From Escherichia coli (lineage in GTDB: Bacteria; Pseudomonadota; Gammaproteobacteria; Enterobacterales; Enterobacteriaceae), in the NCBI RefSeq assembly GCF_050920415.1, contig NZ_CP169309.1: a stretch of DNA of 64,000 bases. The stretch is one strand, 5' to 3'. The notes beneath the pieces are model-generated. The model did no database searches. It worked only from the letters and a program-made list of their open reading frames with translations, and had not been told where the DNA came from. The position numbers were made by a program, and so were the translations under genes. Shown one piece after another: positions 1 through 64,000 of the stretch. Position 1 is the first letter of the stretch. Each line of letters opens with the position of its first letter.

Positions 1-1679
1 AACTCCGCCGGAAAAGAAACCGCCGCAAACCTGTGCCCTATGAACTCATTCCGGGTTCGCTGGCGCGTATGCTGTGCGCCGACTGGTGGTATCGGAAATT
101 ATGGAAGATGCGTTGCGAATGGCGGGAAGAGCAGTTGCGTGCTGTCTGTCTGGTCAGCAAAAAAGCATCTCCCTATGTCAGCTATGAAGCCGTGATGCAT
201 AAACGTGAGCAGCGCCGTAAGTCGCTGGAGTTTTTCCGTTCTCATGAACTGGTGAACGAAGACGGCGACACGCTGGACATGGAGGATGTGGTAAACGCCA
301 GCAGCAGCAACCCTGCGCATCGCCGCAATGAGATGATGGCCTGTGTTAAAGGCCTGGAGCTTATCGCGGAAATACGCGGTGACTGCGCCGTTTTCTACAC
401 CATCACCTGTCCGTCACGTTTCCATTCCACGCTAAATAACGGCAGGCCCAACCCGACCTGGACAAATGCGACGGTAAGACAAAGCAGTGATTATCTGGTT
501 GGCATGTTTGCTGCATTTCGTAAGGCGATGCACAAAGCCGGATTGCGCTGGTATGGCGTGCGGGTGGCTGAGCCGCATCATGACGGTACAGTTCACTGGC
601 ACCTGTTGTGTTTTATGCGCAAAAAAGATCGCCGCGCCATTACTGCTTTGTTGCGTAAGTTTGCCATTCGTGAAGACCGCGAGGAGCTGGGGAATAACAC
701 GGGACCACGCTTTAAGTCTGAGTTGATTAACCCGCGCAAAGGAACGCCGACAAGCTACATCGCGAAATATATCAGTAAGAACATTGACGGGCGTGGTCTG
801 GCTGGCGAGATCAGCAAGGAAACGGGTAAATCCCTGCGTGATAACGCTGAATACGTGAATGCCTGGGCGTCTCTGCATCGTGTTCAGCAATTCCGCTTCT
901 TTGGCATTCCGGGGCGTCAGGCTTACCGTGAACTGCGATTGCTGGCTGGTCAGGCGGCAAGGCAACAGGGTGACAAAAAAGCAGGTGCGCCGGTACTGGA
1001 TAACCCGCGCCTTGATGCAATCCTGGCTGCTGCTGATGCTGGTTGTTTTGCCACCTACATCATGAAGCAGGGCGGCGTACTGGTTCCCCGTAAATATCAC
1101 CTCATCAGAACCGCTTATGAAATCAACGAAGAGCCAACCGCCTATGGCGATCACGGTATTCGTATTTATGGCATCTGGTCACCCATTGCAGAGGGCAAGA
1201 TCTGCACTCATGCAGTGAAGTGGAAAATGGTTCGTAAGGCCGTTGACATTCAGGAGGCGGCAGCCGACCAGGGCGCTTGCGCCCCTTGGACTCGTGGCAA
1301 TAACTGTCCCCTTGCTGAAAATTTGAACCAACAGGAGAAAGATAAATCAGCTGATGGGGGCCCCAGAACGGACTTTACCCGCATGGATGACAAGGAGTTG
1401 CACGATTACCTGCACAGTATGAACAAAAAGGGGCGCCGGGAACTGGCTGCAAGGTTACGTCTGGTGAAACCGAAACGGCGTAGAGACTACAAACAGCGAA
1501 TTACAGACCATCAACGACAGCAGCTCGTCTATGAACTGAAATCCAGAGGATTTGATGGCAGCGAGAAAGAGGTCGATTTACTCCTTCGCGGCGGCAGTAT
1601 TCCGTCAGGAGCAGGCCTGCGTATCTTCTATCGGAACCAGCGTTTGCAGGAAGATGATAAGTGGCGGAACCTGTATTAA
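1..1679 (+). CDS. phage replication initiation protein (P2 gpA-like rolling-circle endonuclease), 5' end outside window
   Basis: Frame is open from window start (no stop before the GTG at 33); 548+ aa resembling P2/186 gpA; position upstream of the A-Q variable region. Confidence 0.8.
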
Positions 1680-1772
1680 TTACGCTGGTTAACAATTCGT
1701 GCTCTTAATAATACCAGGCATATCAGGCTGATAAGCGTAAAAAAAACGTTTTACATCAGTAAGATTATTATA

Positions 1773-1792
1773 TACTGTAAATATAAACAGTG
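1773..1792 (+). promoter_or_regulatory. LexA (SOS) box tACTGT-N8-ACAGtg
   Basis: Sequence tactgtaaatataaacagtg fits CTGT-N8-ACAG consensus; lies ~45 bp upstream of the small ORF/DinI-like pair. Confidence 0.55.
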
Positions 1793-1833
1793 GTTATACA
1801 TACAGCATTGCGTGTGGTGTCATAGGAGGAAAG

Positions 1834-2022
1834 ATGCAGGACTATTTTTTGGAGTCTTTGAAGCTCCAGCGCATTGATTTTTTTCTTAAGCTTGTAGCGG
1901 CTAGTGAGTGTAGTGATGAAGAGAAGGGGCTGGCTCTGCAGTGGGTTTCTGAATTGACTGATGAACTCATGGCAAAAATCAGAAGCCACGAATACAACCG
2001 CTCAATGGATGTCATCAGCTGA
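1834..2022 (+). CDS. small hypothetical protein, possible Tum-like antirepressor N-terminal part
   Basis: 62 aa ORF with ggagga RBS 6-8 nt upstream; follows LexA box; overlaps the DinI-like frame by ~60 nt in a different frame. Confidence 0.45.
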   Translation: MQDYFLESLKLQRIDFFLKLVAASECSDEEKGLALQWVSELTDELMAKIRSHEYNRSMDVIS

Positions 2023-2032
2023 GGTGACTTTT

Positions 2033-2266
2033 ATGCGCATTGAAATAATGATCGATAAAGAGCAGAAGATTAGCCAGTCTACCCTGGACGCCCTTGAATC
2101 CGAGCTTTACCGCAATCTGCGCCCCCTGTATCCCAAAACGGTAATCCGTATCCGTAAAGGTAGCTCTAACGGTGTGGAACTGACCGGACTGCAACTGGAC
2201 GAAGAAAGAAAACAAGTGATGAAAATTATGCAGAAGGTGTGGGAAGACGACAGCTGGCTGTATTGA
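2033..2266 (+). CDS. DinI-family protein (damage-inducible, RecA modulator-like)
   Basis: 77 aa starting MRIEIMIDK...; conserved DinI motifs (MRIE, LDAL..EL, WE..W near C-terminus); gagg RBS before ATG 2033. Confidence 0.75.
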   Translation: MRIEIMIDKEQKISQSTLDALESELYRNLRPLYPKTVIRIRKGSSNGVELTGLQLDEERKQVMKIMQKVWEDDSWLY

Positions 2267-2321
2267 TTTTGTCAATAGACGCTTGTTTTTACTAATCAAA
2301 AAGGGTTACATATGAGTGAGA

Positions 2322-2352
2322 GGCGATGTCAATCAGATATCGCCTTGTTTTT
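2322..2352 (+). terminator. putative rho-independent terminator after DinI-like gene
   Basis: ggcgat...atcgcc stem followed by ttgtttttt. Confidence 0.35.
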
Positions 2353-2379
2353 TGTCAAGAAAAGAATAATAGGCTAAAA

Positions 2380-3057
2380 ATGAAAATTAATAATGTAGCG
2401 TTACCAATATCTCTTGCTGTAATCCTAACTGGTTGCGTGCCACATGCTTCTAACCGAAATATCACTGCTATTGAAGTGGTGAAGCCTGCTATTGGGCAAA
2501 GTGCTACCGCCTACATGGGCGATCCCATTATCACATCTGCTACTGGATTTAAAACGGACGTACTAGAACTTGGTGCGGCTAATGGTGCATTGTCTTCTAT
2601 CGCTGCTGGTACATATTGCAGTGAGGGGAATGGAATTTACCGCAATTATCATAACCCTCAAGCTGTTGCGTTAAAAAATCTCTATGGGCAAATCGGTAAC
2701 TATGTTGATTATGTTAGTTACGATGCTGCAAAAAATGAGATATCACCGCCAAATGGTACTTCTTATACTGCATCAGAAATTTCTATCAAACGTGTTCCTG
2801 ATGGGCTGTGTCGAGTTAGTAACTCATTGGTTAAGACTATCGAATACAATGGAAATGCAGGCGGTGTAATGAAGTTCACCTATCGTGAATTTGCAAACGA
2901 TATGGCTCGTGCAGCATTTACAACAGATTTTTCTGTAGATTCTAAGGGAAGTGACGTTATCGCTTACAAAGGTGCCAAGTTCAAAGTGAACAAGGCTGAT
3001 AACTCGTCTATTTCTTATACAATTATTTCTGGCTTTGACAAGGCTGTCACGTTCTAG
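2380..3057 (+). CDS. orphan lipoprotein (225 aa), unknown function
   Basis: Signal peptide MKINNVALPISLAVILTG followed by Cys (lipobox LTGC); AT-rich relative to phage backbone; ORF-track start 2326 trimmed to ATG 2380. Confidence 0.6.
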   Translation: MKINNVALPISLAVILTGCVPHASNRNITAIEVVKPAIGQSATAYMGDPIITSATGFKTDVLELGAANGALSSIAAGTYCSEGNGIYRNYHNPQAVALKNLYGQIGNYVDYVSYDAAKNEISPPNGTSYTASEISIKRVPDGLCRVSNSLVKTIEYNGNAGGVMKFTYREFANDMARAAFTTDFSVDSKGSDVIAYKGAKFKVNKADNSSISYTIISGFDKAVTF

Positions 3058-3161
3058 GTTTCACGCTTACTGAGTATGTTACGATTTTGCACATTCTGCA
3101 TAAGCGCGCATGTCTATGCTGCATGAGATCGCATGATCGTTTGAGGATCTTTTGTGTTAAG

Positions 3162-3186
3162 GCCCGCCAGTTCTGGCGGGCTTTTG
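3162..3186 (+). terminator. rho-independent terminator
   Basis: gcccgcca-gttc-tggcgggc hairpin followed by ttttg. Confidence 0.55.
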
Positions 3187-3230
3187 CGTAGATCATGCAG
3201 GTGCATGAAAACCACTACATAAAGCGGGCA

Positions 3231-3250
3231 GGCGTGGCGGGGATACGAGC
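3231..3250. other. candidate cos (cohesive end) site of P2/186-like phage
   Basis: ggcgtggcggggatacgagc resembles the GGCG(A/T)GGCGGGGAAAGCA(C/T) cohesive-end sequence of P2/186 as I recall it; lies between the accessory region and the portal end. Confidence 0.3.
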
Positions 3251-3374
3251 GCGCGCTCATGGTTGAATTAATGAAATTATGGTGTTAAATAGGCTAGCTT
3301 TTTAAGTCGTGAATATTTGTCAACGCCAAGATTATTGGCCGTTTTTCGCCATTTTTAATGTCCGCTATTGGTCA

Positions 3375-4167
<793 letters not shown>

Positions 4168-4171
<4 letters not shown>

Positions 4172-5338
4172 AACAGCTCCTCATAGGCACTCAACGGCCT
4201 GTGTTCCACCTGACTGACCTGCTGCCAGAGTGGGGCGTGATGCTCCGGCACGGTCTGCCAGCCGTATACAGCCGAACAGAGACGGTGCGATGCTACCTGT
4301 TGCTCATTACTGTAGATCCGCAGTTCATCATCCAGCGAGATCCGTATTGATACCGGCTGGCCACACAGGCTTTCCGGCACGCTGTAACGGTTCCCGCCAA
4401 CCTCGATATAGCCATCCCAGGAGACATGACGGATATCGAAGTAGCTGGTATCGAAGTCCGTACCTGGCAGCGCCTGCAGATGCACCTGTTCCTGCGTGAA
4501 GCGCTGTTCCGGTGTCTGCCTGAACTGGCGAAGTCCCGCCTGTCGGCAACGTCAGCCATCCACTGCTCCAGTAGCTGATTAACATGGGCGAAGCTGTCGA
4601 ACCGGCGGTACCGGACGAAGAAGTTTTCCTTGAGGTATTTCACCATCCGTTCCACCTTACCTTTGGTTCTGGCCCTTCGTGGACGGCAGGCCCGTGGCAG
4701 GAAGCCATAGTGATGGCCAGCAGCAGGAACCCGGAGTTGAACACCACCTTCCCGTTGTTATTTTTCAGCACTGCGGCTTTCTGGTTATCGACCAGCACGG
4801 TTTTCACGCTGCCGCCGAAGTAGCGAAAGGCGCGGACCAGTGACTCATAGGTATGTTCAGCATCCTGCTTTGGTGCCGCGAAGACATGGAAGCGACGTGA
4901 GAACCCCAGCGTATTAACCGCGAAGTTAACCCTGCATCGTTGCCCGGCAACCTCAGCCTCAACTTCTCCCCAGTCATGCTGTAGCTGGTAACCGGGCTGA
5001 GTTTCGAAGCGAACCGTTTTCTTCGATGGCCGCATCTTACGTTTGGGCTGGATGTAGTAACGCAACATGGAACGGCCACCGGTATAACCCATCGCTTTGA
5101 TTTCCGCCAGGATGACCTCGCCGTTCCAGACATTCTCAGCCAGACGCATGTCGATATAGTCCATGAACGGCTTGAGTTTGGCCATTTTGTGGCGTGTTTT
5201 TCTGGCCGGAGGTTCCGGGTATTTCAGGTACCGTCTGACAGTCCGCTCAGAGCAACCAACCTGAGTGGCAATATCAACAATATACGCACCTTGCTGGCGC
5301 ATTTGCTTTATCATGTAAAAGTCCTCTCTGCTCAGCAT
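4168..5338 (-). pseudogene. istA: istA (IS21 transposase) split by at least two frameshifts
   Basis: Three consecutive ORF fragments (4640-5338, 4293-4655, 4168-4485) together cover an IstA-like protein. Confidence 0.6.
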
Positions 5339-5485
5339 GAGTGTTCCCTTTGTGGTGTAGGAACCTTAAGGAAACAACATGTTGGGTGGAGCGGACAATC
5401 CAAATGGTGAATTACTGTCTTATATCATTGGCGCTGACATATTCAATTTTTCAACTCATTTTTTTCATAGGGAGGAGTAATTGAC

Positions 5486-6184
5486 ATGGTTATGTTAGTG
5501 GATGACTGTCCACGATGTGGATCACAAAAAATAGCGTTTGATGTTAATGGGCTGAATTGCACTAGGGTTTACAATGCATTGGGCGGGGGTAAAACATACG
5601 AGTACGAGGTCTATTGTGTTTGCCGAGAGTGTCATAAAACGACAATGTTTCTTTGCAGACCTTTAACGAAAAATAAAACTTTAGATGGCTATAATTGGGA
5701 AAGTGGAATATTCGGCTTAAAGGAAGTTGCAGAGGTTGTTAGGCCTATATCACCGGCAGACTTAGCAGTAGAGGAGCCACCAGAGTTCTTACCTGAGCAT
5801 ATCAATAGTGCATATGAGGAAGGGGCGAAATGTTTGGCTATAGGTTGTTATAATGCAGCAGCAACCATGTTTAGGCTTTGCCTTGATTATGCCACAAAAG
5901 GACTTCTTCCTGATGGGGAGCAAGGGCCTGCGCAAAAAATAAGGAGAAGCCTAGGGTTAAGAATGGAGTGGTTATTTGATAATCATCTACTGCCTGAAGC
6001 TTTAAGGGAACTAGCTGAATGCGTTAAAGATGACGGAAATGATGGAGCGCATGAAGGTATTTTGGATAAAGCTGCTGCTGAGGATCTTGAAGATTTTACC
6101 TATCTTTTTTTAGAACGGCTTTACACTGAACCTCAACGCCTTATCGAAGCCAAGACAAGGCGTGAACAAAGAAGAAACAAATAA
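5486..6184 (+). CDS. orphan protein with N-terminal 4-Cys zinc ribbon and C-terminal DUF4145-like domain; candidate phage-encoded defence/abortive-infection gene
   Basis: CPRC...CREC motif at N-terminus; C-terminal region with LAECVKDDGNDGAHEG signature typical of DUF4145 as I recall it; agggaggag RBS; AT-rich; sits between IS21 and the portal gene. Confidence 0.6.
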   Translation: MVMLVDDCPRCGSQKIAFDVNGLNCTRVYNALGGGKTYEYEVYCVCRECHKTTMFLCRPLTKNKTLDGYNWESGIFGLKEVAEVVRPISPADLAVEEPPEFLPEHINSAYEEGAKCLAIGCYNAAATMFRLCLDYATKGLLPDGEQGPAQKIRRSLGLRMEWLFDNHLLPEALRELAECVKDDGNDGAHEGILDKAAAEDLEDFTYLFLERLYTEPQRLIEAKTRREQRRNK

Positions 6185-6192
6185 GTTCGGAA

Positions 6193-7230
6193 TTATTCTT
6201 CTGAAAGAATATAGGGCGTAAATTTAATCACTTCTTCGCCCAGCCAGTCGTTCAGCTCTTGTAGCCTTTTTTGCAAGGGAGTTAATTCATTACGTACAAA
6301 TACGCGACTGGCCTTCTCCACATCCCCAAACCCTCCAACATTATTAGGCATAATCCCCATCATTTGCGGCGGCACGCGGTGCGCAGCCATCATGTCGTCG
6401 CGGCTGACATTTTTGATATTCAAAAACTCATCCTTCGCCGCGACTTCTGACAATGGGATGATCTGAAGCCCGTCTTTTTTGCCGTTAGGCGAGTACATAA
6501 ACAGGTTGCGGAAGTTGCCTGGACCTTTGGCGCTTTTCATCGCATTGCGGAGGTTGTTCACATCCTCCTGGTTTTGCGCGGCATCGGTCATGTACATGAT
6601 AAAGCCCGCATGACTGCCGTTAATGTAATACTTGCGACGGAACAGCGTGGCGGACTCGTTGAGCAGGGCTGACGGAATGGCAGAAAGATAACCGGGCAGG
6701 CCGTAGATCTCCTGATTAATATCCGGTTCCATCAGATGAAAAATGCTGCCTTTCGTGAACTGATACGGCTGGGTTGTCATACCGTATTGCACAAACCAGT
6801 AGGTATCCAGGTCTAACCCGCGTCGGGTGTATTTTGCCAGTGCAGGCTCAAGGGCGATAACTTCACCGAAGCGGTTCGTGCGTTTCTCCAGGTAGGCGTT
6901 ACCAAAAACCAGATAGTCCTGCACAAAACGCGAAAAAGCCTGCTGGCTGAGCAGCGGGTGAGGGATGTAGGTGCTGGTCAGAATGTTGCACTTTACTGCA
7001 ATCGGGGAACTATGATGCACGGCAGCGCGGAAGGTGCGCGCCAGTCCGTCAAAGCTGACGGGCGGCTCATACCAGCGGTCCATCTGTACGCATTCCACAT
7101 AATCCAGCAGTTCTCGGCGGTCCAGAACAGGAACGGGATCGCCGAAGCTGAATGCTTCGGCTGTAGTTTGACTTTTAAGCTGGATCTGTTTCGTCGCCGC
7201 AGCGCGGTTCTTCTTACTCTTTCCCATCAA
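6193..7230 (-). CDS. portal protein (P2 gpQ-like)
   Basis: 345 aa, P2 Q-like; divergent from capsid operon; overlaps terminase gene by 4 nt. Confidence 0.9.
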   Translation of the reverse strand: MMGKSKKNRAAATKQIQLKSQTTAEAFSFGDPVPVLDRRELLDYVECVQMDRWYEPPVSFDGLARTFRAAVHHSSPIAVKCNILTSTYIPHPLLSQQAFSRFVQDYLVFGNAYLEKRTNRFGEVIALEPALAKYTRRGLDLDTYWFVQYGMTTQPYQFTKGSIFHLMEPDINQEIYGLPGYLSAIPSALLNESATLFRRKYYINGSHAGFIMYMTDAAQNQEDVNNLRNAMKSAKGPGNFRNLFMYSPNGKKDGLQIIPLSEVAAKDEFLNIKNVSRDDMMAAHRVPPQMMGIMPNNVGGFGDVEKASRVFVRNELTPLQKRLQELNDWLGEEVIKFTPYILSEE

Positions 7231-8993
7231 AAAATCTCCACAATATTGCTGGTATTGGCGGATTCGCCCTGCAGCGGTTCGTTAAACAGTGCGTGCATCG
7301 TTGCCCAGGCCAGATCGGCGTGGCTGGCTTCTTCGCTGCGGCTGGCTTCATAGGTCGGGCGGTTGCCACTGGCGGTGGTGGCGCGACGGATTGCCATAAA
7401 GGACTGCGCTATGTCGGTGTGTCCGGCGTCAAACTCCAGACGGCGGTGGCTGATAATGTCGTAGGCCTTGAGTACCAGGGCGTTTTTAACGTTGGGGTTG
7501 TAGACAAACTCCCGGACGGCAGGAAAAAACGCTTTCACGTTCTCGTAAACCCCGTGACCAACGCCGGTTGAGTCGATACCGATATAGGTCACGTTGTACT
7601 GTTCGGTCAGTTTTTTGATGGCGTCAGCCTGGGCGCGGAAGTCCATTCCGCGCCACTGGTGACGCTCAAGAATGCGGAACTTACCGCCCGGCACGGCTGG
7701 CGGCGCCACCACCACGCATCCGGCGCTGTCGCCGTTCTGCGTACCTTTCGCCGGGTCATATCCGATCCACACTTCGCGCCAGCCAAACGGGCGCAGGGCC
7801 AGTGCATGAAAGTCGGTCCAGACTTCCCAACTGTCCACCATGCACGCCTGCAGCTCGCTGAGCGGGAACACGGACGCGAGATCGTCCACGAACTCGCACA
7901 TCAGCAGGTTCTGGTATTCGTCCGGGCTGTACTCCATGCGCAACTGGTCAAGGTCGAACAGGTTACAGCCGCCGCGCACCGCATCTTCCACGGTGACTAT
8001 CTGGCGGTACTGCCCGTCTGCGCACAGCAGGCCGGGGGCCAGATTGCTGTGGGACAGGTCGATGTCCACCTTATCGGCTTTGTTGCGCCCTCGGTTGAAC
8101 AGCGCACCGGACCAGAACGGATAAGCACTGTGTGTCAGGCTGGATGGCGTGGAAAAATAGGTTTGTCGCCATTTTTTGTGAATAGCCATACCGGAAGCCA
8201 CTTTGCGCAGCTCCTGGAATTTCGGTATCCAGAAATATTCATCCAGATACAGGTTGCCGTGGTAACTCTGGGCCGTGCGGGCATTGGTGCCGAGGAAGTA
8301 AAGCGTGGCCCCGTTAGGAAGCACCATCGGATCGCCTTTCAGCTCCACCTCGACTTCTTTGGCGAAGTCGATGATGTACTGCTTAAAGACGTGGGCCTGT
8401 GCCTTACTGGCGGAAAGGAAAATCTGGTTACGTCCGGTCAGCAGGGCGTCAATCAGGGCTTCACGGGCAAAGTAAAAGGTCGCGCCGATCTGGCGAGACT
8501 TCAGCAGGTTGCGGATGCGATTGGTTTTTCCGGCTTCCCACCAGTGGCGCTGGTAGTTGAACATGGAGGAATGGAAGATTTCTTCCAGCTTCTCAATCTG
8601 TTCATCGGTGAAAACATTCTTTTCCGGCTGACGGCGCGGCCCTTTGTTGCGGTTGGCGACGTTAGGGTTTAAGTCGGCTTCGTTGCCGCCATTGTTAAAC
8701 TTGCCGATCCGCGCGTGGCGCTCCGACTGGCGCGCCAGCAGGTCAATTTCTTTGAAATCTTTCCCTTCTTTGTGCTCCTTCATAATGAGCTGGCAGTAGC
8801 GGGCGGCGGTGGTGAGCTGCATCTGATCCAGCGGCCCATAGTCACCCCACTTGTCGCGTTTTTTCCAGCTGTGAACGGTTGCAACTTTCTCGCCCAGCAT
8901 TTCAGCAATGCGGGCTACGCGGTATCCCTGAAAGTACAGCAGCATGGCCTGCCGACGGGGATCGAGATCTGCGGGTGTCAGTGTGGTGTTCAT
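7227..8993 (-). CDS. terminase large (ATPase) subunit (P2 gpP-like)
   Basis: 588 aa; P2 P-like; downstream of divergent late promoter region. Confidence 0.9.
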   Translation of the reverse strand: MNTTLTPADLDPRRQAMLLYFQGYRVARIAEMLGEKVATVHSWKKRDKWGDYGPLDQMQLTTAARYCQLIMKEHKEGKDFKEIDLLARQSERHARIGKFNNGGNEADLNPNVANRNKGPRRQPEKNVFTDEQIEKLEEIFHSSMFNYQRHWWEAGKTNRIRNLLKSRQIGATFYFAREALIDALLTGRNQIFLSASKAQAHVFKQYIIDFAKEVEVELKGDPMVLPNGATLYFLGTNARTAQSYHGNLYLDEYFWIPKFQELRKVASGMAIHKKWRQTYFSTPSSLTHSAYPFWSGALFNRGRNKADKVDIDLSHSNLAPGLLCADGQYRQIVTVEDAVRGGCNLFDLDQLRMEYSPDEYQNLLMCEFVDDLASVFPLSELQACMVDSWEVWTDFHALALRPFGWREVWIGYDPAKGTQNGDSAGCVVVAPPAVPGGKFRILERHQWRGMDFRAQADAIKKLTEQYNVTYIGIDSTGVGHGVYENVKAFFPAVREFVYNPNVKNALVLKAYDIISHRRLEFDAGHTDIAQSFMAIRRATTASGNRPTYEASRSEEASHADLAWATMHALFNEPLQGESANTSNIVEIF

Positions 8994-9038
8994 GGCACAA
9001 ACCTACAGCCTTGAATGAAGGCTTTCCCCGCCTGCGGT

Positions 9039-9056
9039 TTGTGTGGTTGTCGGTAC
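9039..9056. promoter_or_regulatory. Ogr/Delta-type late promoter activator box (TGT-N12-ACA) in divergent P/O promoter region
   Basis: tgt-gtggttgtcggt-aca in the 142 bp intergenic region between terminase and scaffold genes. Confidence 0.4.
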
Positions 9057-9135
9057 AAATACCGCGCATTGTTTCACTGCCCCCATCACCGCAACCATAA
9101 GGCTCCAGTAAGTTTTTTCTAACGGAGCACGGCTC

Positions 9136-9969
9136 ATGACAGTGAAAGCAAAGCGTTTTCGCATCGGGGTGGAAGGTGCCACTACCGACGGACGCGAAAT
9201 CCAGCGTGAATGGCTGGAACAGATGGCAGCCAGCTACAACCCGGCGGTGTATACCGCGCTGATTAACCTTGAGCACATTAAGTCTTATCTGCCGGACAGC
9301 ACGTTTAACCGCTACGGCAAGGTGACGGCGCTGTTTGCTGAAGAAATCGCGGAAGGTCCGCTGGCAGGCAAGATGGCACTGTATGCCGACGTTGAGCCAA
9401 CGGAGTCCCTGGTGGAACTGGTGAAAAAAGGCCAGAAATTATTCACCTCTATGGAAGTCAGCCCGAAGTTTGCTGATACGGGCAAAGCCTACCTGGTCGG
9501 CCTGGCTGCCACTGATGATCCCGCCAGTCTGGGTACGGAAATGCTGACATTCAGCGCCAGTGCAGCCCATAACCCGCTGGCAAACCGCAAGCAGAATCCT
9601 GCCAATCTTTTTACCGCTGCAGAGGAAACGGTGATCGAACTGGAAGAAATCCAGGAGGACAAGCCGTCCCTGTTTGCCCGCGTCACGGCGCTGTTTACCA
9701 AAAAAGAGCAGTCCGATGACGTCCGGTTCTCTGATGTGCATAAGGCCGTGGAACTGGTCGCCACTGAGCAGCAGAACCTGAGCACGCGCACCGAAAAATC
9801 CCTGTCTGAGCAGGAAGAACGCCTGTCTGAGCTGGAGACTGCTCTGCAGGAGCAGCAAACCGCCTTTAACGAACTGGTGGATAAGCTGAGTCATGAAGAC
9901 AGCCGCCAGGACTACCGCCAGCGTGCAACAGGCGGCAACGCCCCCGCTGACACTCTGACCAATTGCTGA
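9136..9969 (+). CDS. capsid scaffolding protein (P2 gpO-like)
   Basis: 277 aa, position and similarity to P2 O. Confidence 0.85.
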   Translation: MTVKAKRFRIGVEGATTDGREIQREWLEQMAASYNPAVYTALINLEHIKSYLPDSTFNRYGKVTALFAEEIAEGPLAGKMALYADVEPTESLVELVKKGQKLFTSMEVSPKFADTGKAYLVGLAATDDPASLGTEMLTFSASAAHNPLANRKQNPANLFTAAEETVIELEEIQEDKPSLFARVTALFTKKEQSDDVRFSDVHKAVELVATEQQNLSTRTEKSLSEQEERLSELETALQEQQTAFNELVDKLSHEDSRQDYRQRATGGNAPADTLTNC

Positions 9970-9985
9970 TGGAGCATAAAACCCA

Positions 9986-11044
9986 ATGAAGAAGAATACC
10001 CGTTTTGCTTTTAACGCTTACCTGCAGCAACTGGCGCGTCTGAACGGTGTGGCAGTTGAGGAACTGTCCAGCAAGTTCACCGTAGAGCCGTCTGTGCAGC
10101 AGACGCTGGAAGACCAGATCCAGCAGTCCGCCGCTTTCCTGACGCTGATTAACGTCACGCCAGTGACTGAGCAGTCCGGTCAGCTGCTTGGATTGGGTGT
10201 TGGCAGCACCATTGCCGGAACCACTGACACCACCGCGAAAGAGCGTGAACCTGTCGATCCGACGCTGATGATCGATGTGGAATACAAATGCGAACAGACC
10301 AACTTTGACACGGTGCTGACCTACGCGAAGCTGGACCTGTGGGCGAAGTTTCAGGATTTCCAGGTGCGTATCCGTGACGCCATCGTGAAACGCCAGGCAC
10401 TGGACCGCATCATGATCGGCTTTAACGGCGTGAAGCGTGCGAAAACCTCCAACCGTAGCGAAAACCCGCTGCTGCAGGATGTGAACAAAGGCTGGCTGCA
10501 GAAAATCCGTGAGGATGCACCGGATCACGTCATGGGCAGCACCACCACGGGCGGTGAAACCACACCGGGTGCGGTGAAAGTCGGGAAAGGTGGCGAATAT
10601 GCCAACCTGGACGCCGTGGTGATGGATGCGGTCAATGAGCTTATCGACGTGGTCTACCAGGACGATGACGATCTGGTGGTGATTTGCGGTCGTGAGCTGC
10701 TGTCTGACAAGTATTTCCCGCTGGTCAACAAAGAGCAGGAAAACAGTGAAAAACTGGCTGCCGATATGATCATCAGTCAGAAACGCATGGGTGGCCTGCA
10801 GGCCGTGCGTGCGCCGTTCTTCCCGCCGAATGCGCTGCTGATCACCCGTCTGGATAACCTGTCCATTTACTGGCAGGAAGACACCCGCCGCCGTTCGGTT
10901 ATCGACAACCCGAAACGTGACCGGATTGAAAATTTTGAATCCGTTAACGAAGCCTATGTGGTTGAGGACTACCGCTGCGCCGCACTGGTGGAAAACATCC
11001 AGATTGGCGACTTCAGCGCCGCCGCAGCAGAAACCGGAGCGTAA
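9986..11044 (+). CDS. major capsid protein (P2 gpN-like)
   Basis: 352 aa, P2 N-like. Confidence 0.9.
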   Translation: MKKNTRFAFNAYLQQLARLNGVAVEELSSKFTVEPSVQQTLEDQIQQSAAFLTLINVTPVTEQSGQLLGLGVGSTIAGTTDTTAKEREPVDPTLMIDVEYKCEQTNFDTVLTYAKLDLWAKFQDFQVRIRDAIVKRQALDRIMIGFNGVKRAKTSNRSENPLLQDVNKGWLQKIREDAPDHVMGSTTTGGETTPGAVKVGKGGEYANLDAVVMDAVNELIDVVYQDDDDLVVICGRELLSDKYFPLVNKEQENSEKLAADMIISQKRMGGLQAVRAPFFPPNALLITRLDNLSIYWQEDTRRRSVIDNPKRDRIENFESVNEAYVVEDYRCAALVENIQIGDFSAAAAETGA

Positions 11045-11047
11045 ACC

Positions 11048-11698
11048 ATGAGCCTGAGTCCCGCACGGCAGCATCGCCTGCGCGTTCAGGCTGAACAGGC
11101 CGCCCGCGAGGGCGGCAGCGTTCGCCACGCGTCGGGCTATGACCTGATGCTGCTGCAACTGGCAGAAGACCGCCGCCGTCTCAAGGGCGTTCAGTCCACG
11201 GTCAAAAAAGCGGAAATCAAGGTGGAGCTGCTGCCGAAATACGCCGCCTGGGCGGAGGGTGTCCTGGCTGCCGGAGGCGCTCAACAGGATGACGTGCTGA
11301 TGTACGTGATGCTGTGGCGCATTGATGCCGAAGATTATGTCGGAGCGCTGGAGATCGGGCGTCATGCCCTGCGTCATGGCTGGGTGATGCCGCTGGGTAA
11401 CCGCAACGTGCAGACCGTGCTGGCAGAGGAAATGGCAGACGCAGCGCAGAGCGCAATGCTTGCCACTACCGGCTTTGATGTCGATCTGCTGCTGCAGACG
11501 CTGGAGCTGACAGACGGTCTGGATATGCCGGACCAGTCACGGGCGCGTCTGCATAAAGCGATTGGCGCTGTCCTGAGTGAAAGTAATCCGGCTTCCGCCC
11601 TTAATCATCTCAACCATGCGTTACAGCTCGATCCCCGCTGTGGCGTGAAAAAAGACAAACAGCAGCTGGAGCGCAGACTGCGCAATGACAGCCGCTGA
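11048..11698 (+). CDS. terminase small (endonuclease) subunit (P2 gpM-like)
   Basis: 216 aa, position after capsid gene. Confidence 0.85.
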   Translation: MSLSPARQHRLRVQAEQAAREGGSVRHASGYDLMLLQLAEDRRRLKGVQSTVKKAEIKVELLPKYAAWAEGVLAAGGAQQDDVLMYVMLWRIDAEDYVGALEIGRHALRHGWVMPLGNRNVQTVLAEEMADAAQSAMLATTGFDVDLLLQTLELTDGLDMPDQSRARLHKAIGAVLSESNPASALNHLNHALQLDPRCGVKKDKQQLERRLRNDSR

Positions 11699-11793
11699 CA
11701 GAACGTGCCCCCGCGCACGGGCGGCACGGGGTGGCGAAAGGCACTGCCACATCAAAACCCCGTCCACCGCCCTTTATTTCAGGAGAAAGCAGC

Positions 11794-12258
11794 ATGAAGT
11801 TTGTTGCGCCAGAACAGGCACCGGAACAGGCGGAAATCATCAGAAATACGCCGTTCTGGCCTGATGTGGACCTGTCGGAGTTTCGCAGTGTCATGCGCAC
11901 TGACGGCACGGTGACGCAGCCGCGTTTAAAGCAGGTTGCGCTGTCGGCAATTTCGGAGGTCAACGCAGAGCTGTATGAGTTTCGCAGACGCCAGCAGATG
12001 CTGGGGTATGCCTCGCTGGCAGAAGTCCCGGCGGAACAACTGGACGGCAAAAGCGAGCGCATTCAGCACTATTTCAACGCGGTTTACTGCTGGGCACGCG
12101 CCATGCTCAACGAACGTTACCAGGACTATGACGCCACGGCATCCGGTGCGAAGCGAGGCGAGGAACTGGCGGAAGCAAGCGGTGATTTATGGCGTGACGC
12201 CCGCTGGGCCATCAGCCGGGTGCAGGATGCGCCGCACTGCACAGTGGAGCTTATCTGA
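11794..12258 (+). CDS. head completion/stabilisation protein (P2 gpL-like)
   Basis: Start set at ATG 11794 (MKFVAPEQ) preceded by aggag RBS; ORF-track start 11731 is probably upstream read-through. Confidence 0.8.
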   Translation: MKFVAPEQAPEQAEIIRNTPFWPDVDLSEFRSVMRTDGTVTQPRLKQVALSAISEVNAELYEFRRRQQMLGYASLAEVPAEQLDGKSERIQHYFNAVYCWARAMLNERYQDYDATASGAKRGEELAEASGDLWRDARWAISRVQDAPHCTVELI

Positions 12259-12461
12259 TGAAAGTGCGTGCGCATCAGTATGACACGGTGGACGCACTTT
12301 GCTGGCGTCATTACGGGCGCACGCAGGGTGTCACGGAGCAGGTACTGAAGGCAAATCCGGGGCTTGCCGAATACGGCCCCTTTTTACCTCACGGGCTGCA
12401 GGTGGAGCTGCCGGACATTCCGACAACCACCACCGTGCAGACCGTCCAGCTATGGGACTGA
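12258..12461 (+). CDS. tail protein X (P2 gpX-like)
   Basis: 67 aa, same size and position as P2 X. Confidence 0.7.
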   Translation: MKVRAHQYDTVDALCWRHYGRTQGVTEQVLKANPGLAEYGPFLPHGLQVELPDIPTTTTVQTVQLWD

Positions 12462-12464
12462 ATT

Positions 12465-12680
12465 ATGACGCTTGAGCGAATCAGCGCCTTTATCACGTAT
12501 TGCATCGCCGTCGTGCTGGCCTGGCTGGGCGATTTGTCCATCAAGGATGCCTCAACGCTGGGCGGCCTGATGATTGGTGTGCTGATGCTGGCTATCAACT
12601 GGTACTACAAACACAAAGCCTACCAGCTTCTGCGCGACGGGCAGATTTCGCGGGAGGACTATGAATCCATCAATCGTTAA
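12465..12680 (+). CDS. holin (small, two predicted TM segments; pinholin-like)
   Basis: 71 aa with two hydrophobic stretches and charged C-terminus; immediately upstream of SAR endolysin. Confidence 0.6.
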   Translation: MTLERISAFITYCIAVVLAWLGDLSIKDASTLGGLMIGVLMLAINWYYKHKAYQLLRDGQISREDYESINR

Positions 12681-13176
12681 ACGCTGCCTTGTCGGAGCCG
12701 TGCTGGCTATTGCTGCCACGCTGCCGGGGTTTCAGCAGCTTCACACCTCCGTGGAGGGGCTGAAACTGATTGCCGATTACGAAGGTTGTCGTCTGCAGCC
12801 GTATCAGTGCAGCGCGGGTGTCTGGACCGACGGCATTGGAAATACGTCGGGCGTCATTCCCGGCAAAACAATCACGGAACGACAGGCAGCAGAAGGGCTT
12901 ATTTCCAACGTGCTGCGTGTGGAGCGGGCGCTGGAAAGGTGTGTGAAGCAACAGCCGCCGCAGAAGGTATATGACGCTACGGTGTCGTTTGCCTTCAACG
13001 TGGGAACGGGCAATGCCTGCAGTTCTACGCTGGTGAAATTGCTCAATCAGCGGCGCTGGGCAGAAGCGTGCCGACAGTTGCCGCGCTGGGTTTATGTGAA
13101 AGGTGTGTTTAATCAGGGGCTGGATAACCGCCGTGCGCGGGAGATGGCCTGGTGCCTTAAAGGAGCTGGATTATGA
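12661..13176 (+). CDS. SAR endolysin (GH24 lysozyme with N-terminal signal-anchor-release domain)
   Basis: N-terminal weakly hydrophobic Ala/Gly-rich segment CLVGAVLAIAATLPGF; E-8aa-C-5aa-T catalytic spacing (YEGCRLQPYQCSAGVWT). Confidence 0.75.
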   Translation: MNPSIVKRCLVGAVLAIAATLPGFQQLHTSVEGLKLIADYEGCRLQPYQCSAGVWTDGIGNTSGVIPGKTITERQAAEGLISNVLRVERALERCVKQQPPQKVYDATVSFAFNVGTGNACSSTLVKLLNQRRWAEACRQLPRWVYVKGVFNQGLDNRRAREMAWCLKGAGL

Positions 13177-13601
13177 CGCGTGCGCTGGCGGTAGTGGCGG
13201 CGCTGGCACTCGTTGCGCTGGGCTGGCAGTCGTGGCGGCTTAACAGCGCCAGCCACACCATCGAAACGCAGCGCGCGGCGCTGAAAAGTAAAGCGCACGA
13301 ACTAACGAAGAAAAATAGCCAGCTGATCAGTCTGTCCATTCTGGCTGAAACCAATAACAGGGAGCAGGCGCGGCTCTATGCCGAAGCAGAACAGACCAGC
13401 GCGCTGCTGAGACAACGACAACACCGGATCGAGGAACTGAAACGTGAGAACGAGGATTTACGCCGCTGGGCTGATACTCCTTTGCCTGCTGACATTATCC
13501 GGCTGCGGGAACGTCCGGCACTCACCGGAGGTGCAGCTTACCGTCAGTGGTTGTCCGCGAGTGACGCCGTGTCGGCTGGAGCAGGCAGCGCCGCGCACTA
13601 A
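13173..13601 (+). CDS. i-spanin (LysB/Rz-like)
   Basis: 142 aa, N-terminal TM, coiled-coil-like; start overlaps endolysin stop (ATGA). Confidence 0.6.
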   Translation: MTRALAVVAALALVALGWQSWRLNSASHTIETQRAALKSKAHELTKKNSQLISLSILAETNNREQARLYAEAEQTSALLRQRQHRIEELKRENEDLRRWADTPLPADIIRLRERPALTGGAAYRQWLSASDAVSAGAGSAAH

Positions 13602-13734
13602 CGGTGATCTGAACGCATTGCTGGATGAAACGGAGGCCGCCTGGGCGGTCTGTGCAGACAAAGTGGACATGATTATTGCGTGTCAGGAGCGAAACAGTGA
13701 ACAAACCACAATCCCTGCGCCACGCCCTCAATAA
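13444..13734 (+). CDS. o-spanin lipoprotein (LysC/Rz1-like), overlapping i-spanin in +1 frame
   Basis: 96 aa with lipobox LTLSGC; begins inside the i-spanin gene. Confidence 0.55.
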   Translation: MRTRIYAAGLILLCLLTLSGCGNVRHSPEVQLTVSGCPRVTPCRLEQAAPRTNGDLNALLDETEAAWAVCADKVDMIIACQERNSEQTTIPAPRPQ

Positions 13735-14128
13735 AGCAGTGCCTTATGTCCGCAATAACCCGGATAAGCTGCATCTGTTTGTGGATAACGGTTCGCTGGT
13801 TGCCACGGGGGCCAGCTCCATGTCATGGGAGTACCGTTATACCCTCAACGTGGTGATTGAGGATTTCAGCGGCGACCAGAATCTGCTGATGGCCCCGGTT
13901 TTGCTGTGGCTGCGTGATAACCAGCCCGATGCCATCAATAATCCGGCGTTACGGGAAAAGTTATTCACCTTTGAGGTGGATATTCTGCGCAACGATGTCT
14001 GTGATATCAGCCTCAACCTGCAACTGACGGAACGTGTGCTGGTCAGCACTGACGGAAGTGTGTCGAGCGTTGAAGCAGTAGCGGAACCCGATGAACCTGA
14101 AGAAATGTGGACGGTGAAACGTGGCTGA
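13697..14128 (+). CDS. tail completion protein R (P2 gpR-like)
   Basis: Similarity to P2 R (NPDKLHLFVDNGS, RYTLNV motifs); GTG start at 13697 after ggagcg RBS. Confidence 0.8.
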   Translation: MNKPQSLRHALNKAVPYVRNNPDKLHLFVDNGSLVATGASSMSWEYRYTLNVVIEDFSGDQNLLMAPVLLWLRDNQPDAINNPALREKLFTFEVDILRNDVCDISLNLQLTERVLVSTDGSVSSVEAVAEPDEPEEMWTVKRG

Positions 14129-14573
14129 ACTGCAGAAGGTGGACGACTGGCTGAGTGCTTTGCTGGCGAATCTGGAACCAGCCGCAAGAAGCCGAATGAT
14201 GCGCCAGCTGGCGCAGGAACTGCGCCGGACACAGCAGCAGAATATCAGGATGCAGCGCAATCCAGATGGCAGCAGTTATGAGCCGCGCAGGGTAACAGCA
14301 CGCAGCAAGAAGGGGCGCATCAAACGTCAGATGTTTGCAAAGCTGCGCACCACAAAATACCTGAGAACTGCCGCCAGCGCGGATTCTGCCAGCGTACAGT
14401 TTGAAGGTAAGGTACAGCGTATTGCCCGTGTTCATCACTACGGTCTGCGCGATCGCGTCAGTCCAAAGGGGGGAGTCATTAAGTATCCATCCCGAAAATT
14501 GCTGGGTTTAAATGAACATACTGAAAATGAAGTAAGAGATTTACTTTTAAAGTATTTATTGATGAAAAATTAG
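14121..14573 (+). CDS. tail completion protein S (P2 gpS-like)
   Basis: 150 aa; last ~30 codons are AT-rich and abut a convergent AT-rich orphan gene. Confidence 0.8.
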   Translation: MAELQKVDDWLSALLANLEPAARSRMMRQLAQELRRTQQQNIRMQRNPDGSSYEPRRVTARSKKGRIKRQMFAKLRTTKYLRTAASADSASVQFEGKVQRIARVHHYGLRDRVSPKGGVIKYPSRKLLGLNEHTENEVRDLLLKYLLMKN

Positions 14574-14578
14574 AATGT

Positions 14579-15109
14579 TTACGCTCTTAATAAACTTAAA
14601 TAACTTTTTATGCTTTGGCAAAAAGGGAAAAGGTCTATTTTAATTTTCCAGTTTTTTTTGTTTTGAACCCCAGAAGCAATAATAGAACCGTCCCAATATT
14701 TTATTCCATTTTTGCCGGTCTTTTTTGTTAACTCAAAACTTAATGCGTGAATAATTTTATTGCAGCATTCGCGTATAGAATCTTTAACATGACCATCTAT
14801 AACAAAAAGTATATTTTCATGTTCTTCAAATGCTTCTTTCTCAGGTGAGTAATCTGGGTTCCACTCATGTTCACTAGTGTCTTGGAGAATTCGTAGTTTT
14901 GTACAAAGGCTAATAAGATTGTTGCTAATGGTATATTCCAACCATCCGTTGTACGATAACTCCTCCATTTCAAATTCAGTTACTATAGAACCATCATATA
15001 CTTTCTGTGTGGAATATATACGCTGTAAATAAAATTCAGATGAACAGCATAATTGCTCAATTATTCTTGCGTGTTCTTCTATAGCGTAATAATCAATTGG
15101 ATGGCTCAT
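14579..15109 (-). CDS. AT-rich orphan gene antisense to the late operon (176 aa, no recognised domain)
   Basis: ORF on minus strand between S and V; aaagg RBS before ATG (MSHPIDYY); markedly AT-rich; ends 5 bp from S stop. Confidence 0.55.
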   Translation of the reverse strand: MSHPIDYYAIEEHARIIEQLCCSSEFYLQRIYSTQKVYDGSIVTEFEMEELSYNGWLEYTISNNLISLCTKLRILQDTSEHEWNPDYSPEKEAFEEHENILFVIDGHVKDSIRECCNKIIHALSFELTKKTGKNGIKYWDGSIIASGVQNKKNWKIKIDLFPFCQSIKSYLSLLRA

Positions 15110-15140
15110 TCTTTTACCTTTCTTTGATTGGAATTGTATT

Positions 15141-15158
15141 TGTGTCATTTACCACACA
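15141..15158 (+). promoter_or_regulatory. Ogr/Delta-type late promoter box (TGT-N12-ACA) upstream of V
   Basis: tgt-gtcatttaccac-aca ~50 bp upstream of V start. Confidence 0.4.
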
Positions 15159-15204
15159 AGGACGTATTGATGCCATAGATTCAAGGTCCGTGCAACCTAA
15201 CCCT

Positions 15205-15783
15205 ATGAACGCACAACTAACCGAAATCATGCGCCTTATCACCAACCTGATCCGCACTGGTGTAGTCACCGAAGTGGACCGGGAAAACTGGCTTTGCCGG
15301 GTTAAAACGGGCGAGCTTGAAACCAACTGGATCAGCTGGCTGACGCTGCGTGCCGGGAATGCCCGCACATGGTGGCGACCATCGGAAGGTGAGCAGGTGG
15401 TGCTGCTGAGTCTGGGCGGCAATCTGGAAACTGCCTTTGCGCTGCCCGCTGTCTATTCGAATCAGTTCGCACCACCGTCGACGTCGGCAGACGCCTGCGT
15501 GACAGAACATCCTGACGGCGGCTGGTTTGAATACGAACCCACTACCGGGCGCTGGTATGTCAGGGGCATCAAATCAATGGTCATTGAGGCCGCTGACAAC
15601 ATCACCATGAAAACCAGTGAGTTTGTACTGGAGGCTGACCGCACGCGCATTAACAGCGAAGTGGTGATCAATGGTGGCGTTACCCAGGGCGGCGGAGCGA
15701 TGAGTTCTAACGGGATCGTGGTTGATGCGCATCAGCATACTGACGTCCTGAAAGGCGGCGACACAACCGGAGGCCCGGTATGA
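15205..15783 (+). CDS. baseplate spike/assembly protein V (P2 gpV-like)
   Basis: Similarity to P2 V; start set at ATG 15205 (MNAQLTEIMRL). Confidence 0.85.
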   Translation: MNAQLTEIMRLITNLIRTGVVTEVDRENWLCRVKTGELETNWISWLTLRAGNARTWWRPSEGEQVVLLSLGGNLETAFALPAVYSNQFAPPSTSADACVTEHPDGGWFEYEPTTGRWYVRGIKSMVIEAADNITMKTSEFVLEADRTRINSEVVINGGVTQGGGAMSSNGIVVDAHQHTDVLKGGDTTGGPV

Positions 15784-16139
15784 CGCTTTATAGCGGGATG
15801 AACAATACCAGCGGTAAAGCCATTACTGATATTGATCATCTGCGCCAGTCGGTGCGGGACATTTTGCTGACGCCGCAGGGTAGCCGCATTGCCCGTCGGG
15901 AATATGGTTCCCTGCTGTCGGCACTGATAGACCAGCCACAAAATCCGGCATTACGCCTGCAGGTCATGTCGGCAGTGTATGTGGCGCTGAGTCGCTGGGA
16001 GCCACGGCTGACGCTGGATTCCATCACCATTAACAGCAATTTTGACGGTTCAATGGTGGTGGAGCTGACCGGGCGGCGTAATAACGGTGTGCCTGTTTCC
16101 CTTTCCGTATCAACAGGAGCAGAGAATGGCAGTGATTGA
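15780..16139 (+). CDS. baseplate protein W (gp25-like)
   Basis: 119 aa, position and size as P2 W. Confidence 0.8.
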   Translation: MTLYSGMNNTSGKAITDIDHLRQSVRDILLTPQGSRIARREYGSLLSALIDQPQNPALRLQVMSAVYVALSRWEPRLTLDSITINSNFDGSMVVELTGRRNNGVPVSLSVSTGAENGSD

Positions 16140-17034
16140 CCTTTCGCAGTTGCCTGCGCCGCAGATTGTGGATGTGCCGGACTTTGAGACGCTGCTTGCC
16201 GAACGCAAGGCAGAATTTGTGGCGCTTCATCCGAAAGATGAGCAGGAAGCAGTGATCCGCACGCTGGAACTGGAATCTGAACCCGTCACCAAATTGTTGC
16301 AGGAGAATGCTTACCGTGAGTTGCTTCTGCGCCAGCGCATTAACGAAGCCGCGCAGGCGGTGATGGTGGCTTATGCCATAGGGGGCGATCTGGACCAGCT
16401 CGCCGCCAACTACAACGTGAAACGCCTGACGGTGACGCCTGCTGATAATGACGCTGTGCCGCCCGTTGCAGCTGTGATGGAAAGCGATGAAGCGTTACGC
16501 CTGCGTGTGCCTGCAGCCTTTGAAGGGCTTTCAGTTGCGGGGCCAACTGCAGCTTATGAATTTCATGCCCGAAGCGCCGACGGTCGGGTGGCGGATGCCA
16601 GTGCAACCAGCCCAGCACCTGCAGAGGTGGTGCTGACTGTCCTTAGCCGCGAAGGCGATGGAACTGCAGAAAAAGACCTGCTGGACGTGGTGAAAAAAGC
16701 TCTGAACAGTGAGAACGTCCGCCCGGTGGCTGACCGTCTTACGGTTCGCAGCGCAGAAATCATCCCGTATCGCGTGGAAGCCACCATTTTTCTCTATCCG
16801 GGACCGGAAGCAGAGCCGGTAATGGCAGCGGCAAAAGCCAGTCTGCAGAAGTACATTGCCAGCCAGACGAGGCTTGGTCGGGATATTCGCCGTAGCGCCA
16901 TCTTTGCTGCTCTGCATGTTGAGGGTGTTCAACGTGTGGAACTGGCTTCTCCGCTGGCGGATGTGGTCCTGAACAAAACACAGGCGGCATCATGTACGCA
17001 GTGGAGCGTAACCAACGGAGGAACGGATGAATAG
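16126..17034 (+). CDS. baseplate wedge protein J (P2 gpJ-like)
   Basis: 302 aa from ATG 16126 (MAVIDLSQLP). Confidence 0.85.
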   Translation: MAVIDLSQLPAPQIVDVPDFETLLAERKAEFVALHPKDEQEAVIRTLELESEPVTKLLQENAYRELLLRQRINEAAQAVMVAYAIGGDLDQLAANYNVKRLTVTPADNDAVPPVAAVMESDEALRLRVPAAFEGLSVAGPTAAYEFHARSADGRVADASATSPAPAEVVLTVLSREGDGTAEKDLLDVVKKALNSENVRPVADRLTVRSAEIIPYRVEATIFLYPGPEAEPVMAAAKASLQKYIASQTRLGRDIRRSAIFAALHVEGVQRVELASPLADVVLNKTQAASCTQWSVTNGGTDE

Positions 17035-17632
17035 TCTGCTGCCACCGGGTTCAACTTCACTGGAGCGCCGACTGGCGCAAACCTGTAGCGGGATTTCTGA
17101 TCTGCAGGTGCCGCTGCGTGACTTGTGGAATCCGGCTACCTGTCCGGTCAGCTTCCTGCCTTATCTCGCCTGGGCGTTCTCTGTGGATCGCTGGGACGAG
17201 GGCTGGACAGAAAGCGTCAAACGCCAGGTAGTGAAGGATGCTTTTTATATTCATCAGCATAAAGGAACTACCAGTGCCGTGCGGCGGGTGGTGGAACCGT
17301 TCGGATTCCTGATCCGCATTATTGAGTGGTGGCAGACCGGAGAAACACCGGGCACGTTTCGCCTGGATATCGGCGTGCAGGACCAGGGCATCACTGAAGA
17401 TACCTATCTGGAACTTGAGCGGCTGATAAGCGATGCCAAACCATGTAGCCGTCACATGATCGGCATGTCCATCAATCTGCAGACCAGCGGTCCGCATTGG
17501 GTGGGGGCCGCCAGCTATCTTGGCGAAGAAATCACGATCTATCCGTATATCAACGAAACAATTATTTCCGGCGGCACCGCGCATGAAGGCGGGGCGGTCC
17601 ATGTTATTGACACAATGAGAGTGAATCCATGA
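17027..17632 (+). CDS. baseplate protein I (P2 gpI-like)
   Basis: 201 aa, overlaps J stop and H start. Confidence 0.8.
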   Translation: MNSLLPPGSTSLERRLAQTCSGISDLQVPLRDLWNPATCPVSFLPYLAWAFSVDRWDEGWTESVKRQVVKDAFYIHQHKGTTSAVRRVVEPFGFLIRIIEWWQTGETPGTFRLDIGVQDQGITEDTYLELERLISDAKPCSRHMIGMSINLQTSGPHWVGAASYLGEEITIYPYINETIISGGTAHEGGAVHVIDTMRVNP

Positions 17633-19026
17633 GCACAAAATTTTATACCCTGCTGACGGATATTGGCGCGGCGAAACTTGCCAGCGCCGCCGCGCTCGGT
17701 GTGCCGCTAAAAATTACCCATATGGCGGTGGGCGATGGCGGCGGAACATTGCCAACGCCGGACGCCAAGCAGACAGCATTGGTAAATGAGAAACGCCGGG
17801 CTGCGCTGAATATGCTCTATATCGACCCGCAGAACAGCAGCCAGATTATTGCTGAACAGGTGATCCCTGAAAACGAGGGCGGTTGGTGGATACGTGAAGT
17901 GGGCCTGTTTGATGAGTCCGGGGCATTGATTGCCGTGGGCAACTGCCCGGAAAGCTATAAGCCGCAACTGGCTGAAGGCAGCGGGCGTACCCAGACCGTG
18001 CGCATGGTGCTGATTACCAGCAGCACGGACAATATCACCCTGAAAATCGACCCTGCCGTAGTGCTGGCAACCCGCAAGTATGTGGATGACAAGGTACTGG
18101 AGCTGAAGGTGTACGTGGATGATCAGATGGCAAAACATCTTGCCGCACCGGACCCGCATTCACAGTATGCACCCAAAGAAAGTCCGACGTTTACCGGGAC
18201 ACCAAAAGCGCCAACTCCAGCGGCAGGGAATAACACCACGCAGGTTGCGACCACCGCGTTTGTTCAGGCGGCACTGACGGCTCTTATTAATGGTGCGCCA
18301 GCCACGCTGGACACGCTGAAAGAAATAGCCGCAGCCATTAACAATGATCCGAATTTCAGTACCACCATTAACAATGCGCTGGCACTGAAAGCGCCGTTGT
18401 CGAGTCCGGCACTCACCGGAACGCCAACAGCCCCCACTGCTGCACAGTCGGTCAACAATACACAGATTGCCACCACGGCTTTTGTGAAATCGGCGATTGC
18501 AGCAATGGTAGGTTCTGCACCTGCGGCACTGGATACACTGAACGAACTGGCGTCGGCGTTGGGGAATGATCCGAACTTTGCCACGACAATGCTTAATGCG
18601 CTGGCAGGTAAACAACCGCTGGACAATACGCTGACTAATTTGAGTGGAAAGGATGTCGCTGGTCTTCTCGCATACCTTGGTTTGGGGGAATTGGCTCTGG
18701 CTGGCGCAACAACCGGCGCTATGTTGGTGAATGGGTATGTAGCAATTCCATTAATTATTTCTGGCGTTCGGAGACCACTTATTATCCAGTGGGGAGTGGG
18801 GCAGTTTGGGGGAAGTCTGGGGGATGATGCGGGATATTTAAACAATTTCCCTTTCGCTTTTCCGTCGGCGTGCTACGTGATGGTTGCCAGCCACGTGGGG
18901 CATACACCTTCGGGTGCCGGAATACTATCTGCTTCCGCAATCACAAAAAGCGGCTTTCGTGGTTTTTCCAGCGTAGTGACTGCCGCAAATCCTGTATCGG
19001 GCTGTTATGTTGCTATAGGAGGGTGA
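17629..19026 (+). CDS. tail fibre protein H; C-terminal 112 codons lie inside an invertible segment
   Basis: 465 aa; conserved N-terminus (MSTKFYTLLTDIGAAK...); internal tandem repeats; recombination site within codons LLAYLGLGE. Confidence 0.85.
   Translation: MSTKFYTLLTDIGAAKLASAAALGVPLKITHMAVGDGGGTLPTPDAKQTALVNEKRRAALNMLYIDPQNSSQIIAEQVIPENEGGWWIREVGLFDESGALIAVGNCPESYKPQLAEGSGRTQTVRMVLITSSTDNITLKIDPAVVLATRKYVDDKVLELKVYVDDQMAKHLAAPDPHSQYAPKESPTFTGTPKAPTPAAGNNTTQVATTAFVQAALTALINGAPATLDTLKEIAAAINNDPNFSTTINNALALKAPLSSPALTGTPTAPTAAQSVNNTQIATTAFVKSAIAAMVGSAPAALDTLNELASALGNDPNFATTMLNALAGKQPLDNTLTNLSGKDVAGLLAYLGLGELALAGATTGAMLVNGYVAIPLIISGVRRPLIIQWGVGQFGGSLGDDAGYLNNFPFAFPSACYVMVASHVGHTPSGAGILSASAITKSGFRGFSSVVTAANPVSGCYVAIGG
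18181..18624 (+). repeat. two tandem ~222 bp (74 aa) repeats within tail fibre gene
   Basis: SPTFTGTPKAP...NDPNFSTT and SPALTGTPTAP...NDPNFATT segments are clearly homologous. Confidence 0.6.
18665..18690. repeat. Hin/Gin-type recombination crossover site (left, inside H)
   Basis: ttctcgcatacc-tt-ggtttgggggaa: imperfect 26 bp palindrome matching hix/gix-like sites; inverted copy at 20480-20505. Confidence 0.55.
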
Positions 19027-19027
19027 T

Positions 19028-19462
19028 GTGTTTTTTAGTCCATCTTTAAATATTTTTGTGAATCCTGCGCTTAAGGATGACTACATCAATGTAAATTCAT
19101 GGCCAGATGATGCTGTTGAAGTTGATGAGCAGGTGTATATTGAGTTTTCCGGATTACCGCCGAAAGGAAAAATCCGTATCGCTGGGGAAAATGGTTTTCC
19201 TGCATGGTCTGAAATTCCACCACCAACGCATGAGGAACAGATTGCCGCAGCCGAATTGAAAAAACAGCAATTGATTAATCAGTCCAACGAATATATGAAT
19301 ACCAAGCAATGGCCTGGTAAAGCGGCTATTGGTCGTCTGAAAGGTGAGGAACTGGCGCAATATAATTTGTGGCTGGATTATCTGGACGCACTGGAACTGG
19401 TTGATACCTCCAGTGCTCCAGATATTGAATGGCCTACGCCTCCGGCAGTTCAGGCCAGATGA
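19028..19462 (+). CDS. tail fibre assembly chaperone (P2 gpG-like), active orientation
   Basis: 144 aa directly after H stop. Confidence 0.8.
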   Translation: MFFSPSLNIFVNPALKDDYINVNSWPDDAVEVDEQVYIEFSGLPPKGKIRIAGENGFPAWSEIPPPTHEEQIAAAELKKQQLINQSNEYMNTKQWPGKAAIGRLKGEELAQYNLWLDYLDALELVDTSSAPDIEWPTPPAVQAR

Positions 19463-20027
19463 CATCCGGCGCGGTGCTCGTATCTGTTGCCGTCACCGCG
19501 TCAATGTAATCAAGCACGGCGTTAAGCCGGGTGGTTTCTGCCTGCGTCAGCTTCCGCCCGGCCTGTAATTTCAGCTGAATCAGACTGATGGAAGCCATTG
19601 CAGCATCAATCAGTGACTGGCGCTGTGCTTCTGCCGCTTCTACTGCGGCACCGTGTTGTGCCTCAGTATCTGTCACCCATTTCTCACCATCCCATTTATC
19701 GTATGGCGTTAACGGTGAAAGCGTGACATAACCGTCTTTGATGGCACCGATATAATCCACTGTAACAGCAGCACCATTTTCGATTGAGTAAACAGTCTCA
19801 TTGCGATGGTCTTCTTCATGGCTCCATCCCTTACCTGTAAATACTGCCACTCTTCCCGGAATGTTTTCGCCAGGGTCAATACCAGTTGAACAGGCGGGCA
19901 TACTTACGCCAGTATTAATATATTCATCAGACCAGCCCGTATACTCAGATGTTTCAGCATCATAATAAAAACAACGCATATCACCCGGCACTGTAGCCAG
20001 CCCATTTTCATCAAAAACAGGTTTCAT
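19434..20027 (-). CDS. alternative tail fibre assembly chaperone (for inverted orientation)
   Basis: 197 aa minus-strand ORF inside invertible segment; C-terminus resembles the + strand chaperone (DYIDAV/LDYLDAL, IWPELP/IEWPTP). Confidence 0.75.
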   Translation of the reverse strand: MKPVFDENGLATVPGDMRCFYYDAETSEYTGWSDEYINTGVSMPACSTGIDPGENIPGRVAVFTGKGWSHEEDHRNETVYSIENGAAVTVDYIGAIKDGYVTLSPLTPYDKWDGEKWVTDTEAQHGAAVEAAEAQRQSLIDAAMASISLIQLKLQAGRKLTQAETTRLNAVLDYIDAVTATDTSTAPDVIWPELPEA

Positions 20028-20492
20028 TATGCAGCCCTCACAATATAATTAAAGGCGATGTTACGTGGACGGTTTTCATTAGCTGTTGGCACGACACGAG
20101 AGGCGTCGAATCCAAGGTCATCGGTTTTGTCTATAGTAGTTGTGTTATTCGGCATTCTCGCTGATCGTGTTCCTGCATCGTAAAAAGCCCCTCTGATTGC
20201 ATCAAAAGACATACCGATCCCGCCATCTGCGAATCCCTCAATATTTCTTATTGCATCCCCCTGTGAAGATAATAATTGTCGCCCGGCATCCACTCCACGT
20301 CCGTCATCCCAGCCACGAATAAATTCACCGCGTAAATCAGGCAATTTATTTTTCGGATAAACCTTTGCCAGTTCCGGGTATTCTTCAGCAGAAAAAGCCG
20401 CACCGTTGCATTTCAGCCAGCCAGTAGGCGGTGTGGCTGAAGGCCACGGAACAGGCACACCAACGGGTAATGCTGAACCTTCTCCCAAACCA
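20027..20492 (-). CDS. alternative tail fibre C-terminal cassette (promoterless; expressed only after inversion)
   Basis: Minus-strand frame open through right crossover site; contains Mu S'/P1-type fibre tip motif LPDLRGEFIRGWDDGRGVDAGR. Confidence 0.7.
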
Positions 20493-20505
20493 ACGTTTAT
20501 GAAAA
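20480..20505. repeat. Hin/Gin-type recombination crossover site (right)
   Basis: ttctcccaaacc-aa-cgtttatgaaaa; inverted relative to site at 18665-18690; 55 bp upstream of invertase gene. Confidence 0.55.
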
Positions 20506-20560
20506 TGCAGAGATAACGGCTAACTGGCATCATCTCCGGTTTTTATTCAGGGGGATGATC

Positions 20561-21127
20561 ATGCTTATTGGCTATGTACGCGTGTCAACAAATGACCAGA
20601 ACACCGATTTGCAACGTAATGCACTGAACTGCGCGGGATGTGAGCGGATTTTTGAGGATAAAATCAGTGGCACTAAGTCCGACAGACCGGGGCTGAAAAA
20701 GCTGCTCAGGACACTATCGGCAGGAGACACGCTGGTTGTCTGGAAGCTGGACAGGTTGGGGCGCAGTATGCGGCATCTTGTTACGCTGATAGAGGAGTTG
20801 CGCCAGCGTGGTGTGAATTTCCGAAGCCTGACTGACAGTATTGATACCAGTACCCCAATGGGCCGTTTCTTTTTTCATGTCATGGGTGCCCTGGCTGAAA
20901 TGGAACGCGAACTGATAGTTGAACGTACCAGGGCAGGGCTGGCTGCAGCTCGTGCCAAAGGCAGAGTAGGTGGACGCCGTCCTAAGTTGACCACCGAACA
21001 GTGGGCACAGATTGGGCGTTTACTCGAGGCCGGAGAATCAAGACAGCGTATTGCACTGATTTTTGATGTGGGTGTTTCCACAATTTATAGAAAATTTCCG
21101 GCAAATAAGAGTAATGAATCCCCCTGA
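20561..21127 (+). CDS. site-specific DNA invertase, serine recombinase (Hin/Gin/Cin/Pin family)
   Basis: N-terminus MLIGYVRVSTNDQNTDLQRNAL with catalytic Ser; resolvase fold plus C-terminal HTH (GVSTIYRKF). Confidence 0.85.
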   Translation: MLIGYVRVSTNDQNTDLQRNALNCAGCERIFEDKISGTKSDRPGLKKLLRTLSAGDTLVVWKLDRLGRSMRHLVTLIEELRQRGVNFRSLTDSIDTSTPMGRFFFHVMGALAEMERELIVERTRAGLAAARAKGRVGGRRPKLTTEQWAQIGRLLEAGESRQRIALIFDVGVSTIYRKFPANKSNESP

Positions 21128-21175
21128 ATCAGCATTATTTTGATTATCCCTGCAAGTAGACAAATACCGTCATTT

Positions 21176-21193
21176 TGTGTGAATAACGGTACA
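21176..21193 (+). promoter_or_regulatory. Ogr/Delta-type late promoter box (TGT-N12-ACA) upstream of sheath gene
   Basis: tgt-gtgaataacggt-aca ~75 bp upstream of FI start. Confidence 0.4.
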
Positions 21194-21269
21194 ACTGCGC
21201 TTAGCTGTTTGTCAGGCACAATCACTTCAACATAGGGCGAAGCCTAATCCAATCAGGAGGTTCGCCACT

Positions 21270-22442
21270 ATGGCTCAGGATTACCACCACGGGGTGCGCG
21301 TTGTTGAAGTCAACGAAGGCACCCGATCCATTACCACGGTGAGCACCGCCATCGTGGGCATGGTCTGCACGGGCGATGATGCCGATGCAAAAATGTTTCC
21401 TCTTAACAAACCTGTGCTGATCACTGATGTGCTGACTGCCAGCGGTAAAGCGGGTGAGTCCGGCACGCTGGCCCGTTCGCTGGATGCCATCGCTGACCAG
21501 GCAAAACCCGTGACCGTTGTTGTGCGTGTGCCGCAGGGTGAAACGGAAGAAGAAACCACGACCAATATCATCGGCGCAGTGACTGCTGAAGGTAAAAAAA
21601 CAGGCATGAAAGCTCTGTTATCTGCCCAGTCACAGCTCGGCGTTAAACCGCGCATTCTCGGCGTGCCAGGTCACGATAACAAAGCCGTTGCGACTGAGTT
21701 GCTGAGCGTGGCGCAAAGCCTGCGTGGGTTTGCTTACCTGTCAGCGTATGGCTGCAAGACGGTACAGGAGGCGATCACTTACCGTGAAAACTTCAGCCAG
21801 CGCGAAGGAATGCTGATCTGGCCCGACTTTACTGGCTGGGACACGGTGCTGAATGCCGAAGCAACGGCATATGCCACCGCCCGTGCACTTGGTCTGCGTG
21901 CCAAAATTGATGAGCAGACCGGGTGGCACAAAAGCCTGTCCAACGTGGGCGTGAACGGTGTCACCGGAATTTCTGCAGATGTGTTCTGGGATCTGCAGGA
22001 CCCGGCAACCGATGCAGGTCTGCTGAACCAGAACGACGTCACCACGCTTGTGCGTAAAGACGGTTTCCGCTTCTGGGGTTCCCGCTGTCTGAGCGATGAT
22101 CCGCTTTTTGCCTTCGAAAACTACACCCGCACGGCGCAGGTGCTGACGGACACAATGGCAGAAGCACACATGTGGGCGGTGGATAAACCGCTTAACCCGT
22201 CGCTGGCCCGCGACATTATCGAAGGTATCCGCGCCAAAATACGCAGCCTGGTCAGTCAGGGCTATCTCATTGGTGGTGATTGCTGGCTGGATGAGTCGGT
22301 GAACGACAAAGACACGCTGAAAGCCGGAAAACTCACCATCGACTATGACTACACGCCAGTGCCGCCACTTGAAAATCTGATGCTGCGCCAGCGCATCACC
22401 GATCAGTACCTGGTGAATTTCGCCAGCCAGGTCAGCGCGTAA
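21270..22442 (+). CDS. contractile tail sheath protein (P2 gpFI-like)
   Basis: 390 aa, P2 FI-like. Confidence 0.9.
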
Positions 22443-22451
22443 GGGGACAAC

Positions 22452-22967
22452 ATGGCTTTACCACGCAAATTAAAACATCTGAACCTGTTTAACGACGGGA
22501 ACAACTGGCAGGGGATCGTTGAGTCGCTGACGCTGCCGAAATTCACCCGCAAATATGAGAAGTATCGCGGCGGCGGAATGCCGGGTGCAGTGGATGTGGA
22601 TCTGGGGCTTGATGACAGTGCGCTGGACACAGAATTTTCCATTGGTGGTACTGAACTGCTGCTGTTTAAGCAGATGGGCAAAGCCACGGTAGATGGCATT
22701 CAGCTGCGCTTTACCGGCTCTATCCAGCGTGACGATACCGGGGAAGTGCAGGCCGTGGAGCTTGTGGTGCGTGGACGTCACAAAGAAGTGGATTCCGGCG
22801 AGTGGAAGACGGGCGAAAGCAACACCACCAAAGTGACCAGTACCAACAGCTACGCGAAGCTGACCATCAATGGTGAGGTGCTCTATGAAGTGGACCTTAT
22901 CAACATGGTGGAAATTGTGGACGGTGTGGACCTGATGGAAGCGCACCGCAACGCCCTCGGCCTCTGA
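22452..22967 (+). CDS. tail tube protein (P2 gpFII-like)
   Basis: 171 aa, P2 FII-like. Confidence 0.9.
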   Translation: MALPRKLKHLNLFNDGNNWQGIVESLTLPKFTRKYEKYRGGGMPGAVDVDLGLDDSALDTEFSIGGTELLLFKQMGKATVDGIQLRFTGSIQRDDTGEVQAVELVVRGRHKEVDSGEWKTGESNTTKVTSTNSYAKLTINGEVLYEVDLINMVEIVDGVDLMEAHRNALGL

Positions 22968-23021
22968 TGTATCTGAACGGCGCGGGATACCGCGCCAGAA
23001 CCCAATTTACAGGACAGCAAA

Positions 23022-23324
23022 ATGAGCGATAAGCAGACTGAAAAGACTATTCAACTGGATACCCCCATCAAGCGCGGTAAAACAGAAATCACCGAAATTG
23101 TGCTGCGTAAACCGCAGTCCGGTGCGCTGCGCGGTACACGCCTGCAGGCCATTATGGATATGGATGTGAACGCGATGATGACCGTGATCCCCCGTATCTC
23201 CAGTCCGGCACTGACTGCACAGGAAATTGCAGAGATGGACCCGGCAGATCTCACTGCCATGTCGGTTGAGGTTGTCACTTTTTTGTTGAAGAAGTCGGTG
23301 CTTGCCGGTTTACCGACAGCCTGA
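23022..23324 (+). CDS. tail assembly chaperone E (P2 gpE-like); E+E' extension by -1 frameshift would end at 23457
   Basis: 100 aa; slippery T-TTT-TTG near 3' end; -1 frame stays open to TGA at 23455-23457. Confidence 0.8.
   Translation: MSDKQTEKTIQLDTPIKRGKTEITEIVLRKPQSGALRGTRLQAIMDMDVNAMMTVIPRISSPALTAQEIAEMDPADLTAMSVEVVTFLLKKSVLAGLPTA
23279..23285 (+). promoter_or_regulatory. programmed -1 ribosomal frameshift slippery heptamer (E/E')
   Basis: T TTT TTG in zero frame of E; downstream -1 frame encodes ~57 further aa overlapping tape-measure start. Confidence 0.5.
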
Positions 23325-23450
23325 CGGTTGACGATCTGGTGGCTGATATCGCCACCATCTTTCACTGGCCGCCATCCGTTACTGACGTTATGCCGCTGAC
23401 CGAAGTGCTGGAATGGCGGTATAAAGCGATTCAGAGAAGCGGGGCCAACG

Positions 23451-26400
23451 ATGAGTGATAACAACCTGCGGCTGCAGGTCATTCTTAATGCGGTTGACAA
23501 ACTCACCCGCCCATTCCGTGTTGCACAGGCCAGTTCGAAAGAGCTGGCTGGCGCAATTCAGAATACCCGAAACAGCCTCAAAGAACTGAATAAGCAGGCT
23601 GGCAGAATTGATGAATTTCGCAAGACGCGCTCGCAACTAGCCATAACAGCCAACAACCTGAACGCAGCCCGCGAAGAGGCGGCAAAACTCGCCACACAAT
23701 TTGCTGCCACTAACAGGCCAACCGCCGCGCAGGCAAAGTTATTCAGTCAGGCCAAAACACGAGTACAGGAACTTCAGCAGACCTATAACGGCTTGTTGGG
23801 GGCGGTCCAGAGACAACGTCAGGCACTTAAAGAATCAGGGATTGATACCAGACAACTCAGTAGTGCCCAGCGAGAACTTAAGAAAAATGCTGAAGAAACA
23901 AGGCAGGCACTGGAGGGCCAGCAAAAAGCACTTAAACGTCTGGGTGAACAACAGTCACGGATGAACGCTGCCAGAGAACAATACTCAAGACGGCTTGAAG
24001 TGCGCGATCGCATCGCAGGAGCCGGAGCCACTACCACGGCTGCAGGGCTGGCAATGGGTGCGCCAGTGATGGCAGCAGTAAAAAGCTATACCAGCATGGA
24101 AGATGCCATGAAAGGTGTGGCAAAGCAGGTCAATGGTCTGCGTGATGATAATGGCAACCGCACTGCGCGTTTTTACGAAATGCAGGATGCCATCAAGGCT
24201 GCCAGCGAACAGTTGCCGATGGAAAACGGTGCTGTGGACTTTGCCGCACTGGTTGAAGGTGGTGCGCGCATGAACGTCGCAAATCCTGACGACAGCTGGG
24301 AAGACCAGAAACGTGACCTGCTGGCCTTCGCCAGCACGGCAGCAAAGGCGGCAACAGCCTTTGAGCTGCCAGCGGATGAACTGTCAGAAAGTCTGGGGAA
24401 AATCGCCCAGCTCTACAAAATCCCTACCCGCAATATTGAACAGCTCGGTGATGCGCTGAACTATCTGGATGATAACGCCATGTCGAAAGGGTCAGACATC
24501 ATTGATGTCATGCAACGCCTGGGCGGTGTGGCAGATCGTCTGGATTATCGTAAAGCGGCGGCGCTGGGTTCCACCTTCCTGACACTGGGCGCTGCGCCGG
24601 AGGTTGCTGCCAGTGCAGCAAACGCGATGGTGCGTGAATTGTCCATTGCCACCATGCAAAGTAAGAGTTTCTTTGAAGGGATGAATCTGCTGAAACTCAA
24701 TCCTGAAGTGATTGAAAAGCAGATGACGAAGGATGCGATGGGAACTATCCAGCGTGTGCTGGAGAAGGTGAACGCACTGCCGCAGGACAAGCGTCTGTCT
24801 GCCATGACCATGTTGTTTGGTAAAGAGTTTGGTGATGATGCAGCGAAACTGGCAAACAACCTTCCGGAACTGCAGCGCCAGCTAAAACTGACAGCGGGCA
24901 ATGATGCGCTCGGTTCCATGCAGAAAGAATCCGACATCAACAAAGACTCACTTTCCGCTCAGTGGTTGCTGGTCAAAACCGGAGCGCAGAACACCTTCAG
25001 CAGCCTGGGCGAAACGCTGCGCCAGCCGCTGATGGATATTCTGTACACGGTGAAAAGCATCACGGGGGCGTTGCGCCGCTGGGTGGAAGCTAACCCGGAA
25101 CTGACAGGCACACTGATGAAAGTAGCGGCTGTTGTGGCTGCGGTTACCGTAGGCCTCGGCACCTTAGCGGTGGCGCTGGCTGCAGTGCTGGGGCCGCTGG
25201 CAGTCATCCGTCTGGGATTCTCTGTGCTGGGTATCAAAACGTTACCTTCCGTTACGGCAGCAGTAACACGAACCAGCAGCGCGTTGTCCTGGTTAGCTGG
25301 CGCTCCACTGGCACTGCTGCGACGCGGGCTTGCTTCATCGGGCAACGCAGCGGGTTTACTTACTGCGCCGTTGTCGTCTTTGCGCCGCACCGCATCACTG
25401 ACGGGGAATGTCCTGAAAACTGTAGCAGGTGTGCCGGTTGCACTGTTGCGGTCTGGATTATCCGGTTTACGTGCGGTTGCTGTGATGTTTATGAATCCAC
25501 TGGCAGCACTACGCGGTGGACTGGCTGCCGCAGGCGCGGTGCTGCGTGTGCTGGCATCCGATCCGCTGGCGATGCTGCGCGTTGCCCTGTATGCCGTATC
25601 TGGTCTGTTAGGTGCTCTGCTCAGTCCGATAGGTCTTGTGGTTACTGCACTGGCGGGCGTGGCGCTGGTTGTCTGGAAATACTGGCAACCCATCACCGCA
25701 TTTCTCGGTGGCGTGGTGGAAGGATTCAAAGCGGCGGCAGGTCCCATCAGTGCTGCATTCGAACCGCTTAAGCCCGTGTTCCAGTGGATTGGCGACAAAG
25801 TACAGGCGTTGTGGGGCTGGTTTACTGATCTGCTGACGCCTGTTAAGTCGACCTCTGCCGAACTGCAGAGCGCAGCGGCAATGGGGCGACGATTCGGGGA
25901 GGCACTGGCGGAAGGGCTGAATATGGTCATGCATCCGTTGGACTCCCTGAAATCCGGCGTTTCCTGGTTGCTGGAGAAACTCGGTATTGTCAGTAAAGAG
26001 GCTGCAAAGGCGAAACTGCCGGAAAGCGTGACGCGTCAGCAACCTGCGACGGTGAATGCAGACGGTAAAGTGATGATGCCATCGGGTGGTTTTCCGTCAT
26101 GGGGATATGGCTTTGCGGGGATGTATGACAGCGGCGGCTATATCCCGCGCGGGCAGTTCGGCATTGTCGGTGAAAACGGGCCTGAAATTGTCAACGGTCC
26201 GGCAAACGTGACCAGTCGGAGAAATACAGCTGCACTGGCTGCCGTTGTTGCCGGAATGATGGGCGTTGCTGCCGCGCCTGCAGAGCTTCCGCCGTTACAT
26301 CCTTTGGCACTTCCCGCGAAAGGCGGCGAAGCGATGGTGAGTCGTGCAGCCACTGTGCCGCCCGCTCAACGGATTGAGGCACCGACGCAGATCATCATCC

Positions 26401-26528
26401 AGACGCAGCCAGGACAAAGTGCGCAGGATATTGCGCGGGAGGTGGCACGCCAGCTTGATGAACGTGAACGCAGGCTGAAGGCAAAAGCCAGGAGTAACTA
26501 CAGCGATCAGGGGGGATACGACGCATGA
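23451..26528 (+). CDS. tail tape measure protein (P2 gpT-like), 1025 aa
   Basis: Long alpha-helical-type protein with central hydrophobic Ala/Leu-rich block; position between E and U. Confidence 0.85.
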   Translation: MSDNNLRLQVILNAVDKLTRPFRVAQASSKELAGAIQNTRNSLKELNKQAGRIDEFRKTRSQLAITANNLNAAREEAAKLATQFAATNRPTAAQAKLFSQAKTRVQELQQTYNGLLGAVQRQRQALKESGIDTRQLSSAQRELKKNAEETRQALEGQQKALKRLGEQQSRMNAAREQYSRRLEVRDRIAGAGATTTAAGLAMGAPVMAAVKSYTSMEDAMKGVAKQVNGLRDDNGNRTARFYEMQDAIKAASEQLPMENGAVDFAALVEGGARMNVANPDDSWEDQKRDLLAFASTAAKAATAFELPADELSESLGKIAQLYKIPTRNIEQLGDALNYLDDNAMSKGSDIIDVMQRLGGVADRLDYRKAAALGSTFLTLGAAPEVAASAANAMVRELSIATMQSKSFFEGMNLLKLNPEVIEKQMTKDAMGTIQRVLEKVNALPQDKRLSAMTMLFGKEFGDDAAKLANNLPELQRQLKLTAGNDALGSMQKESDINKDSLSAQWLLVKTGAQNTFSSLGETLRQPLMDILYTVKSITGALRRWVEANPELTGTLMKVAAVVAAVTVGLGTLAVALAAVLGPLAVIRLGFSVLGIKTLPSVTAAVTRTSSALSWLAGAPLALLRRGLASSGNAAGLLTAPLSSLRRTASLTGNVLKTVAGVPVALLRSGLSGLRAVAVMFMNPLAALRGGLAAAGAVLRVLASDPLAMLRVALYAVSGLLGALLSPIGLVVTALAGVALVVWKYWQPITAFLGGVVEGFKAAAGPISAAFEPLKPVFQWIGDKVQALWGWFTDLLTPVKSTSAELQSAAAMGRRFGEALAEGLNMVMHPLDSLKSGVSWLLEKLGIVSKEAAKAKLPESVTRQQPATVNADGKVMMPSGGFPSWGYGFAGMYDSGGYIPRGQFGIVGENGPEIVNGPANVTSRRNTAALAAVVAGMMGVAAAPAELPPLHPLALPAKGGEAMVSRAATVPPAQRIEAPTQIIIQTQPGQSAQDIAREVARQLDERERRLKAKARSNYSDQGGYDA

Positions 26529-27010
26529 TGATGGTGCTGGGATTGTACGTGTTTATGCTGCGCACTGTGCCGTATCAGGAACTGCAGTATCAACGCAGCT
26601 GGCGACATGCGGCAAACAGCCGGGTCAACCGACGTCCGTCCACGCAGTTTCTGGGACCGGACAACGACATGCTGACGCTTTCTGGTGTTCTTATGCCGGA
26701 GATAACAGGCGGCAGGCTGTCGTTGCTGGTACTGGAGCAGATGGCAGAACAGGGGAAAGCATGGCCCCTGATTGAAGGCAGCGGCACGATTTACGGCATG
26801 TATGTGATTGAGGGACTGAATCAGACTAAAACGGAGTTTTTCCGCGACGGTATGCCGCGCCGGATTGAGTTCACCCTGTCGCTCAAACGGGTGGATGAAT
26901 CCCTGTCCGATATGTTCGGTGATCTCAGTGCGCAACTGAATAATCTGCAGGACACGGCAACGTCTGCCTTAAGCGATATCAGTAAAACGGTGGGAGGGCT
27001 GCTGTCGTGA
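26525..27010 (+). CDS. tail protein U (P2 gpU-like)
   Basis: 161 aa, overlaps T stop. Confidence 0.8.
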   Translation: MMMVLGLYVFMLRTVPYQELQYQRSWRHAANSRVNRRPSTQFLGPDNDMLTLSGVLMPEITGGRLSLLVLEQMAEQGKAWPLIEGSGTIYGMYVIEGLNQTKTEFFRDGMPRRIEFTLSLKRVDESLSDMFGDLSAQLNNLQDTATSALSDISKTVGGLLS

Positions 27011-28107
27011 ATTTCAGCTCTGAACTGCTTAACAAAGGCAACAAAACTCCCGCATTCAGCATCAGTATTGAGGGCAGGGATATCACCACTGTGCTGGATA
27101 ACCGCCTGATGAGTTTGACGCTGACGGACAATCGGGGCTTTGAAGCAGACCAGCTTGATCTGGAGCTGGACGACGCCGACGGAAAAATCGTGCTGCCGCG
27201 CCGTGGTGCGGTTATTACGCTGGCGCTGGGCTGGAAGGGGCAGCCGCTTTTCCCGAAAGGGGCATTCACGGTGGACGAGATTGAACACACTGGCGCACCG
27301 GACCGCCTGACTATCCGGGCGCGAAGTGCTGATTTTCGTGAAACGCTGAATACCCGCCGTGAAAAGTCGTGGCACAAGACCACCGTTGGGGAAGTGGTGA
27401 AGGAAATAGCTGCACGGCACAAACTGAAGATGGCATTGGGTAAAGACCTGTCAGATAAACCCGTGGAACATATAGACCAGACCAATGAGAGTGACGGCAG
27501 TTTTCTGATGCGACTGGCGCGCCAGTACGGTGCTATTGCGTCGGTGAAAAATGGCAATCTGTTATTCATCCGGCAGGGACAGGGCAAAAGCGCCAGCGGT
27601 AAACCACTGCCGGTGATCACTATCACGCGTAAGGACGGCGACAGTCACCGCTTTACCCTGGCAGATCGCGGAGCCTATACGGGCGTCATTGCCAGCTGGT
27701 TGCATACCCGCGAACCCGCGAAGAAAGAAAGCACCACGGTGAAGCGTAAGCGCAGAACTAAGAAGCAGAAGAAAGAGCCGGAAGCGAAGCAGGGCGATTA
27801 TCTGGTGGGGACGGATGAAAACGTGCTGGTACTTAATCGCACTTATGCCAACCGGAGCAACGCCGAACGAGCGGCGAAAATGCAGTGGGAACGCCTGCAA
27901 CGCGGTGTTGCGTCATTCTCGCTACAACTGGCGGAAGGTCGGGCAGATCTCTACACGGAAATGCCTGTGAAGGTCAGTGGCTTTAAACAGCCAATAGATG
28001 ATGCGGAATGGACCATTACGACTCTGACACATACCGTCAGCCCGGATAACGGTTTTACGACCAGTATTGAACTTGAAGTGAAAATTGGTGATCTTGAAAT
28101 GGAATAA
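27007..28107 (+). CDS. tail protein D (P2 late control gene D-like)
   Basis: 366 aa, P2 D-like. Confidence 0.85.
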   Translation: MNFSSELLNKGNKTPAFSISIEGRDITTVLDNRLMSLTLTDNRGFEADQLDLELDDADGKIVLPRRGAVITLALGWKGQPLFPKGAFTVDEIEHTGAPDRLTIRARSADFRETLNTRREKSWHKTTVGEVVKEIAARHKLKMALGKDLSDKPVEHIDQTNESDGSFLMRLARQYGAIASVKNGNLLFIRQGQGKSASGKPLPVITITRKDGDSHRFTLADRGAYTGVIASWLHTREPAKKESTTVKRKRRTKKQKKEPEAKQGDYLVGTDENVLVLNRTYANRSNAERAAKMQWERLQRGVASFSLQLAEGRADLYTEMPVKVSGFKQPIDDAEWTITTLTHTVSPDNGFTTSIELEVKIGDLEME

Positions 28108-28175
28108 ATGGTTCTCAATATTGGTATTTTGTGTATCATTGCAATGATTCTGATAGCAAAGGTAGGGATCTGGAT

Positions 28176-28394
28176 ATGATGAATTGTCCAAAGTGTGGTC
28201 ATGCGGCGCACACAAGGAGCAGTTTTCAAGTAACAGAAAGCACCAAAGAGCGTTACTGCCAGTGCCAAAATATTAACTGCGGGAGCACTTTTGTTACCCA
28301 TGAAACAGTGGTCCGGTTTATTGTGACACCTGCAGTGATTGCCACAGCCCCTCCACATCCATTGCCAGGTGGTCAGGGCCATATGAATTTTTAA
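28176..28394 (+). CDS. ogr: Ogr/Delta zinc-finger late transcription activator
   Basis: MMNCPKCGHAAHTRSS...ERYCQCQNINCGSTF: C-x2-C...C-x4-C pattern of Ogr; 72 aa from ATG 28176. Confidence 0.8.
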   Translation: MMNCPKCGHAAHTRSSFQVTESTKERYCQCQNINCGSTFVTHETVVRFIVTPAVIATAPPHPLPGGQGHMNF

Positions 28395-28420
28395 GAAAGA
28401 GAACCTGCTACGGCAGGTTT

Positions 28421-28903
28421 TTATTCATCTGGGATCTCACCCGTTTCAAGAAAATGTATAAAGCCAGGCTCATCTATGATGATAGTGCCTTTCATCCTGG
28501 CTGCCGATACTTTTGATGGGCCTGCATTGTAACCGCAACAGAGCATCTGAAGGTTTTGGGTTACAGATGTTCTTACCGTTAATCCTTGTTCATTCGCCTT
28601 ATCAACCAACCTTTCTTTATCTGCTTTCTTAAATCCGGTGAAACACACATCGAATGTATTTTTTTTCGGACCTGACTGCTTAGTGAGATGTGAGTAGTTT
28701 TCGGGGAGGAATGACGCGCATTCCTGAATGGCTTGTTCTTGTGAATCGTATTGTTTAAGAATGCGGTCTTTTCGGAAGGTTTTTATTCGATCGGTGTTCT
28801 TACAAATGCCCTGTATGTGATTTTCGCTATAACTGATGCTCTGTATTGAGTGAACACCGATACGACCATTTGCATTGATGTAAACAAAGTGAAGTTCTTC
28901 CAT
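28421..28903 (-). CDS. orphan protein with N-terminal WYL-like region and C-terminal BRCT-like domain (160 aa)
   Basis: R-x-F-R-x-D-R-I signature (IKTFRKDRI) in N-half; C-half FDVCFTGF...CCGYNAGPSKVSAARMKGTIIIDEPGF fits BRCT pattern; AT-rich; between ogr and ssrA. Confidence 0.5.
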   Translation of the reverse strand: MEELHFVYINANGRIGVHSIQSISYSENHIQGICKNTDRIKTFRKDRILKQYDSQEQAIQECASFLPENYSHLTKQSGPKKNTFDVCFTGFKKADKERLVDKANEQGLTVRTSVTQNLQMLCCGYNAGPSKVSAARMKGTIIIDEPGFIHFLETGEIPDE

Positions 28904-28989
28904 GTCAAACCTCTTTGCATGATTTCAAGATGGCGACAGGCAAGATGGACGCAAAAGTCTGTCGCCATTTTGCCGCCACTACCTAAGAA

Positions 28990-29026
28990 AAAGGGGCTAC
29001 GCTTTCACGTAACCCCTTGATTTATT
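28990..29026 (-). terminator. ssrA transcription terminator
   Basis: On minus strand ggggttacg-tgaaag-cgtagcccc hairpin followed by ttttt, directly after tmRNA 3' end. Confidence 0.5.
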
Positions 29027-29389
29027 TGGTGGAGCTGGCGGGAGTTGAACCCGCGTCCGAAATTCCTACATCCTCGGTACTACATGCTTAGTCAGTCTTT
29101 ACATTCGCTTGCCAGCTGCGGACGGACACGCCACTAACAAACTAGCCTGATTAAGTTTTAACGCTTCAACCCCAGGCAGGGCTTCCACGCGATCTCTTTT
29201 GGGTTTGACCTCTCTTGATCCCCGTCCTAAGAGCGGAGGCTAGGGAGAGAGGGCTCTAAGCAGGTTATTAAGCTGCTAAAGCGTAGTTTTCGTCGTTTGC
29301 GACTATTTTTTGCGGCTTTTTACGAGGCCAACCGCCCCTCGGCATGCACCTTGGGTTTCGCAAATCCCGTCGAATCCAGAATCAGCCCC
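29027..29389 (-). ncRNA. ssrA: tmRNA (SsrA), 363 nt
   Basis: Reverse complement matches E. coli tmRNA from GGGGCUGAUUCUGG 5' end to GCCAGCUCCACCA 3' end, including tag-encoding region. Confidence 0.95.
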
Positions 29390-29603
29390 AATGTGTAACG
29401 GTAAGTATACCAGATTCATGAGTGCCATGACCAGCCTCAATGGCGTTATCGTTAAAGATTTAGCACCCATGTAGCCTGATTTTTATTCGATTAAGCAATG
29501 GGATGGCAACATTTGGGTCGGATGTGATAGCCAATAAGATGTTCATTCGCGCCGCCGGAGAGGGTGGCGCGGTGAGGAACTGGTCAATAATTGGAGTGCA
29601 GAT

Positions 29604-30086
29604 TTAACGGTGGGCGTTTTTCATGATACGCGCTTTATCCACCTGCCATTCGCGTTCTTTGATGTCTGAACGTTTATCGTGCTGTTTCTTACCTTTAGCG
29701 ACGCCGATTTTCACTTTGCACCAGGCATTTTTCCAGTACAGGGAGAGCGCCACTACGGTATAGCCTTCTCGATTGACGCGACCGTACAATGAGTCCAGTT
29801 CGCGCTGGTTGAGAAGTAACTTGCGGGTACGGGTAGGATCGCACACCACATGCGTGGATGCCACAGCCATTGGCGTGATGTTAGCGCCAAACAGAAATGC
29901 TTCTCCATCACGTAGAAGGACGTAGCTGTCGCTGATATTGGCTTTTCCTGCGCGCAGGGATTTAACCTCCCAGCCTTGCAGGGCAAGTCCCGCTTCGAAC
30001 TCTTCTTCGATAAAGTATTCGTGACGGGCGCGCTTGTTAAGCTCGATGGTCGCTGAACCAGGTTTATGTGCTTTTTTCTTCGTCAT
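29604..30086 (-). CDS. smpB: SsrA-binding protein SmpB
   Basis: 160 aa [28 protein letters not shown]...; directly upstream of ssrA. Confidence 0.95.
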
Positions 30087-30217
30087 AAGCGTTGTGAATC
30101 ATCGGTAATCTGAAATCGAAAACACCCCATATCAATCCTGCGGGGGACAAGGCTCTATCTTAGCATGAACCCGATGTTACCCAGCGCCGGGATAGCGTTT
30201 TTTTTACAGCAGGATAA

Positions 30218-30694
30218 ATGATATTATTTGTTGGATTTTTGTTGATGGAAATTGTTATGCCTCAGATTAGCCGGACCGCACTGGTACCCTACAGCGCGGA
30301 GCAAATGTATCAGTTAGTGAATGACGTTCAGTCTTATCCTCAGTTTTTGCCGGGTTGTACCGGAAGTCGGATTCTGGAGTCCACTCCTGGGCAGATGACC
30401 GCGGCGGTAGATGTCTCTAAGGCTGGGATCAGCAAAACGTTTACTACCCGCAACCAGTTGACCAGTAACCAAAGTATTCTTATGAATCTGGTGGATGGGC
30501 CGTTCAAGAAATTGATCGGTGGATGGAAGTTTACGCCGCTGAGCCAGGAGGCGTGTCGTATCGAGTTTCATCTCGACTTTGAGTTTACCAATAAGTTGAT
30601 TGAACTCGCCTTTGGCCGCGTGTTTAAAGAGCTGGCGGCTAATATGGTGCAGGCTTTTACGGTTCGTGCGAAAGAGGTTTACAGTGCCAGGTAA
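30218..30694 (+). CDS. ratA: ribosome association toxin RatA (SRPBCC family)
   Basis: 158 aa; conserved neighbour of smpB. Confidence 0.85.
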
Positions 30695-30974
30695 AATTGC
30701 CGTTGAGGTGGCTTATGCTCTACCTGAGAAGCAGTACCTGCAGCGCGTGACGCTGCAGGAGGGCGCGACGGTTGAGGAAGCTATTCGCACCAGTGGCTTG
30801 CTGGAATTGCGTACCGATATCGATTTAACTAAAAACAAAGTCGGCATTTACAGCCGTCCGGCAAAACTGAGCGATACCGTGCATGATGGCGATCGGGTGG
30901 AGATTTATCGTCCTCTCATTGCCGATCCGAAAGAGCTTCGCAGGCAACGAGCAGAAAAATCAGCGAATAAATAA
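30684..30974 (+). CDS. ratB: RatB/YfjF (RnfH-family small protein)
   Basis: GTG start at 30684 ([14 protein letters not shown]...) overlapping ratA stop; 96 aa. Confidence 0.75.
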
Positions 30975-30981
30975 CAGACAG

Positions 30982-31010
30982 AAAAAAGGTGCTCATTGAG
31001 CACCTTTTTT
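30982..31010. terminator. bidirectional rho-independent terminator between ratB and bamE
   Basis: aggtgctc-att-gagcacct hairpin flanked by A-run and T-run. Confidence 0.55.
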
Positions 31011-31035
31011 AACGTCTTTGAGAGCAACTTTATTA

Positions 31036-31377
31036 TTAGTTACCACTCAGCGCAGGTTTGTTATCAATGTTGGTCAACACCCCGCTACTGTTAAAGGTCA
31101 GCGTCAGCGTTTGCTGCGTTACACCTTCATGACCTGGTTGCTGGCGGAAGACATAGAACCAGGTATTCGTACCAAATGGATCGGACATCAGCGGTGTACC
31201 CAATGCGTACGCAACTTGTTGTTGCGTCATGCCAACACGTATTTTGGATACGTCGTTAGCGGTCAGATAGTTCCCCTGGTTGATGTCAGGACGGTAAACC
31301 ACTCGCTCCAGAGTGGAACAGCCTGCGGTCAACATCAATAGTACTGCTGCTGCAGCAGTCAGCGTTTTACAGCGCAT
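31036..31377 (-). CDS. bamE: outer membrane protein assembly factor BamE (SmpA)
   Basis: 113 aa lipoprotein, lipobox LTAGC. Confidence 0.9.
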
Positions 31378-31525
31378 AGTGATTTGATTCCTTTTCGGGC
31401 CCGAGCAGTACGTGGCTCATCTGTAATATGCCGATGATAATAGACCTTTCATCACTTTAAAACCTTTTGCTTTCCGGTCTTACGGCGTTTTGCTGTTTAC
31501 TCTGACCGTGAAGCAGGAAAAAAGT

Positions 31526-33187
31526 TTACGCCGCAAGCAGTTCTTTCGCATTCGCCAGTGTGTTACGTGTGACTTCACTGCCACCAAGCAGGCGCGCCAG
31601 CTCTTGTAACCGCGCTTTTTTGTCCAGCGACTCCATATGCGTTTCTGTCATCGCACCATCGGTTTCTTTGCTGACAAAATAGTGTTGATGACCACATCCC
31701 GCGACTTGTGGCAGGTGGGTAACACACATCACCTGAGTTGATTCGCCGAGTTGACGCAGCAGTTTGCCGACAACTGCCGCTGTTGGACCGCTAATCCCTA
31801 CATCCACTTCATCAAAAATCAGTGCCGGGGTTTCCATTTTACGCGCTGTGATGACCTGAATTGCCAATGCGATGCGGGACAATTCACCACCAGATGCGAC
31901 TTTGGCAATAGGCTGCATTGGCTGACCTGGGTTGGTGGTTACCCGAAACTCAATACGATCAGCGCCGTCAGCGCCCAGGTGATGCTCGTCAAATTTAACA
32001 TCAATCGTAAACTGCCCATGCGGCATAGAGAGTGCATGCATACTGTCGGTGATCAGCTGTGCCAACTCATTTGCATAATGCTGGCGTTGCTGGTGTAACG
32101 CGCGCGCCGTTTCCAGTGCCTGCTGATGATGTTTCGTTACCGCCAGCGCGAGCGTTTCTTGTGAGTCGGCCTGATTGTCCAGTTGCTGCTGCTCTTCCAG
32201 TAGCGACTGGTAATACTGTGGCAATACCTCAGGGCTGACGTGATGTTTACGTGCCAGCGAAATCTGTTTTGAGATGCGCTGTTCAAGTTCAAACAGTCGG
32301 TTGGGATCGAGATCCAGACGATCGCAGTAGTGGCGTAGTTCGTCGCTGGCTTCAACAATCTGGATGGTAGCTTCTTCCAGCATATCAAGTACGCCGGACA
32401 GTTTGCTGTCCATGCCAATCAATTCGCTCACCAGTTGTTTAGCCGTGTAAAGCTGACTTTGCAGGTTTGCGTCTTCGCCGTCGGCCATTAATGCCAATGC
32501 ATTCTGGCTGGTGGTCAGCAATTGACCGCTGTTCGCCAGACGTTTGTACTCTTCGTCGATTTGCTCAAACTCTCCGGGCTGCGGATTAAATTCGTTCAGT
32601 TCTTTTAATTGGTATTGCAGCAGCTCCGCACGAGCGGCGCGTTCCTGACTTAACTGTTGATGATGCGCGAGGTCGCGGCAGCTTTGATGCCACAACTGAT
32701 AACGTGCGGTCATTTCCTGAAGCAGAGAGGTTTCATTGGCATAGCCATCAAGCAGGAATTTTTGGTGCTCGGGTTTGGTGAGTAATTGATGGGCGTGCTG
32801 ACCATGGATCTGAATGAGCAACTGGCCCAGTTCGCGCAGTTGTGACAGTGGAACAGCTGTACCGTTGATAAAACCACGAGAGCGACCATCGCTACTGATT
32901 ACGCGACGAAGCAGGCATTCACGGCCATCTTCCAGTTGGTTTTCTTCCAGCCAGCGCAGTGCTGCGGGTGTATCTTTCAGAGAAAAACGGGCGCACAGAT
33001 CTGCGCGAGCAGCGCCGGTACGCACCATGTCGGCTTCAGCGCGACCGCCGAGACAAAGGCCCAGGGCATCTATTGCAATAGATTTACCCGCGCCAGTCTC
33101 GCCGGTGATTACGGTCATGCCGCTGTGAAAATCAATCTCAAGCTCACGAACGATAGCAAAGTTGCTGATGGTCAGTTGTGCCAACAT
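31526..33187 (-). CDS. recN: DNA repair protein RecN
   Basis: 553 aa, Walker [12 protein letters not shown]-like. Confidence 0.95.
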
Positions 33188-33213
33188 AGTTGTTTTCCTG
33201 TATGAAAAACCAT

Positions 33214-33255
33214 TACTGTTATTGTGTACAGTATAAACTGGTTTTATATACAGTA
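33214..33255 (-). promoter_or_regulatory. tandem LexA boxes in recN promoter
   Basis: tactgttattgtgtacagta (33214-33233) and aactggttttatatacagta (33236-33255) fit CTGT-N8-ACAG. Confidence 0.7.
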
Positions 33256-33272
33256 AAGAGGCTGGCGTAAAA

Positions 33273-34151
33273 TTAGAATAATTTTTTTGACCAGCCGAGC
33301 TTGGTGCTTAATGTATTGAAATAACTGTAATCTTTCGGATGAATCAGATTCAGATGGTAATCACAGCGACGAATCAGGACATCTTCTCCTTCCTGAATCG
33401 GCAGTGCTATCTGACTGTCGCAACTGATTTCCAGGTCGTTACGGCGATGTGAAAAACGCAGACGGATCGTGCTGCTGCTGTTTATGACCAGTGGTCGTGC
33501 TGACAACGTATGCGGGAACATGGGCACCAGGGTAATCGCATCCAGAGAAGGCGTCAGGATTGGACCGCCTGCCGAGAGAGAATAGGCAGTAGAGCCTGTA
33601 GGTGTCGAAATAATCAGGCCATCGGAACGCTGCGAAAACGCAAAGATCTCGTCGATATATACTTCGAATTCAATCATATGCGCCACTTTTCCTGGGTGAA
33701 GCACCACTTCATTTATCGCGGTGCTGATGCGCTTTTGGCAATCTTGCTGACAGACTTGCGCTTCCAGCAAAAAACGTTTCTCGCTGATGTAGTGACCTTC
33801 CAGCACATCGGCTAATTGTTGCTGAGCGTTATCGGGGTCAAGGTCGGTCAGGAAACCCAGGTTGCCACGGTTGATTCCAATAACTTTAATATCGTAACGG
33901 GCGAGTGTGCGCGCCGCGCCCAGCATATTACCGTCGCCACCAACGACTACCGCGAGATCAGCCAGTTGCCCAATCTCCGCGAGCGTGCCAGTTTTCACAT
34001 TCTTCAGTTGCAGTTCGTGAGCGATTTGTTGCTCAACGATGACCTCGTAACCTTTTGTGCACAGCCAGCGGTAGAGCATTTCATGTGTTGTCAGTGCAGT
34101 AGGGTGCCGTGGGTGTCCCACAATGCCAATACACTTGAAATGATTATTCAT
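33273..34151 (-). CDS. nadK: NAD kinase
   Basis: 292 aa, GGDG motif ([14 protein letters not shown]). Confidence 0.95.
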
Positions 34152-34197
34152 TTTTCCGAGGTCCTTGTTGCGAAGATTGATGACAATGTGAGTGCTT

Positions 34198-34230
34198 CCC
34201 TTGAAACCCTGAAACTGATCCCCATAATAA
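34198..34230 (+). promoter_or_regulatory. sigma32 heat-shock promoter of grpE
   Basis: cccTTGAAA -35 and CCCCATAAT -10 with ~13 bp spacer, ~45 bp upstream of grpE. Confidence 0.55.
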
Positions 34231-34240
34231 GCGAAGTTAG

Positions 34241-34867
<627 letters not shown>

Positions 34868-34921
34868 TTTCTGCTTTCGTAATAAATCACGGCCCAGCAT
34901 GCGAATGCCGGGCCGTTTTCG

Positions 34922-36184
34922 TTACTCCGCCACACTCTCACGCAGCGGTTTCACAGGAAAAACTTTTACCTGCTTAATCATATTGTCCTGTACATCGAGA
35001 ATATCGATATCGTACTCGCCAATACGCACGCGAGTTCCTGCGACAGGAATCTCTTCCAGTGCCTCAAGAATGACGCCATTAACCGTTCGTGCATCATCTT
35101 CCGGTAGATGCCAGTTAAAGGCTTTGTTGATTTCCCGCACGTTGGCAGTGCCATCGATAATCACCGAACCGTCGTTTTGCGGCGTGACCTCTTCGGCGAG
35201 CGTTGGCGACATCGACGTGGTGAAATCACCAACAATCTCTTCGAGAATATCTTCGACCGTCACCAGACCCTGAATATCTCCATACTCGTTGACGACCAGG
35301 CCGACTTTCTTTTTGTTGCGCTGAAACTTCACCAGCTGCGTGCTGAGCGGCGTACCTTCCGGGACAAAATAGATTTCGTCCGCGGCGCGTAGCATGGTTT
35401 CTTTGGTGAACTCTTTTTTCTCCGACATCAACCGCCAGGCTTCACGCACACGCAGCATACTGATGGCGTCGTCCAGCGAGTCACGGTAGAGCACGATGCG
35501 TCCGTGAGGTGAGTGGGAGAGTTGGCGGAGAATCGATTTCCAGTCATCGTTGATATCAATACCGATAATTTCACTACGCGGCACCATGATGTCATCGACG
35601 GTCATCTTTTCCAGATCGAGTACCGACAGCAGCATATCCTGATTGCGACGGGAAATTTGTGAGCGCGATTCGTGCACGATAGTACGCAACTCTTCTTTGC
35701 TCAAAGAGCCGCTAACCACGATATCGGTTTTGATGCCCATCATGCGCATTAACATTCGGGTAATAGCATTCAGCAACCAGACCAGCGGCATCATCAAAAT
35801 TTGTAGCGGTGCCAGCAGAAAACTACTTGGATAGGCGACTTTTTCCGGGTACAGCGCGGCAATGGTTTTCGGCAATACTTCAGCAAAAACCAGTACGACA
35901 AAAGTTAGTACACCAGTCGCAATTGCCACGCCCGCATCCCCGTACAAACGCATCCCCACAATAGTACCGAGCGCGGAGGCAAGAATATTGACCAGGTTAT
36001 TGCCGATTAACACCAGGCTTATCAGGCGGTCTGGCTTACGCAGCAATTTTTCGACGCGTTTGGCCGAGCGATTACCCTGTTTCGCCATATGCCGCAGACG
36101 ATAGCGGTTGAGTGTCATCATTCCGGTTTCGGACCCGGAAAAATAGGCTGAAATGACCACCATGATGATCAGAATAATGATCAA
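34922..36184 (-). CDS. yfjD: CNNM/CorC-family inner membrane protein with CBS domains (YfjD)
   Basis: 420 aa from the ORF-track start; N-terminal TM region (DUF21-like) plus CBS pair and CorC C-terminal region; true start may be a few codons upstream. Confidence 0.85.
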   Translation of the reverse strand: MIIILIIMVVISAYFSGSETGMMTLNRYRLRHMAKQGNRSAKRVEKLLRKPDRLISLVLIGNNLVNILASALGTIVGMRLYGDAGVAIATGVLTFVVLVFAEVLPKTIAALYPEKVAYPSSFLLAPLQILMMPLVWLLNAITRMLMRMMGIKTDIVVSGSLSKEELRTIVHESRSQISRRNQDMLLSVLDLEKMTVDDIMVPRSEIIGIDINDDWKSILRQLSHSPHGRIVLYRDSLDDAISMLRVREAWRLMSEKKEFTKETMLRAADEIYFVPEGTPLSTQLVKFQRNKKKVGLVVNEYGDIQGLVTVEDILEEIVGDFTTSMSPTLAEEVTPQNDGSVIIDGTANVREINKAFNWHLPEDDARTVNGVILEALEEIPVAGTRVRIGEYDIDILDVQDNMIKQVKVFPVKPLRESVAE

Positions 36185-36228
36185 CGTAGTAGTAGAAATG
36201 TGTTCCAGGGGAAACTCCTTTTCTGGGT

Positions 36229-37020
36229 TTAGCTGATTAACTGCTGGACAATTCGGCTGCCGAAGTAGGCCAGTGTCAGAATGACTGCACCCGCAACGTT
36301 AAACCAGACGACGCGGCGTCCACGCCATCCTTCATGATAATGTCCCCACAGCAGCACAATATAGACAAACCACGCCACGATAGAGAGCACGGCCTTGTCG
36401 ATATTTTCCATGCTAAATAAGTTGTGCATGTAGAACAGGCCAGTGCAAAGAGTGAGCGTTAACAGCACCACGCCAATCTGCGTGATGTGGAACATTTTAC
36501 GCTCGATACTCATCAACGGCGGCATTTCCTGGTTAAACGCCAGCTTCTTGTTCTTCAGTTGGTAATCAATCCACGCCAGTTGTAATGCATACAGAGCGGC
36601 GATAATCAGCGTGGCATAGGAAAAGAGCGATAAGCCAATGTGCACCAGCATCCCAGGCGTTGCTTCCAGATGGGTGATGTATTCATTGGGCATAAAGGTT
36701 GCCAGCGCCAGGTTGATAAGCGCAAAGGCATAGACAATGGGTAGCAGTAACCAGCCACGATTGCGGGAAGCCACGATGGTCATTACCGTACAGATCATCA
36801 AACTGACCAGCGAACCAACGTTCAGTAAGCTGAGGTTTTGTCCGCTATCACCGTCGGGCAAGATGCGGGCTTCCAGAGCGATTGCGTGGCAGACCAGCGC
36901 GATGACCGCAGAAATAATAGCCATGCGCCGCCAGCCGCCGTTTTTTTGCAGCAGACCGGGAACAATCAGCGCAAGACTGACGGAGTAGGCGACAAGCGCG
37001 AGCAGAGCAAAAACGGGCAT
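36229..37020 (-). CDS. ypjD: inner membrane protein YpjD (CcsA-like)
   Basis: Multi-TM protein; start set at ATG 37020 (MPVFALLALVAY), 263 aa. Confidence 0.8.
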   Translation of the reverse strand: MPVFALLALVAYSVSLALIVPGLLQKNGGWRRMAIISAVIALVCHAIALEARILPDGDSGQNLSLLNVGSLVSLMICTVMTIVASRNRGWLLLPIVYAFALINLALATFMPNEYITHLEATPGMLVHIGLSLFSYATLIIAALYALQLAWIDYQLKNKKLAFNQEMPPLMSIERKMFHITQIGVVLLTLTLCTGLFYMHNLFSMENIDKAVLSIVAWFVYIVLLWGHYHEGWRGRRVVWFNVAGAVILTLAYFGSRIVQQLIS

Positions 37021-37186
37021 AGTAATGTCGACAGTTTGAGCAATAAGAAAGAGAAGCAGTATAGCGTCAGGTGAACGCTGCTCCAACCGTTGCATAACAA
37101 CAAAGACGCCTTCATGTTATACTGCGGCAAAATACTGATGATGTGTCGCGATTGCGGCCAACCGTTTCCACCCCAGGCGAGAGACA

Positions 37187-38548
37187 ATGTTTGATAATTT
37201 AACCGATCGTTTGTCGCGCACGCTGCGCAATATCAGTGGCCGTGGACGCCTCACTGAAGACAACGTAAAAGATACGCTGCGCGAAGTGCGCATGGCGCTG
37301 CTGGAGGCGGACGTCGCCCTGCCGGTAGTGCGTGAGTTTATCAATCGCGTAAAAGAGAAAGCGGTTGGTCATGAAGTTAATAAGAGCCTGACGCCGGGGC
37401 AGGAGTTCGTCAAAATCGTCCGTAACGAACTGGTTGCGGCGATGGGCGAAGAGAACCAGACCCTGAATCTGGCTGCGCAACCGCCAGCGGTGGTACTGAT
37501 GGCGGGCCTGCAAGGTGCCGGTAAAACAACCAGCGTGGGCAAGCTCGGTAAGTTCCTGCGTGAGAAGCACAAGAAAAAAGTGCTGGTGGTTTCTGCCGAC
37601 GTTTATCGTCCGGCGGCAATCAAACAGCTGGAGACGCTGGCAGAGCAGGTGGGTGTTGATTTCTTCCCTTCTGATGTTGGTCAGAAGCCGGTTGATATCG
37701 TTAACGCGGCGCTGAAAGAAGCCAAACTGAAATTCTACGACGTGTTGCTGGTGGATACCGCCGGTCGTTTGCACGTTGACGAAGCGATGATGGACGAGAT
37801 CAAGCAGGTCCATGCATCGATTAATCCGGTTGAAACTTTGTTCGTGGTTGACGCCATGACCGGTCAGGATGCGGCCAATACGGCAAAAGCATTCAATGAA
37901 GCGTTACCGCTGACCGGTGTGGTACTGACTAAAGTCGACGGCGATGCCCGTGGCGGTGCGGCGCTCTCTATTCGTCACATTACGGGCAAACCGATCAAGT
38001 TCCTCGGTGTTGGCGAGAAAACTGAGGCGCTGGAGCCGTTCCATCCGGACCGTATCGCTTCCCGTATTCTCGGCATGGGCGACGTACTGTCGCTGATCGA
38101 AGATATCGAAAGCAAAGTTGACCGCGCGCAGGCAGAGAAATTAGCCAGCAAGCTGAAAAAAGGTGACGGCTTCGATCTCAACGACTTCCTTGAGCAACTG
38201 CGCCAGATGAAAAATATGGGCGGCATGGCTAGCCTGATGGGCAAACTGCCGGGCATGGGGCAGATCCCGGATAACGTCAAGTCGCAGATGGACGATAAAG
38301 TGCTGGTGCGTATGGAAGCCATCATCAACTCGATGACGATGAAAGAGCGCGCTAAGCCAGAAATCATCAAAGGTTCGCGTAAACGCCGTATCGCTGCCGG
38401 TTGCGGTATGCAGGTGCAGGACGTTAACCGTCTTCTGAAACAGTTCGACGACATGCAGCGCATGATGAAGAAAATGAAGAAGGGCGGAATGGCGAAGATG
38501 ATGAGAAGCATGAAAGGGATGATGCCGCCGGGATTTCCTGGTCGCTAA
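37187..38548 (+). CDS. ffh: signal recognition particle protein Ffh
   Basis: 453 aa, GTPase motifs (GLQGAGKTT, DTAGR), Met-rich C-terminal M-domain. Confidence 0.95.
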   Translation: MFDNLTDRLSRTLRNISGRGRLTEDNVKDTLREVRMALLEADVALPVVREFINRVKEKAVGHEVNKSLTPGQEFVKIVRNELVAAMGEENQTLNLAAQPPAVVLMAGLQGAGKTTSVGKLGKFLREKHKKKVLVVSADVYRPAAIKQLETLAEQVGVDFFPSDVGQKPVDIVNAALKEAKLKFYDVLLVDTAGRLHVDEAMMDEIKQVHASINPVETLFVVDAMTGQDAANTAKAFNEALPLTGVVLTKVDGDARGGAALSIRHITGKPIKFLGVGEKTEALEPFHPDRIASRILGMGDVLSLIEDIESKVDRAQAEKLASKLKKGDGFDLNDFLEQLRQMKNMGGMASLMGKLPGMGQIPDNVKSQMDDKVLVRMEAIINSMTMKERAKPEIIKGSRKRRIAAGCGMQVQDVNRLLKQFDDMQRMMKKMKKGGMAKMMRSMKGMMPPGFPGR

Positions 38549-38606
38549 ATGACCTTATGCGACAGAGTTATTAACTGCTGATTGCATTTTCTCCAGAAAT
38601 CAGTAA

Positions 38607-38933
<327 letters not shown>

Positions 38934-38951
38934 TCTGTCACGGTGGTCATG

Positions 38952-39500
38952 ATGAGCAAACAACTCACCGCGCAAGCACCTGTTGATCCCATCGTTTTGG
39001 GAAAAATGGGTTCGTCTTACGGTATTCGTGGGTGGCTCAGAGTGTTTTCTTCCACCGAAGACGCCGAAAGCATTTTTGACTATCAGCCCTGGTTTATCCA
39101 GAAGGCGGGTCAGTGGCAGCAAGTCCAGCTGGAAAGCTGGAAGCACCACAATCAGGACATGATCATCAAGCTGAAAGGCGTTGACGATCGTGATGCGGCG
39201 AACCTGCTGACGAATTGTGAAATTGTCGTGGATTCATCGCAGCTGCCTCAGCTTGAAGAGGGTGACTACTACTGGAAAGACCTGATGGGCTGCCAGGTAG
39301 TAACCACTGAAGGCTACGATCTCGGTAAAGTCGTCGATATGATGGAAACCGGATCTAATGACGTTCTCGTCATTAAGGCAAACCTGAAAGATGCGTTTGG
39401 TATCAAGGAACGACTTGTACCGTTCCTCGATGGGCAGGTTATCAAGAAAGTCGATCTCACTACTCGTTCAATCGAAGTAGATTGGGATCCTGGTTTTTAA
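38952..39500 (+). CDS. rimM: ribosome maturation factor RimM
   Basis: 182 aa from ATG 38952. Confidence 0.9.
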
Positions 39501-39530
39501 ACCACCGGATAAACGGTAAAAGACGGCGCT

Positions 39531-40298
39531 ATGTGGATTGGCATAATTAGCCTGTTTCCTGAAATGTTCCGCGCAATTACCGATTACGGGGTAACTGGCC
39601 GGGCAGTTAAAAATGGCCTGCTGAGCATCCAGAGCTGGAGTCCTCGTGACTTCACGCATGACCGGCACCGTACCGTGGACGATCGTCCTTACGGCGGCGG
39701 ACCGGGGATGTTAATGATGGTGCAACCTTTACGGGACGCCATTCATGCAGCAAAAGCCGCGGCGGGTGAAGGCGCAAAGGTGATTTATCTGTCACCGCAG
39801 GGGCGCAAGCTTGATCAAGCAGGCGTCAGCGAACTGGCAACGAATCAAAAATTGATTCTGGTGTGCGGTCGCTACGAAGGTATAGATGAGCGCGTGATCC
39901 AAACCGAAATTGACGAAGAATGGTCAATCGGCGATTACGTTCTCAGTGGTGGTGAGTTACCCGCAATGACGCTGATTGACTCCGTTTCCCGGTTTATTCC
40001 GGGAGTACTGGGACATGAAGCTTCGGCAACGGAAGACTCCTTTGCTGAAGGATTGCTGGATTGCCCGCACTATACGCGGCCTGAGGTGTTAGAAGGGATG
40101 GAAGTTCCGTCAGTGTTACTGTCGGGCAACCATGCCGAGATACGTCGCTGGCGTTTGAAACAGTCGCTGGGCCGTACCTGGCTTAGAAGACCTGAACTTC
40201 TGGAAAACCTGGCTCTGACTGAAGAGCAAGCAAGGTTGCTGGCGGAGTTCAAAACGGAACACGCACAACAGCAACATAAACATGATGGGATGGCGTAA
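39531..40298 (+). CDS. trmD: tRNA (guanine37-N1)-methyltransferase TrmD
   Basis: 255 aa. Confidence 0.95.
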
Positions 40299-40336
40299 GC
40301 CCCCGAGATATCAGTTTACCCAGGATAAGAGATTAA

Positions 40337-40687
<351 letters not shown>

Positions 40688-40716
40688 GATTTCGCTTAAG
40701 CGACATCCTGTTAAGA

Positions 40717-40746
40717 AGGGCTGGCCAATTGGCTGGCCCTTTTTTT
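40717..40746 (+). terminator. rho-independent terminator of rpsP operon
   Basis: agggctggcc-aatt-ggctggccct hairpin (with G-U pairs) followed by tttttt. Confidence 0.55.
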
Positions 40747-40763
40747 GTCTGTTTGCTCGTGTT

Positions 40764-41246
40764 TTAAGGGGTTGTAATCACCACTGCGACGCGGCGGTTC
40801 TCGGCGCGACCCTGGGCGGTCTTGTTACTGGCTATGGGATATTTTTTTCCTAAACCCTGTGTGGTGAGATTTCTGCGCGGAATTTGTCCACCCATAGCCC
40901 ATGCATCGGCCACAACATTCGCCCGTTTCAATGATAAGGCTTCGTTGTAACTGTCTTCACCATAGTTGTCGGTGTGTCCATCCATACGGGCATGCGTTAG
41001 CCCTGTCGAGGCCAATTTGGCTGCCATGGTTTGGATCTGTTGCTGGCTTTCCGGGAGCAATTTGTAGTCATTTTTTGCGAACAGAATGGCATCTGATAAT
41101 CCCAGCGACCAGTCGCCGGCGGATTCAGTAAATCCATAAGATTGCATAGCGGCAACTTGCTCAGGAGTAAACTTTCCCTGAGGGGACTGGCAGCCAGTCA
41201 GTACTAGCGAGGTGAAAATCAGGGGTGCTACCAGGTGCTTTATCAT
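40764..41246 (-). CDS. yfiB: OmpA-family lipoprotein YfiB
   Basis: 160 aa, lipobox LTGC, OmpA-like C-terminal domain. Confidence 0.85.
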   Translation of the reverse strand: MIKHLVAPLIFTSLVLTGCQSPQGKFTPEQVAAMQSYGFTESAGDWSLGLSDAILFAKNDYKLLPESQQQIQTMAAKLASTGLTHARMDGHTDNYGEDSYNEALSLKRANVVADAWAMGGQIPRRNLTTQGLGKKYPIASNKTAQGRAENRRVAVVITTP

Positions 41247-41261
41247 ATCGATATATCCTTG

Positions 41262-42488
41262 TTATCTCACCAGCTTTTCGGCACGCTGGTGTTTGGCCTG
41301 ATACATATTGTGATCGGCCAGCTCTTGTAATTTTTCCGCAGAGGCATGCTCAATGGTCATCGCGTAACCAATGCTTAATGTCATGGTGGTCTGATGACCA
41401 TTATGAAGATCAAACGGGCGATTAAAGATTTGTGTCAGTGCTGAGCAAATCCGCTGTACTTCGGATTCCGACTGTACACCAAAGAGGACCATCGCAAATT
41501 CATCGCCGCCTATGCGGTATGCTTTATGTTGCAGCCCGCCAAATTCAGCTAACCGTTTTGCTACCTCAATCAAGACACGATCGCCCGTCGCATGACCCCA
41601 GGTATCATTGATATATTTGAAATTATCGCCATCAAGAAATAGTAACGCCGACGTTTTTCGGGCGTCGGAACTGCTCATCAACGTGTTGATGCCGCTACGA
41701 AACGCAGCCCGGTTCGCCAGCCCGGTTAATGGGTCATGTAGCGCGGTACGTAGCAGCTGCGCATTTTTAGCCTGTAAGCGAAGCTGCCACTCTTCCATTT
41801 CATCCAGCAGACTGTTGAAGTCGAGAGCGAAGCGGTGAAACTCAGCGATACGTTCTTCCGAAACTCGTCGGGAAAAATTGCGGTTGGAACGCACATCATG
41901 TACGACATCGGTGATATTTTTCAGCGCTTCCACCAGGCCATTGTGCAAATGGCGGGTGAGGGTAATTGCGATGCCTGATGCCAGCAGAATACAACCGGTC
42001 AGGACAGCGAGCGAAAACCAGATAAAATGGCTGATCGAGCTGTCGCGAGCGGTTAAGCGTACTTCGCCAATGGTTTCACCATTGTGACGAATCGGCTGAG
42101 TGATGGGGGCAGGGAAGAGCCAGTGGCTTATGAAATTGCTGAAAGTATCGCCTGGATCCTTACGGGTGTAATGCCAGGATGCCAGAATATTTTGCTGCTT
42201 ATCACGCACTTCTGCAGTTGAAAATTGCCCTTGCTTCCCCAGCGCTGCCAGTGTTTGAGTTGCTGCAGGGCCATCGGCAAAAACGACCGCTGCTTCCAGA
42301 CTGTAAGTCATTGTTGCTGCTGTCAGTGCCAGGTTTTTTTGCGCGTACTGTTTCAGAGTCAGCACCGAGGTCACGGAAAGCAGCAACCAGATCAGCATCA
42401 TAGTGATAAATATGCTGGTCATACTGATGTTGCGTAATGCTCTTTTAAACGTGGGGCGCTTATTAAGAGAATTATCGTTATCCATCAT
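41262..42488 (-). CDS. dgcN: diguanylate cyclase YfiN (DgcN)
   Basis: 408 aa, TM/HAMP then GGDEF domain (RIGGDEF). Confidence 0.85.
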
Positions 42489-42996
42489 TTTTCTTCCGTG
42501 CGAGCATTAAGACATCCGGGTTGACCTTTACACCGCTACGCGATAAGGCATCCAGGTTTACGGCAAATCTGACGTCATTATTGTGGATGATCAGACAAAA
42601 GGCGCTACCAATAATGCAATCGGTATTTTGTTCGGCAATTAATAATAACGCCTTTGACGGATATTGTTCGGTTAATTCCATCTGGAATGTCGGTGACTCC
42701 TTGCCAAAATAAAAACCATTGCAGCCTGAAATCATCGCCTCTTGTTGAGTGTGAATGATGACAGGCAAATAAGGCAAAGATGTCGCGGCATTCTCTTGTA
42801 GGGCGGTACTAAAACGTGAAGATGAAAAGATACATAACTTTGGTGGCCCTGATAGCACGGGCCAGCGGGTGTAACTGACAATACCGGAAACCATCATACG
42901 CACGTTTTTCGCAACGTCAGAAGGTTCCTGAGCGAGTATTGGTGCTCCCGTCAGCAGGAGAATCAGCAGTAAGAACAGTCGGTGAGAAAAACGCAT
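42478..42996 (-). CDS. yfiR: periplasmic repressor YfiR
   Basis: 172 aa with signal peptide; first gene of yfiRNB. Confidence 0.8.
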
Positions 42997-43145
42997 TCAG
43001 GGATCCTCACCATCTTCGCTCGAAATGCATCGATATTTTTTCAGAATGCTCATTAAAATATCATTCTTTCATGCGTTCGTCATCAATGTGAGAAATAAAA
43101 CACAATGAGTAGAATCTCATGTTTAATTTATTTGTGGGGGTTTAA

Positions 43146-43511
43146 TTAATTTAATCGTATTGTGCTGGCATTTTCATCAGCCCCTTTTTGCCATACTTCA
43201 TGCAGTTGGCTGGCATTTTCAACATTGTTGCAGCTGGCAGGAAAGATTTTACCGGAAAGTCCTCGGGCATAAGTAAAATCGGTCTGGCAAGTTTTCTTTT
43301 GTCCTTCGGCATATCCTTTAAGGTATAGACCGCGATCCGCCTGTGAATCGCTAAATGCATCGTCTTCTTTTATGGCGTTGCCCGATATCGCATCTTCCAT
43401 ACCAACATCATACCAGTCGGTGCTGGTCAAGGTTGGCGCGTGAGTATAAGGATCAATCTGACATCCGCTAACCAGTAAAGCCAACAAGGGGGCGATAAAC
43501 TTTTTCATCAT
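43146..43511 (-). CDS. yfiL: lipoprotein YfiL
   Basis: Start set at ATG 43511 (MMKKFIAPLLALLVSGC). Confidence 0.7.
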   Translation of the reverse strand: MMKKFIAPLLALLVSGCQIDPYTHAPTLTSTDWYDVGMEDAISGNAIKEDDAFSDSQADRGLYLKGYAEGQKKTCQTDFTYARGLSGKIFPASCNNVENASQLHEVWQKGADENASTIRLN

Positions 43512-43556
43512 TTCTTTCTCCTTTTTCAAAGCATAGCGGATTGTTTTCAAAGGCGA

Positions 43557-43649
43557 TGTAAATTTATTTATACATAAACAAGGGTTAAAAGCGCGAATAA
43601 ATTGCTTGTGTAAAGAAAAATGTACGAAATATGGATTGAAAACTTTACT
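43557..43649 (+). promoter_or_regulatory. TyrR boxes in aroF promoter region
   Basis: TGTAAA-N6-TATACA (43557-43574), TGTAAA-N6-TGTACG (43609-43626), TGGATT-N6-TTTACT (43632-43649). Confidence 0.5.
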
Positions 43650-43720
43650 TTATGTGTTATCGTTACGTCATCCTCGCTGAGGATCAACTATCGCAAACGA
43701 GCATAAACAGGATCGCCATC

Positions 43721-44791
43721 ATGCAAAAAGACGCGCTGAATAACGTACATATTACCGACGAACAAGTTTTAATGACTCCGGAACAACTGAAGGCCGCTTT
43801 TCCATTAAGCCTGCAACAGGAAGCCCAGATTGCTGACTCGCGTAAAACCATTTCAGATATTATCGCCGGGCGCGATCCTCGTCTGTTGGTAGTATGTGGT
43901 CCTTGTTCCATTCATGATCCGGAAACTGCTCTGGAATATGCTCGTCGATTTAAAGCCCTTGCCGCAGAGGTCAGCGATAGCCTCTATCTGGTAATGCGCG
44001 TCTATTTTGAAAAACCCCGTACCACTGTCGGTTGGAAAGGGTTGATTAACGATCCCCATATGGATGGCTCTTTTGATGTAGAAGCCGGGCTGCAGATCGC
44101 GCGTAAATTGCTGCTTGAGCTGGTGAATATGGGACTGCCACTGGCGACGGAAGCGTTAGATCCTAATAGCCCGCAATACCTGGGCGATCTGTTTAGCTGG
44201 TCAGCAATTGGTGCTCGTACAACGGAATCGCAAACACACCGTGAAATGGCCTCCGGGCTTTCCATGCCGGTTGGTTTTAAAAACGGCACCGACGGCAGCC
44301 TTGCAACGGCTATTAACGCTATGCGTGCCGCCGCCCAGCCGCACCGTTTTGTTGGCATTAACCAGGCAGGGCAGGTTGCGTTGCTACAAACTCAGGGGAA
44401 TCCGGACGGGCATGTGATCCTGCGCGGTGGTAAAGCGCCGAACTATAGCCCTGCGGATGTTGCGCAATGTGAAAAAGAGATGGAACAGGCGGGACTGCGC
44501 CCGTCTCTGATGGTAGATTGCAGCCACGGTAATTCCAATAAAGATTATCGCCGTCAGCCTGCGGTGGCAGAATCCGTGGTTGCTCAAATCAAAGATGGCA
44601 ATCGCTCAATTATTGGTCTGATGATCGAAAGTAATATCCACGAGGGCAATCAGTCTTCCGAGCAACCGCGCAGTGAAATGAAATACGGTGTATCCGTAAC
44701 CGATGCCTGCATTAGTTGGGAAATGACCGATGCCTTGCTGCGTGAAATTCATCAGGATCTGAACGGGCAGCTGACGGCTCGCGTGGCTTAA
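43721..44791 (+). CDS. aroF: DAHP synthase, Tyr-sensitive
   Basis: 356 aa from ATG 43721 ([11 protein letters not shown]...). Confidence 0.95.
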
Positions 44792-44801
44792 GAGGTTTAT
44801 T

Positions 44802-45923
44802 ATGGTTGCTGAATTGACCGCATTACGCGATCAAATTGATGAAGTCGATAAAGCGCTGCTGAATTTATTAGCGAAGCGTCTGGAACTGGTTGCTGAAGTT
44901 GGCGAGGTGAAAAGCCGCTTTGGACTGCCTATTTATGTTCCGGAGCGCGAGGCATCTATGCTGGCCTCGCGGCGTGCAGAGGCGGAAGCTCTGGGTGTAC
45001 CGCCAGATCTGATTGAGGATGTTTTGCGTCGGGTGATGCGTGAATCTTACTCCAGTGAAAACGACAAAGGATTTAAAACGCTTTGTCCGTCTCTGCGTCC
45101 GGTGGTTATCGTCGGTGGTGGCGGTCAGATGGGACGTCTGTTCGAGAAGATGCTGGCACTCTCGGGTTATCAGGTGCGGATTCTGGAGCAACATGACTGG
45201 GATCGAGCGGCTGATATTGTTGCCGATGCCGGAATGGTGATTGTTAGTGTGCCCATCCACGTTACTGAACAAGTTATTGGCAAATTACCGCCTTTACCGA
45301 AAGATTGTATTCTGGTCGATCTGGCATCGGTGAAAAATGGACCATTACAGGCCATGCTGGCGGCGCATGATGGTCCGGTGCTGGGGTTACACCCGATGTT
45401 CGGCCCGGACAGCGGTAGCCTGGCAAAGCAAGTTGTGGTCTGGTGTGATGGACGTAAGCCGGAAGCATACCAATGGTTTCTGGAGCAAATTCAGGTCTGG
45501 GGCGCTCGGCTGCATCGTATTAGCGCTGTCGAGCACGATCAGAATATGGCGTTTATTCAGGCACTGCGCCACTTTGCTACTTTTGCTTATGGGCTGCACC
45601 TGGCAGAAGAAAATGTTCAGCTTGAGCAACTTCTGGCGCTTTCTTCGCCGATTTACCGCCTTGAGCTGGCGATGGTTGGGCGACTGTTTGCTCAGGATCC
45701 GCAACTGTATGCCGACATTATTATGTCGTCAGAGCGTAATCTGGCGTTAATCAAACGTTACTATAAGCGTTTCGGCGAGGCGATTGAGTTGCTGGAGCAG
45801 GGCGATAAGCAGGCGTTTATTGACAGTTTCCGCAAGGTGGAGCACTGGTTCGGCGATTACGCACAGCGTTTTCAGAGTGAAAGCCGCGTGTTATTGCGTC
45901 AGGCGAATGACAGTCGCCAGTAA
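44802..45923 (+). CDS. tyrA: T-protein: chorismate mutase / prephenate dehydrogenase
   Basis: 373 aa. Confidence 0.95.
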
Positions 45924-45965
45924 TAATCCAGTGCCGGGTGGCGTGTTTCACCCGGCACGATTTCA

Positions 45966-47126
45966 TTATGCCGGATCGACTGGTACCACATTCTCGCTTG
46001 GGTAACAGCCCAGGACTTTCATCGAGCGAGTGATTTCACCTAGCTCTTTCAACGCCTGTTGCATTTCCGCTGATTCCAGATTGGCCTGAATATCCAGATA
46101 AAACATCTCTTCCCACGGGTTTCCGTGAATCGGGCGTGATTCCAGACGGGTCATAATCAGATTGTGGTTGCGCAGTACCAGCAACGCTTCAACCAGCGCA
46201 CCAGCTTGTTGTCCGGTCGCCATTAACAACGTCGTTTTCGCCGGAACCTGGTCAGAAACGTTAATGGCTTTACGTGCCAACACCACAAATCGGGTGAAGT
46301 TTTGTCGCTGATTCGCTTCAATATGCTCCAGTACCTGCAAACCGTACAAAGTGCCGCCAGCTTCGCTTCCCAACGCAGCAACATGCGGTGATTTTGCCTG
46401 TGCAACCTTTTCCATTGCCGCAGACGTACTTTCGGTATATTCAATCTTCCAGTGCGGATAACGATTAAGGAATTTGCTGCATTGCTGGAATGGCTGCGGA
46501 TGGCTGTAGACCGTATTAATGGTGGATAAATCAGTAGTGCCGGAGACCAACAAACAATGATCGATAGTTAACGTCATCTCGCCAACAATCGACAAACTGG
46601 TATGTTGCAGCAGATCGTAAACGTCGTTTATGGCACCGGAGCTGGTATTTTCAATCGGTACGACGGCATAGTCGGCCTGGCCGGTTTCCACCTGATTAAA
46701 AATATCGGCAAATTTGGCGCAGCCACTTTCAATGAATTGCTCAAAGTGACGCGCAGCGTACTGACGAGCGGCAAGATGTGAATAGGAGCCTTTGGGGCCG
46801 AGAAAAGCGATGCGTGCTGAGTGCGGATTAATTTTATTGAGATGTTGCTGGAGCAGTGCCTGCTGAGTTAATACGGAATCTTCAATGATGAGCTGGAACA
46901 GGCGAGTAATGTAATGGGCGTCCAGATGGTGCGCTTTACCGAGCGTAATTAATCTTTCCAGCAAATCGCGTTCGCGATCAATATCACGTACCGGGCGATG
47001 AGAGAGCAGTTTGGCTTTTCCCACCTCGACGGCCAGTTCGCGCCGCTCTGCCAGTAATGCTAATAATTTTTCATCCAGCGCGCTGATTTTCTCTCGCAGC
47101 GCCAGTAACGGGTTTTCCGATGTCAT
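45966..47126 (-). CDS. pheA: P-protein: chorismate mutase / prephenate dehydratase
   Basis: 386 aa. Confidence 0.95.
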
Positions 47127-47153
47127 AGTGTTGCCTTTTTGTTATCAATAAAA

Positions 47154-47178
47154 AAGGCCCCCCGGTTTGGGAGGCCTT
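47154..47178 (-). terminator. pheA attenuator terminator
   Basis: On minus strand aaggcctccc-aaac-cggggggcctttttt between pheL and pheA. Confidence 0.6.
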
Positions 47179-47223
47179 ATTGTTCGTCTTCGCATTCTGT
47201 TTCACACGACGAAACGCCTCCCA

Positions 47224-47271
47224 TTCAGGGGAAGGTAAAAAAGAATGCGAAGAAAAACGGTGTGTGTTTCA
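47224..47271 (-). CDS. pheL: pheA leader peptide
   Basis: Minus strand ATG AAA CAC ACA CCG TTT TTC TTC GCA TTC TTT TTT ACC TTC CCC TGA = MKHTPFFFAFFFTFP. Confidence 0.85.
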
Positions 47272-47326
47272 TGTTTGTTTCCTTAAGTGACTTTAGTACA
47301 GTACCCGTACTGTTTTCACGCTGTCA

Positions 47327-47352
47327 ACAAAAAACGCGCCCGAAGGCGCGTT
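47327..47352 (-). terminator. raiA terminator
   Basis: aacgcgcc-ttcg-ggcgcgtt hairpin followed by tttttgttg on minus strand. Confidence 0.5.
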
Positions 47353-47375
47353 GGCGATACACTCAATATAAAGGA

Positions 47376-47771
<396 letters not shown>

Positions 47772-47963
47772 TCAAAATGTGTGATGGAAATCTCATAATT
47801 TTGTCACTTTTTGTCAACGAATCTTTTTTGTGAGAAATCGCAGGAAGAGGTGTTTTTTTACTTGAGGAATATCTCAAAGCGAGCCATATTTGATGAGATC
47901 GGTAGTGACTAAATCGCTTCAGTTACACAACTAACAGAATAAAAAAACGGTAGCTCAAGGCTG

Positions 47964-48688
47964 TAATGCCAGTCAGTTAAGCAACTGACTGGCTCTTTTT
48001 TGGGGCTGTGGGGTATTTCCAGGGCCTCTCCTTTACCACTCTCGGGAAGGCCCTTTCCCTTCTTGTCGGTAATTTCACAAGTTGTCCCATACTTGCAAGA
48101 TCGCGCATCAGCTCCGGTATACGTCCCGGTGAAGCGCATGGCGTCCGTCATCGACGTCAGCAGATGGCTGGTCAGTTCCATCTGGCAGACCATTTTGACC
48201 TGCGGGTAGAGCGCCGGGGTCCCGGTATGTGTCTGGCGAGGGAAGGCTGCATCGTTCTCTGGTGTATCCGGTGTGCGCCAGAACACACCATCGATGGCCA
48301 GCAGGGTCAGGCCGCACCAGTGCGGATGCGGCGTGGCGTTATGCCAGAGCTGCGCTGTTTTCGTGAACACGCGGCGGACAGCCTCACTTCCCAGGCGCTG
48401 GCGGGCCTGAATAACGGCACTGGGGGCAACGAAGGGGCGATTGCCCGGCAGCATGATGTCCAGGCGATTCACAATCTGGTGAAGAGGTTCTTTACGCTCA
48501 AGCGCCATGCCAACAATACACCAGACCATCATTTCGAGGGGAAGACGGCGCTTGCGTAGCGTTACAGTACCTGATTCGGCAAGGCAACGAGAGATGAGTT
48601 CGGGGTCGAGGTAATCCCCCAGAGAAGTCAGTGGGTTACGCAGAGAATCGTAACGGGATACCAAATCAAGGGCCTGTCCAATGAGCAT
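47964..48688 (-). pseudogene. truncated IS4 transposase
   Basis: N-terminal ~195 aa look like IS4 transposase (LLAIDGVFWRTPDTPEN region), then frame runs into unrelated sequence. Confidence 0.55.
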
Positions 48689-48773
48689 AAAAAAAATCCG
48701 GAAACGAGTGAGCGTTTCCGGATTCTTACACAGGCACTGGATCGGTCAACTGATCCTTAACTGATCGGCATTA
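47964..48773 (-). mobile_element. internally deleted IS4 copy (~810 bp) flanked by 12-bp target-site duplication
   Basis: Ends taatgccagtcagttaag / rc taatgccgatcagttaag are inverted repeats; agctcaaggctg present directly outside both ends (47952-47963, 48775-48786); truncated transposase inside. Confidence 0.65.
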
Positions 48774-48809
48774 CAGCTCAAGGCTGCCGTTTTGTGTTTC
48801 AGGTTTCTG

Positions 48810-49547
48810 TTATGTATTGCTGCTGTTTGCGGCGATGATTTTCGCTACTTTTTCAGCTTGCGCATTCATCTGCATCTGACGGTATGCATTTTCCATCAGC
48901 GGCAGCGCATCACGCGTAGCCTGGGTATCCGGATAGTCGCGCAACATGTCTTCTACGCGGTTAACGACAGCAACCCATGCACCACGTTCTGTATAGTACT
49001 CGGCAACGGAGTATTCATATTTCGCCAGACGATCTTTCAGGAATACCAGACGTTTGGTGGCATCGGTGGTGTACTGACTGTTCGGATAGCCGCGCACCAG
49101 TTTGGAAAAGTCACTAAACGCAGCTCGTGCATGTTGAGGATCGCGATCGCTACGGTCAACGCCAAAGAACCCTTGCAGCGCACTGTCATCCAGCGCCATA
49201 TTGGTCAGGCCACGCATGTACATGACATAATCGATATTCGGATGGGTCGGGTTAAGGCGAATAAAACGATCGATGGCAGCCTGTGCTAACGGCAAATCGG
49301 CGTTTTTATAGTAGGCGTAGATGAGATCCAGCTGCACCTGCTGCGAATACGGACCAAACGGATAGCGATTATCTAACGCTTCCAGTTGCGTTATTGCCTG
49401 TCTCCAGTTACCGTCCTGCAGCTTTTGTTGTGCAGTCGCGTAAATTTCATTTGGCGGATTATCAGGTACTTCTTCCTTTGACCCCGAGCAACCCGCCAAA
49501 AACAGGCTTAGTGTGGCGGCTGCCACCAGATATTTCATGCGCGTCAT
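48810..49547 (-). CDS. bamD: outer membrane protein assembly factor BamD
   Basis: 245 aa TPR lipoprotein (lipobox LAGC). Confidence 0.9.
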
Positions 49548-49681
49548 GACGTTTTGACTTTCCTCAAAATGTAATACGGGAGATTCTCTGTTCCTGCTCC
49601 CGGTTAAGACCAGCTACAATAGCACACTATATTAAACGGCAAAGCCGTAAAACCCCAACGATAAACGAAGAAGCAGTATAT

Positions 49682-50662
49682 ATGGCACAACGAGTACAGC
49701 TCACTGCAACGGTGTCCGAAAACCAACTCGGTCAACGCTTAGATCAGGCTTTGGCCGAAATGTTCCCGGATTATTCACGTTCGCGAATAAAAGAATGGAT
49801 CCTCGACCAGCGCGTGCTGGTTAACGGCAAAGTTTGCGATAAGCCGAAAGAAAAAGTATTGGGTGGCGAGCAGGTGGCCATCAACGCTGAGATTGAAGAA
49901 GAAGCGCGTTTTGAACCGCAGGATATCCCGCTGGATATCGTCTATGAAGATGAAGATATCATCGTCATTAATAAACCACGCGACCTGGTGGTACATCCTG
50001 GCGCGGGTAACCCGGATGGCACGGTACTGAATGCGTTGCTTCATTATTATCCGCCCATTGCCGATGTACCGCGTGCGGGCATCGTCCATCGTCTGGATAA
50101 AGACACCACCGGCCTGATGGTTGTGGCAAAAACCGTTCCGGCTCAGACGCGTTTAGTCGAATCTTTGCAACGGCGTGAAATTACTCGTGAGTATGAAGCG
50201 GTGGCAATTGGTCATATGACCGCTGGCGGTACAGTAGATGAACCAATCAGCCGCCACCCGACCAAACGTACTCACATGGCGGTGCATCCGATGGGTAAAC
50301 CGGCGGTCACTCACTATCGCATCATGGAACACTTCCGTGTGCACACGCGTCTGCGGTTGCGTCTGGAAACCGGACGTACGCACCAGATCCGCGTGCATAT
50401 GGCCCATATCACTCATCCGCTGGTGGGCGATCCGGTTTATGGCGGCCGTCCGCGTCCGCCAAAAGGTGCTTCGGAAGCGTTTATCTCCACGCTGCGTAAG
50501 TTTGACCGCCAGGCGCTTCATGCAACCATGCTGCGTCTTTATCACCCGATCTCCGGCATCGAAATGGAATGGCATGCGCCTATTCCACAAGATATGGTGG
50601 AGCTGATTGAGGTGATGCGCGCCGATTTCGAAGAGCATAAGGATGAAGTGGACTGGTTATGA
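49682..50662 (+). CDS. rluD: 23S rRNA pseudouridine synthase RluD
   Basis: 326 aa, S4 domain then RluA-family catalytic core (HRLDKDTTG). Confidence 0.95.
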   Translation: MAQRVQLTATVSENQLGQRLDQALAEMFPDYSRSRIKEWILDQRVLVNGKVCDKPKEKVLGGEQVAINAEIEEEARFEPQDIPLDIVYEDEDIIVINKPRDLVVHPGAGNPDGTVLNALLHYYPPIADVPRAGIVHRLDKDTTGLMVVAKTVPAQTRLVESLQRREITREYEAVAIGHMTAGGTVDEPISRHPTKRTHMAVHPMGKPAVTHYRIMEHFRVHTRLRLRLETGRTHQIRVHMAHITHPLVGDPVYGGRPRPPKGASEAFISTLRKFDRQALHATMLRLYHPISGIEMEWHAPIPQDMVELIEVMRADFEEHKDEVDWL

Positions 50663-51390
50663 GTAAGCTGATTGTCCCGCAGTGGCCGCTGCCAAAAGGT
50701 GTTGCGGCCTGTAGCTCTACCCGTATCGGCGGCGTGAGCTTGCCGCCGTATGACTCGCTCAACCTCGGTGCCCATTGTGGCGATAACCCGGATTACGTCG
50801 AGGAAAATCGTAAGCGACTTTTTGCTGCGGGCAATTTGCCTTCAAAACCGGTCTGGCTTGAGCAGGTACACGGCAAAGATGTGCTTAAGCTTACTGGCGG
50901 ACCTTATGCCTCAAAACGAGCGGATGCCTCTTATAGCAATACGCCCGGCACGGTTTGCGCCGTGATGACGGCTGACTGCCTCCCTGTGCTGTTTTGCAAT
51001 CGAGCGGGAACGGAAGTCGCCGCCGCTCATGCTGGCTGGCGTGGACTGTGCGCAGGCGTGCTGGAAGAGACGGTTTCCTGTTTTGCTGATAATCCCGAAA
51101 ACATTCTCGCCTGGTTAGGGCCGGCAATTGGTCCACGCGCGTTTGAAGTGGGAGCGGAGGTTCGCGAGGCGTTTATGGCAGTAGACGCCAAAGCGAGTGC
51201 AGCTTTCATTCAGCATGGAGATAAATATCTGGCGGATATTTATCAGCTTGCCCGGCAGCGTCTGGCGAATGTTGGTGTTGAGCAAATTTTCGGCGGTGAC
51301 CGCTGTACATACACAGAAAATGAGACATTCTTCTCTTATCGTCGCGACAAGACCACTGGTCGTATGGCAAGTTTCATTTGGCTGATATAA
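50659..51390 (+). CDS. yfiH: YfiH/PgeF (DUF152 laccase-like purine nucleoside enzyme)
   Basis: 243 aa, overlaps rluD stop. Confidence 0.9.
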   Translation: MSKLIVPQWPLPKGVAACSSTRIGGVSLPPYDSLNLGAHCGDNPDYVEENRKRLFAAGNLPSKPVWLEQVHGKDVLKLTGGPYASKRADASYSNTPGTVCAVMTADCLPVLFCNRAGTEVAAAHAGWRGLCAGVLEETVSCFADNPENILAWLGPAIGPRAFEVGAEVREAFMAVDAKASAAFIQHGDKYLADIYQLARQRLANVGVEQIFGGDRCTYTENETFFSYRRDKTTGRMASFIWLI

Positions 51391-51451
51391 CCTAAAGAAT
51401 CAAGACGATCCGGTACGCGTGATTTTCTTTTCACATTAATCTGGTCAATAA

Positions 51452-51482
51452 CCTTGAATAATTGAGGGATGACCTCATTTAA
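51452..51482 (+). promoter_or_regulatory. sigma32 heat-shock promoter of clpB
   Basis: CCTTGAA -35 and GACCTCATTTA -10-like element ~40 bp upstream of clpB. Confidence 0.5.
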
Positions 51483-51519
51483 TCTCCAGTAGCAACTTTG
51501 ATCCGTTATGGGAGGAGTT

Positions 51520-54093
51520 ATGCGTCTGGATCGTCTTACTAATAAATTCCAGCTTGCTCTTGCCGATGCCCAATCACTTGCACTCGGGCACGACAACCAA
51601 TTCATCGAACCACTTCATTTAATGAGCGCCCTGCTGAATCAGGAAGGGGGTTCGGTTAGTCCTTTATTAACATCCGCCGGCATCAATGCTGGTCAGTTGC
51701 GCACAGATATCAATCAGGCATTAAATCGTTTACCGCAGGTTGAAGGCACTGGTGGCGATGTCCAGCCCTCACAGGATCTGGTGCGCGTTCTTAATCTTTG
51801 CGACAAGCTGGCGCAAAAACGTGGTGATAACTTTATCTCGTCAGAACTGTTCGTTCTGGCGGCACTTGAGTCTCGCGGCACGCTGGCCGACATCCTGAAA
51901 GCAGCAGGGGCGACCACCGCCAACATTACTCAAGCGATTGAACAAATGCGTGGAGGTGAAAGCGTGAACGATCAAGGAGCTGAAGACCAACGTCAGGCTT
52001 TGAAAAAATACACTATCGACCTCACCGAACGAGCCGAACAAGGCAAACTCGATCCGGTGATTGGCCGTGATGAAGAAATTCGCCGTACCATTCAGGTACT
52101 GCAACGTCGTACTAAAAATAACCCGGTGCTGATTGGTGAACCAGGCGTTGGTAAAACAGCCATCGTTGAAGGTCTGGCTCAGCGTATTATCAATGGCGAA
52201 GTACCGGAAGGGCTGAAAGGCCGCCGCGTACTGGCGCTGGATATGGGCGCGCTGGTGGCCGGGGCGAAATATCGCGGTGAGTTTGAAGAACGTTTAAAAG
52301 GCGTGCTTAACGATCTCGCCAAACAGGAAGGCAACGTCATCCTGTTTATCGACGAATTACATACCATGGTCGGTGCGGGTAAAGCCGATGGCGCAATGGA
52401 TGCCGGCAACATGCTGAAACCGGCGCTGGCGCGTGGTGAATTGCACTGCGTAGGTGCCACGACGCTTGACGAATATCGCCAGTACATCGAAAAAGATGCT
52501 GCGCTGGAACGTCGTTTCCAGAAAGTGTTTGTTGCCGAGCCTTCTGTTGAAGACACCATTGCTATTCTGCGTGGCCTGAAAGAACGTTACGAACTGCACC
52601 ACCATGTGCAAATTACTGACCCGGCAATTGTTGCAGCGGCGACGTTGTCTCATCGCTACATTGCTGACCGTCAGTTGCCGGATAAAGCCATCGACCTGAT
52701 CGATGAAGCAGCATCCAGCATTCGTATGCAGATTGACTCAAAACCAGAAGAACTCGACCGACTCGATCGTCGTATCATCCAGCTCAAACTGGAACAACAG
52801 GCGTTAATGAAAGAGTCTGATGAAGCCAGTAAAAAACGCCTGGATATGCTCAACGAAGAACTGAGCGACAAAGAACGTCAGTATTCCGAGTTAGAAGAAG
52901 AGTGGAAAGCTGAGAAAGCGTCGCTTTCTGGTACGCAGACCATTAAAGCGGAACTGGAACAGGCGAAAATCGCCATTGAACAGGCTCGCCGTGTGGGTGA
53001 TCTGGCGCGGATGTCTGAACTGCAATATGGCAAAATTCCAGAACTGGAAAAGCAACTGGAAGCCGCAACGCAGCTCGAAGGCAAAACTATGCGTCTCTTG
53101 CGTAATAAAGTGACCGACGCCGAAATTGCTGAAGTGCTGGCGCGTTGGACGGGGATTCCGGTTTCTCGCATGATGGAAAGCGAGCGCGAAAAACTGCTGC
53201 GTATGGAGCAAGAACTGCACCATCGCGTTATTGGTCAGAACGAAGCGGTTGATGCGGTATCTAACGCTATTCGTCGTAGCCGTGCGGGGCTTGCGGATCC
53301 AAATCGCCCGATTGGTTCATTCCTGTTCCTTGGCCCAACTGGTGTGGGTAAAACTGAGCTTTGTAAGGCGCTGGCGAACTTTATGTTTGATAGCGACGAG
53401 GCGATGGTCCGTATCGATATGTCCGAGTTTATGGAGAAACACTCGGTGTCTCGTCTGGTTGGTGCGCCTCCGGGATATGTCGGTTATGAAGAAGGTGGCT
53501 ACCTGACCGAAGCGGTGCGTCGTCGTCCGTATTCCGTCATCCTGCTGGATGAAGTGGAAAAAGCGCATCCGGATGTCTTCAACATTCTGTTGCAGGTACT
53601 GGATGATGGACGTCTGACTGACGGGCAGGGGAGAACGGTCGACTTCCGTAATACGGTTGTCATTATGACCTCTAACCTAGGTTCCGATTTGATTCAGGAA
53701 CGCTTCGGTGAACTGGATTATGCGCACATGAAAGAGCTGGTACTCGGTGTGGTAAGCCATAACTTCCGTCCGGAATTCATTAACCGTATCGATGAAGTGG
53801 TGGTCTTCCATCCGCTGGGTGAACAGCACATTGCGTCGATTGCGCAGATTCAGTTGAAACGTCTGTACAAACGTCTGGAAGAACGTGGTTATGAAATCCA
53901 CATTTCTGACGAGGCGCTGAAACTGCTGAGCGAGAACGGTTACGATCCGGTCTATGGTGCACGTCCTCTGAAACGTGCTATCCAGCAGCAGATCGAAAAC
54001 CCGCTGGCACAGCAAATACTGTCTGGTGAATTGGTTCCGGGTAAAGTTATTCGCCTGGAAGTTAATGAAGACAGGATTGTCGCCGTCCAGTAA
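51520..54093 (+). CDS. clpB: disaggregase chaperone ClpB
   Basis: 857 aa from ATG 51520 ([11 protein letters not shown]); two AAA+ modules. Confidence 0.95.
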
Positions 54094-54100
54094 TGATAAA

Positions 54101-54125
54101 ACGAGTCCTTCGGGGCTCGTTTTTG
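54101..54125 (+). terminator. clpB terminator
   Basis: acgagtcc-ttcg-gggctcgt followed by ttttt. Confidence 0.55.
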
Positions 54126-54206
54126 TCTATAAATTAGACGGAAAAGACTATATTCAAGATGTTTTGCCTGAAAAATGAGCGAACGATAAAGTTTTTATAT
54201 TTTTCG

Positions 54207-54354
54207 CTTGTCAGGCCGGAATAACTCCCTATAATGCGCCACCACTGACACGGAACAACGGCAAACACGCCGCCGGGTCAGCGAGGTTCTCCTGAGAATC
54301 TCGACAGAGAAAAGCAAAAAAAATGCTTGACTCTGTAGCGGGAAAGCGTATTAT
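54207..54354 (+). promoter_or_regulatory. rRNA operon promoters P1 and P2
   Basis: P1 cttgtca-16bp-tataat (54207-54235); P2 ttgact-16bp-tattat (54327-54354); A/T-rich UP region upstream. Confidence 0.6.
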
Positions 54355-54535
54355 GCACACCCCGCGCCGCTGAGAAAAAGCGAAGCGGCACTGCTCTTTA
54401 ACAATTTATCAGGCAATCTGTGTGGGCACTCGAAGATACGGATTCTTAACGTCGCAAGACGAAAAATGAATACCAAGTCTCAAGAGTGAACACGTAATTC
54501 ATTACGAAGTTTAATTCTTTGAGCATCAAACTTTT

Positions 54536-56070
<1,535 letters not shown>

Positions 56071-56242
56071 CCTTAAAGAACTGTTCTTTGCAGTGCTCAC
56101 ACAGATTGTCTGATGAAAAGTGAATAGCAAGGCGTTTACGCGTTGGGAGTGAGGCTGAAGAGAATAAGGCCGTTCGCTTTCTGTTAATGAAAGCTCACCC
56201 TACACGAAAATATCACGCAGCGCGTGATAAGCAATTTTCGTG

Positions 56243-56318
56243 TCCCCTTCGTCTAGAGGCCCAGGACACCGCCCTTTCACGGCGGTAACAGGGGTTCGAA
56301 TCCCCTAGGGGACGCCAC
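56243..56318 (+). tRNA. gltW: tRNA-Glu (UUC) in 16S-23S spacer
   Basis: gtccccttcgtctagaggcccaggacaccgccctttcacggcggtaacaggggttcgaatcccctaggggacgcca. Confidence 0.95.
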
Positions 56319-56501
56319 TTGCTGGTTTGTGAGTGAAAGTCGCCGACCTTGATATCGTTAAAGATGACTTACGAGTCATGTTTAAGATATTTGCTCTTTA
56401 AAAATCTGGATCAAGCTGAAAATTGAAACACTGAACAACGAAAGTTGTTCGTGAGTCTCTCAAATTTTCGCAATCAGAAGTGAAACATCTTCGGGTTGTG
56501 A

Positions 56502-59401
<2,900 letters not shown>

Positions 59402-59494
59402 ACAACGCCGAAGATGTTTTGGCGGATTGAGAGAAGATTTTCAGCCTGATACAGATTAAATCAGAACGCAGAAGCGGTCTGATGAAACAGAATT

Positions 59495-59614
59495 TGCCTG
59501 GCGGCCTTAGCGCGGTGGTCCCACCTGACCCCATGCCGAACTCAGAAGTGAAACGCCGTAGCGCCGATGGTAGTGTGGGGTCTCCCCATGCGAGAGTAGG
59601 GAACTGCCAGGCAT
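59495..59614 (+). rRNA. rrf: 5S ribosomal RNA
   Basis: TGCCTGGCGGCC...GGAACTGCCAGGCAT, 120 nt. Confidence 0.95.
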
Positions 59615-59626
59615 CAAATTAAGCAG

Positions 59627-59653
59627 AAGGCCATCCGTCAGGATGGCCTTTTT
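59627..59653 (+). terminator. rrn operon terminator
   Basis: aaggccatcc-gtca-ggatggcctt followed by ttt. Confidence 0.6.
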
Positions 59654-59672
59654 GCGCTGGTGCGGAAAAAAT

Positions 59673-59709
59673 GCCGGATGCGACGCTGGCTGCATCTTAT
59701 CCGTCCTAC
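59673..59709. repeat. REP-like palindromic element
   Basis: gccggatgcgacgctggc...tcttatccg resembles E. coli REP consensus. Confidence 0.3.
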
Positions 59710-59938
59710 GCTCCCACATAAGCCAGATTCAACAGCGAATACGGCTTCCCCAACTTGCCCACTTCTATACGTCCTCCATACCTGAATTCTATACTGAAGA
59801 TCCTCAATAACTATTCCCCTGCTAACTAAATTCATGGTTAAGGTTGCATAATTACATGCAACAAATGTATAACATTTTCTTTGCCAAAAAATAACGATAA
59901 CCGATAAAGCATCGGATTACGGCAGGAGACATAATGGC

Positions 59939-61237
59939 ATGACTGAAAGTACTGTAACGGCAGACAGCAAACTGACAAGTAGTGATACTCGTCGCCGCAT
60001 CTGGGCAATTGTGGGGGCCTCTTCAGGTAATTTGGTCGAGTGGTTCGATTTCTATGTCTACTCGTTCTGTTCACTCTACTTCGCCCACATCTTCTTCCCT
60101 TCCGGGAACACGACGACTCAACTACTGCAAACAGCAGGTGTTTTTGCTGCGGGATTTCTGATGCGCCCAATAGGCGGTTGGCTATTTGGCCGGATAGCCG
60201 ATAAACATGGTCGCAAAAAATCGATGTTGTTATCGGTGTGTATGATGTGTTTCGGCTCACTGGTTATCGCCTGTTTGCCAGGCTACGAAACAATCGGTAC
60301 CTGGGCTCCGGCATTATTGCTTCTTGCTCGTTTATTCCAGGGATTATCCGTTGGCGGAGAATATGGCACCAGCGCCACCTATATGAGTGAAGTTGCCGTT
60401 GAAGGGCGCAAAGGTTTTTACGCATCATTTCAGTATGTGACGTTGATCGGCGGGCAACTGCTAGCTCTACTGGTTGTCGTGGTTTTACAACACACCATGG
60501 AAGACGCTGCACTCAGAGAGTGGGGATGGCGTATTCCTTTCGCGTTAGGAGCTGTGTTAGCTGTTGTGGCGTTGTGGTTACGTCGTCAGTTAGATGAAAC
60601 TTCACAACAAGAAACACGCGCTTTAAAAGAAGCTGGATCTCTGAAAGGATTATGGCGCAATCGCCGTGCATTCATCATGGTTCTCGGTTTTACCGCTGCG
60701 GGCTCCCTTTGTTTCTATACCTTCACCACTTATATGCAGAAGTATCTGGTAAATACTGCGGGAATGCATGCCAACGTGGCGAGTGGCATTATGACTGCCG
60801 CATTGTTTGTATTCATGCTTATTCAACCACTTATTGGCGCGCTGTCGGATAAGATTGGTCGTCGTACCTCAATGTTATGTTTCGGTTCTCTGGCAACCAT
60901 TTTTACCGTTCCTATTCTCTCAGCATTGCAGAACGTTTCTTCGCCTTATGCCGCTTTTGGTCTAGTGATGTGCGCCCTGCTGATAGTGAGTTTTTATACT
61001 TCAATCAGTGGAATACTAAAGGCTGAAATGTTCCCGGCACAGGTTCGCGCATTAGGTGTTGGTCTGTCGTATGCGGTCGCCAATGCTATATTTGGTGGCT
61101 CAGCAGAGTACGTAGCGTTGTCGCTGAAATCAATAGGAATGGAAACAGCCTTCTTCTGGTATGTGACCTTGATGGCCGTGGTGGCGTTTCTGGTTTCTTT
61201 GATGCTACATCGCAAAGGGAAGGGGATGCGCCTTTAA
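59939..61237 (+). CDS. kgtP: alpha-ketoglutarate permease (MFS)
   Basis: 432 aa, 12-TM MFS transporter. Confidence 0.9.
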
Positions 61238-61557
61238 TTATGCGCCAACTGCCAGACGGTATAGCCAGTAGTTGCACCGGCGACATCCCAGGTAAAATCT
61301 TTCCAGCTCCAGCCGCTCCCCTCGGGGCGGCTATCCCAAAGTTCTTTTGACGCGCCCAGCCCAACAGAGAACATCAGCCCGAAAGTGGCACTGCGATCGC
61401 GACTCATCCCCTGATGCTGTGAATATTCATTTCCGGCAGCGGAAAGCATCGCCGAGGCGATAAAGTGTTGAGCTTTATCCTGCCCGCTCCAGCTATCGTT
61501 AGCCATATGGCTGCATCCAGAAAGTAACAATAGCGAACAGACAAAAAGAATACGCAA
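61234..61557 (-). CDS. yfiM: lipoprotein YfiM
   Basis: 107 aa, lipobox LLSGC. Confidence 0.8.
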
Positions 61558-61601
61558 AACGTGGCCTCCAAAAACAAACCCCGTACAGGACGGGGTTGTG
61601 A

Positions 61602-62957
61602 TTACAGGATGCGGCTAATTAATCGGTCGATGCGGATACGGCGCAAACGGCGGATAAGTTTACGAACCTTCACCGGATAATCGGCAATGCTTTGCAGATC
61701 GCGGTAGTGCTTAACGATGGTGGTATGCTCGCGGATCAGTTCCAGTTCTTTCTCACGCTGTGGCGCAAGTTCCAGTTGCGGATCGTGAATCAAAATGGCG
61801 TTTTCCAGATCCAGACGCCAGGCGCGTGGGTTCAGGTTATTGCCGGTGATCAGCATCCACTTATCATCAACCCACATCCCTTTCAGGTGATAGGTGTTGT
61901 CGTCGTCTTTCCATAACCGAACCACTAACTGGTCAGTATTGACGTAATACTGCAAACGGCTCAGGAAACGACGCAGATTGATCTCATAGAGATAAGGCAG
62001 TGCACCGATTATCTTGAAAGGTTCATCTTCCGGAATAAAGAAGTCATTCGCAGTTTTATCGCCAACAATAATTTCGACCTTTTTCCCTTCGCGCAGTAAC
62101 TGGATGATATTACGCACAAGGATTGCTGGCAGGTTGAAATATGGTGTACAAATGGTTAGTTTCTGCTCGGCACAAGGCATAAGATGGAAAATGGTCTTGT
62201 TCAACAGACTCGATTTCCCCAGACCTACCAACGGCGTTACGGAAAGCTGATCGTTGTCAGCATCGCCCTGGAAATGATAAGCGGCATCACGCAGCTCCTG
62301 GCGGAACAGACGAATATCGTTCTTGATTTCCGGGCTTTTTGGCCGATTAACATCATCCAGACGATTAACGCCGCGGCCATTCATAATATTCTGTGTAACC
62401 CATTCAAACATAATGTCTGACATCTTACGGTTACGGATCAGATGATAACGGTCGTAGCGATATTTATCGTGCTGATGCAGGTAAACATCGTTCAGGCTGG
62501 CACCGCTATAAAGTACGGTATCGTCGATGATAAAGCCTTTAAAGTGCAGGACGCCAAGGGCTTCACGGGTATTGATTGGAACGCCATAAACCGGAACATC
62601 TACGCCCGGATTTTCCTGCGCCATGCGGCAGTACCAGTCAGCGTTAGTATTAGACGCCGCAGCACCAATGCGTCCACGTTGTGCACGATGCCAGTCGACC
62701 AGCACCCGCACATCCAGTTCCGGACGCTGCCGTTTAGCCTCATACAACGCGTTCAGAATGCCTTTGCCACCGTCATCCTGTTCGAGATACAGGGCGACAA
62801 TGCAAATGCGCTGCTTCGCGCTGGCTATTTTTTCCAGCAGCGTCTCCCGGAAGTCGGCGGGAGCGTAAAAGAAATCGACATCATCAACTGATTGAGAAAT
62901 CTTGGGTAGTTGGGCAAGGTGTTGTTGATGTTTATTACGCTTAAATTTTGACAACAT
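61602..62957 (-). CDS. pssA: phosphatidylserine synthase
   Basis: 451 aa from [12 protein letters not shown]; PLD-type HKD motifs. Confidence 0.9.
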
Positions 62958-63070
62958 CACAGTGCATTTCTTCTCTGTTCATTGAAGGGTCCTCTGTGCA
63001 ATGCAGACGACATAAGCGGGCAATAATAACACCAGTCCCGATTAAGTGGTCAACATTTCCAGTACCTTAC

Positions 63071-64000
63071 TCATGATTCCTCGCGCTGGGCAAGATTTAG
63101 CGTAAGCCCAACGATCCCCTCTTCGAGCTGGATATCAACGTTAAACCCGAGCTTGCGGGCCAGCGCCACCATGCCACGATTGTTTGGCATCGTAATACCA
63201 TTCAGACGTTGCAGTCCGTGATCTCGCGTATAGGTAATCAACTTTTCCATTAAGCGTCGACCTAAGCCTAACCCTTTGAGATCCGAGCGAACCAGCACGG
63301 CAAATTCGGCATCGATGTTATCAGGATCGGAGATCGCACGCGTGACGCCGAGGATCTCTTCCGTTTGATCAATACGTCGTACCGCTACAAACGCCATTTC
63401 CCGATCGTAGTCGATCTGCGTCATGTTGGCTAAATCTTCATGGGTAAATTCGTTGATCTCGCTAAAGTAGCGGTAATAAAGATCTTCTTTGGTGACTCGC
63501 GAAATGAATTGCTGAAGCTGTGGCTCATCTTCCGGCAAAATCGGGCGGAACAAGCAACGTTCGCCGTTTTTCAATTCTACCCATTCTTCCAGCTGATGAG
63601 GATAAGGGCGCACAGCCAGGCGACTCTCGTTATCGCCTTCAAACGGAGCGATATCCAGCGTGACATCAAGCGCGGTAAATTCATTGCCGGAAGCCAGCAA
63701 AGGATGAATATCCAGCCTCTGAATCTCCGGACAATCAACAATCAAGTTAGAAACCTGCACCAGTAACTGGCTTAATCCCGCCACATCCAGCGGGCGTAGC
63801 GCACTACGCGCACGAATCTTTTTACTTTTGATCCCCTGAATGACCAGATAACGTGCCAGGTTCATGTTCAGCGGCGGTAGTGCGACGACGGCTTGATCTT
63901 CAGGACGCCACTCCACACCGCCTTCGCCCAGCATGATCAACGGTCCGAAAACCGGATCGTGCTCAACCACTACTCGCAACTCCTGAGCGCCAGCACGGTT
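63071..64000 (-). CDS. patZ: protein lysine acetyltransferase PatZ/YfiQ, C-terminal part (5' end beyond window)
   Basis: 302 aa ORF is the GNAT-containing C-terminus; frame remains open to the window edge. Confidence 0.85.
   Translation of the reverse strand, partial: NRAGAQELRVVVEHDPVFGPLIMLGEGGVEWRPEDQAVVALPPLNMNLARYLVIQGIKSKKIRARSALRPLDVAGLSQLLVQVSNLIVDCPEIQRLDIHPLLASGNEFTALDVTLDIAPFEGDNESRLAVRPYPHQLEEWVELKNGERCLFRPILPEDEPQLQQFISRVTKEDLYYRYFSEINEFTHEDLANMTQIDYDREMAFVAVRRIDQTEEILGVTRAISDPDNIDAEFAVLVRSDLKGLGLGRRLMEKLITYTRDHGLQRLNGITMPNNRGMVALARKLGFNVDIQLEEGIVGLTLNLAQREES

What the first reader, a model, noticed from the sequence alone, without database searches (positions are those of the whole stretch)
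23451..26528. Enlarged tape-measure protein with an Ala/Leu-rich hydrophobic block
At 1025 aa the tape measure is ~25 percent longer than I recall for P2 (~815 aa), implying a longer tail. Residues encoded around 25,100-25,800 form a long low-complexity block of repeated A/L/G-rich hydrophobic segments, which also produces long spurious antisense ORFs.
Basis: partly seen in the sequence, partly recalled or inferred. Interest (0 to 1): 0.25.

Follow-up and report, generated by a model that had tools for sequence, protein, structure and literature searches.

The report
Ordinary long P2-type tape measure gene
This is the normal, already annotated tail-length "ruler" gene of a common P2-like E. 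coli prophage (phage Cartapus type); it is 210 residues longer than P2's, mostly through extra 21-22-residue hydrophobic repeat units and a longer C-terminal end, not through a gene fusion or assembly error.

Summary
The ORF at 23451-26528 (+) encodes 1025 aa, 25.8% more than P2 gpT (815 aa). Residues 549-746 (nt 25095-25688) form a Leu/Ala/Val/Gly-rich block (64%; 15 basic, 2 acidic residues). The 323-aa antisense ORF (24959-25930) is a composition by-product.

The protein is 99.7% identical to the annotated tape measure of Escherichia phage Cartapus (E. coli LF82 prophage, Elveevirus). A 95% or more identical gene occurs in 1078 of 5426 complete E. coli genomes. The P2 gene order is intact: sheath, tube, E/E' chaperone with the TTTTTTG slip site, T, U, D.

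Compared with P2, the N-terminal coil and TP901-type core have nearly the same length. The extra 210 aa lie in the block between Pro582 and Pro726 (+112), the C-terminal tail (+72), the core (+19) and the conserved segment (+9), with 2 fewer in the N-terminal coil. The block is a significant array of Pro-started 21/22-aa units. Unit number varies among near-identical relatives (961, 1003, 1025 and 1047 aa).

There is no DNA tandem repeat and no fused neighbour. A tail of about 165-170 nm is inferred, not shown. Within the family (706-1194 aa) 1025 aa is upper range, not an outlier. Low interest, already known.

The parts
23022..23324 (+). gpE tail assembly chaperone. The slippery TTTTTTG at 23279-23285 drives the -1 frameshift into E'.
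   Evidence: Pfam PF10109 Phage_TAC_7, E=1e-18. The slip heptamer matches the annotated P2 frameshift site.
23339..23458 (+). E' extension (the -1 frame part of gpE+E'). It ends 8 nt inside gene T, as in P2.
   Evidence: Pfam PF06528 Phage_P2_GpE, E=1.6e-20. The Cartapus annotation gives the same gene, and the sequence shows the overlap.
23451..26528 (+). Gene T: tail tape measure protein, 1025 aa.
   Evidence: ORF. TIGR01760, 314 bits. PF10145, 68 bits. phrog_28, E=1.4e-209. 99.7% aa identity to the Cartapus tape measure protein YP_010664000.
23451..24047 (+). aa 1-199: N-terminal long-helix (coiled-coil-like) region. Its length is invariant across the family.
   Evidence: 47% identity to P2 gpT 3-177. 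AF2 helices 11-182 with pLDDT 82-93 over most of their length. Length 198 +/- 4.5 aa in 63 relatives.
24048..25151 (+). aa 200-567: TP901-family tape-measure core.
   Evidence: TIGR01760 matches aa 200-567 here and 199-549 in P2. PF10145 matches aa 246-457. AF2 pLDDT is about 90.
25194..25625 (+). aa 582-725: length-variable array of Pro-started 21/22-aa units. The five units at aa 619-725 (nt 25305-25625), of the form 'PLxxLRxGL...', have no counterpart in P2.
   Evidence: Unit listing. Periodicity test. Alignments with P2, Fels-2 and SEN5. Segment lengths of 14-215 aa across the family, r=0.79 with total length. Block lengths of 80, 122, 144, 155 and 166 aa in relatives at least 83% identical.
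25593..26051 (+). aa 715-867: conserved segment shared with P2 gpT 586-736. It includes the last hydrophobic helices and Trp/Phe-rich helices.
   Evidence: BLASTP 45% identity, E=2e-38.
26052..26525 (+). aa 868-1025: C-terminal tail, 72-79 aa longer than in P2. It contains the motif at aa 885-926 (nt 26103-26228), 'GGYIPRGQFGIVGENGPEIVNGP', which is shared with many unrelated tape measures.
   Evidence: The motif is 60-65% identical in siphovirus tape measures.
24959..25930 (-). 323-aa antisense ORF, a by-product of composition and not a gene.
   Evidence: Simulation. No Pfam hit. It lies wholly inside a conserved structural gene. P2, Fels-2 and MLG42 show similar antisense open runs of 237-343 codons.
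26525..27010 (+). gpU homologue. Its start overlaps the T stop (ATGA).
   Evidence: PF06995, E=6.7e-44. ORF coordinates.
27007..28107 (+). gpD baseplate hub homologue.
   Evidence: PF05954, E=2.2e-27.

Best explanation
The ORF is gene T, the tail tape measure protein of a P2-like (Peduoviridae, Elveevirus, Cartapus-type) prophage integrated next to ssrA.

Shown:
- It has the P2 gpT layout: an N-terminal long-helix region (aa 1-199), a TP901-type core (200-567), a hydrophobic block (549-746), a conserved Trp/Phe-rich helical segment (715-867) and a C-terminal tail (868-1025).
- It sits between the frameshifted chaperone genes E/E' and U/D.
- The 210 extra residues relative to P2 are distributed as +112 in a tandem array of Pro-started 21/22-aa hydrophobic, Arg-bearing units (five units absent from P2), +72 in the C-terminal tail, +19 in the core and +9 in the conserved segment, with 2 fewer in the N-terminal coil.
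- This block is the main length-variable module of the whole family. It gains or loses whole units among near-identical prophages.

Inferred from work on lambda, TP901-1 and other phages, not tested here:
- The protein is kept soluble by gpE/gpE+E', and the tube (FII) and sheath (FI) polymerise around it from the hub until its N-terminal end is reached.
- Tail length would therefore scale at about 1.5-1.66 A per residue. That gives about 165-170 nm instead of P2's 135 nm, or roughly 8-9 more tube/sheath rings.
- On infection the protein is expelled, and its hydrophobic segments probably help to form the DNA conduit across the inner membrane.
For: - Identity: 99.7% aa identity to the annotated Cartapus tape measure, with 4 nt differences. 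TIGR01760 scores 314 bits against a cutoff of 28.8. PF10145. phrog_28, E=1.4e-209.
- Synteny and separate neighbours. The slip site and the gene overlaps match P2.
- Source of the extra length: BLASTP against P2, the five-way alignment, and segment lengths in 63 relatives.
- Repeat array.
- Natural unit-number variants.
- No DNA duplication.
- Commonness: 1078 of 5426 complete E. coli genomes. The 1025-aa protein clusters hold 1625 and 9661 member sequences.
- Ruler principle: in TP901-1, deletions shorten the tail in proportion, including deletions in a hydrophobic region. A 347-aa deletion takes the tail from 118 to 65 nm (PMC5099701).
- P2 tail length of 135 nm: PMC7552001.
Against: - No micrograph of Cartapus exists. 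The authors never saw it by TEM (PMC9928086).
- The only measured relative, MLG42 (1021-aa tape measure), is reported with a 234-nm tail but also a 128-nm head for a 31-kb genome. Its tail:head ratio is 1.8, against about 2.2 for 186-type phages in the same noisy table. That dataset therefore neither supports nor refutes a longer tail.
- AlphaFold gives no confident structure for the block (pLDDT below 50 for 563-738), so its helical, extended state in the tail is assumed.
- The confident compact model of the core shows that the simple assumption that every residue adds 1.5 A is an approximation.
Confidence: 0.9

Rival explanations
1. The extra length is an artefact: gene T is fused to a neighbouring gene, or the assembly duplicated a segment.
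For: Fusions do occur in other genomes. P0037 (1186 aa) carries both PF10145 and PF06995, which makes it a T-U fusion.
Against: In this window E, E', U and D are separate ORFs with their own families, and none of those families hits inside T. TRF and the repeat finder show no DNA duplication. The same 3078-nt gene occurs in 957 complete E. coli genomes at 80% coverage or more, and in independent phage records from Klebsiella and Yersinia.
Confidence: 0.01
2. The extra hydrophobic units do not act as ruler. They would serve membrane insertion or channel formation, or chaperone binding, and be folded back or cleaved, so the tail is not proportionally longer than P2's.
For: The block is hydrophobic and net basic (+13), as expected for membrane-active helices. 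Hydrophobic stretches of tape measures have been linked to chaperone binding and to possible pore formation (PMC5099701). AF2 gives no extended helix there. The tail:head ratio of MLG42 is not larger than that of 186-type phages.
Against: In TP901-1, a deletion inside a hydrophobic region (43 aa) did shorten the tail from 118 to 107.6 nm. Within this family the block is the segment whose length tracks total length (r=0.79), and it changes by whole units, which is the behaviour expected of a spacer. The two roles are not exclusive.
Confidence: 0.2
3. The 323-aa antisense ORF (24959-25930, minus strand) is a real overlapping gene.
For: It is long, and it stays open in Klebsiella 4LV2017.
Against: Redrawing codons for the same sense protein gives antisense open runs of 321 +/- 79 codons, so the observed run is typical. 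There is no Pfam hit. Comparable runs occur in P2, Fels-2 and MLG42. The frame shares its wobble position with the sense frame, so its persistence follows from sense-strand constraint.
Confidence: 0.02

Closest known systems
Escherichia phage Cartapus tail tape measure protein (YP_010664000, NC_070909; E. coli LF82 prophage 4; Elveevirus)
   Same: 1025 aa, 99.7% aa identity, 4 nt differences over 3078 nt. The flanking late genes are 99.9% identical.
   Different: Effectively the same gene. The window's prophage differs from Cartapus only outside T, in the tail-fibre/invertible segment and in the region between the replication genes and the portal gene.
Bacteriophage P2 gpT (NP_046782, 815 aa)
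   Same: Same position between E/E' and U. Same module order. 47% identity over aa 4-178 and 45% over 715-867. The TP901 core is recognised in both.
   Different: P2 has 32 aa where this protein has the 144-aa repeat block, and it lacks the five 'PLxxLR' units. Its C-terminal tail is 72-79 aa shorter and retains only a vestige ('GTGDYIP') of the GGYIP...VGENGPE motif.
Salmonella phage Fels-2 / SopEPhi gpT-like protein (935 aa)
   Same: 77% aa identity and collinear throughout.
   Different: It lacks 86 aa (four units) of the repeat block, which is 58 aa there against 144 aa here.
Lactococcus phage TP901-1 tape measure protein (namesake of TIGR01760; experimentally dissected)
   Same: It has the shared core domain, hydrophobic regions and a tandem-repeat region whose length sets the tail length.
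   Different: TP901-1 is a siphovirus. Its repeats are 11/18-aa Trp/Phe units, not 21/22-aa Pro-started Leu/Ala/Arg units. No similarity is detectable outside the core.

Membership tests
Phage tail tape measure protein, TP901-family core (TIGR01760 / Pfam PF10145 PhageMin_Tail) | Profile match above the curated cutoff | tested here: met
   TIGR01760 scores 314.4 bits against a cutoff of 28.8 over aa 200-567. PF10145 scores 68 bits against a cutoff of 33.2 over aa 246-457.
Phage tail tape measure protein, TP901-family core (TIGR01760 / Pfam PF10145 PhageMin_Tail) | The gene lies directly downstream of a tail assembly chaperone pair made by a -1 frameshift, and upstream of the tail-tip/hub genes | tested here: met
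   E (PF10109) and E' (PF06528) lie upstream with TTTTTTG at 23279-23285. U (PF06995) and D (PF05954) lie downstream.
Phage tail tape measure protein, TP901-family core (TIGR01760 / Pfam PF10145 PhageMin_Tail) | Long, predominantly alpha-helical protein | tested here: inconclusive
   AF2 predicts confident helices for aa 11-182 and 195-575. pLDDT is below 50 for 563-738 and 875-976, so the block itself is unresolved.
Phage tail tape measure protein, TP901-family core (TIGR01760 / Pfam PF10145 PhageMin_Tail) | Protein length determines tail length | not testable with these tools
   This needs EM of particles and of length variants. No reliable micrographs exist in the literature.
P2 gpT orthologue (Peduoviridae tape measure) | Sequence similarity to P2 gpT at both ends, with collinear modules | tested here: met
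   BLASTP E=3e-43 for aa 4-178 and E=2e-38 for aa 715-867. Collinear alignment.
P2 gpT orthologue (Peduoviridae tape measure) | P2 late-operon synteny FI-FII-E/E'-T-U-D-ogr | tested here: met
Elveevirus (Cartapus / 4LV2017 type) tape measure | Near-identity in sequence and the same length (1021-1025 aa) as classified members | tested here: met
   Cartapus 99.7%, 4LV2017 89%, MLG42 84%, with lengths of 1025, 1025 and 1021 aa.

The most novel reading that the evidence does not exclude
The Pro-started 21/22-aa units (43-aa double period) may be a modular ruler extension. Whole-unit gains and losses among near-identical prophages give alleles of 961, 1003, 1025 and 1047 aa. At 1.5-1.66 A per residue one unit spans about 33-36 A, which is close to one tube/sheath ring (about 38 A in R-type pyocins, a figure I give from memory). 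If so, these alleles would yield natural populations of P2-like phages whose tails differ by discrete numbers of rings. That would be a ready-made allelic series for testing how a contractile tail's length is counted.
Probability: 0.35. Interest if true: 0.35.

Novelty: already known. Interest (0 to 1): 0.1.

Why it matters
It matters little. The gene is already annotated as the tape measure of a described phage, and it is present in about one fifth of complete E. coli genomes. The one modestly useful point concerns where the length difference from P2 lies. It is concentrated in a defined repeat array that varies by whole units between otherwise near-identical prophages. That offers a natural allelic series for testing the ruler model in contractile tails, where it has been tested far less than in siphoviruses. 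The case is also a clean example of how an Ala/Leu-rich coding region creates long false antisense ORFs that gene callers should ignore.

Tried and rejected
- DNA-level repeat searches (TRF and seed-extension) found no tandem or long direct repeats in 23300-26700. The repeats are visible only in the protein.
- The PDB sequence search gave only marginal hits to other tape measures (9j1k_J FtbJ at E=0.006 over aa 693-826; 8kea_G 'tmp' at E=0.14). There is no P2-type structure.
- AlphaFold2 with a 63-sequence alignment gave mean pLDDT 66. The N-terminal region and the core are confident, but the hydrophobic block and the C-terminal tail are below 50, so nothing can be said about their fold.
- Foldseek against the PDB gave no match with E below 0.1.
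- The codon-position substitution test for the antisense ORF cannot discriminate, because that frame shares the wobble position with the sense frame. The codon-redraw simulation was used instead.
- The literature search for tail-length measurements of Elveevirus/Felsduovirus phages found only the MLG42 table. Its head size is implausible and its spread is large (heads 60-90 nm and tails 133-176 nm among near-identical 186-type phages), so it is unusable.
- A simple 'P[LIVM]xx[LMFI][RQ]' count across 105 family representatives showed that this motif is confined to this lineage and does not track length family-wide (r=-0.01). The block's length does track total length.
Full report
**Observation.** The window has an ORF at 23451..26528 on the + strand encoding 1025 aa.

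- The 50-aa blocks from residue 551 to 750 are 56-68% Ala+Leu+Gly+Val and only 6-10% charged.
- A 41-residue Kyte-Doolittle average above 0.6 covers aa 546-624 and 646-760.
- Residues 549-746 (nt 25095-25688) are Leu 20.7%, Ala 19.2%, Val 13.1% and Gly 10.6%, with 15 basic and 2 acidic residues.

Long antisense ORFs are present: 24959-25930 (323 aa), 24545-24943 and 25608-26042.

**What it is.** The protein is the tail tape measure of a P2-like prophage.
- Family matches: TIGR01760 (tape_meas_TP901) at 314 bits against a cutoff of 28.8 over aa 200-567. Pfam PF10145 over aa 246-457. PHROG 28, 'tail length tape measure protein', at E=1.4e-209.
- Nearest phage: it is 99.7% identical to the annotated tape measure of Escherichia phage Cartapus (NC_070909, Elveevirus), with 4 nt differences in 3078. 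Cartapus is prophage 4 of E. coli LF82 (PMC9928086).
- Flanking late region: windows 5435-18690 and 20479-29071 are 99.9% identical to Cartapus.
- Gene order is that of P2, and each gene is recognised by its own Pfam family (ogr):
  - sheath FI (21270-22442)
  - tube FII (22452-22967)
  - chaperone E (23022-23324)
  - E' (23339-23458)
  - T
  - U (26525-27010)
  - D (27007-28107)
  - ogr (28131-28394)
- Junctions: the P2 frameshift heptamer TTTTTTG is conserved at 23279-23285. E' ends 8 nt inside T exactly as in P2. T and U overlap by ATGA.

**Is the extra length an artefact?** No.
- None of the neighbours' families hits inside T.
- Tandem Repeats Finder finds nothing, and only short chance-level direct repeats turn up.
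- A gene at least 95% identical occurs in 1078 of 5426 complete E. coli genomes, and 957 of them cover 80% or more of it.
- 1021-1025-aa versions occur in independently sequenced Klebsiella, Yersinia and E. coli phages.
- Protein clusters represented by 1025-aa sequences hold 1625 and 9661 member sequences.
- A true T-U fusion does exist elsewhere. P0037 is 1186 aa and carries PF10145 plus PF06995. It shows what a fusion would look like, and this gene does not look like that.

**Where the 210 extra residues are.** BLASTP against P2 aligns only aa 4-178 (47% identity) and aa 715-867 with P2 586-736 (45%). The TP901 core is found in both proteins, at 200-567 here and 199-549 in P2. I cut a 63-sequence family alignment at nearly invariant anchors (G199, P549, P582, P726). 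The segment lengths are:

| Segment | This protein | P2 | Difference |
|---|---|---|---|
| N-terminal coil | 198 | 200 | -2 |
| TP901 core | 350 | 331 | +19 |
| First hydrophobic stretch | 33 | 33 | 0 |
| Block P582-P726 | 144 | 32 | +112 |
| Conserved segment | 141 | 132 | +9 |
| C-terminal tail | 159 | 87 | +72 |

The hydrophobic block therefore accounts for about half of the enlargement and the C-terminal tail for about a third.

**Nature of the block.** Splitting the sequence at prolines gives a regular series:
- 599 PSVTAAVTRTSSALSWLAGA
- 619 PLALLRRGLASSGNAAGLLTA
- 640 PLSSLRRTASLTGNVLKTVAGV
- 662 PVALLRSGLSGLRAVAVMFMN
- 683 PLAALRGGLAAAGAVLRVLASD
- 705 PLAMLRVALYAVSGLLGALLS
- 726 PIGLVVTALAGVALVVWKYWQ

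The last unit aligns with P2 597 PVVAVVAAIVAGALLIRKYWE. The five 'PLxxLR' units (aa 619-725) have no counterpart in P2.

The periodicity is statistically real. BLOSUM self-similarity over aa 599-746 peaks at lag 43 (z=7.6), lag 21 (z=4.6) and lag 64 (z=4.5). The largest z in 1000 shuffles was 5.76. The outer units are strongly hydrophobic. The middle ones each carry 2-3 Arg/Lys and are more amphipathic.

**Family context.**
- Among 105 near-full-length representatives of 50%-identity clusters, lengths run from 706 to 1194 aa with a median of 865, and 13% are 1025 aa or longer. This protein is in the upper range but is not an outlier.
- The N-terminal coil (198 +/- 4.5 aa) and the core (342 +/- 7 aa) are length-invariant.
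- The P582-P726 block varies from 14 to 215 aa (sd 48) and correlates best with total length (r=0.79). The C-terminal tail varies from 87 to 248 aa.
- Fels-2 (935 aa) equals this protein minus 86 aa, or four units, of the block.
- Among 120 relatives at least 83% identical, the block is 80, 122, 144, 155 or 166 aa. That gives alleles of 961, 1003, 1025, 1036 and 1047 aa, and the 1047-aa form carries an exact extra 22-aa unit.
- The C-terminal tail also expands in these relatives, giving forms of 1107, 1139 and 1149 aa.
- The specific PLxxLR motif is confined to this lineage.

**Antisense ORFs.** The longest antisense open run is 358 codons (24962-26035). I kept the protein and redrew codons from the phage's own late-gene usage. 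The mean longest antisense run was then 321 +/- 79 codons, and 48% of redraws gave a run of at least 323 codons. Synonymous permutation reaches the observed 358 codons in 25% of trials.

This frame shares its third position with the sense frame. A stop codon there requires a sense Tyr, His or Gln codon, and these are rare in the block. P2, Fels-2 and MLG42 have similar runs of 237-343 codons. The ORF's product has no Pfam match.

**Mechanism.** The anatomy above is shown. How the protein works is inferred from established knowledge of tape measures. The chaperones gpE/gpE+E' coat the hydrophobic tape measure. Tube and sheath polymerise around it from the hub (D, U) until its N-terminal end is reached, so tail length scales with protein length.

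In TP901-1, the namesake of the core domain, deletions shorten the tail in proportion. A 347-aa deletion takes it from 118 to 65 nm, about 1.5 A per residue. A 43-aa deletion in a hydrophobic region takes it from 118 to 107.6 nm (PMC5099701). P2's tail is 135 nm (PMC7552001), which is 1.66 A per residue. Scaling gives about 165-170 nm here.

The hydrophobic, net-basic block is also the obvious candidate for membrane insertion during DNA delivery and for chaperone binding. These roles do not exclude the ruler role.

**Limits.**
- Cartapus has never been seen by EM.
- The one measured relative, Yersinia phage MLG42 (1021-aa tape measure), is listed with a 234-nm tail but a 128-nm head for a 31-kb genome. 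The table's near-identical 186-type phages scatter from 133 to 176 nm, so it cannot be used.
- AlphaFold2 was confident for the N-terminal helices and the core but not for the block or the C-terminal tail (pLDDT below 50).
- Foldseek and PDB sequence searches gave nothing useful.

**Verdict.** The feature is an ordinary, already annotated and very common gene, and I rate its interest low. The only mildly new detail is that the enlargement relative to P2 lies largely in a lineage-specific array of 21/22-aa units whose number is polymorphic among near-identical prophages.

Noticed in passing
window 29027-29389 (-), with the prophage right end at about 29071: A tmRNA gene (ssrA, tag ANDENYALAA) abuts and overlaps the point where similarity to Cartapus ends. 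The prophage is therefore integrated at the 3' end of ssrA.
   Followed up: partly
window 18665-18690 and 20480-20505; invertase gene at 20555-21127: 26-nt inverted repeats flank a 1.79-kb segment next to a Gin/Hin-type invertase gene. This tail-fibre segment is the only part of the late region that does not match Cartapus, so it is a different invertible host-range cassette.
   Followed up: partly
window 26103-26228 (aa 885-926 of T): The short motif 'YGFAGMYDSGGYIPRGQFGIVGENGPEIVNGP' is 60-65% identical in tape measures of unrelated siphoviruses (Xanthomonas, Pseudomonas, Stenotrophomonas, Vibrio and Acinetobacter phages). It is reduced to 'GTGDYIP' in P2, and no Pfam model covers it.
   Followed up: partly
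relatives P0001-P0120 (not in the window): Near-identical tape measures come in discrete lengths: 961, 997, 1003, 1025, 1036, 1047, 1070, 1107, 1139 and 1149 aa. They arise by whole-unit changes in the repeat block or by expansion of the C-terminal tail. P0037 (1186 aa) is a T-U fusion.
   Followed up: yes
window 28421-28903 (-): A low-GC (about 0.40-0.43) 160-aa ORF lies between ogr and the attachment site. It is annotated in Cartapus as 'putative exonuclease' and is reported as expressed 15-fold above background in the LF82 lysogen, so it is a moron.
   Followed up: no
window 1-5435: Window 1-2260 matches the Cartapus replication-gene (gpA) region at only 94.8%. A 119-nt match to the left end of the Cartapus record, which is annotated as the cos site, lies at 3199-3317. 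The stretches 2260-3199 and 3317-5435 (ORFs 2326-3057 and 4640-5338) have no Cartapus counterpart, so the accessory content next to cos differs.
   Followed up: no
aa 200-560 of T (nt 24048-25130): AlphaFold2 predicts the TP901 core as a confident (pLDDT about 90) multi-helix compact domain rather than one extended helix. This sits awkwardly with the simple ruler picture of 1.5 A per residue.
   Followed up: no
window 51508-54093 and about 54100-59900: An 861-aa ORF is followed by a stretch of about 6 kb that has no ORF of 150 aa or more and contains tRNA-Glu(UUC) at 56242-56317. This looks like a host rRNA operon. The likely identification as clpB-rrn is from memory and was not tested.
   Followed up: no

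What the first reader, a model, noticed from the sequence alone, without database searches (positions are those of the whole stretch)
28395..29389. Prophage meets the chromosome at the ssrA 3' end with the ogr (not int) end proximal
tmRNA is intact to its CCA end and is followed by its terminator, then immediately by phage-side AT-rich DNA and ogr. The integrase and immunity region must lie at the far, unseen end. The att core therefore overlaps the ssrA 3' terminus, and any cargo here (the WYL/BRCT gene) sits between ogr and attR. E. coli K-12 instead has the unrelated CP4-57 element at this site.
Basis: partly seen in the sequence, partly recalled or inferred. Interest (0 to 1): 0.4.

Follow-up and report, generated by a model that had tools for sequence, protein, structure and literature searches.

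The report
P2-like prophage joined to ssrA
This is the ordinary right-hand junction of a Cartapus/Fels-2-type P2-like prophage that has integrated into the 3' end of the E. coli tmRNA gene, a well-documented arrangement, with a small lysogen-expressed WYL-BRCT accessory gene sitting next to the junction.

Summary
ssrA (29027-29389, minus strand) is full length and identical to K-12 ssrA. It is followed by a strong terminator, a 160-aa WYL-BRCT gene, then ogr and gpD of a P2-like prophage.

The attachment core is 46 bp (29026-29071): the last 45 nt of ssrA plus one base. A full att set supports this:
- attP is contiguous in the isolated Yersinia phage MLG42 and in phage Cartapus, which is 99.8% identical to the window up to base 29071.
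- An empty attB occurs in 709 of 5426 complete E. coli genomes.
- A second core copy lies beside int at the far end of the same prophage type in strains HCM-28C-2 and N96 and in SopEPhi.

The window's own int end is off-window; the window starts inside gpA.

- The terminator and everything left of 29072 are phage DNA, not chromosome.
- ogr-proximal orientation is the norm for this family, because attP lies between int and ogr.

229 of 5426 E. coli genomes carry this junction. ssrA integration by Fels-2/SopEPhi has been published since 2003, so this is already known.

The only modest lead is that both flanks of attP are variable one-gene cargo slots. One allele is a dCTP-deaminase defence gene.

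The parts
1..29071 (.). P2-like (Peduoviridae, Elveevirus cartapus-like) prophage. Only the right ~29 kb is visible, from inside gpA to the att core. An estimated ~6.6 kb or more on the left (rest of gpA, early and immunity genes, int, far-end core) lies off-window.
   Evidence: 99.3% identity to Escherichia phage Cartapus over 80% of window 1-24000 and 99.8% over 27000-29071. Gene order matches the annotated prophage in HCM-28C-2.
27007..28107 (+). gpD (late control D / baseplate hub)
   Evidence: Pfam Phage_GPD E 2.2e-27
28176..28394 (+). ogr, the late-gene zinc-finger activator and last conserved phage gene before attP
   Evidence: Pfam Ogr_Delta E 9.1e-21; RefSeq annotation in homologous loci
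28402..28419 (.). Hairpin between the convergent ogr and WYL-BRCT genes (terminator-like)
   Evidence: 7-bp stem, AACCTGCCGTAGCAGGTT
28421..28903 (-). Accessory gene for a 160-aa WYL + BRCT two-domain protein. It reads in the same direction as ssrA.
28931..28978 (.). Arm-type integrase binding sites of the P' arm (TGYCGCCA at 28931-28938 minus, 28960-28967 plus, 28971-28978 plus)
   Evidence: 5 of the 8 matches in the 12-kb Cartapus locus cluster within about 250 bp around the core, with 1.3 expected over the whole locus. They match the 186-type consensus tgccGCCActt (PMC3448106). The block 28958-29025 is conserved in N96, SopEPhi and MLG42, while DNA further left diverges.
28983..29018 (-). 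Phage-supplied intrinsic terminator that now ends the ssrA transcript
   Evidence: -19.8 kcal/mol, z -4.9. Identical in Cartapus attP and near-identical in SopEPhi and MLG42. Absent from empty-site and K-12 ssrA downstream DNA.
29026..29071 (.). att core: 46-bp identity shared by attP, attB and both prophage junctions. It comprises the last 45 nt of ssrA (T-arm and 3' acceptor strand with CCA) plus 1 nt.
   Evidence: Three-way alignment A2. Exact 45-mer at both ends of the prophages in L001, L013 and SopEPhi, and once in the Cartapus and MLG42 attP. Matches to Cartapus, MLG42, SopEPhi, RE2010 and SEN8 stop at window 29071.
29027..29389 (-). ssrA (tmRNA), intact. The 5' 318 nt are chromosomal. 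The 3' 45 nt cannot be assigned to phage or chromosome.
29604..30086 (-). smpB, conserved chromosomal neighbour
   Evidence: ORF; annotation of homologous loci

Best explanation
The interval is the ssrA-proximal junction (P2 nomenclature attR, structure B-O-P') of a Cartapus/Fels-2-type P2-like prophage.

Mechanism. The phage's 186-type tyrosine integrase recombined a 46-bp core in attP with the identical last 45 nt (+1) of the host tmRNA gene. In the phage, attP lies between int (with an optional cargo gene) and ogr (with an optional cargo gene). In the ssrA reading direction the order is cI-int-(cargo)-core-terminator-(cargo)-ogr.

Consequences of that order:
- Integration places the phage copy of the ssrA 3' end, the phage terminator, the WYL-BRCT gene and ogr directly behind the chromosomal 5' part of ssrA.
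- int and cI are carried about 34 kb away, next to the displaced chromosomal copy of the core.
- ssrA stays intact in sequence but acquires a phage terminator.
- The WYL-BRCT gene is a lysogen-expressed accessory gene (moron) occupying a variable slot between ogr and the P' arm sites.

Shown: junction anatomy, core limits, attP, attB, far-end copies in relatives, and the domain identity of the cargo protein.
Inferred: the crossover lies in the T-loop part of the core; the window's own far end looks like its relatives; what the WYL-BRCT protein does.
For: - Intact tmRNA, identical to K-12.
- 99.8% identity to phage Cartapus from gpD through the terminator, stopping at 29071. The three-way att alignment shows reciprocal arm sharing.
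- The isolated phage vB_YpM_MLG42 has D-ogr-BRCT-core-int-cI contiguous.
- Empty attB, contiguous at 100% identity, in 709 of 5426 E. coli genomes.
- A second exact core copy beside int in HCM-28C-2, N96, SopEPhi and 4 of 6 unrelated P2-like loci, always in the same orientation.
- Arm-type sites cluster on both sides of the core and match the published 186-type consensus.
- The junction type occurs in 229 of 5426 genomes, 164 of them with the BRCT gene.
- ssrA integration by SopEPhi and Fels-2 is published (Pelludat 2003, as cited in PMC3448106 and PMC10107115).
- The BRCT gene, identified as the Cartapus 'putative exonuclease protein', is expressed in LF82 lysogens.
Against: - The window's own int end and second core copy are not visible, and no genome in the collections is the same strain. 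Best coverage of window 1-7000 was 70%.
- The Cartapus record has the same length as the LF82 prophage (33,368 bp) and may have been circularised in silico. Independent attP evidence therefore rests mainly on MLG42 and SEN8.
- The exact strand-exchange positions were not determined.
Confidence: 0.93

Rival explanations
1. The 28.4-29.0 kb segment (terminator plus WYL-BRCT gene) is chromosomal DNA, or a remnant of an earlier island at ssrA. On this reading the P2-like prophage is integrated elsewhere or ends at ogr.
For: The segment has lower GC than the phage late genes. Tandem islands do occur at ssrA: a P4-type integrase lies just outside the far-end core in L007, L008 and L011.
Against: The segment is contiguous with ogr on one side and with int on the other in phage genomes (Cartapus and MLG42). 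It is absent from 709 empty-site genomes and from K-12. No extra core copy separates it from ogr.
Confidence: 0.02
2. The prophage in this particular genome is a defective remnant whose int/attL end has been deleted or rearranged. On this reading the junction is real but the element is no longer excisable.
For: The far end is unseen. The A-Q hotspot carries IS21 fragments (IstB 3375-3788, rve 4640-5338), which shows some decay. No database genome matches the left 7 kb fully.
Against: All late genes from Q to ogr are present as long ORFs in P2 order. Every inspected relative with this junction has the complete far end. All 30 listed hits have a second or third matching place in the record.
Confidence: 0.08
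3. The WYL-BRCT gene is a core phage gene needed for the lytic or lysogenic cycle, for example a DNA ligase or exonuclease as annotated, rather than exchangeable cargo.
For: It is conserved in three Elveevirus genomes from E. coli and Yersinia at 77-99% nucleotide identity. It is annotated 'DNA ligase' or 'exonuclease' in phage records and PHROGs.
Against: The protein is 160 aa with only WYL and BRCT domains and no catalytic domain. The ligase and exonuclease hits cover the BRCT part only. The slot is empty in SopEPhi and holds an unrelated 237-aa gene in N96. About 65 of the 229 genomes with this junction did not give at least 80% coverage of the query containing it. In Yersinia ruckeri the homologue sits in a different slot, right after cI.
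Confidence: 0.1

Closest known systems
Salmonella phages SopEPhi and Fels-2 (Felsduovirus), which integrate into ssrA (Pelludat, Mirold & Hardt 2003; cited in PMC3448106 and PMC10107115)
   Same: The 45-nt ssrA 3'-end core is identical at both prophage ends. The order att-(cargo orfY)-int-cI ... D-ogr-att is the same. The P' arm sites and terminator are conserved. The integrase and immunity region are 186-type.
   Different: SopEPhi has no gene between ogr and the core. Nucleotide identity is about 81% over D-ogr. The host is Salmonella.
Escherichia phage Cartapus (Elveevirus cartapus), prophage 4 of E. coli LF82 (PMC9928086)
   Same: 99.3-99.8% nucleotide identity over the shared genome, including ogr, the WYL-BRCT gene, terminator and core. 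It occupies the same chromosomal site in LF82 (H16).
   Different: The cos-adjacent (A-Q) hotspot content differs. The window has IS21 fragments and a DUF4145 gene. The window's attP-int slot content is unknown.
CP4-57 cryptic prophage at ssrA in E. coli K-12
   Same: It uses the 3' end of the same ssrA gene and supplies its own downstream terminator.
   Different: It is an unrelated element with a P4-type integrase. intA lies immediately next to ssrA (int-proximal). The annotated element starts 15 nt inside ssrA (record position 2755941). Its excision reportedly deletes U357 of tmRNA (PMC10107115), whereas this family's far-end core copy is intact.
Coliphage 186 / HP1-type integration into tRNA genes
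   Same: Same integrase type, and arm-site consensus tgccGCCActt on both sides of a long core that restores the target gene (PMC3448106).
   Different: The target is tmRNA rather than a tRNA.

Membership tests
Site-specifically integrated P2-like prophage of the Fels-2/SopEPhi/Cartapus class at ssrA | Target gene regenerated intact at one junction by phage-borne sequence | tested here: met
   Full-length tmRNA identical to K-12. Identity to the phage runs 45 nt into ssrA.
Site-specifically integrated P2-like prophage of the Fels-2/SopEPhi/Cartapus class at ssrA | Direct repeat of the core at the other prophage end, next to int | not testable with these tools
   The window's left end is inside gpA, and only one core copy is in the window. 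The feature is met in relatives with the same junction: L001, L013 and SopEPhi.
Site-specifically integrated P2-like prophage of the Fels-2/SopEPhi/Cartapus class at ssrA | Contiguous attP carrying the same core in a free phage genome | tested here: met
   MLG42 (isolated on Y. pestis EV76) and Cartapus
Site-specifically integrated P2-like prophage of the Fels-2/SopEPhi/Cartapus class at ssrA | Unoccupied attB in other strains of the species | tested here: met
   709 of 5426 genomes have ssrA contiguous with the far-end flank at up to 100% identity
Site-specifically integrated P2-like prophage of the Fels-2/SopEPhi/Cartapus class at ssrA | 186-type arm-binding repeats flanking the core | tested here: met
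   TGYCGCCA cluster against the published consensus. Only the P' arm is visible in the window (28931-28978).
Site-specifically integrated P2-like prophage of the Fels-2/SopEPhi/Cartapus class at ssrA | P2-type late gene order ending in D-ogr | tested here: met
BRCT domain proteins | BRCT alpha/beta fold with the conserved T-G ... K motif | tested here: met
WYL domain proteins | Sm-like five-strand barrel of the WYL type | tested here: met
HTH-WYL-WCX transcription regulators (BrxR/CapW/PafBC/DriD) | N-terminal winged-HTH DNA-binding domain and C-terminal WCX dimerisation domain | tested here: not met
   The protein starts directly with the WYL barrel and ends with BRCT. No HTH hit.
NAD-dependent DNA ligase / DEDDh exonuclease (database annotations of homologues) | Adenylation or exonuclease catalytic domain | tested here: not met
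   Matches cover only the C-terminal BRCT portion of those models. The protein is 160 aa.
CP4-57-type island at ssrA | P4-type integrase immediately downstream of ssrA | tested here: not met
   The genes downstream of ssrA are WYL-BRCT, ogr and gpD. K-12 comparison.

The most novel reading that the evidence does not exclude
The two flanks of attP in ssrA-integrating P2-like phages (ogr-to-core and core-to-int) may be one-gene exchange slots for anti-phage or superinfection-exclusion genes, distinct from the published cos-adjacent hotspot.

On this reading the WYL-BRCT protein is an uncharacterised lysogen-expressed factor. It would use an ssDNA-sensing WYL barrel and an RFC1/LigA-type BRCT, a type that binds 5'-phosphate DNA ends, to bind ss/ds DNA junctions. 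Candidate targets are cohesive ends, nicks or gaps of incoming phage DNA, with interference in their sealing or replication.

After integration the gene sits 88 nt behind the terminator of the highly transcribed ssrA gene, which could supply read-through expression.
Probability: 0.2. Interest if true: 0.45.

Novelty: already known. Interest (0 to 1): 0.15.

Why it matters
It matters mainly as correct annotation.
- The prophage boundary is at 29071/29072, inside ssrA, not after the terminator.
- The lysogen's tmRNA precursor is terminated by phage DNA. The hairpin starts 8 nt after the CCA, whereas in empty-site strains the first obvious terminator is about 120 nt downstream.
- Excision should restore an intact ssrA, unlike CP4-57.

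The finding does not open a new question. ssrA is reported as the most enriched integration target (Islander, PMC4383910), and this phage family's use of it has been published since 2003.

The only forward-looking element is the pair of att-flanking cargo slots. One allele is a known dCTP-deaminase defence gene and several others are unknown single genes, including the WYL-BRCT protein. These could be mined like the published P2/P4 hotspots.

Tried and rejected
- I tried to find the window's own genome so as to read its far end. The left 7 kb reaches at most 70% coverage in 5426 E. coli genomes.
- An exact-protein look-up of the 243-aa hotspot ORF returned other prophages, some at other sites.
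- The closest chromosomal relative, N96 (99.7%), carries a sister prophage with different cargo, not the same one.
- Pelludat 2003 (PMC181011) is not held, so its core length and map were taken only from citing papers and from the SopEPhi record.
- The PGAP annotation of a 177-nt 'partial tmRNA' at the far end suggested a long ssrA homology in attP. Alignment and Rfam show only the 46-bp core plus about 35 nt of weak similarity. That idea was rejected.
- A sequence-profile search of the N-terminal domain against PDB gave nothing. Only the fold comparison identified WYL.
- PADLOC gave only a BRCT-only partial match (PDC-S48 C-terminus), so membership of a known defence system was rejected.
- A literature search for WYL + BRCT + prophage found nothing relevant.
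- No sigma-70-like promoter was found between the terminator and the WYL-BRCT start codon.

Full report
**What is in the interval**

ARAGORN and Rfam both call a complete tmRNA gene at 29027-29389 on the minus strand. The Rfam match scores 295.8 bits and covers model positions 1-374 of 374. The tag is ANDENYALAA. The gene is identical over all 363 nt to K-12 ssrA. smpB follows on the right at 29604-30086, as in every E. coli genome inspected. The chromosomal 19.6 kb to the right is 95-99.7% identical to E. coli genomes.

Reading left from the CCA (29027), the features are:
- a 12-bp G+C-rich hairpin at 28991-29018 plus a U-tract (-19.8 kcal/mol, z -4.9);
- a cluster of TGYCGCCA motifs;
- a 160-codon ORF on the same strand as ssrA (28421-28903);
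- a small hairpin between convergent genes (28402-28419);
- ogr (28176-28394) and gpD (27007-28107).

The remaining 27 kb to the left is a P2-type late region and replication gene. The window starts inside gpA.

**Defining the attachment site**

Several independent comparisons give the same boundary.

1. A megablast of 27000-29100 against phage genomes matches Escherichia phage Cartapus at 99.8%. The match stops at window 29071, as do the matches to Yersinia phage vB_YpM_MLG42, SopEPhi, RE2010 and SEN8. In Cartapus and in MLG42 the match lies in the middle of the record and is followed by int and cI. MLG42 is a phage isolated on Y. pestis EV76. This is a contiguous attP.

2. In E. coli HCM-28C-2, whose junction is 99.9% identical to the window, the prophage runs from ssrA through ogr ... 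gpA ... cI, int and a 343-aa gene. It ends at a partial 'tmRNA', followed by glaH.

3. A three-way alignment compared the window junction, Cartapus attP and the HCM-28C-2 far end.
   - The window shares its left arm with the phage and its right arm with nothing but ssrA.
   - The far end shares its phage-side arm with attP.
   - All three share exactly TTGGTGGAGCTGGCGGGAGTTGAACCCGCGTCCGAAATTCCTACAT.
   - This is 46 bp at window 29026-29071, that is, the last 45 nt of ssrA plus one base.

4. A chimera of ssrA plus the HCM-28C-2 far-end flank is found contiguous, at up to 100% identity, in 709 of 5426 complete E. coli genomes. That flank is the native DNA downstream of ssrA, and these strains are empty attB sites.

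5. The exact 45-mer occurs twice, in the same orientation, in HCM-28C-2, in N96 and at the two ends of the SopEPhi record. It occurs once in each attP, and once in the window.

6. Among six unrelated P2-like loci pulled in by an unrelated protein look-up, four have the core just outside int.

7. TGYCGCCA motifs cluster on both sides of the core in Cartapus. Five of the eight matches in 12 kb lie there, with 1.3 expected by chance over the whole locus. They fit the published 186-type arm-site consensus tgccGCCActt (PMC3448106). In the window they lie at 28931-28978.

- int and immunity genes lie at the far end in all relatives inspected.
- K-12 carries CP4-57, with intA directly after ssrA.

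Two corrections follow.

First, the terminator is not ssrA's own. It is part of the phage P' arm, conserved in Cartapus, N96, SopEPhi and MLG42. It is absent from K-12 and from empty-site strains, whose first obvious terminator lies about 120 nt further downstream. The prophage boundary is therefore at 29071/29072, inside ssrA.

Second, the ogr-proximal orientation is not a special feature. In this family attP lies between int and ogr. The ssrA-like core reads in the same direction as cI-int. Integration therefore always leaves ogr next to the regenerated ssrA and int next to the displaced fragment. SopEPhi shows the same arrangement.

Its far end is off-window and the strain is not in the collections. 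The test is passed in every close relative inspected.

**How common and how well known**

- The P' arm/terminator-ssrA junction is present in 229 of 5426 complete E. coli genomes.
- 164 of those also carry the ogr-BRCT configuration of the window.
- Integration of SopEPhi and Fels-2 into ssrA is cited as established in PMC3448106 and PMC10107115.
- The latter paper tabulates that the P2-integrase elements at ssrA keep an intact CGCCAGCTCCACCA end. The far-end copies seen here do the same.
- The Islander paper notes that ssrA is the most enriched integration target (PMC4383910).
- Cartapus itself is LF82 prophage 4, spontaneously induced at a low level (PMC9928086).

The finding is therefore an ordinary, already-described kind of junction.

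**The cargo gene**

The 160-aa protein belongs to a family of about 160-aa proteins in Enterobacterales and beyond.

- The AF2 model is confident: pLDDT 93.8 for the whole protein and 93.3 for the N-terminal domain alone.
- By sequence it is closest to the RFC1 and LigA BRCTs.
- T88, G89 and K130 are invariant across 32 homologues.
- The N-terminal 52 residues form a five-strand barrel.
- Pfam WYL hits 5 of 32 homologues.

The database names 'DNA ligase' and 'exonuclease' are BRCT-only transfers. There is no HTH and no catalytic domain.

The gene behaves as exchangeable cargo:
- the slot is empty in SopEPhi;
- it holds an unrelated 237-aa gene in the sister prophage of N96;
- in Yersinia ruckeri the homologue sits directly after cI in another P2-like prophage.

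In LF82 the Cartapus gene annotated 'putative exonuclease protein' is one of two Cartapus morons, expressed 15-fold above prophage background. I take it to be the same gene, matched by that annotation only. I found no sigma-70-like promoter between the terminator and its start codon. Read-through from ssrA is possible but untested. Its function is unknown. Binding of ss/ds DNA junctions with a 5' phosphate is an inference from the domain types only.

**Seen in passing**

The mirror slot between the core and int is also variable:
- a 401-aa 'RES' gene in Cartapus;
- orfY in SopEPhi;
- unrelated genes of 343, 348 and 407 aa elsewhere;
- nothing in MLG42;
- a bona fide anti-phage dCTP deaminase in N96 (PADLOC E 1.9e-146).

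Rousset et al. 2022 describe only the cos-adjacent hotspot for E. coli P2-like phages. This is the only mildly new lead, and it rests on a handful of loci.

**Verdict**

The feature is already known, and interest is low.

Noticed in passing
L013 10056-11813 (E. coli N96); L002 7192-8397; L001 32964-33995; L008 478-1701; L010 1187-2233; L012 161-1372: The slot between the far-end att core and int holds a different single gene in almost every prophage inspected. One is a known anti-phage dCTP deaminase (PADLOC E 1.9e-146). It is empty in MLG42, L007 and L011. This looks like a second, att-adjacent cargo or defence slot that is not covered by the published cos-adjacent P2 hotspot.
   Followed up: partly
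L013 43422-44135 versus window 28421-28903: In the closest chromosomal relative (N96), the ogr-to-core slot carries an unrelated 237-aa protein with no Pfam or PADLOC match in place of the WYL-BRCT gene. The adjacent 70-bp P' arm and terminator are conserved.
   Followed up: partly
window 1961-6184: The cos-adjacent A-Q hotspot holds DinI (1961-2266), a widespread 243-aa ORF (2326-3057), IS21 fragments (IstB 3375-3788 minus; rve/IstA 4640-5338 minus) and a DUF4145 protein (5486-6184) with a weak PADLOC PD-T7-4 match. The IS debris explains why no database genome covers this stretch fully.
   Followed up: partly
L007 237-1662, L011 334-1773, L008 1-361: In three other bacterial genomes of unidentified species, a P4-type integrase (Arm-DNA-bind_3) lies immediately outside the far-end ssrA core copy of the P2-like prophage. 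This is a tandem array of two different elements at ssrA.
   Followed up: no
L014 3120-4486 (Yersinia ruckeri): A 53%-identical WYL-BRCT homologue lies 8 bp downstream of, and co-directional with, the cI repressor of another P2-like prophage. This suggests co-transcription with the immunity gene.
   Followed up: no
window 19434-21127: A serine invertase (Resolvase + HTH_7, 20555-21127) sits next to oppositely oriented tail-fibre and assembly ORFs. This is a Cin/Pin-type invertible host-range segment in the prophage.
   Followed up: no
L001 33980-34156: RefSeq annotates a 177-nt partial 'tmRNA' at the far end of the prophage. Only the last 46 bp are truly ssrA-identical, and Rfam matches about 80 nt. 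The annotation overstates the fragment.
   Followed up: yes
window 47148-47273, 51401-51539, 54536-59612: Other RNA features of the window are the pheA leader, RyfD sRNA and a complete rrn operon with tRNA-Glu. These are ordinary chromosomal features.
   Followed up: no

What the first reader, a model, noticed from the sequence alone, without database searches (positions are those of the whole stretch)
28421..28903. Small WYL-like/BRCT orphan protein between ogr and the ssrA attachment end
A 160-aa ORF, AT-rich, lies in the ~600 bp between the last backbone gene (ogr) and the tmRNA 3' end. The N-half carries an R-x-F-R-x-D-R-I motif reminiscent of WYL ligand-sensing domains and the C-half looks like a BRCT fold. 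WYL proteins often regulate defence systems, whereas BRCT domains bind phosphorylated or nicked DNA and proteins. A standalone fusion at a prophage end is unusual and could be a sensor/regulator or a moron with an exclusion role.
Basis: partly seen in the sequence, partly recalled or inferred. Interest (0 to 1): 0.7.

Follow-up and report, generated by a model that had tools for sequence, protein, structure and literature searches.

The report
Prophage WYL–BRCT immunity-region protein
The 160-residue gene is real and is a fusion of a WYL ligand-sensing barrel and a BRCT phosphate-binding domain, but it is not an orphan: it belongs to a widespread, uncharacterised phage family that usually sits right after the prophage repressor gene and is a good candidate for a new exclusion or damage-sensing function.

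Summary
The ORF at 28421-28903 (minus strand, 160 aa) is a real gene. It is gp32 (CARTA_32) of the P2-like prophage Cartapus of E. coli LF82, integrated at ssrA.

- Residues 82-156 are a BRCT domain of the RFC1/LigA type, with the phosphate pocket T89/G90/K96/K131 conserved.

It is not a truncated ligase or an exonuclease, although databases call it both.

It is not an orphan either. PHROG 2561 covers it full length, 758 cluster representatives match it, and about 170 complete E. coli genomes carry it.

In 20 of 24 distinct contexts the gene lies one ORF or less downstream of a CI-type repressor on the same strand. That is the position of lambda rexAB. Variable defence-like cargo (TIR-like, bSEFIR) often follows. 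About 30 of 53 longer relatives fuse the module to 1-4 transmembrane helices.

The prophage-end position is specific to the Cartapus clade. There attP separates the gene from cI-int, and integration places it 123 nt downstream of ssrA, co-oriented. Published RNA-seq lists it as a lysogen-expressed moron.

Function is untested. My best guess is a lysogen-expressed nucleic-acid sensor for exclusion or abortive defence.

The parts
28421..28903 (-). CDS of the 160-aa WYL-BRCT protein (Cartapus gp32 / CARTA_32; RefSeq WP_000391796.1), stop codon included
   Evidence: ORF list. 100% identical to Cartapus gp32. RefSeq annotates it 'hypothetical' or 'BRCT domain-containing protein'. PHROG 2561 matches full length at 2.5e-77.
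28712..28903 (-). WYL (Sm-like five-stranded beta-barrel) domain plus one helix, residues 1-64. Signature K41-TFRKDRI-48; Y8 and T42 invariant, R44 nearly invariant, R47 nearly invariant across 65 diverse representatives.
28661..28711 (-). Variable linker, residues 65-81: a short helix followed by a lower-confidence stretch
   Evidence: pLDDT falls to about 70 for residues 71-80. This is the length-variable, poorly conserved region of the alignment.
28424..28660 (-). BRCT domain, residues 82-160, with conserved pocket T89-G90, K96 and K131
28910..28915 (-). Shine-Dalgarno AAGAGG, six bases upstream of the ATG
   Evidence: Read directly from the sequence. An equivalent AAAGGTG box is conserved in divergent relatives.
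28926..28972 (.). Inverted and direct repeats with a TGGCGRCA core. Probably Int arm-type sites of the attP P' arm rather than an operator of this gene.
   Evidence: Inverted repeat I2 (14-nt arms, 93% complementary) and direct repeat D10. The same motif occurs on the other attP arm of Cartapus. It is conserved as TGGCGGCAAAATGGCG(A/G)CAG or TTGGCAGCAAAATGGCAGCAG in divergent relatives, including ones without an ssrA 3' end upstream. Assigning it to Int is inference.
28991..29018 (-). Intrinsic terminator of ssrA (12-pair stem and T-run). It is carried on the phage attP side.
   Evidence: Terminator scan. Identical in the Cartapus phage genome.
29027..29071 (-). Last 45 nt of ssrA, identical between the prophage junction and Cartapus attP (att core region)
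   Evidence: Alignment of the window with Cartapus attP: identity starts at window position 29071. tmRNA call.
28402..28419 (.). Hairpin between the convergent ogr and WYL-BRCT genes, a likely bidirectional terminator
   Evidence: Terminator scan found it on the minus strand. Inverted repeat I4.
28177..28394 (+). ogr/Delta-like late activator, the convergent neighbour. Context only.
   Evidence: RefSeq and Cartapus annotation.

Best explanation
The gene encodes a small two-domain sensor or binder that the prophage expresses during lysogeny.

The N-terminal WYL barrel is of the kind that binds single-stranded nucleic acid in DriD, PafBC and CapW. The C-terminal BRCT is of the RFC1/LigA type, whose T-G...K/R...K pocket binds a 5' phosphate at a DNA end or junction.

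I infer that the two domains together recognise a single-strand/double-strand DNA junction or end carrying a 5' phosphate. Such structures appear when foreign phage DNA enters, replicates or recombines, or when DNA is damaged. I further infer that this recognition serves the lysogen as superinfection exclusion or abortive defence. That would be functionally analogous to lambda RexA/RexB, which occupy the same position after cI.

Relatives with fused transmembrane helices would act at the inner membrane. The free 160-aa form would act alone, by capping or occluding the DNA structure, or through a partner.

Shown: the gene, its two folds, the conserved pocket residues, the synteny with repressor genes, the membrane fusions, and a published listing of transcription in the lysogen.
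Inferred: the ligand, the exclusion or defence role, and the Rex analogy.
For: Folds:
- BRCT.

Pocket: T89, G90 and K131 are invariant and K96 is at least 90% conserved. They align with the T-G, R and K of yeast and human RFC1 BRCT.

The structures cited for CapW and DriD show ssDNA on the WYL face (PMC11662680).

Synteny: in 20 of 24 distinct contexts the gene is at most one ORF downstream of a CI-type repressor on the same strand. This holds in P2-like phages and at least one phage carrying a lambda-type replication protein P. Five of the upstream ORFs were confirmed as repressors by PHROG 4. The others rest on record annotation, precomputed Pfam hits or sequence motifs.

Membrane link:
- About 30 of 53 longer relatives carry 1-4 predicted transmembrane helices fused to the module.
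- Where one gene intervenes between the repressor and this gene, in Burkholderia and Serratia, it encodes a membrane-anchored protein.

Neighbouring cargo is defence-like: a TIR effector-like protein, bSEFIR, PDC-M04A, Mrr and methylases.

Expression: 15-fold above prophage background in the LF82 lysogen, against 5-fold for cI (PMC9928086).

Moron-like composition: 41% GC against 53%.
Against: - No experiment on any family member was found.
- No PADLOC or NCBIfam defence model covers the protein. Hits to PDC-S48 and GapS2 cover the BRCT part only.
- The protein is not basic: pI 6.95 overall and 5.3 for the BRCT part. That is unlike many DNA binders, so the BRCT pocket could bind a phosphoprotein or a nucleotide instead.
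- The W of the WYL triad, and the arginines that flank it in CapW, are not conserved here.
- The Cartapus protein has no membrane segment and no obvious effector partner.
- No sigma-70 promoter was found between the ssrA terminator and the ATG. The RNA-seq signal could therefore be read-through from the very abundant tmRNA gene.
- Position after cI fits a switch-modulating role equally well.
Confidence: 0.4

Rival explanations
1. The protein modulates the lysis-lysogeny switch. It senses ssDNA or broken DNA, as the WYL regulators DriD, PafBC and CapW do. It then acts on the co-transcribed CI repressor, on Int, or on excision. This would give SOS-independent tuning of induction or help establish lysogeny.
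For: It is tightly and repeatedly linked to cI and often sits between cI and int. Characterised WYL domains report DNA damage by binding ssDNA (PMC11662680). From my own knowledge, lambda RexA, in the same position, has also been reported to influence the switch. Cartapus is spontaneously induced at a low level.
Against: There is no DNA-binding HTH or other output domain known to act on transcription. Frequent fusion to transmembrane helices is hard to reconcile with a soluble switch factor. The family occurs with both S24-cleavable and non-cleavable CI types. It also occurs in non-prophage islands.
Confidence: 0.25
2. The protein is a DNA-metabolism accessory factor for the phage's own genome. 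It binds nicks, gaps or cohesive ends to recruit or compete with host LigA or clamp-loader functions. It would do this during circularisation, integration or repair, or protect ends from nucleases.
For: The BRCT is closest in sequence to the DNA-binding BRCTs of RFC1 and LigA. In many phages the gene is co-oriented with int and adjacent to it or to attP.
Against: Expression from the lysogenic operon, and in the stable lysogen, does not fit a function needed at DNA entry. Membrane-tethered variants and defence-like neighbours point elsewhere. Presence is patchy among P2-like phages: only 28 of 50,697 phage records match. That marks it as accessory cargo, not core DNA metabolism.
Confidence: 0.1
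3. The gene is a degenerate remnant of a larger gene (an NAD-dependent ligase or a DEDDh exonuclease, as databases name it) with no function of its own.
For: Database names: 'DNA ligase' (PHROG 2561, RefSeq phage records, JGI) and 'putative exonuclease' (Cartapus).
Against: Only the terminal BRCT of LigA or PRK06063 aligns. Scores are 21-26 bits against curated cut-offs of 389-444. The N-half is a WYL barrel absent from those enzymes. The 155-175 aa architecture is conserved end to end across Enterobacteria, Pasteurellaceae, Vibrio, Burkholderia and Pseudomonas. dN is 0.21-0.35 with saturated dS. It is transcribed in the lysogen.
Confidence: 0.02

Closest known systems
wHTH-WYL-WCX regulators (BrxR, CapW, PafBC, DriD)
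   Different: This protein has no winged-helix DNA-binding domain and no WCX domain. The barrel is followed by a BRCT domain instead. The W of the WYL triad and the CapW-type flanking arginines are not conserved. It is therefore unlikely to be a transcription factor of that type.
DNA-binding BRCT domains of RFC1 (clamp-loader large subunit) and NAD-dependent ligase LigA
   Same: These are the best sequence matches among solved structures, at 4e-6 and 3e-5. The fold is the same. The T-G, R/K and K pocket residues are conserved. From my own knowledge of the RFC p140 BRCT work, those residues bind the 5' phosphate of DNA.
   Different: This is a single BRCT fused to a WYL barrel, with no catalytic or AAA+ domains. 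The domain is acidic (pI 5.3). DNA binding has not been tested.
Lambda RexA/RexB (and similar exclusion genes co-transcribed with cI)
   Same: The family occupies the same genomic niche, immediately downstream of the repressor on the same strand and expressed in the lysogen. It also shows a cytoplasmic nucleic-acid-binding module combined with membrane segments, fused in about 30 relatives. The statements about Rex rest on my own knowledge.
   Different: There is no detected sequence or fold relationship to RexA or RexB. The Cartapus protein has no membrane part or partner. No exclusion phenotype has been shown.
PHROG 2561 ('DNA ligase') and PHROG 36782
   Same: The query matches PHROG 2561 over its full length at 2.5e-77, so it is a member of that catalogued phage protein family. 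PHROG 36782 is the version with an extra C-terminal domain.
   Different: The PHROG name 'DNA ligase' is an annotation carried over from the BRCT similarity. No ligase domains are present.
GapS2 (single-protein anti-phage system of Vibrio GMT islands) and PADLOC candidate PDC-S48
   Same: Their C-terminal roughly 70-80 residues give weak matches to the BRCT part of this family: GapS2 E about 1e-3 in two homologs, PDC-S48 at 1.7e-7. GapS2 has experimentally shown anti-phage activity (bioRxiv 10.1101/2023.03.28.534373).
   Different: The matches are confined to the BRCT region, fall far below the curated cut-off (19 against 330 bits), and are no stronger than those to LigA. The N-terminal parts do not match. 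This is a shared domain, not family membership.

Membership tests
WYL domain (Pfam PF13280) | Five-stranded Sm/SH3-like beta-barrel fold | tested here: met
WYL domain (Pfam PF13280) | Significant match to the family profile | tested here: inconclusive
   The query itself gets no Pfam WYL hit and PADLOC WYL at E = 0.027. Homologs do match: Pfam WYL in 5 of 31 and 23 of 44 at E <= 0.1, best 1.4e-6; PADLOC WYL down to 1e-8 on the same region. Membership therefore rests on transitive homology plus the fold.
WYL domain (Pfam PF13280) | Signature motifs: the W-Y-L triad and RxFRxDRI | tested here: inconclusive
   K41-TFRKDRI-48 is present and conserved: T42 invariant, R44 nearly invariant, R47 nearly invariant in 65 representatives. 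The triad is N-H-I in the query and [E/D]-Y-[I/L] in the family, so the W is missing.
WYL domain (Pfam PF13280) | Binds a negatively charged ligand (ssDNA, ssRNA or nucleotide) on the top face | not testable with these tools
   Needs binding assays or a co-structure.
wHTH-WYL-WCX transcription regulators (BrxR/CapW/PafBC/DriD) | N-terminal winged helix-turn-helix DNA-binding domain | tested here: not met
   The barrel starts at residue 3. No HTH family was found in the query, or beyond a single weak HTH_31 hit in 44 longer homologs.
wHTH-WYL-WCX transcription regulators (BrxR/CapW/PafBC/DriD) | C-terminal WCX extension domain | tested here: not met
   The region after the barrel is a linker plus a BRCT fold.
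BRCT domain (Pfam PF00533) | beta-alpha-beta-beta-alpha-beta-alpha BRCT fold and a profile match | tested here: met
BRCT domain, 5'-phosphate/DNA-binding subclass (RFC1, LigA) | Conserved T/S-G, R/K and K phosphate-pocket residues | tested here: met
   T89, G90 and K131 invariant, K96 at least 90% conserved. They align to the FTG, R and K of yeast and human RFC1. The role of these residues comes from my own knowledge of the literature.
BRCT domain, 5'-phosphate/DNA-binding subclass (RFC1, LigA) | Actual binding of 5'-phosphorylated DNA | not testable with these tools
   Needs EMSA or fluorescence polarisation with 5'-P against 5'-OH substrates. The acidic pI is a caveat.
NAD-dependent DNA ligase LigA | Adenylation, OB, Zn-finger and HhH domains, and a score above the curated cut-off | tested here: not met
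   Only profile positions 547-650 of 652 align. The score is 20.9 bits against a cut-off of 444.
DEDDh exonuclease (PRK06063) | DEDDh exonuclease domain | tested here: not met
   Only the BRCT tail of the profile aligns (positions 229-307 of 331). The score is 26.4 bits against a cut-off of 389. Pfam finds no RNase_T or exonuclease domain.
Rex-like exclusion genes co-transcribed with cI | Located directly downstream of the repressor in the lysogenic operon | tested here: inconclusive
   Met for the family in 20 of 24 contexts. In this window the gene is cut off from cI-int by attP and sits at the other prophage end.
Rex-like exclusion genes co-transcribed with cI | Excludes superinfecting phage, with a membrane effector | not testable with these tools
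   Transmembrane fusions exist in relatives but not in this protein. Phage-challenge experiments are needed.
GapS2 anti-phage protein (NF047932) | Full-length match above the curated cut-off (330 bits) | tested here: not met
   The query gives no hit. Homologs reach at most 18.9 bits, over the BRCT region only.

The most novel reading that the evidence does not exclude
The WYL-BRCT module is the sensor of a previously unrecognised, widespread class of prophage exclusion or abortive-infection systems encoded next to the repressor gene. It would detect 5'-phosphorylated single-strand/double-strand DNA junctions of incoming or replicating phage DNA. It would then act either directly, by capping the DNA, or through a fused or adjacent membrane segment. 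That would make it a single-chain functional analogue of lambda RexAB. In the Cartapus clade its expression would in addition be coupled to integration, which places it right behind the host ssrA gene.
Probability: 0.25. Interest if true: 0.7.

Novelty: new variant of a known kind. Interest (0 to 1): 0.5.

Why it matters
Genes transcribed with the prophage repressor are the classic place for functions that change the lysogen, such as immunity, exclusion and virulence.

This family has no described function. Yet it recurs directly after cI-type repressors in prophages of Enterobacteria, Pasteurellaceae, Vibrio, Burkholderia and Pseudomonas. Many of its relatives are membrane-tethered.

If it is an exclusion or defence sensor, it would add a new sensing logic: a WYL domain without a transcription-factor output, paired with a 5'-phosphate-binding BRCT. 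It would also explain a conserved but ignored gene in about 3% of complete E. coli genomes, including the Crohn's-associated strain LF82.

If it instead tunes induction, it would be a new input into the P2/186-type switch.

In either case the current database names, 'DNA ligase' and 'exonuclease', are wrong and should be corrected.

Tried and rejected
- NCBIfam, PADLOC and Pfam gave no full-length family other than PHROG 2561. All other hits are confined to the BRCT part.
- GapS2 lead. Weak hits in homologs made me ask whether GapS2 shares the architecture. The matches stay within the BRCT region and are weaker than those to LigA, so I rejected it as a family link.
- K139 lead. From memory, Vibrio phage K139 has exclusion genes between cI and int. 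tblastn with the Vibrio PV94 homolog found no K139 match, so its orf2 is not a member.
- Fusion partners. The soluble extra domain with a WTQG...F.F..GD motif, found in 8-11 longer relatives, has no Pfam or PDB match and only the unnamed PHROGs 36782 and 31886. It gives no functional clue.
- The 'RES, NAD+-binding' annotation of the neighbouring Cartapus gp33 got no Pfam or PADLOC support in my scans. I therefore did not build a sensor-plus-NADase model on it.
- Promoter search. No sigma-70-like site lies between the ssrA terminator and the ATG, and hand inspection found nothing convincing. The source of transcription is unresolved.
- The inverted repeat upstream of the ATG looked at first like an operator. 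Comparison with both attP arms and with divergent relatives makes Int arm sites more likely.
- Two IMG/VR scans were dominated by near-identical enterobacterial prophage ends. One alignment was too diverse to search with.
- dN/dS could not be computed as a ratio because dS is saturated.

Full report
**What is at the coordinates**

The window holds a 160-codon ORF at 28421-28903 on the minus strand. The ATG is at 28901-28903 and an AAGAGG Shine-Dalgarno box lies six bases upstream. The ORF sits between ogr (28177-28394, plus strand) and the 3' end of the tmRNA gene ssrA (29027-29389, minus strand). smpB follows ssrA.

The ORF has 41% GC against 53% for the prophage part of the window. The DNA is 100% identical to E. 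coli LF82 and to 14 other listed E. coli chromosomes. About 170 of 5,426 complete E. coli genomes carry at least 80% of the 636-bp interval.

The protein is 100% identical to gp32 (CARTA_32) of Escherichia phage Cartapus, the P2-like prophage of LF82. Window coordinate equals Cartapus coordinate plus 5608, so the window starts inside the prophage. The cI, int and gp33 end of the prophage lies outside the window.

**Is it a real gene?**

Yes, on four grounds:
- It matches PHROG 2561 over its full length at E = 2.5e-77.
- It has 122 homologous 90% clusters in one database. In a library of 50% representatives it has 758 matches at E <= 1e-3 and 373 at E <= 1e-10.
- Against relatives of 58-74% protein identity, dN is 0.21-0.35 while synonymous sites are saturated.
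- Misson et al. 2023 list 'LF82_783 putative exonuclease protein' as one of two Cartapus morons. It is expressed 15-fold above local prophage background in LF82 grown in LB, against 5-fold for cI (PMC9928086). CARTA_32 is the only Cartapus gene with that product name.

**Domains**

An AlphaFold model built on a 31-sequence alignment has mean pLDDT 91.9. It shows five strands (residues 3-52), two short helices, a lower-confidence linker (about 71-80), and a beta-alpha-beta-beta-alpha-beta-alpha unit (85-154).

C-terminal half:
- It is a BRCT domain. Pfam BRCT gives E = 1.5e-3 on the query and hits 26 of 31 homologs at E <= 0.1, best 3e-7.
- A family profile finds the BRCT domains of yeast and human RFC1 (4e-6, 2e-5) and of LigA (3e-5) among solved structures.
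- F88-T89-G90-F91 and K131 are invariant and K96 is at least 90% conserved.
- In the printed alignments these fall on the FTG, the R and the GxSK lysine of RFC1. From my own knowledge of the RFC p140 BRCT studies, those are T415, G416, R423 and K458, the residues that hold the 5' phosphate of DNA.

N-terminal half:
- It is a WYL domain. The query alone is below Pfam's reach, and PADLOC WYL gives E = 0.027.
- Homologs are hit on the same region by Pfam WYL, in 5 of 31 and 23 of 44 at E <= 0.1, best 1.4e-6. PADLOC WYL models reach 1e-8.
- The signature K41-TFRKDRI-48 is conserved. Y8 and T42 are invariant, and R44 and R47 are nearly invariant.
- The tryptophan of the W-Y-L triad is not conserved: N-H-I here, [E/D]-Y-[I/L] in the family.

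**What it is not**

It is not a truncated ligase or an exonuclease. Only the terminal BRCT of LigA and of the DEDDh exonuclease model aligns, at 21-26 bits against curated cut-offs of 389-444. The N-half is a fold those enzymes lack.

It is not a BrxR/CapW/PafBC/DriD-type regulator either. It has no HTH and no WCX domain.

The WYL+BRCT combination is not new as an architecture. Makarova et al. 2014 list BRCT among the domains fused to WYL (PMC4012209). I found no paper that characterises such a protein.

**Genomic context, the main new result**

In phage records and assembled contigs the gene is almost always the first or second gene after a CI-type repressor, on the same strand.

| Context | Arrangement |
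|---|---|
| Mannheimia PHL101 | directly after the CI-like repressor |
| Vibrio PV94 | directly after the repressor |
| Xenorhabdus | cI, this gene, int |
| Nine IMG/VR proviruses | gaps of 9-30 nt after the upstream ORF; five upstream ORFs confirmed as PHROG 4 repressors, the rest judged by sequence |
| Four transmembrane-fused or domain-extended relatives | directly after HTH or S24 repressors |
| A relative with two modules | after an HTH+S24 repressor |
| A Pseudomonas phage carrying a lambda-type replication protein P | S24 repressor, one 99-aa ORF, then this gene |
| Burkholderia and Serratia | one intervening gene, encoding a membrane-anchored protein |

That is 20 of 24 distinct contexts. 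The four exceptions are the Cartapus clade, a small integrative island carrying Mrr and a methylase, a chromosomal site near a PLD-like gene and umuDC, and a site next to a P4-type integrase.

The genes that follow it before int are variable and defence-like. They include a TIR effector-like protein (PADLOC 1e-12), bSEFIR, the candidate PDC-M04A, and a HATPase with a methylase. The cI-int interval of these phages therefore looks like a cargo hotspot in which this gene is the constant first member.

**Fusions**

Among the 150 best representatives, 53 are at least 230 residues long. About 30 of these have 1-4 predicted transmembrane helices joined to the module by a low-complexity linker, mostly at the N-terminus. 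A further 8-11 carry a soluble domain of unknown function with a WTQG...F.F..GD motif. It has no Pfam or PDB match and belongs to PHROG 36782. Some relatives have two modules or extra BRCT repeats.

**The Cartapus clade and the att site**

On the circular Cartapus map the order is cI, int, gp33, attP, this gene, all on one strand, and the gene converges on ogr.

attP carries the last 45 nt of ssrA (window 29027-29071). It also carries the ssrA terminator (28991-29018) and TGGCGRCA repeats on both arms.

Integration therefore moves the gene to the far end of the prophage. There it lies 123 nt downstream of the host ssrA gene and is co-oriented with it. In enterobacterial relatives that retain the upstream sequence, down to about 70% protein identity, the same layout recurs: the ssrA 3' end, the terminator and the GTGGCGGCAAAATGGCG(A/G)CAG repeat lie within about 120 nt of the ATG. 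More divergent relatives (57-65% identity) keep the repeat and the Shine-Dalgarno box but show no ssrA 3' end in the upstream sequence available.

I read the repeats, including the 14-nt inverted repeat at 28926-28972, as Int arm-type sites rather than an operator. That is inference.

No sigma-70-like promoter was found between the terminator and the ATG. Whether the published expression comes from an unrecognised promoter or from read-through of the very strong ssrA unit is open.

**Most likely function**

Characterised WYL domains bind ssDNA on the face that carries the conserved motif (PMC11662680). RFC1-type BRCT domains bind a 5' phosphate at a DNA junction, which I state from my own knowledge. 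The pocket residues are the most conserved positions of this family.

The simplest reading is a bipartite reader of single-strand/double-strand DNA junctions or ends with a 5' phosphate. Four features resemble exclusion systems such as lambda rexAB:
- expression with the repressor;
- moron-like composition;
- defence-like neighbours;
- frequent membrane tethering.

I therefore favour a lysogen-expressed sensor or binder for superinfection exclusion or abortive defence, at confidence 0.4.

The main rival is a DNA-damage or infection sensor that modulates the switch, at 0.25. It fits the linkage to cI and int but not the membrane fusions or the lack of an output domain.

A DNA-metabolism accessory role is less likely, at 0.1. 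A gene remnant is effectively excluded, at 0.02.

Caveats:
- The protein is not basic (pI 6.95; BRCT part 5.3), so the pocket might bind a phosphoprotein or a nucleotide.
- This particular protein has no membrane part or evident effector.
- Nothing has been tested experimentally.

**Verdict**

'Orphan' and 'unusual position' are not supported.

The gene is a catalogued but uncharacterised and misnamed phage family. The synteny with repressor genes and the membrane-fused relatives appear not to have been described, and they make it a reasonable candidate for a new exclusion or sensing function. That places it as a new variant of a known kind (WYL-domain sensors), of moderate interest.

Noticed in passing
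window 5770-6468 (+), Cartapus CARTA_1: A DUF4145 protein lies right after the cos site, at the position of the P2 tin/old cargo hotspot. It gives a weak PADLOC hit to the anti-phage gene PD-T7-4 (E = 1.2e-6). It may be a second defence-type moron of this prophage.
   Followed up: partly
window 28926-28978 and Cartapus attP (L001:3714-4000): TGGCGRCA repeats occur on both attP arms. They are conserved as a tandem pair (TGGCGGCAAAATGGCGRCAG or TTGGCAGCAAAATGGCAGCAG) in divergent relatives, including ones without an ssrA 3' end upstream. They are probably integrase arm-type sites.
   Followed up: partly
window 28991-29071: The phage supplies both the last 45 nt of ssrA and the ssrA terminator. 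In lysogens, tmRNA 3'-end formation therefore depends on phage DNA.
   Followed up: partly
Cartapus gp33 (L001:2508-3713), outside the window: This 401-aa protein lies between int and attP and is annotated 'putative RES protein, NAD+ binding domain'. It got no Pfam or PADLOC support in my scans, only the unnamed PHROG 7835. On the circular map it is the immediate upstream neighbour of the WYL-BRCT gene.
   Followed up: partly
homologs P0142, P0121, P0152, P0154, P0193, P0204, P0217, P0254 (alignment A7): A conserved soluble domain of about 150-200 residues, with a W.F.V..F..ALDIK...WTQG..F.F..GD motif, is fused to the WYL-BRCT module. It has no Pfam or PDB match (PHROGs 36782 and 31886).
   Followed up: partly
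NCBIfam NF047932 (GapS2) against homologs P0118, P0237 and PHL101 ORF34: The C-terminal roughly 70-80 positions of the GapS2 anti-phage protein model match the BRCT part of this family weakly (E 1e-3 to 0.1). GapS2 was described as having no recognisable domain, so it may end in a BRCT-like domain.
   Followed up: partly
L007:7504-8355 and L142:6527-7471: In Xenorhabdus and one IMG/VR provirus, the gene after int encodes a 283-314 aa protein. It has two N-terminal transmembrane helices with a shared ESWGYFGSFI motif. This is another recurrent, unnamed cargo gene at the att-proximal end.
   Followed up: no
L065:5001-5480: One close relative (96% identity) has an in-frame TGA within the aligned coding region. 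It may be a pseudogene or a sequencing error.
   Followed up: no
window 28131-28394: The mechanical ORF for ogr starts at a GTG at 28131 (87 aa). RefSeq and the Cartapus record start it at 28177 (72 aa).
   Followed up: no
window 14863-15393 (-), Cartapus CARTA_14: A hypothetical gene lies on the opposite strand inside the late tail/lysis gene block. It is a possible candidate for the second Cartapus moron (LF82_789) listed in PMC9928086. I did not establish the identity.
   Followed up: no

What the first reader, a model, noticed from the sequence alone, without database searches (positions are those of the whole stretch)
47952..48786. Internally deleted IS4 copy with 12-bp target duplication between raiA and bamD
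An ~810 bp element has IS4-like terminal inverted repeats and a perfect 12-bp direct repeat (agctcaaggctg) at both flanks. Its transposase frame is intact for ~195 codons and then breaks, consistent with an internal deletion. It lies 24 bp downstream of bamD and upstream of the raiA promoter, so it may influence raiA expression.
Basis: seen in the sequence. Interest (0 to 1): 0.4.

Follow-up and report, generated by a model that had tools for sequence, protein, structure and literature searches.

The report
Decayed IS4 copy in bamD terminator
This is a dead, twice-deleted copy of the common E. coli insertion sequence IS4, sitting in the transcription terminator of bamD at a spot where IS4 lands repeatedly; it is an ordinary, already annotated mobile-element relic.

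Summary
Window 47964-48773 is an 810-bp IS4 derivative, 98-99% identical to IS4, with 16/18-matching terminal inverted repeats. It is flanked by a 13-bp target duplication (12 bp perfect, as reported) and lies between raiA and bamD.

- It carries two internal deletions, not one. One is 336 bp and in frame; the other is 281 bp and shifts the frame. Each lies between short direct repeats of IS4.
- The remaining ORF keeps the N-terminal IS4 domain and only D133 of the catalytic residues. D209 and the Y-R-E314-K motif are gone, so the element cannot transpose itself.

The target is the bamD terminator hairpin (AAAACGGCAGC-TCAAG-GCTGCCGTTTT), which the insertion splits.

Among 5,426 complete E. coli genomes:
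- 5,007 have the empty site.
- 336 carry IS4 there in this orientation.
- 70 carry IS4 there in the opposite orientation.
- 18 carry this exact double-deleted relic, always at this locus. In 17 of them it is the only IS4 sequence in the record.

The relic ORF is drifting. One carrier has an early frameshift, and most substitutions change the amino acid.

An effect on raiA is untested. It is probably small, because IS4 brings its own inward-facing terminator hairpins.

Verdict: a fossil IS, already annotated in RefSeq as a frameshifted IS4 transposase. Low interest.

The parts
47376..47717 (-). raiA (ribosome-associated translation inhibitor), the downstream neighbour. Its ATG is 246 nt from the IS end.
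   Evidence: ORF. Annotated raiA at the homologous position in MFDS1022581, N96 and others.
47941..47950 (.). Left target arm AAAAAAACGG: the outer half of the split bamD terminator stem, with the T-tract of the terminator on the minus strand.
   Evidence: Sequence. Empty-site alleles in ATCC 11775, K-12, O157:H7 and O104:H4 read AAAAAAACGG-CAGCTCAAGG(G)CTG-CCGTTTT.
47951..47963 (.). Left copy of the 13-bp target-site duplication (TAGCTCAAGGCTG). The first base has changed from C to T.
47964..48773 (-). IS4 relic, 810 bp, transposase direction on the minus strand.
   Evidence: 98-99% identity to the 1426-bp IS4 in three blocks. 100% identical copies in MFDS1022581 and N96, annotated there as 'IS4 family transposase, frameshifted'.
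47964..47981 (.). Terminal inverted repeat at the transposase-distal end (TAATGCCAGTCAGTTAAG).
   Evidence: (I1). Fits the IS4-subgroup end signature -AATR--------WTW given in PMC2266710.
47968..48001 (+). Inward-facing terminator-like hairpin of IS4: an 11-bp perfect stem (47968-47993) followed by TCTTTTTT.
   Evidence: I3; -22.2 kcal/mol, z = -3.1.
47977..48108 (-). Stranded C-terminal transposase fragment (IS4 Tnp residues 400-442), out of frame with the N-terminal part.
   Evidence: ORF. Matches the end of the full-length protein.
48126..48137 (.). Junction of the 281-bp deletion, at the 12-bp imperfect direct repeat CCGG(T/G)GAAGCGC. It joins IS4 nt 174 to 455 and shifts the frame after codon 298.
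   Evidence: D11, spacing 281.
48155..48168 (.). Junction of the 336-bp in-frame deletion, at the 14-bp perfect direct repeat CGTCAGCAGATGGC. It joins IS4 nt 486 to 823 and removes codons 179-290, including D209.
   Evidence: D7, spacing 336; the longest perfect direct repeat reported in IS4.
47909..48688 (-). Residual 259-codon ORF. Codons 1-186 are IS4-derived (48131-48688). The rest is out-of-frame read-through that runs 55 nt past the IS end into flanking DNA.
   Evidence: Pfam finds Nterm_IS4 only (E 1.9e-33); DDE_Tnp_1 is lost, whereas full-length IS4 Tnp has both.
48684..48727 (-). Inward-facing terminator-like hairpin of IS4: a 15-bp stem (48727-48692) followed by T8, just upstream of the transposase ATG. 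It is the likely surrogate terminator for bamD transcripts.
   Evidence: I2; stable in both MFE and centroid structures.
48756..48773 (.). Terminal inverted repeat at the transposase-proximal end (CTTAACTGATCGGCATTA).
48774..48786 (.). Right copy of the 13-bp target-site duplication (CAGCTCAAGGCTG).
48787..48793 (.). Right target arm CCGTTTT: the other outer half of the split bamD terminator stem.
   Evidence: The intact hairpin in the empty site folds at -13.7 kcal/mol, z = -5.6.
48810..49547 (-). bamD, the upstream neighbour whose terminator was the insertion target.
   Evidence: ORF. Annotated bamD in all compared genomes.

Best explanation
A full-length IS4 (1426 bp) transposed into the intrinsic terminator hairpin just downstream of bamD. 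It duplicated 13 bp, comprising the upper stem and loop (CAGC-TCAAG-GCTG). In one E. coli lineage that resident copy then decayed in place. Two deletions arose between short direct repeats inside IS4: 336 bp between two perfect 14-mers, and 281 bp between two 12-mers that match 11/12. These are typical of replication slippage or other RecA-independent deletion.

The deletions removed two of the three catalytic residues (D209 and E314) and the YREK motif, and broke the reading frame. The 810-bp remnant keeps both inverted repeats but encodes no transposase, so it is an immobile fossil inherited vertically.

Functionally it is most likely near-neutral. It destroys the native bamD terminator but supplies IS4's own strong hairpin plus T8 about 60 nt further on. 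It sits well upstream of the raiA promoter region.

Shown here: identity, ends, duplication, breakpoints, loss of catalytic residues, population distribution, and drift of the ORF. Inferred: the order and mechanism of the deletions, termination at the IS4 hairpin, and neutrality for raiA and bamD.
For: 1. Identity and anatomy.
- Three colinear blocks of IS4 at 98-99% identity.
- Inverted repeats and target duplication confirmed.
- Pfam Nterm_IS4 is retained and DDE_Tnp_1 is lost.
- In full-length IS4 the catalytic positions are D133, D209 and Y307-R310-E314-K321. Only D133 is retained.

2. In-situ origin.
- Full-length IS4 occupies exactly the same position, in the same orientation, with the same 13-bp duplication in other strains such as FDAARGOS_1260.
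- An intermediate with only the 336-bp deletion sits at the same site in E2348/69 and SC477.

3. Deletion mechanism.
- Both junctions fall on direct repeats of IS4 whose spacing equals the deletion size, 281 and 336 bp.

4. Immobility.
- The double-deleted form is found in 18 of 5,426 genomes, once per genome, always joined to the raiA-side flank.
- In 17 of the 18 it is the only IS4 place in the record.
- In RMDEC465, which has 31 IS4 places, it still occurs only here.

5. No selection on the ORF.
- 2017-02-2CC has a frameshift giving a stop after 41 codons.
- Window vs EC42405 shows 5 nonsynonymous to 1 synonymous change in codons 1-178. Window vs R32_14_1F shows 3 to 2.

6. Target.
- The empty site is a hairpin terminator present in 5,007 genomes.
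- Other IS4 sites (tdk|adhE, zapB|rraA, hdhA|malI and others) share the A-tract, GC-palindrome, T-tract shape with 12-14 bp duplications.
- This agrees with the strong specificity in target arms reported for the IS4 subgroup (PMC2266710).
Against: - The order of events is not proven. The E2348/69-type relic with the 336-bp deletion differs from the window relic at 20 of 808 shared positions. Full-length copies at the site differ at only 6-11. The 336-bp deletion may therefore have arisen more than once rather than being a shared intermediate.
- The same 281-bp deletion is present in IS4 relics at a different locus, tdk|adhE. That could reflect recurrent slippage, but also gene conversion between copies.
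- No expression data exist here, so neutrality for bamD and raiA is an inference.
- The relic keeps both inverted repeats, so mobilisation in trans is not physically excluded.
Confidence: 0.92

Rival explanations
1. The 810-bp element is a non-autonomous (MITE-like) IS4 derivative. On this view it was already deleted when it transposed into this site, mobilised in trans by transposase from a full-length IS4.
For: Both terminal inverted repeats are intact and a clean target duplication is present. The same 281-bp deletion occurs in IS4 copies at a second locus, tdk|adhE, in several hundred genomes. That could in principle reflect movement of a deleted element.
Against: - The double-deleted form occurs only at raiA|bamD, once per genome, in 18 genomes.
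- 17 of those 18 have no other IS4 to supply transposase.
- The one carrier with 31 IS4 places has not amplified it.
- Full-length and singly deleted IS4 occupy the identical site with the identical duplication.
- The tdk|adhE copies lack the 336-bp deletion and differ from the window relic at 15-18 of 808 positions.
- Transposases of this family are generally cis-acting (general knowledge, not tested here).
Confidence: 0.03
2. The relic has been co-opted. Either the truncated N-terminal protein (DNA-binding domain without catalysis) is retained as an inhibitor of IS4 transposition, or the insertion is retained because it rewires bamD termination or raiA expression.
For: - In the window, MFDS1022581, N96 and EC42405 the ORF stays open for 259 codons and keeps the complete Nterm_IS4 domain.
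- A promoter-like site (TTGACC-16-AAGAAT) lies upstream of it.
- The insertion replaces the bamD terminator with a different one and lies upstream of raiA.
Against: - The ORF is frameshifted after about 24 codons in 2017-02-2CC and truncated differently in R32_14_1F.
- Substitutions among carriers are mostly nonsynonymous, 5:1 and 3:2.
- Most carriers have no IS4 left to inhibit.
- The promoter-like site reads straight into the 15-bp hairpin plus T8.
- IS4 sits at this site in both orientations and in full or deleted form across about 400 genomes. That looks like target preference rather than selection for one regulatory outcome.
Confidence: 0.04
3. The structure is an assembly or sequencing artefact, for example a collapsed or chimeric IS4 copy.
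For: IS elements are frequent sites of misassembly in short-read assemblies (general knowledge).
Against: The identical two junctions and flanks are present in 18 independently sequenced complete genomes from different hosts and countries. The junctions fall on direct repeats, as expected for real deletions.
Confidence: 0.01

Closest known systems
IS4 of Escherichia coli (IS4 family, IS4 subgroup; transposase InsG), 1426 bp
   Same: 98-99% nucleotide identity over all retained segments, the same 18-bp terminal inverted repeats, a duplication within the family's 10-13 bp range, and the same N-terminal transposase domain. The target is a palindromic terminator-like site, as at other IS4 loci.
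   Different: It is 810 bp instead of 1426. It lacks 617 bp in two blocks and has a 1-bp longer T-run. It also lacks D209, E314 and the YREK motif and is frameshifted, so it is a defective derivative and not a functional IS.
IS4 relics at raiA|bamD in E. coli E2348/69 and SC477 (1089 bp)
   Same: Same locus, same orientation, and the same 336-bp deletion at the 14-bp repeat.
   Different: They lack the 281-bp deletion and carry a different 1-bp deletion. They have the other left-end variant (TAATGCCGATCAG). They differ from the window relic at 16-20 of 808 shared positions.
IS4 relic between tdk and adhE (1145 bp), present in several hundred E. coli genomes
   Same: It has the same 281-bp deletion at the same repeat. 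It is likewise inserted in a terminator hairpin with AAAACGG / CCGTTT arms and a 12-bp duplication.
   Different: It is at a different locus, lacks the 336-bp deletion, and differs at 15-18 of 808 positions.
MITEs and other non-autonomous IS deletion derivatives
   Same: It has terminal inverted repeats and a target duplication without a functional transposase gene.
   Different: There is no sign of amplification or movement. It occurs once per genome and always at one locus.

Membership tests
IS4 (IS4 family, IS4 subgroup) | Terminal inverted repeats with the subgroup end signature (-AATR--------WTW-) | tested here: met
   The ends are TAATGCCAGTCAGTTAAG and TAATGCCGATCAGTTAAG, matching 16/18. 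The signature is taken from PMC2266710 Table 1.
IS4 (IS4 family, IS4 subgroup) | Target-site duplication of about one helical turn (10-13 bp) | tested here: met
   The duplication is 13 bp, 12/13 identical in the window and 13/13 in N96 and 2017-02-2CC.
IS4 (IS4 family, IS4 subgroup) | Nucleotide identity to reference IS4 copies | tested here: met
   97.7-99.2% identity over IS4 nt 1-174, 444-486 and 809-1426 against a 1426-bp copy annotated 'IS4-like element IS4 family transposase'.
IS4 (IS4 family, IS4 subgroup) | Single ORF transposase with the N-terminal IS4 domain | tested here: met
   Pfam Nterm_IS4 (PF13006), E 1.9e-33, residues 18-109.
IS4 (IS4 family, IS4 subgroup) | Intact DDE triad and Y(2)R(3)E(6)K motif (functional element) | tested here: not met
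   DDE_Tnp_1 is not detected. D209 lies in the 336-bp deletion. Y307, R310, E314 and K321 lie in the 281-bp deletion. It is therefore a defective derivative of IS4 and not an active member.
IS4 (IS4 family, IS4 subgroup) | Typical length 1400-1650 bp (IS4 itself 1426 bp) | tested here: not met
   810 bp.
MITE / mobilisable non-autonomous element | Multiple dispersed copies, each with its own target duplication | tested here: not met
   The deletion junctions occur once per genome, in 18 genomes, always contiguous with the raiA flank.
MITE / mobilisable non-autonomous element | Mobilisation in trans by a cognate transposase | not testable with these tools
   This needs a transposition assay. 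Indirectly, 17 of 18 carriers have no other IS4 place.
Rho-independent terminator (the insertion target) | GC-rich hairpin followed by a T-run downstream of the gene | tested here: met
   On the bamD strand, the empty-site RNA ...AAAACGGCAGCCUUGAGCUGCCGUUUUUUU folds at -13.7 kcal/mol, z = -5.6. Function as a terminator was not measured.

The most novel reading that the evidence does not exclude
The locus, rather than the relic, is the interesting part. IS4 appears to choose its targets by reading the two arms of A-tract/T-tract terminator hairpins (AAAACGG ... CCGTTTT at both bamD and adhE) and to cut at fixed positions relative to those arms. On this view the duplication length (12, 13 or 14 bp) follows the length of the intervening stem-loop instead of a fixed stagger. 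Independent insertions would then recur at exactly the same phosphodiester bonds in both orientations. Resident copies would also decay along a predictable path, through the same two repeat-mediated deletions at different loci.
Probability: 0.4. Interest if true: 0.3.

Novelty: already known. Interest (0 to 1): 0.12.

Why it matters
It matters little for biology at large. IS4 is one of the first insertion sequences described, and this relic is already annotated as a frameshifted IS4 transposase pseudogene in RefSeq genomes.

It has some practical value:
- It is a lineage marker. The exact double deletion is present in 18 of 5,426 complete genomes.
- It shows that the bamD terminator is a recurrent IS4 landing site. 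About 7.5% of complete genomes are occupied, in both orientations. Annotators and people studying bamD or raiA expression across strains should know this.
- It illustrates how short internal direct repeats steer the decay of an IS.

If the relic did change raiA or bamD expression it would be a natural regulatory variant affecting ribosome hibernation or outer-membrane assembly. Nothing seen here points that way.

Tried and rejected
- GG/GGG loop allele as proof of independent insertions: rejected as decisive. I first read the 13-bp versus 14-bp duplications this way. EC42405 carries GG in the left copy and GGG in the right, so homopolymer slippage or flank recombination can convert one to the other. 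Only the two orientations are used as firm evidence for at least two insertions.
- Literature on the classical IS4 target consensus and on IS4 at raiA/yfiA: nothing specific found. Found were general statements on IS4-subgroup ends, duplication length and arm specificity (PMC2266710), and a Shigella sonnei report of inversions flanked by IS4-family copies in a region listing raiA to ssrA (PMC12795559). The 'AAA-N20-TTT' consensus I recall from 1980s papers could not be verified and is not used as evidence.
- Published raiA transcription start: not found. Only a broad RNA-polymerase ChIP peak over the intergenic region turned up (PMC4447067). The consensus scanner found no sigma-70-like promoter on the raiA strand between raiA and the IS. 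My reading of a CRP-like site (TGAGATTTCCATCACA) and a TATGCT -10 about 30-110 nt upstream of the ATG is by eye only.
- Source genome: not identified. The window is 100% identical to MFDS1022581 only over 47327-51774, and 99.35% identical to N96 over 28959-64000. The source strain is apparently not in the complete-genome collection.
- Rfam: no RNA family found within the element.

Full report
**1. What is in the sequence**

The region 47700-49100 contains two minus-strand genes, raiA (47376-47717) and bamD (48810-49547). Their identities are confirmed by RefSeq annotation of homologous loci. Between them lies an 810-bp element, 47964-48773.

- Its ends are TAATGCCAGTCAGTTAAG and, reverse-complemented, TAATGCCGATCAGTTAAG, matching 16/18.
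- One base further out the repeat continues as T versus C. The sister strains N96 and 2017-02-2CC have C in both copies.
- The original duplication was therefore 13 bp (CAGCTCAAGGCTG), and the window's left copy has since acquired a C-to-T change.

**2. Identity**

A megablast of the element against 5,426 complete E. coli genomes hits IS4 in 2,683 of them. Against a 1426-bp IS4 annotated 'IS4-like element IS4 family transposase', the element aligns in three colinear blocks at 97.7-99.2% identity: IS4 nt 1-174, 444-486 and 809-1426. No other IS4 fragment is present in the 64-kb window.

The ends, the duplication length and the transposase motifs match the published definition of the IS4 subgroup: ends -AATR--------WTW-, direct repeats of 10-13 bp, and a D..D..E plus Y(2)R(3)E(6)K motif (PMC2266710).

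**3. The deletions**

There are two, not one.

- The 281-bp deletion joins the 12-mers CCGGTGAAGCGC and CCGGGGAAGCGC. Its junction is at window 48126-48137.
- The 336-bp deletion joins two perfect 14-mers, CGTCAGCAGATGGC. Its junction is at window 48155-48168.
- Both repeat pairs are found in intact IS4 with exactly those spacings. The 14-mer is the longest perfect direct repeat reported in the element (D7 and D11).

Reading the transposase from its ATG at 48688 on the minus strand:

- Codons 1-178 are colinear with IS4 transposase.
- The 336-bp deletion removes codons 179-290 in frame.
- Eight more codons (S291-F298) follow.
- The 281-bp deletion then shifts the frame.

In the full protein the catalytic positions are D133, D209 and Y307-R310-E314-K321. 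Only D133 survives. Pfam agrees: the residual 259-codon ORF has Nterm_IS4 (E 1.9e-33) but no DDE_Tnp_1, whereas the full-length protein has both. The C-terminal 43 residues persist as a separate out-of-frame ORF (47977-48108). The element cannot make a transposase.

**4. The target**

Empty sites in ATCC 11775, K-12, O157:H7 and O104:H4 read AAAAAAACGG-CAGCTCAAGG(G)CTG-CCGTTTT, with a GG or GGG loop allele. On the bamD strand this is a GC-rich hairpin followed by a U-run, 23 nt after the stop codon. That makes it the bamD intrinsic terminator (-13.7 kcal/mol, z = -5.6). IS4 duplicated the upper stem and loop and separated the two outer stem halves, so the native terminator is destroyed.

**5. 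Population picture (5,426 complete genomes)**

| State of the raiA\|bamD site | Genomes |
|---|---|
| Reconstructed empty site | 5,007 |
| raiA flank joined to this IS4 end (same orientation) | 336 |
| raiA flank joined to the other IS4 end (opposite orientation) | 70 |
| Both deletion junctions together | 18 |

- Two opposite-orientation examples have IS4 at exactly the same bonds, with 13- or 14-bp duplications.
- At least one genome has an unrelated IS5-family element nearby instead.
- IS4 has therefore entered this hairpin at least twice independently, and about 7.5% of genomes are occupied.
- All 18 double-deletion copies occur once per genome and are contiguous with the raiA flank.
- In 17 of those 18 the relic is the only IS4 place in the record.
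- In RMDEC465, which has 31 IS4 places, the relic form is still unique to this locus.

**6. Relatives of the relic**

- At the same locus, E2348/69 and SC477 carry a 1089-bp IS4 with only the 336-bp deletion.
- At another locus, between tdk and adhE, several hundred genomes carry a 1145-bp IS4 with only the 281-bp deletion.
- The window relic differs from full-length copies at raiA|bamD at 6-11 of 808 shared positions.
- It differs from the E2348/69-type relic at 16-20 positions and from the tdk|adhE relics at 15-18.

The simplest reading is that the same repeat-mediated deletions have happened more than once. Gene conversion between copies is not excluded.

**7. Is the relic under selection?**

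The evidence says no.

- Among carriers, 2017-02-2CC has a 1-bp deletion giving a stop after 41 codons.
- R32_14_1F ends differently.
- Substitutions in codons 1-178 are 5 nonsynonymous to 1 synonymous (window vs EC42405) and 3 to 2 (window vs R32_14_1F).

This is what a drifting pseudogene looks like. It argues against a retained inhibitor protein.

**8. Consequences for the neighbours (inference)**

IS4 carries terminator-like hairpins facing inward at both ends.

- A 15-bp stem plus T8 lies at 48727-48684 on the minus strand, just upstream of the transposase ATG.
- An 11-bp stem plus TCTTTTTT lies at 47968-48001 on the plus strand.

bamD transcripts that pass the broken terminator meet the first of these about 60 nt later, so bamD probably still terminates efficiently. 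The only promoter-like match in the element (TTGACC-16-AAGAAT, 48749-48722) reads directly into that hairpin.

The IS end is 246 nt upstream of the raiA ATG. By eye the likely raiA promoter elements lie within about 110 nt of the ATG. I could not find a published start site in the searchable literature. An effect on raiA is therefore possible but unsupported, and it needs the experiment described under next steps.

**9. Target preference more generally**

Six further IS4 sites sampled from other genomes all show an A-rich left arm, a GC-rich palindrome that becomes the 12-14 bp duplication, and a T-rich right arm. They are zapB|rraA, treF|yhjB, tdk|adhE in both orientations, hdhA|malI, and one inside an IS66 tnpA. 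The tdk|adhE arms (AAAACGG / CCGTTT) are the same as at bamD. [quoted passage not shown]

The 14-bp duplications slightly exceed the published 10-13 bp range. However, the hybrid GG/GGG duplication in EC42405 shows that the G-run can change after insertion, so this point is weak.

**10. Verdict**

The object is a decayed, immobile IS4 copy in a preferred IS4 target, already annotated as a pseudogene in public genomes. It is ordinary. The modest points of interest are the recurrent use of the bamD terminator as a landing site and the repeat-guided, recurrent deletions.

Noticed in passing
window 1-28900 (e.g. 7227-8993, 9986-11044, 21270-22442, 23451-26528, 27007-28107): A P2-like prophage fills the first ~29 kb of the window and abuts ssrA (tmRNA, 29027-29389, minus strand). 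PHROG matches include large terminase, major head protein, tail sheath, tape measure, tail protein D and a replication nickase. Its integration boundaries were not mapped.
   Followed up: partly
window 47327 (just downstream of the raiA terminator hairpin 47333-47352): MFDS1022581 is 100% identical to the window from 47327 to 51774. It diverges completely to the left, where it has the end of a different P2-like prophage (gpD-like, ogr, hok, com, DNA methyltransferase) instead of pheL-pheA. EC42405 also has a partial DNA methyltransferase gene next to raiA. The raiA 3' flank therefore seems to be another integration or rearrangement point in relic-carrying strains.
   Followed up: no
L004, L006, L022, L025 (tdk|adhE loci of other E. 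coli): This is a second recurrent IS4 site in the adhE terminator hairpin (AAAAACGG-CCCCAGAAGGGG-CCGTTT), occupied in both orientations. In several hundred genomes it holds a relic carrying the same 281-bp deletion as the window element.
   Followed up: partly
L026 (EC42405), target duplication flanking the relic: The left copy of the duplication has GG and the right copy GGG (CAGCTCAAGGCTG vs CAGCTCAAGGGCTG). The loop G-run therefore changes after insertion, or flanks are exchanged by recombination between occupied alleles.
   Followed up: no
L015 (LC-1302-2020), raiA|bamD: A full-length IS4 at the same site has only a 12-bp duplication (CAGCTCAAGGGC). The left junction lacks the TG seen elsewhere. 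This is either a separate insertion with a different stagger or a 2-bp loss.
   Followed up: no
L016 (TUM14664), raiA|bamD intergenic region: An IS5-family element (ISKpn26-like) is inserted in the same intergenic region while the bamD terminator hairpin is left intact. The spacer tolerates other IS insertions too.
   Followed up: no
window 48689-48696: The window, MFDS1022581, N96 and R32_14_1F have an 8-base A/T run between the IS4 hairpin and the transposase ATG. Full-length IS4 copies and two other relic carriers have 7. This is a homopolymer length polymorphism in the putative terminator tail.
   Followed up: no
window 47148-47273, 51401-51539, 54536-59612: Ordinary landmarks confirm the chromosomal context: the Phe leader upstream of pheA, the RyfD sRNA upstream of clpB, and a complete rRNA operon (16S, tRNA-Glu, 23S, 5S).
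   Followed up: yes
literature: PMC12795559 (Shigella sonnei): Lineage-specific ~20-45 kb inversions in S. sonnei are reported as flanked by IS4-family transposases, in a region listed from raiA to ssrA and the adjacent prophage. An IS4-family copy near raiA may therefore also drive rearrangements there. This was not checked at sequence level.
   Followed up: no
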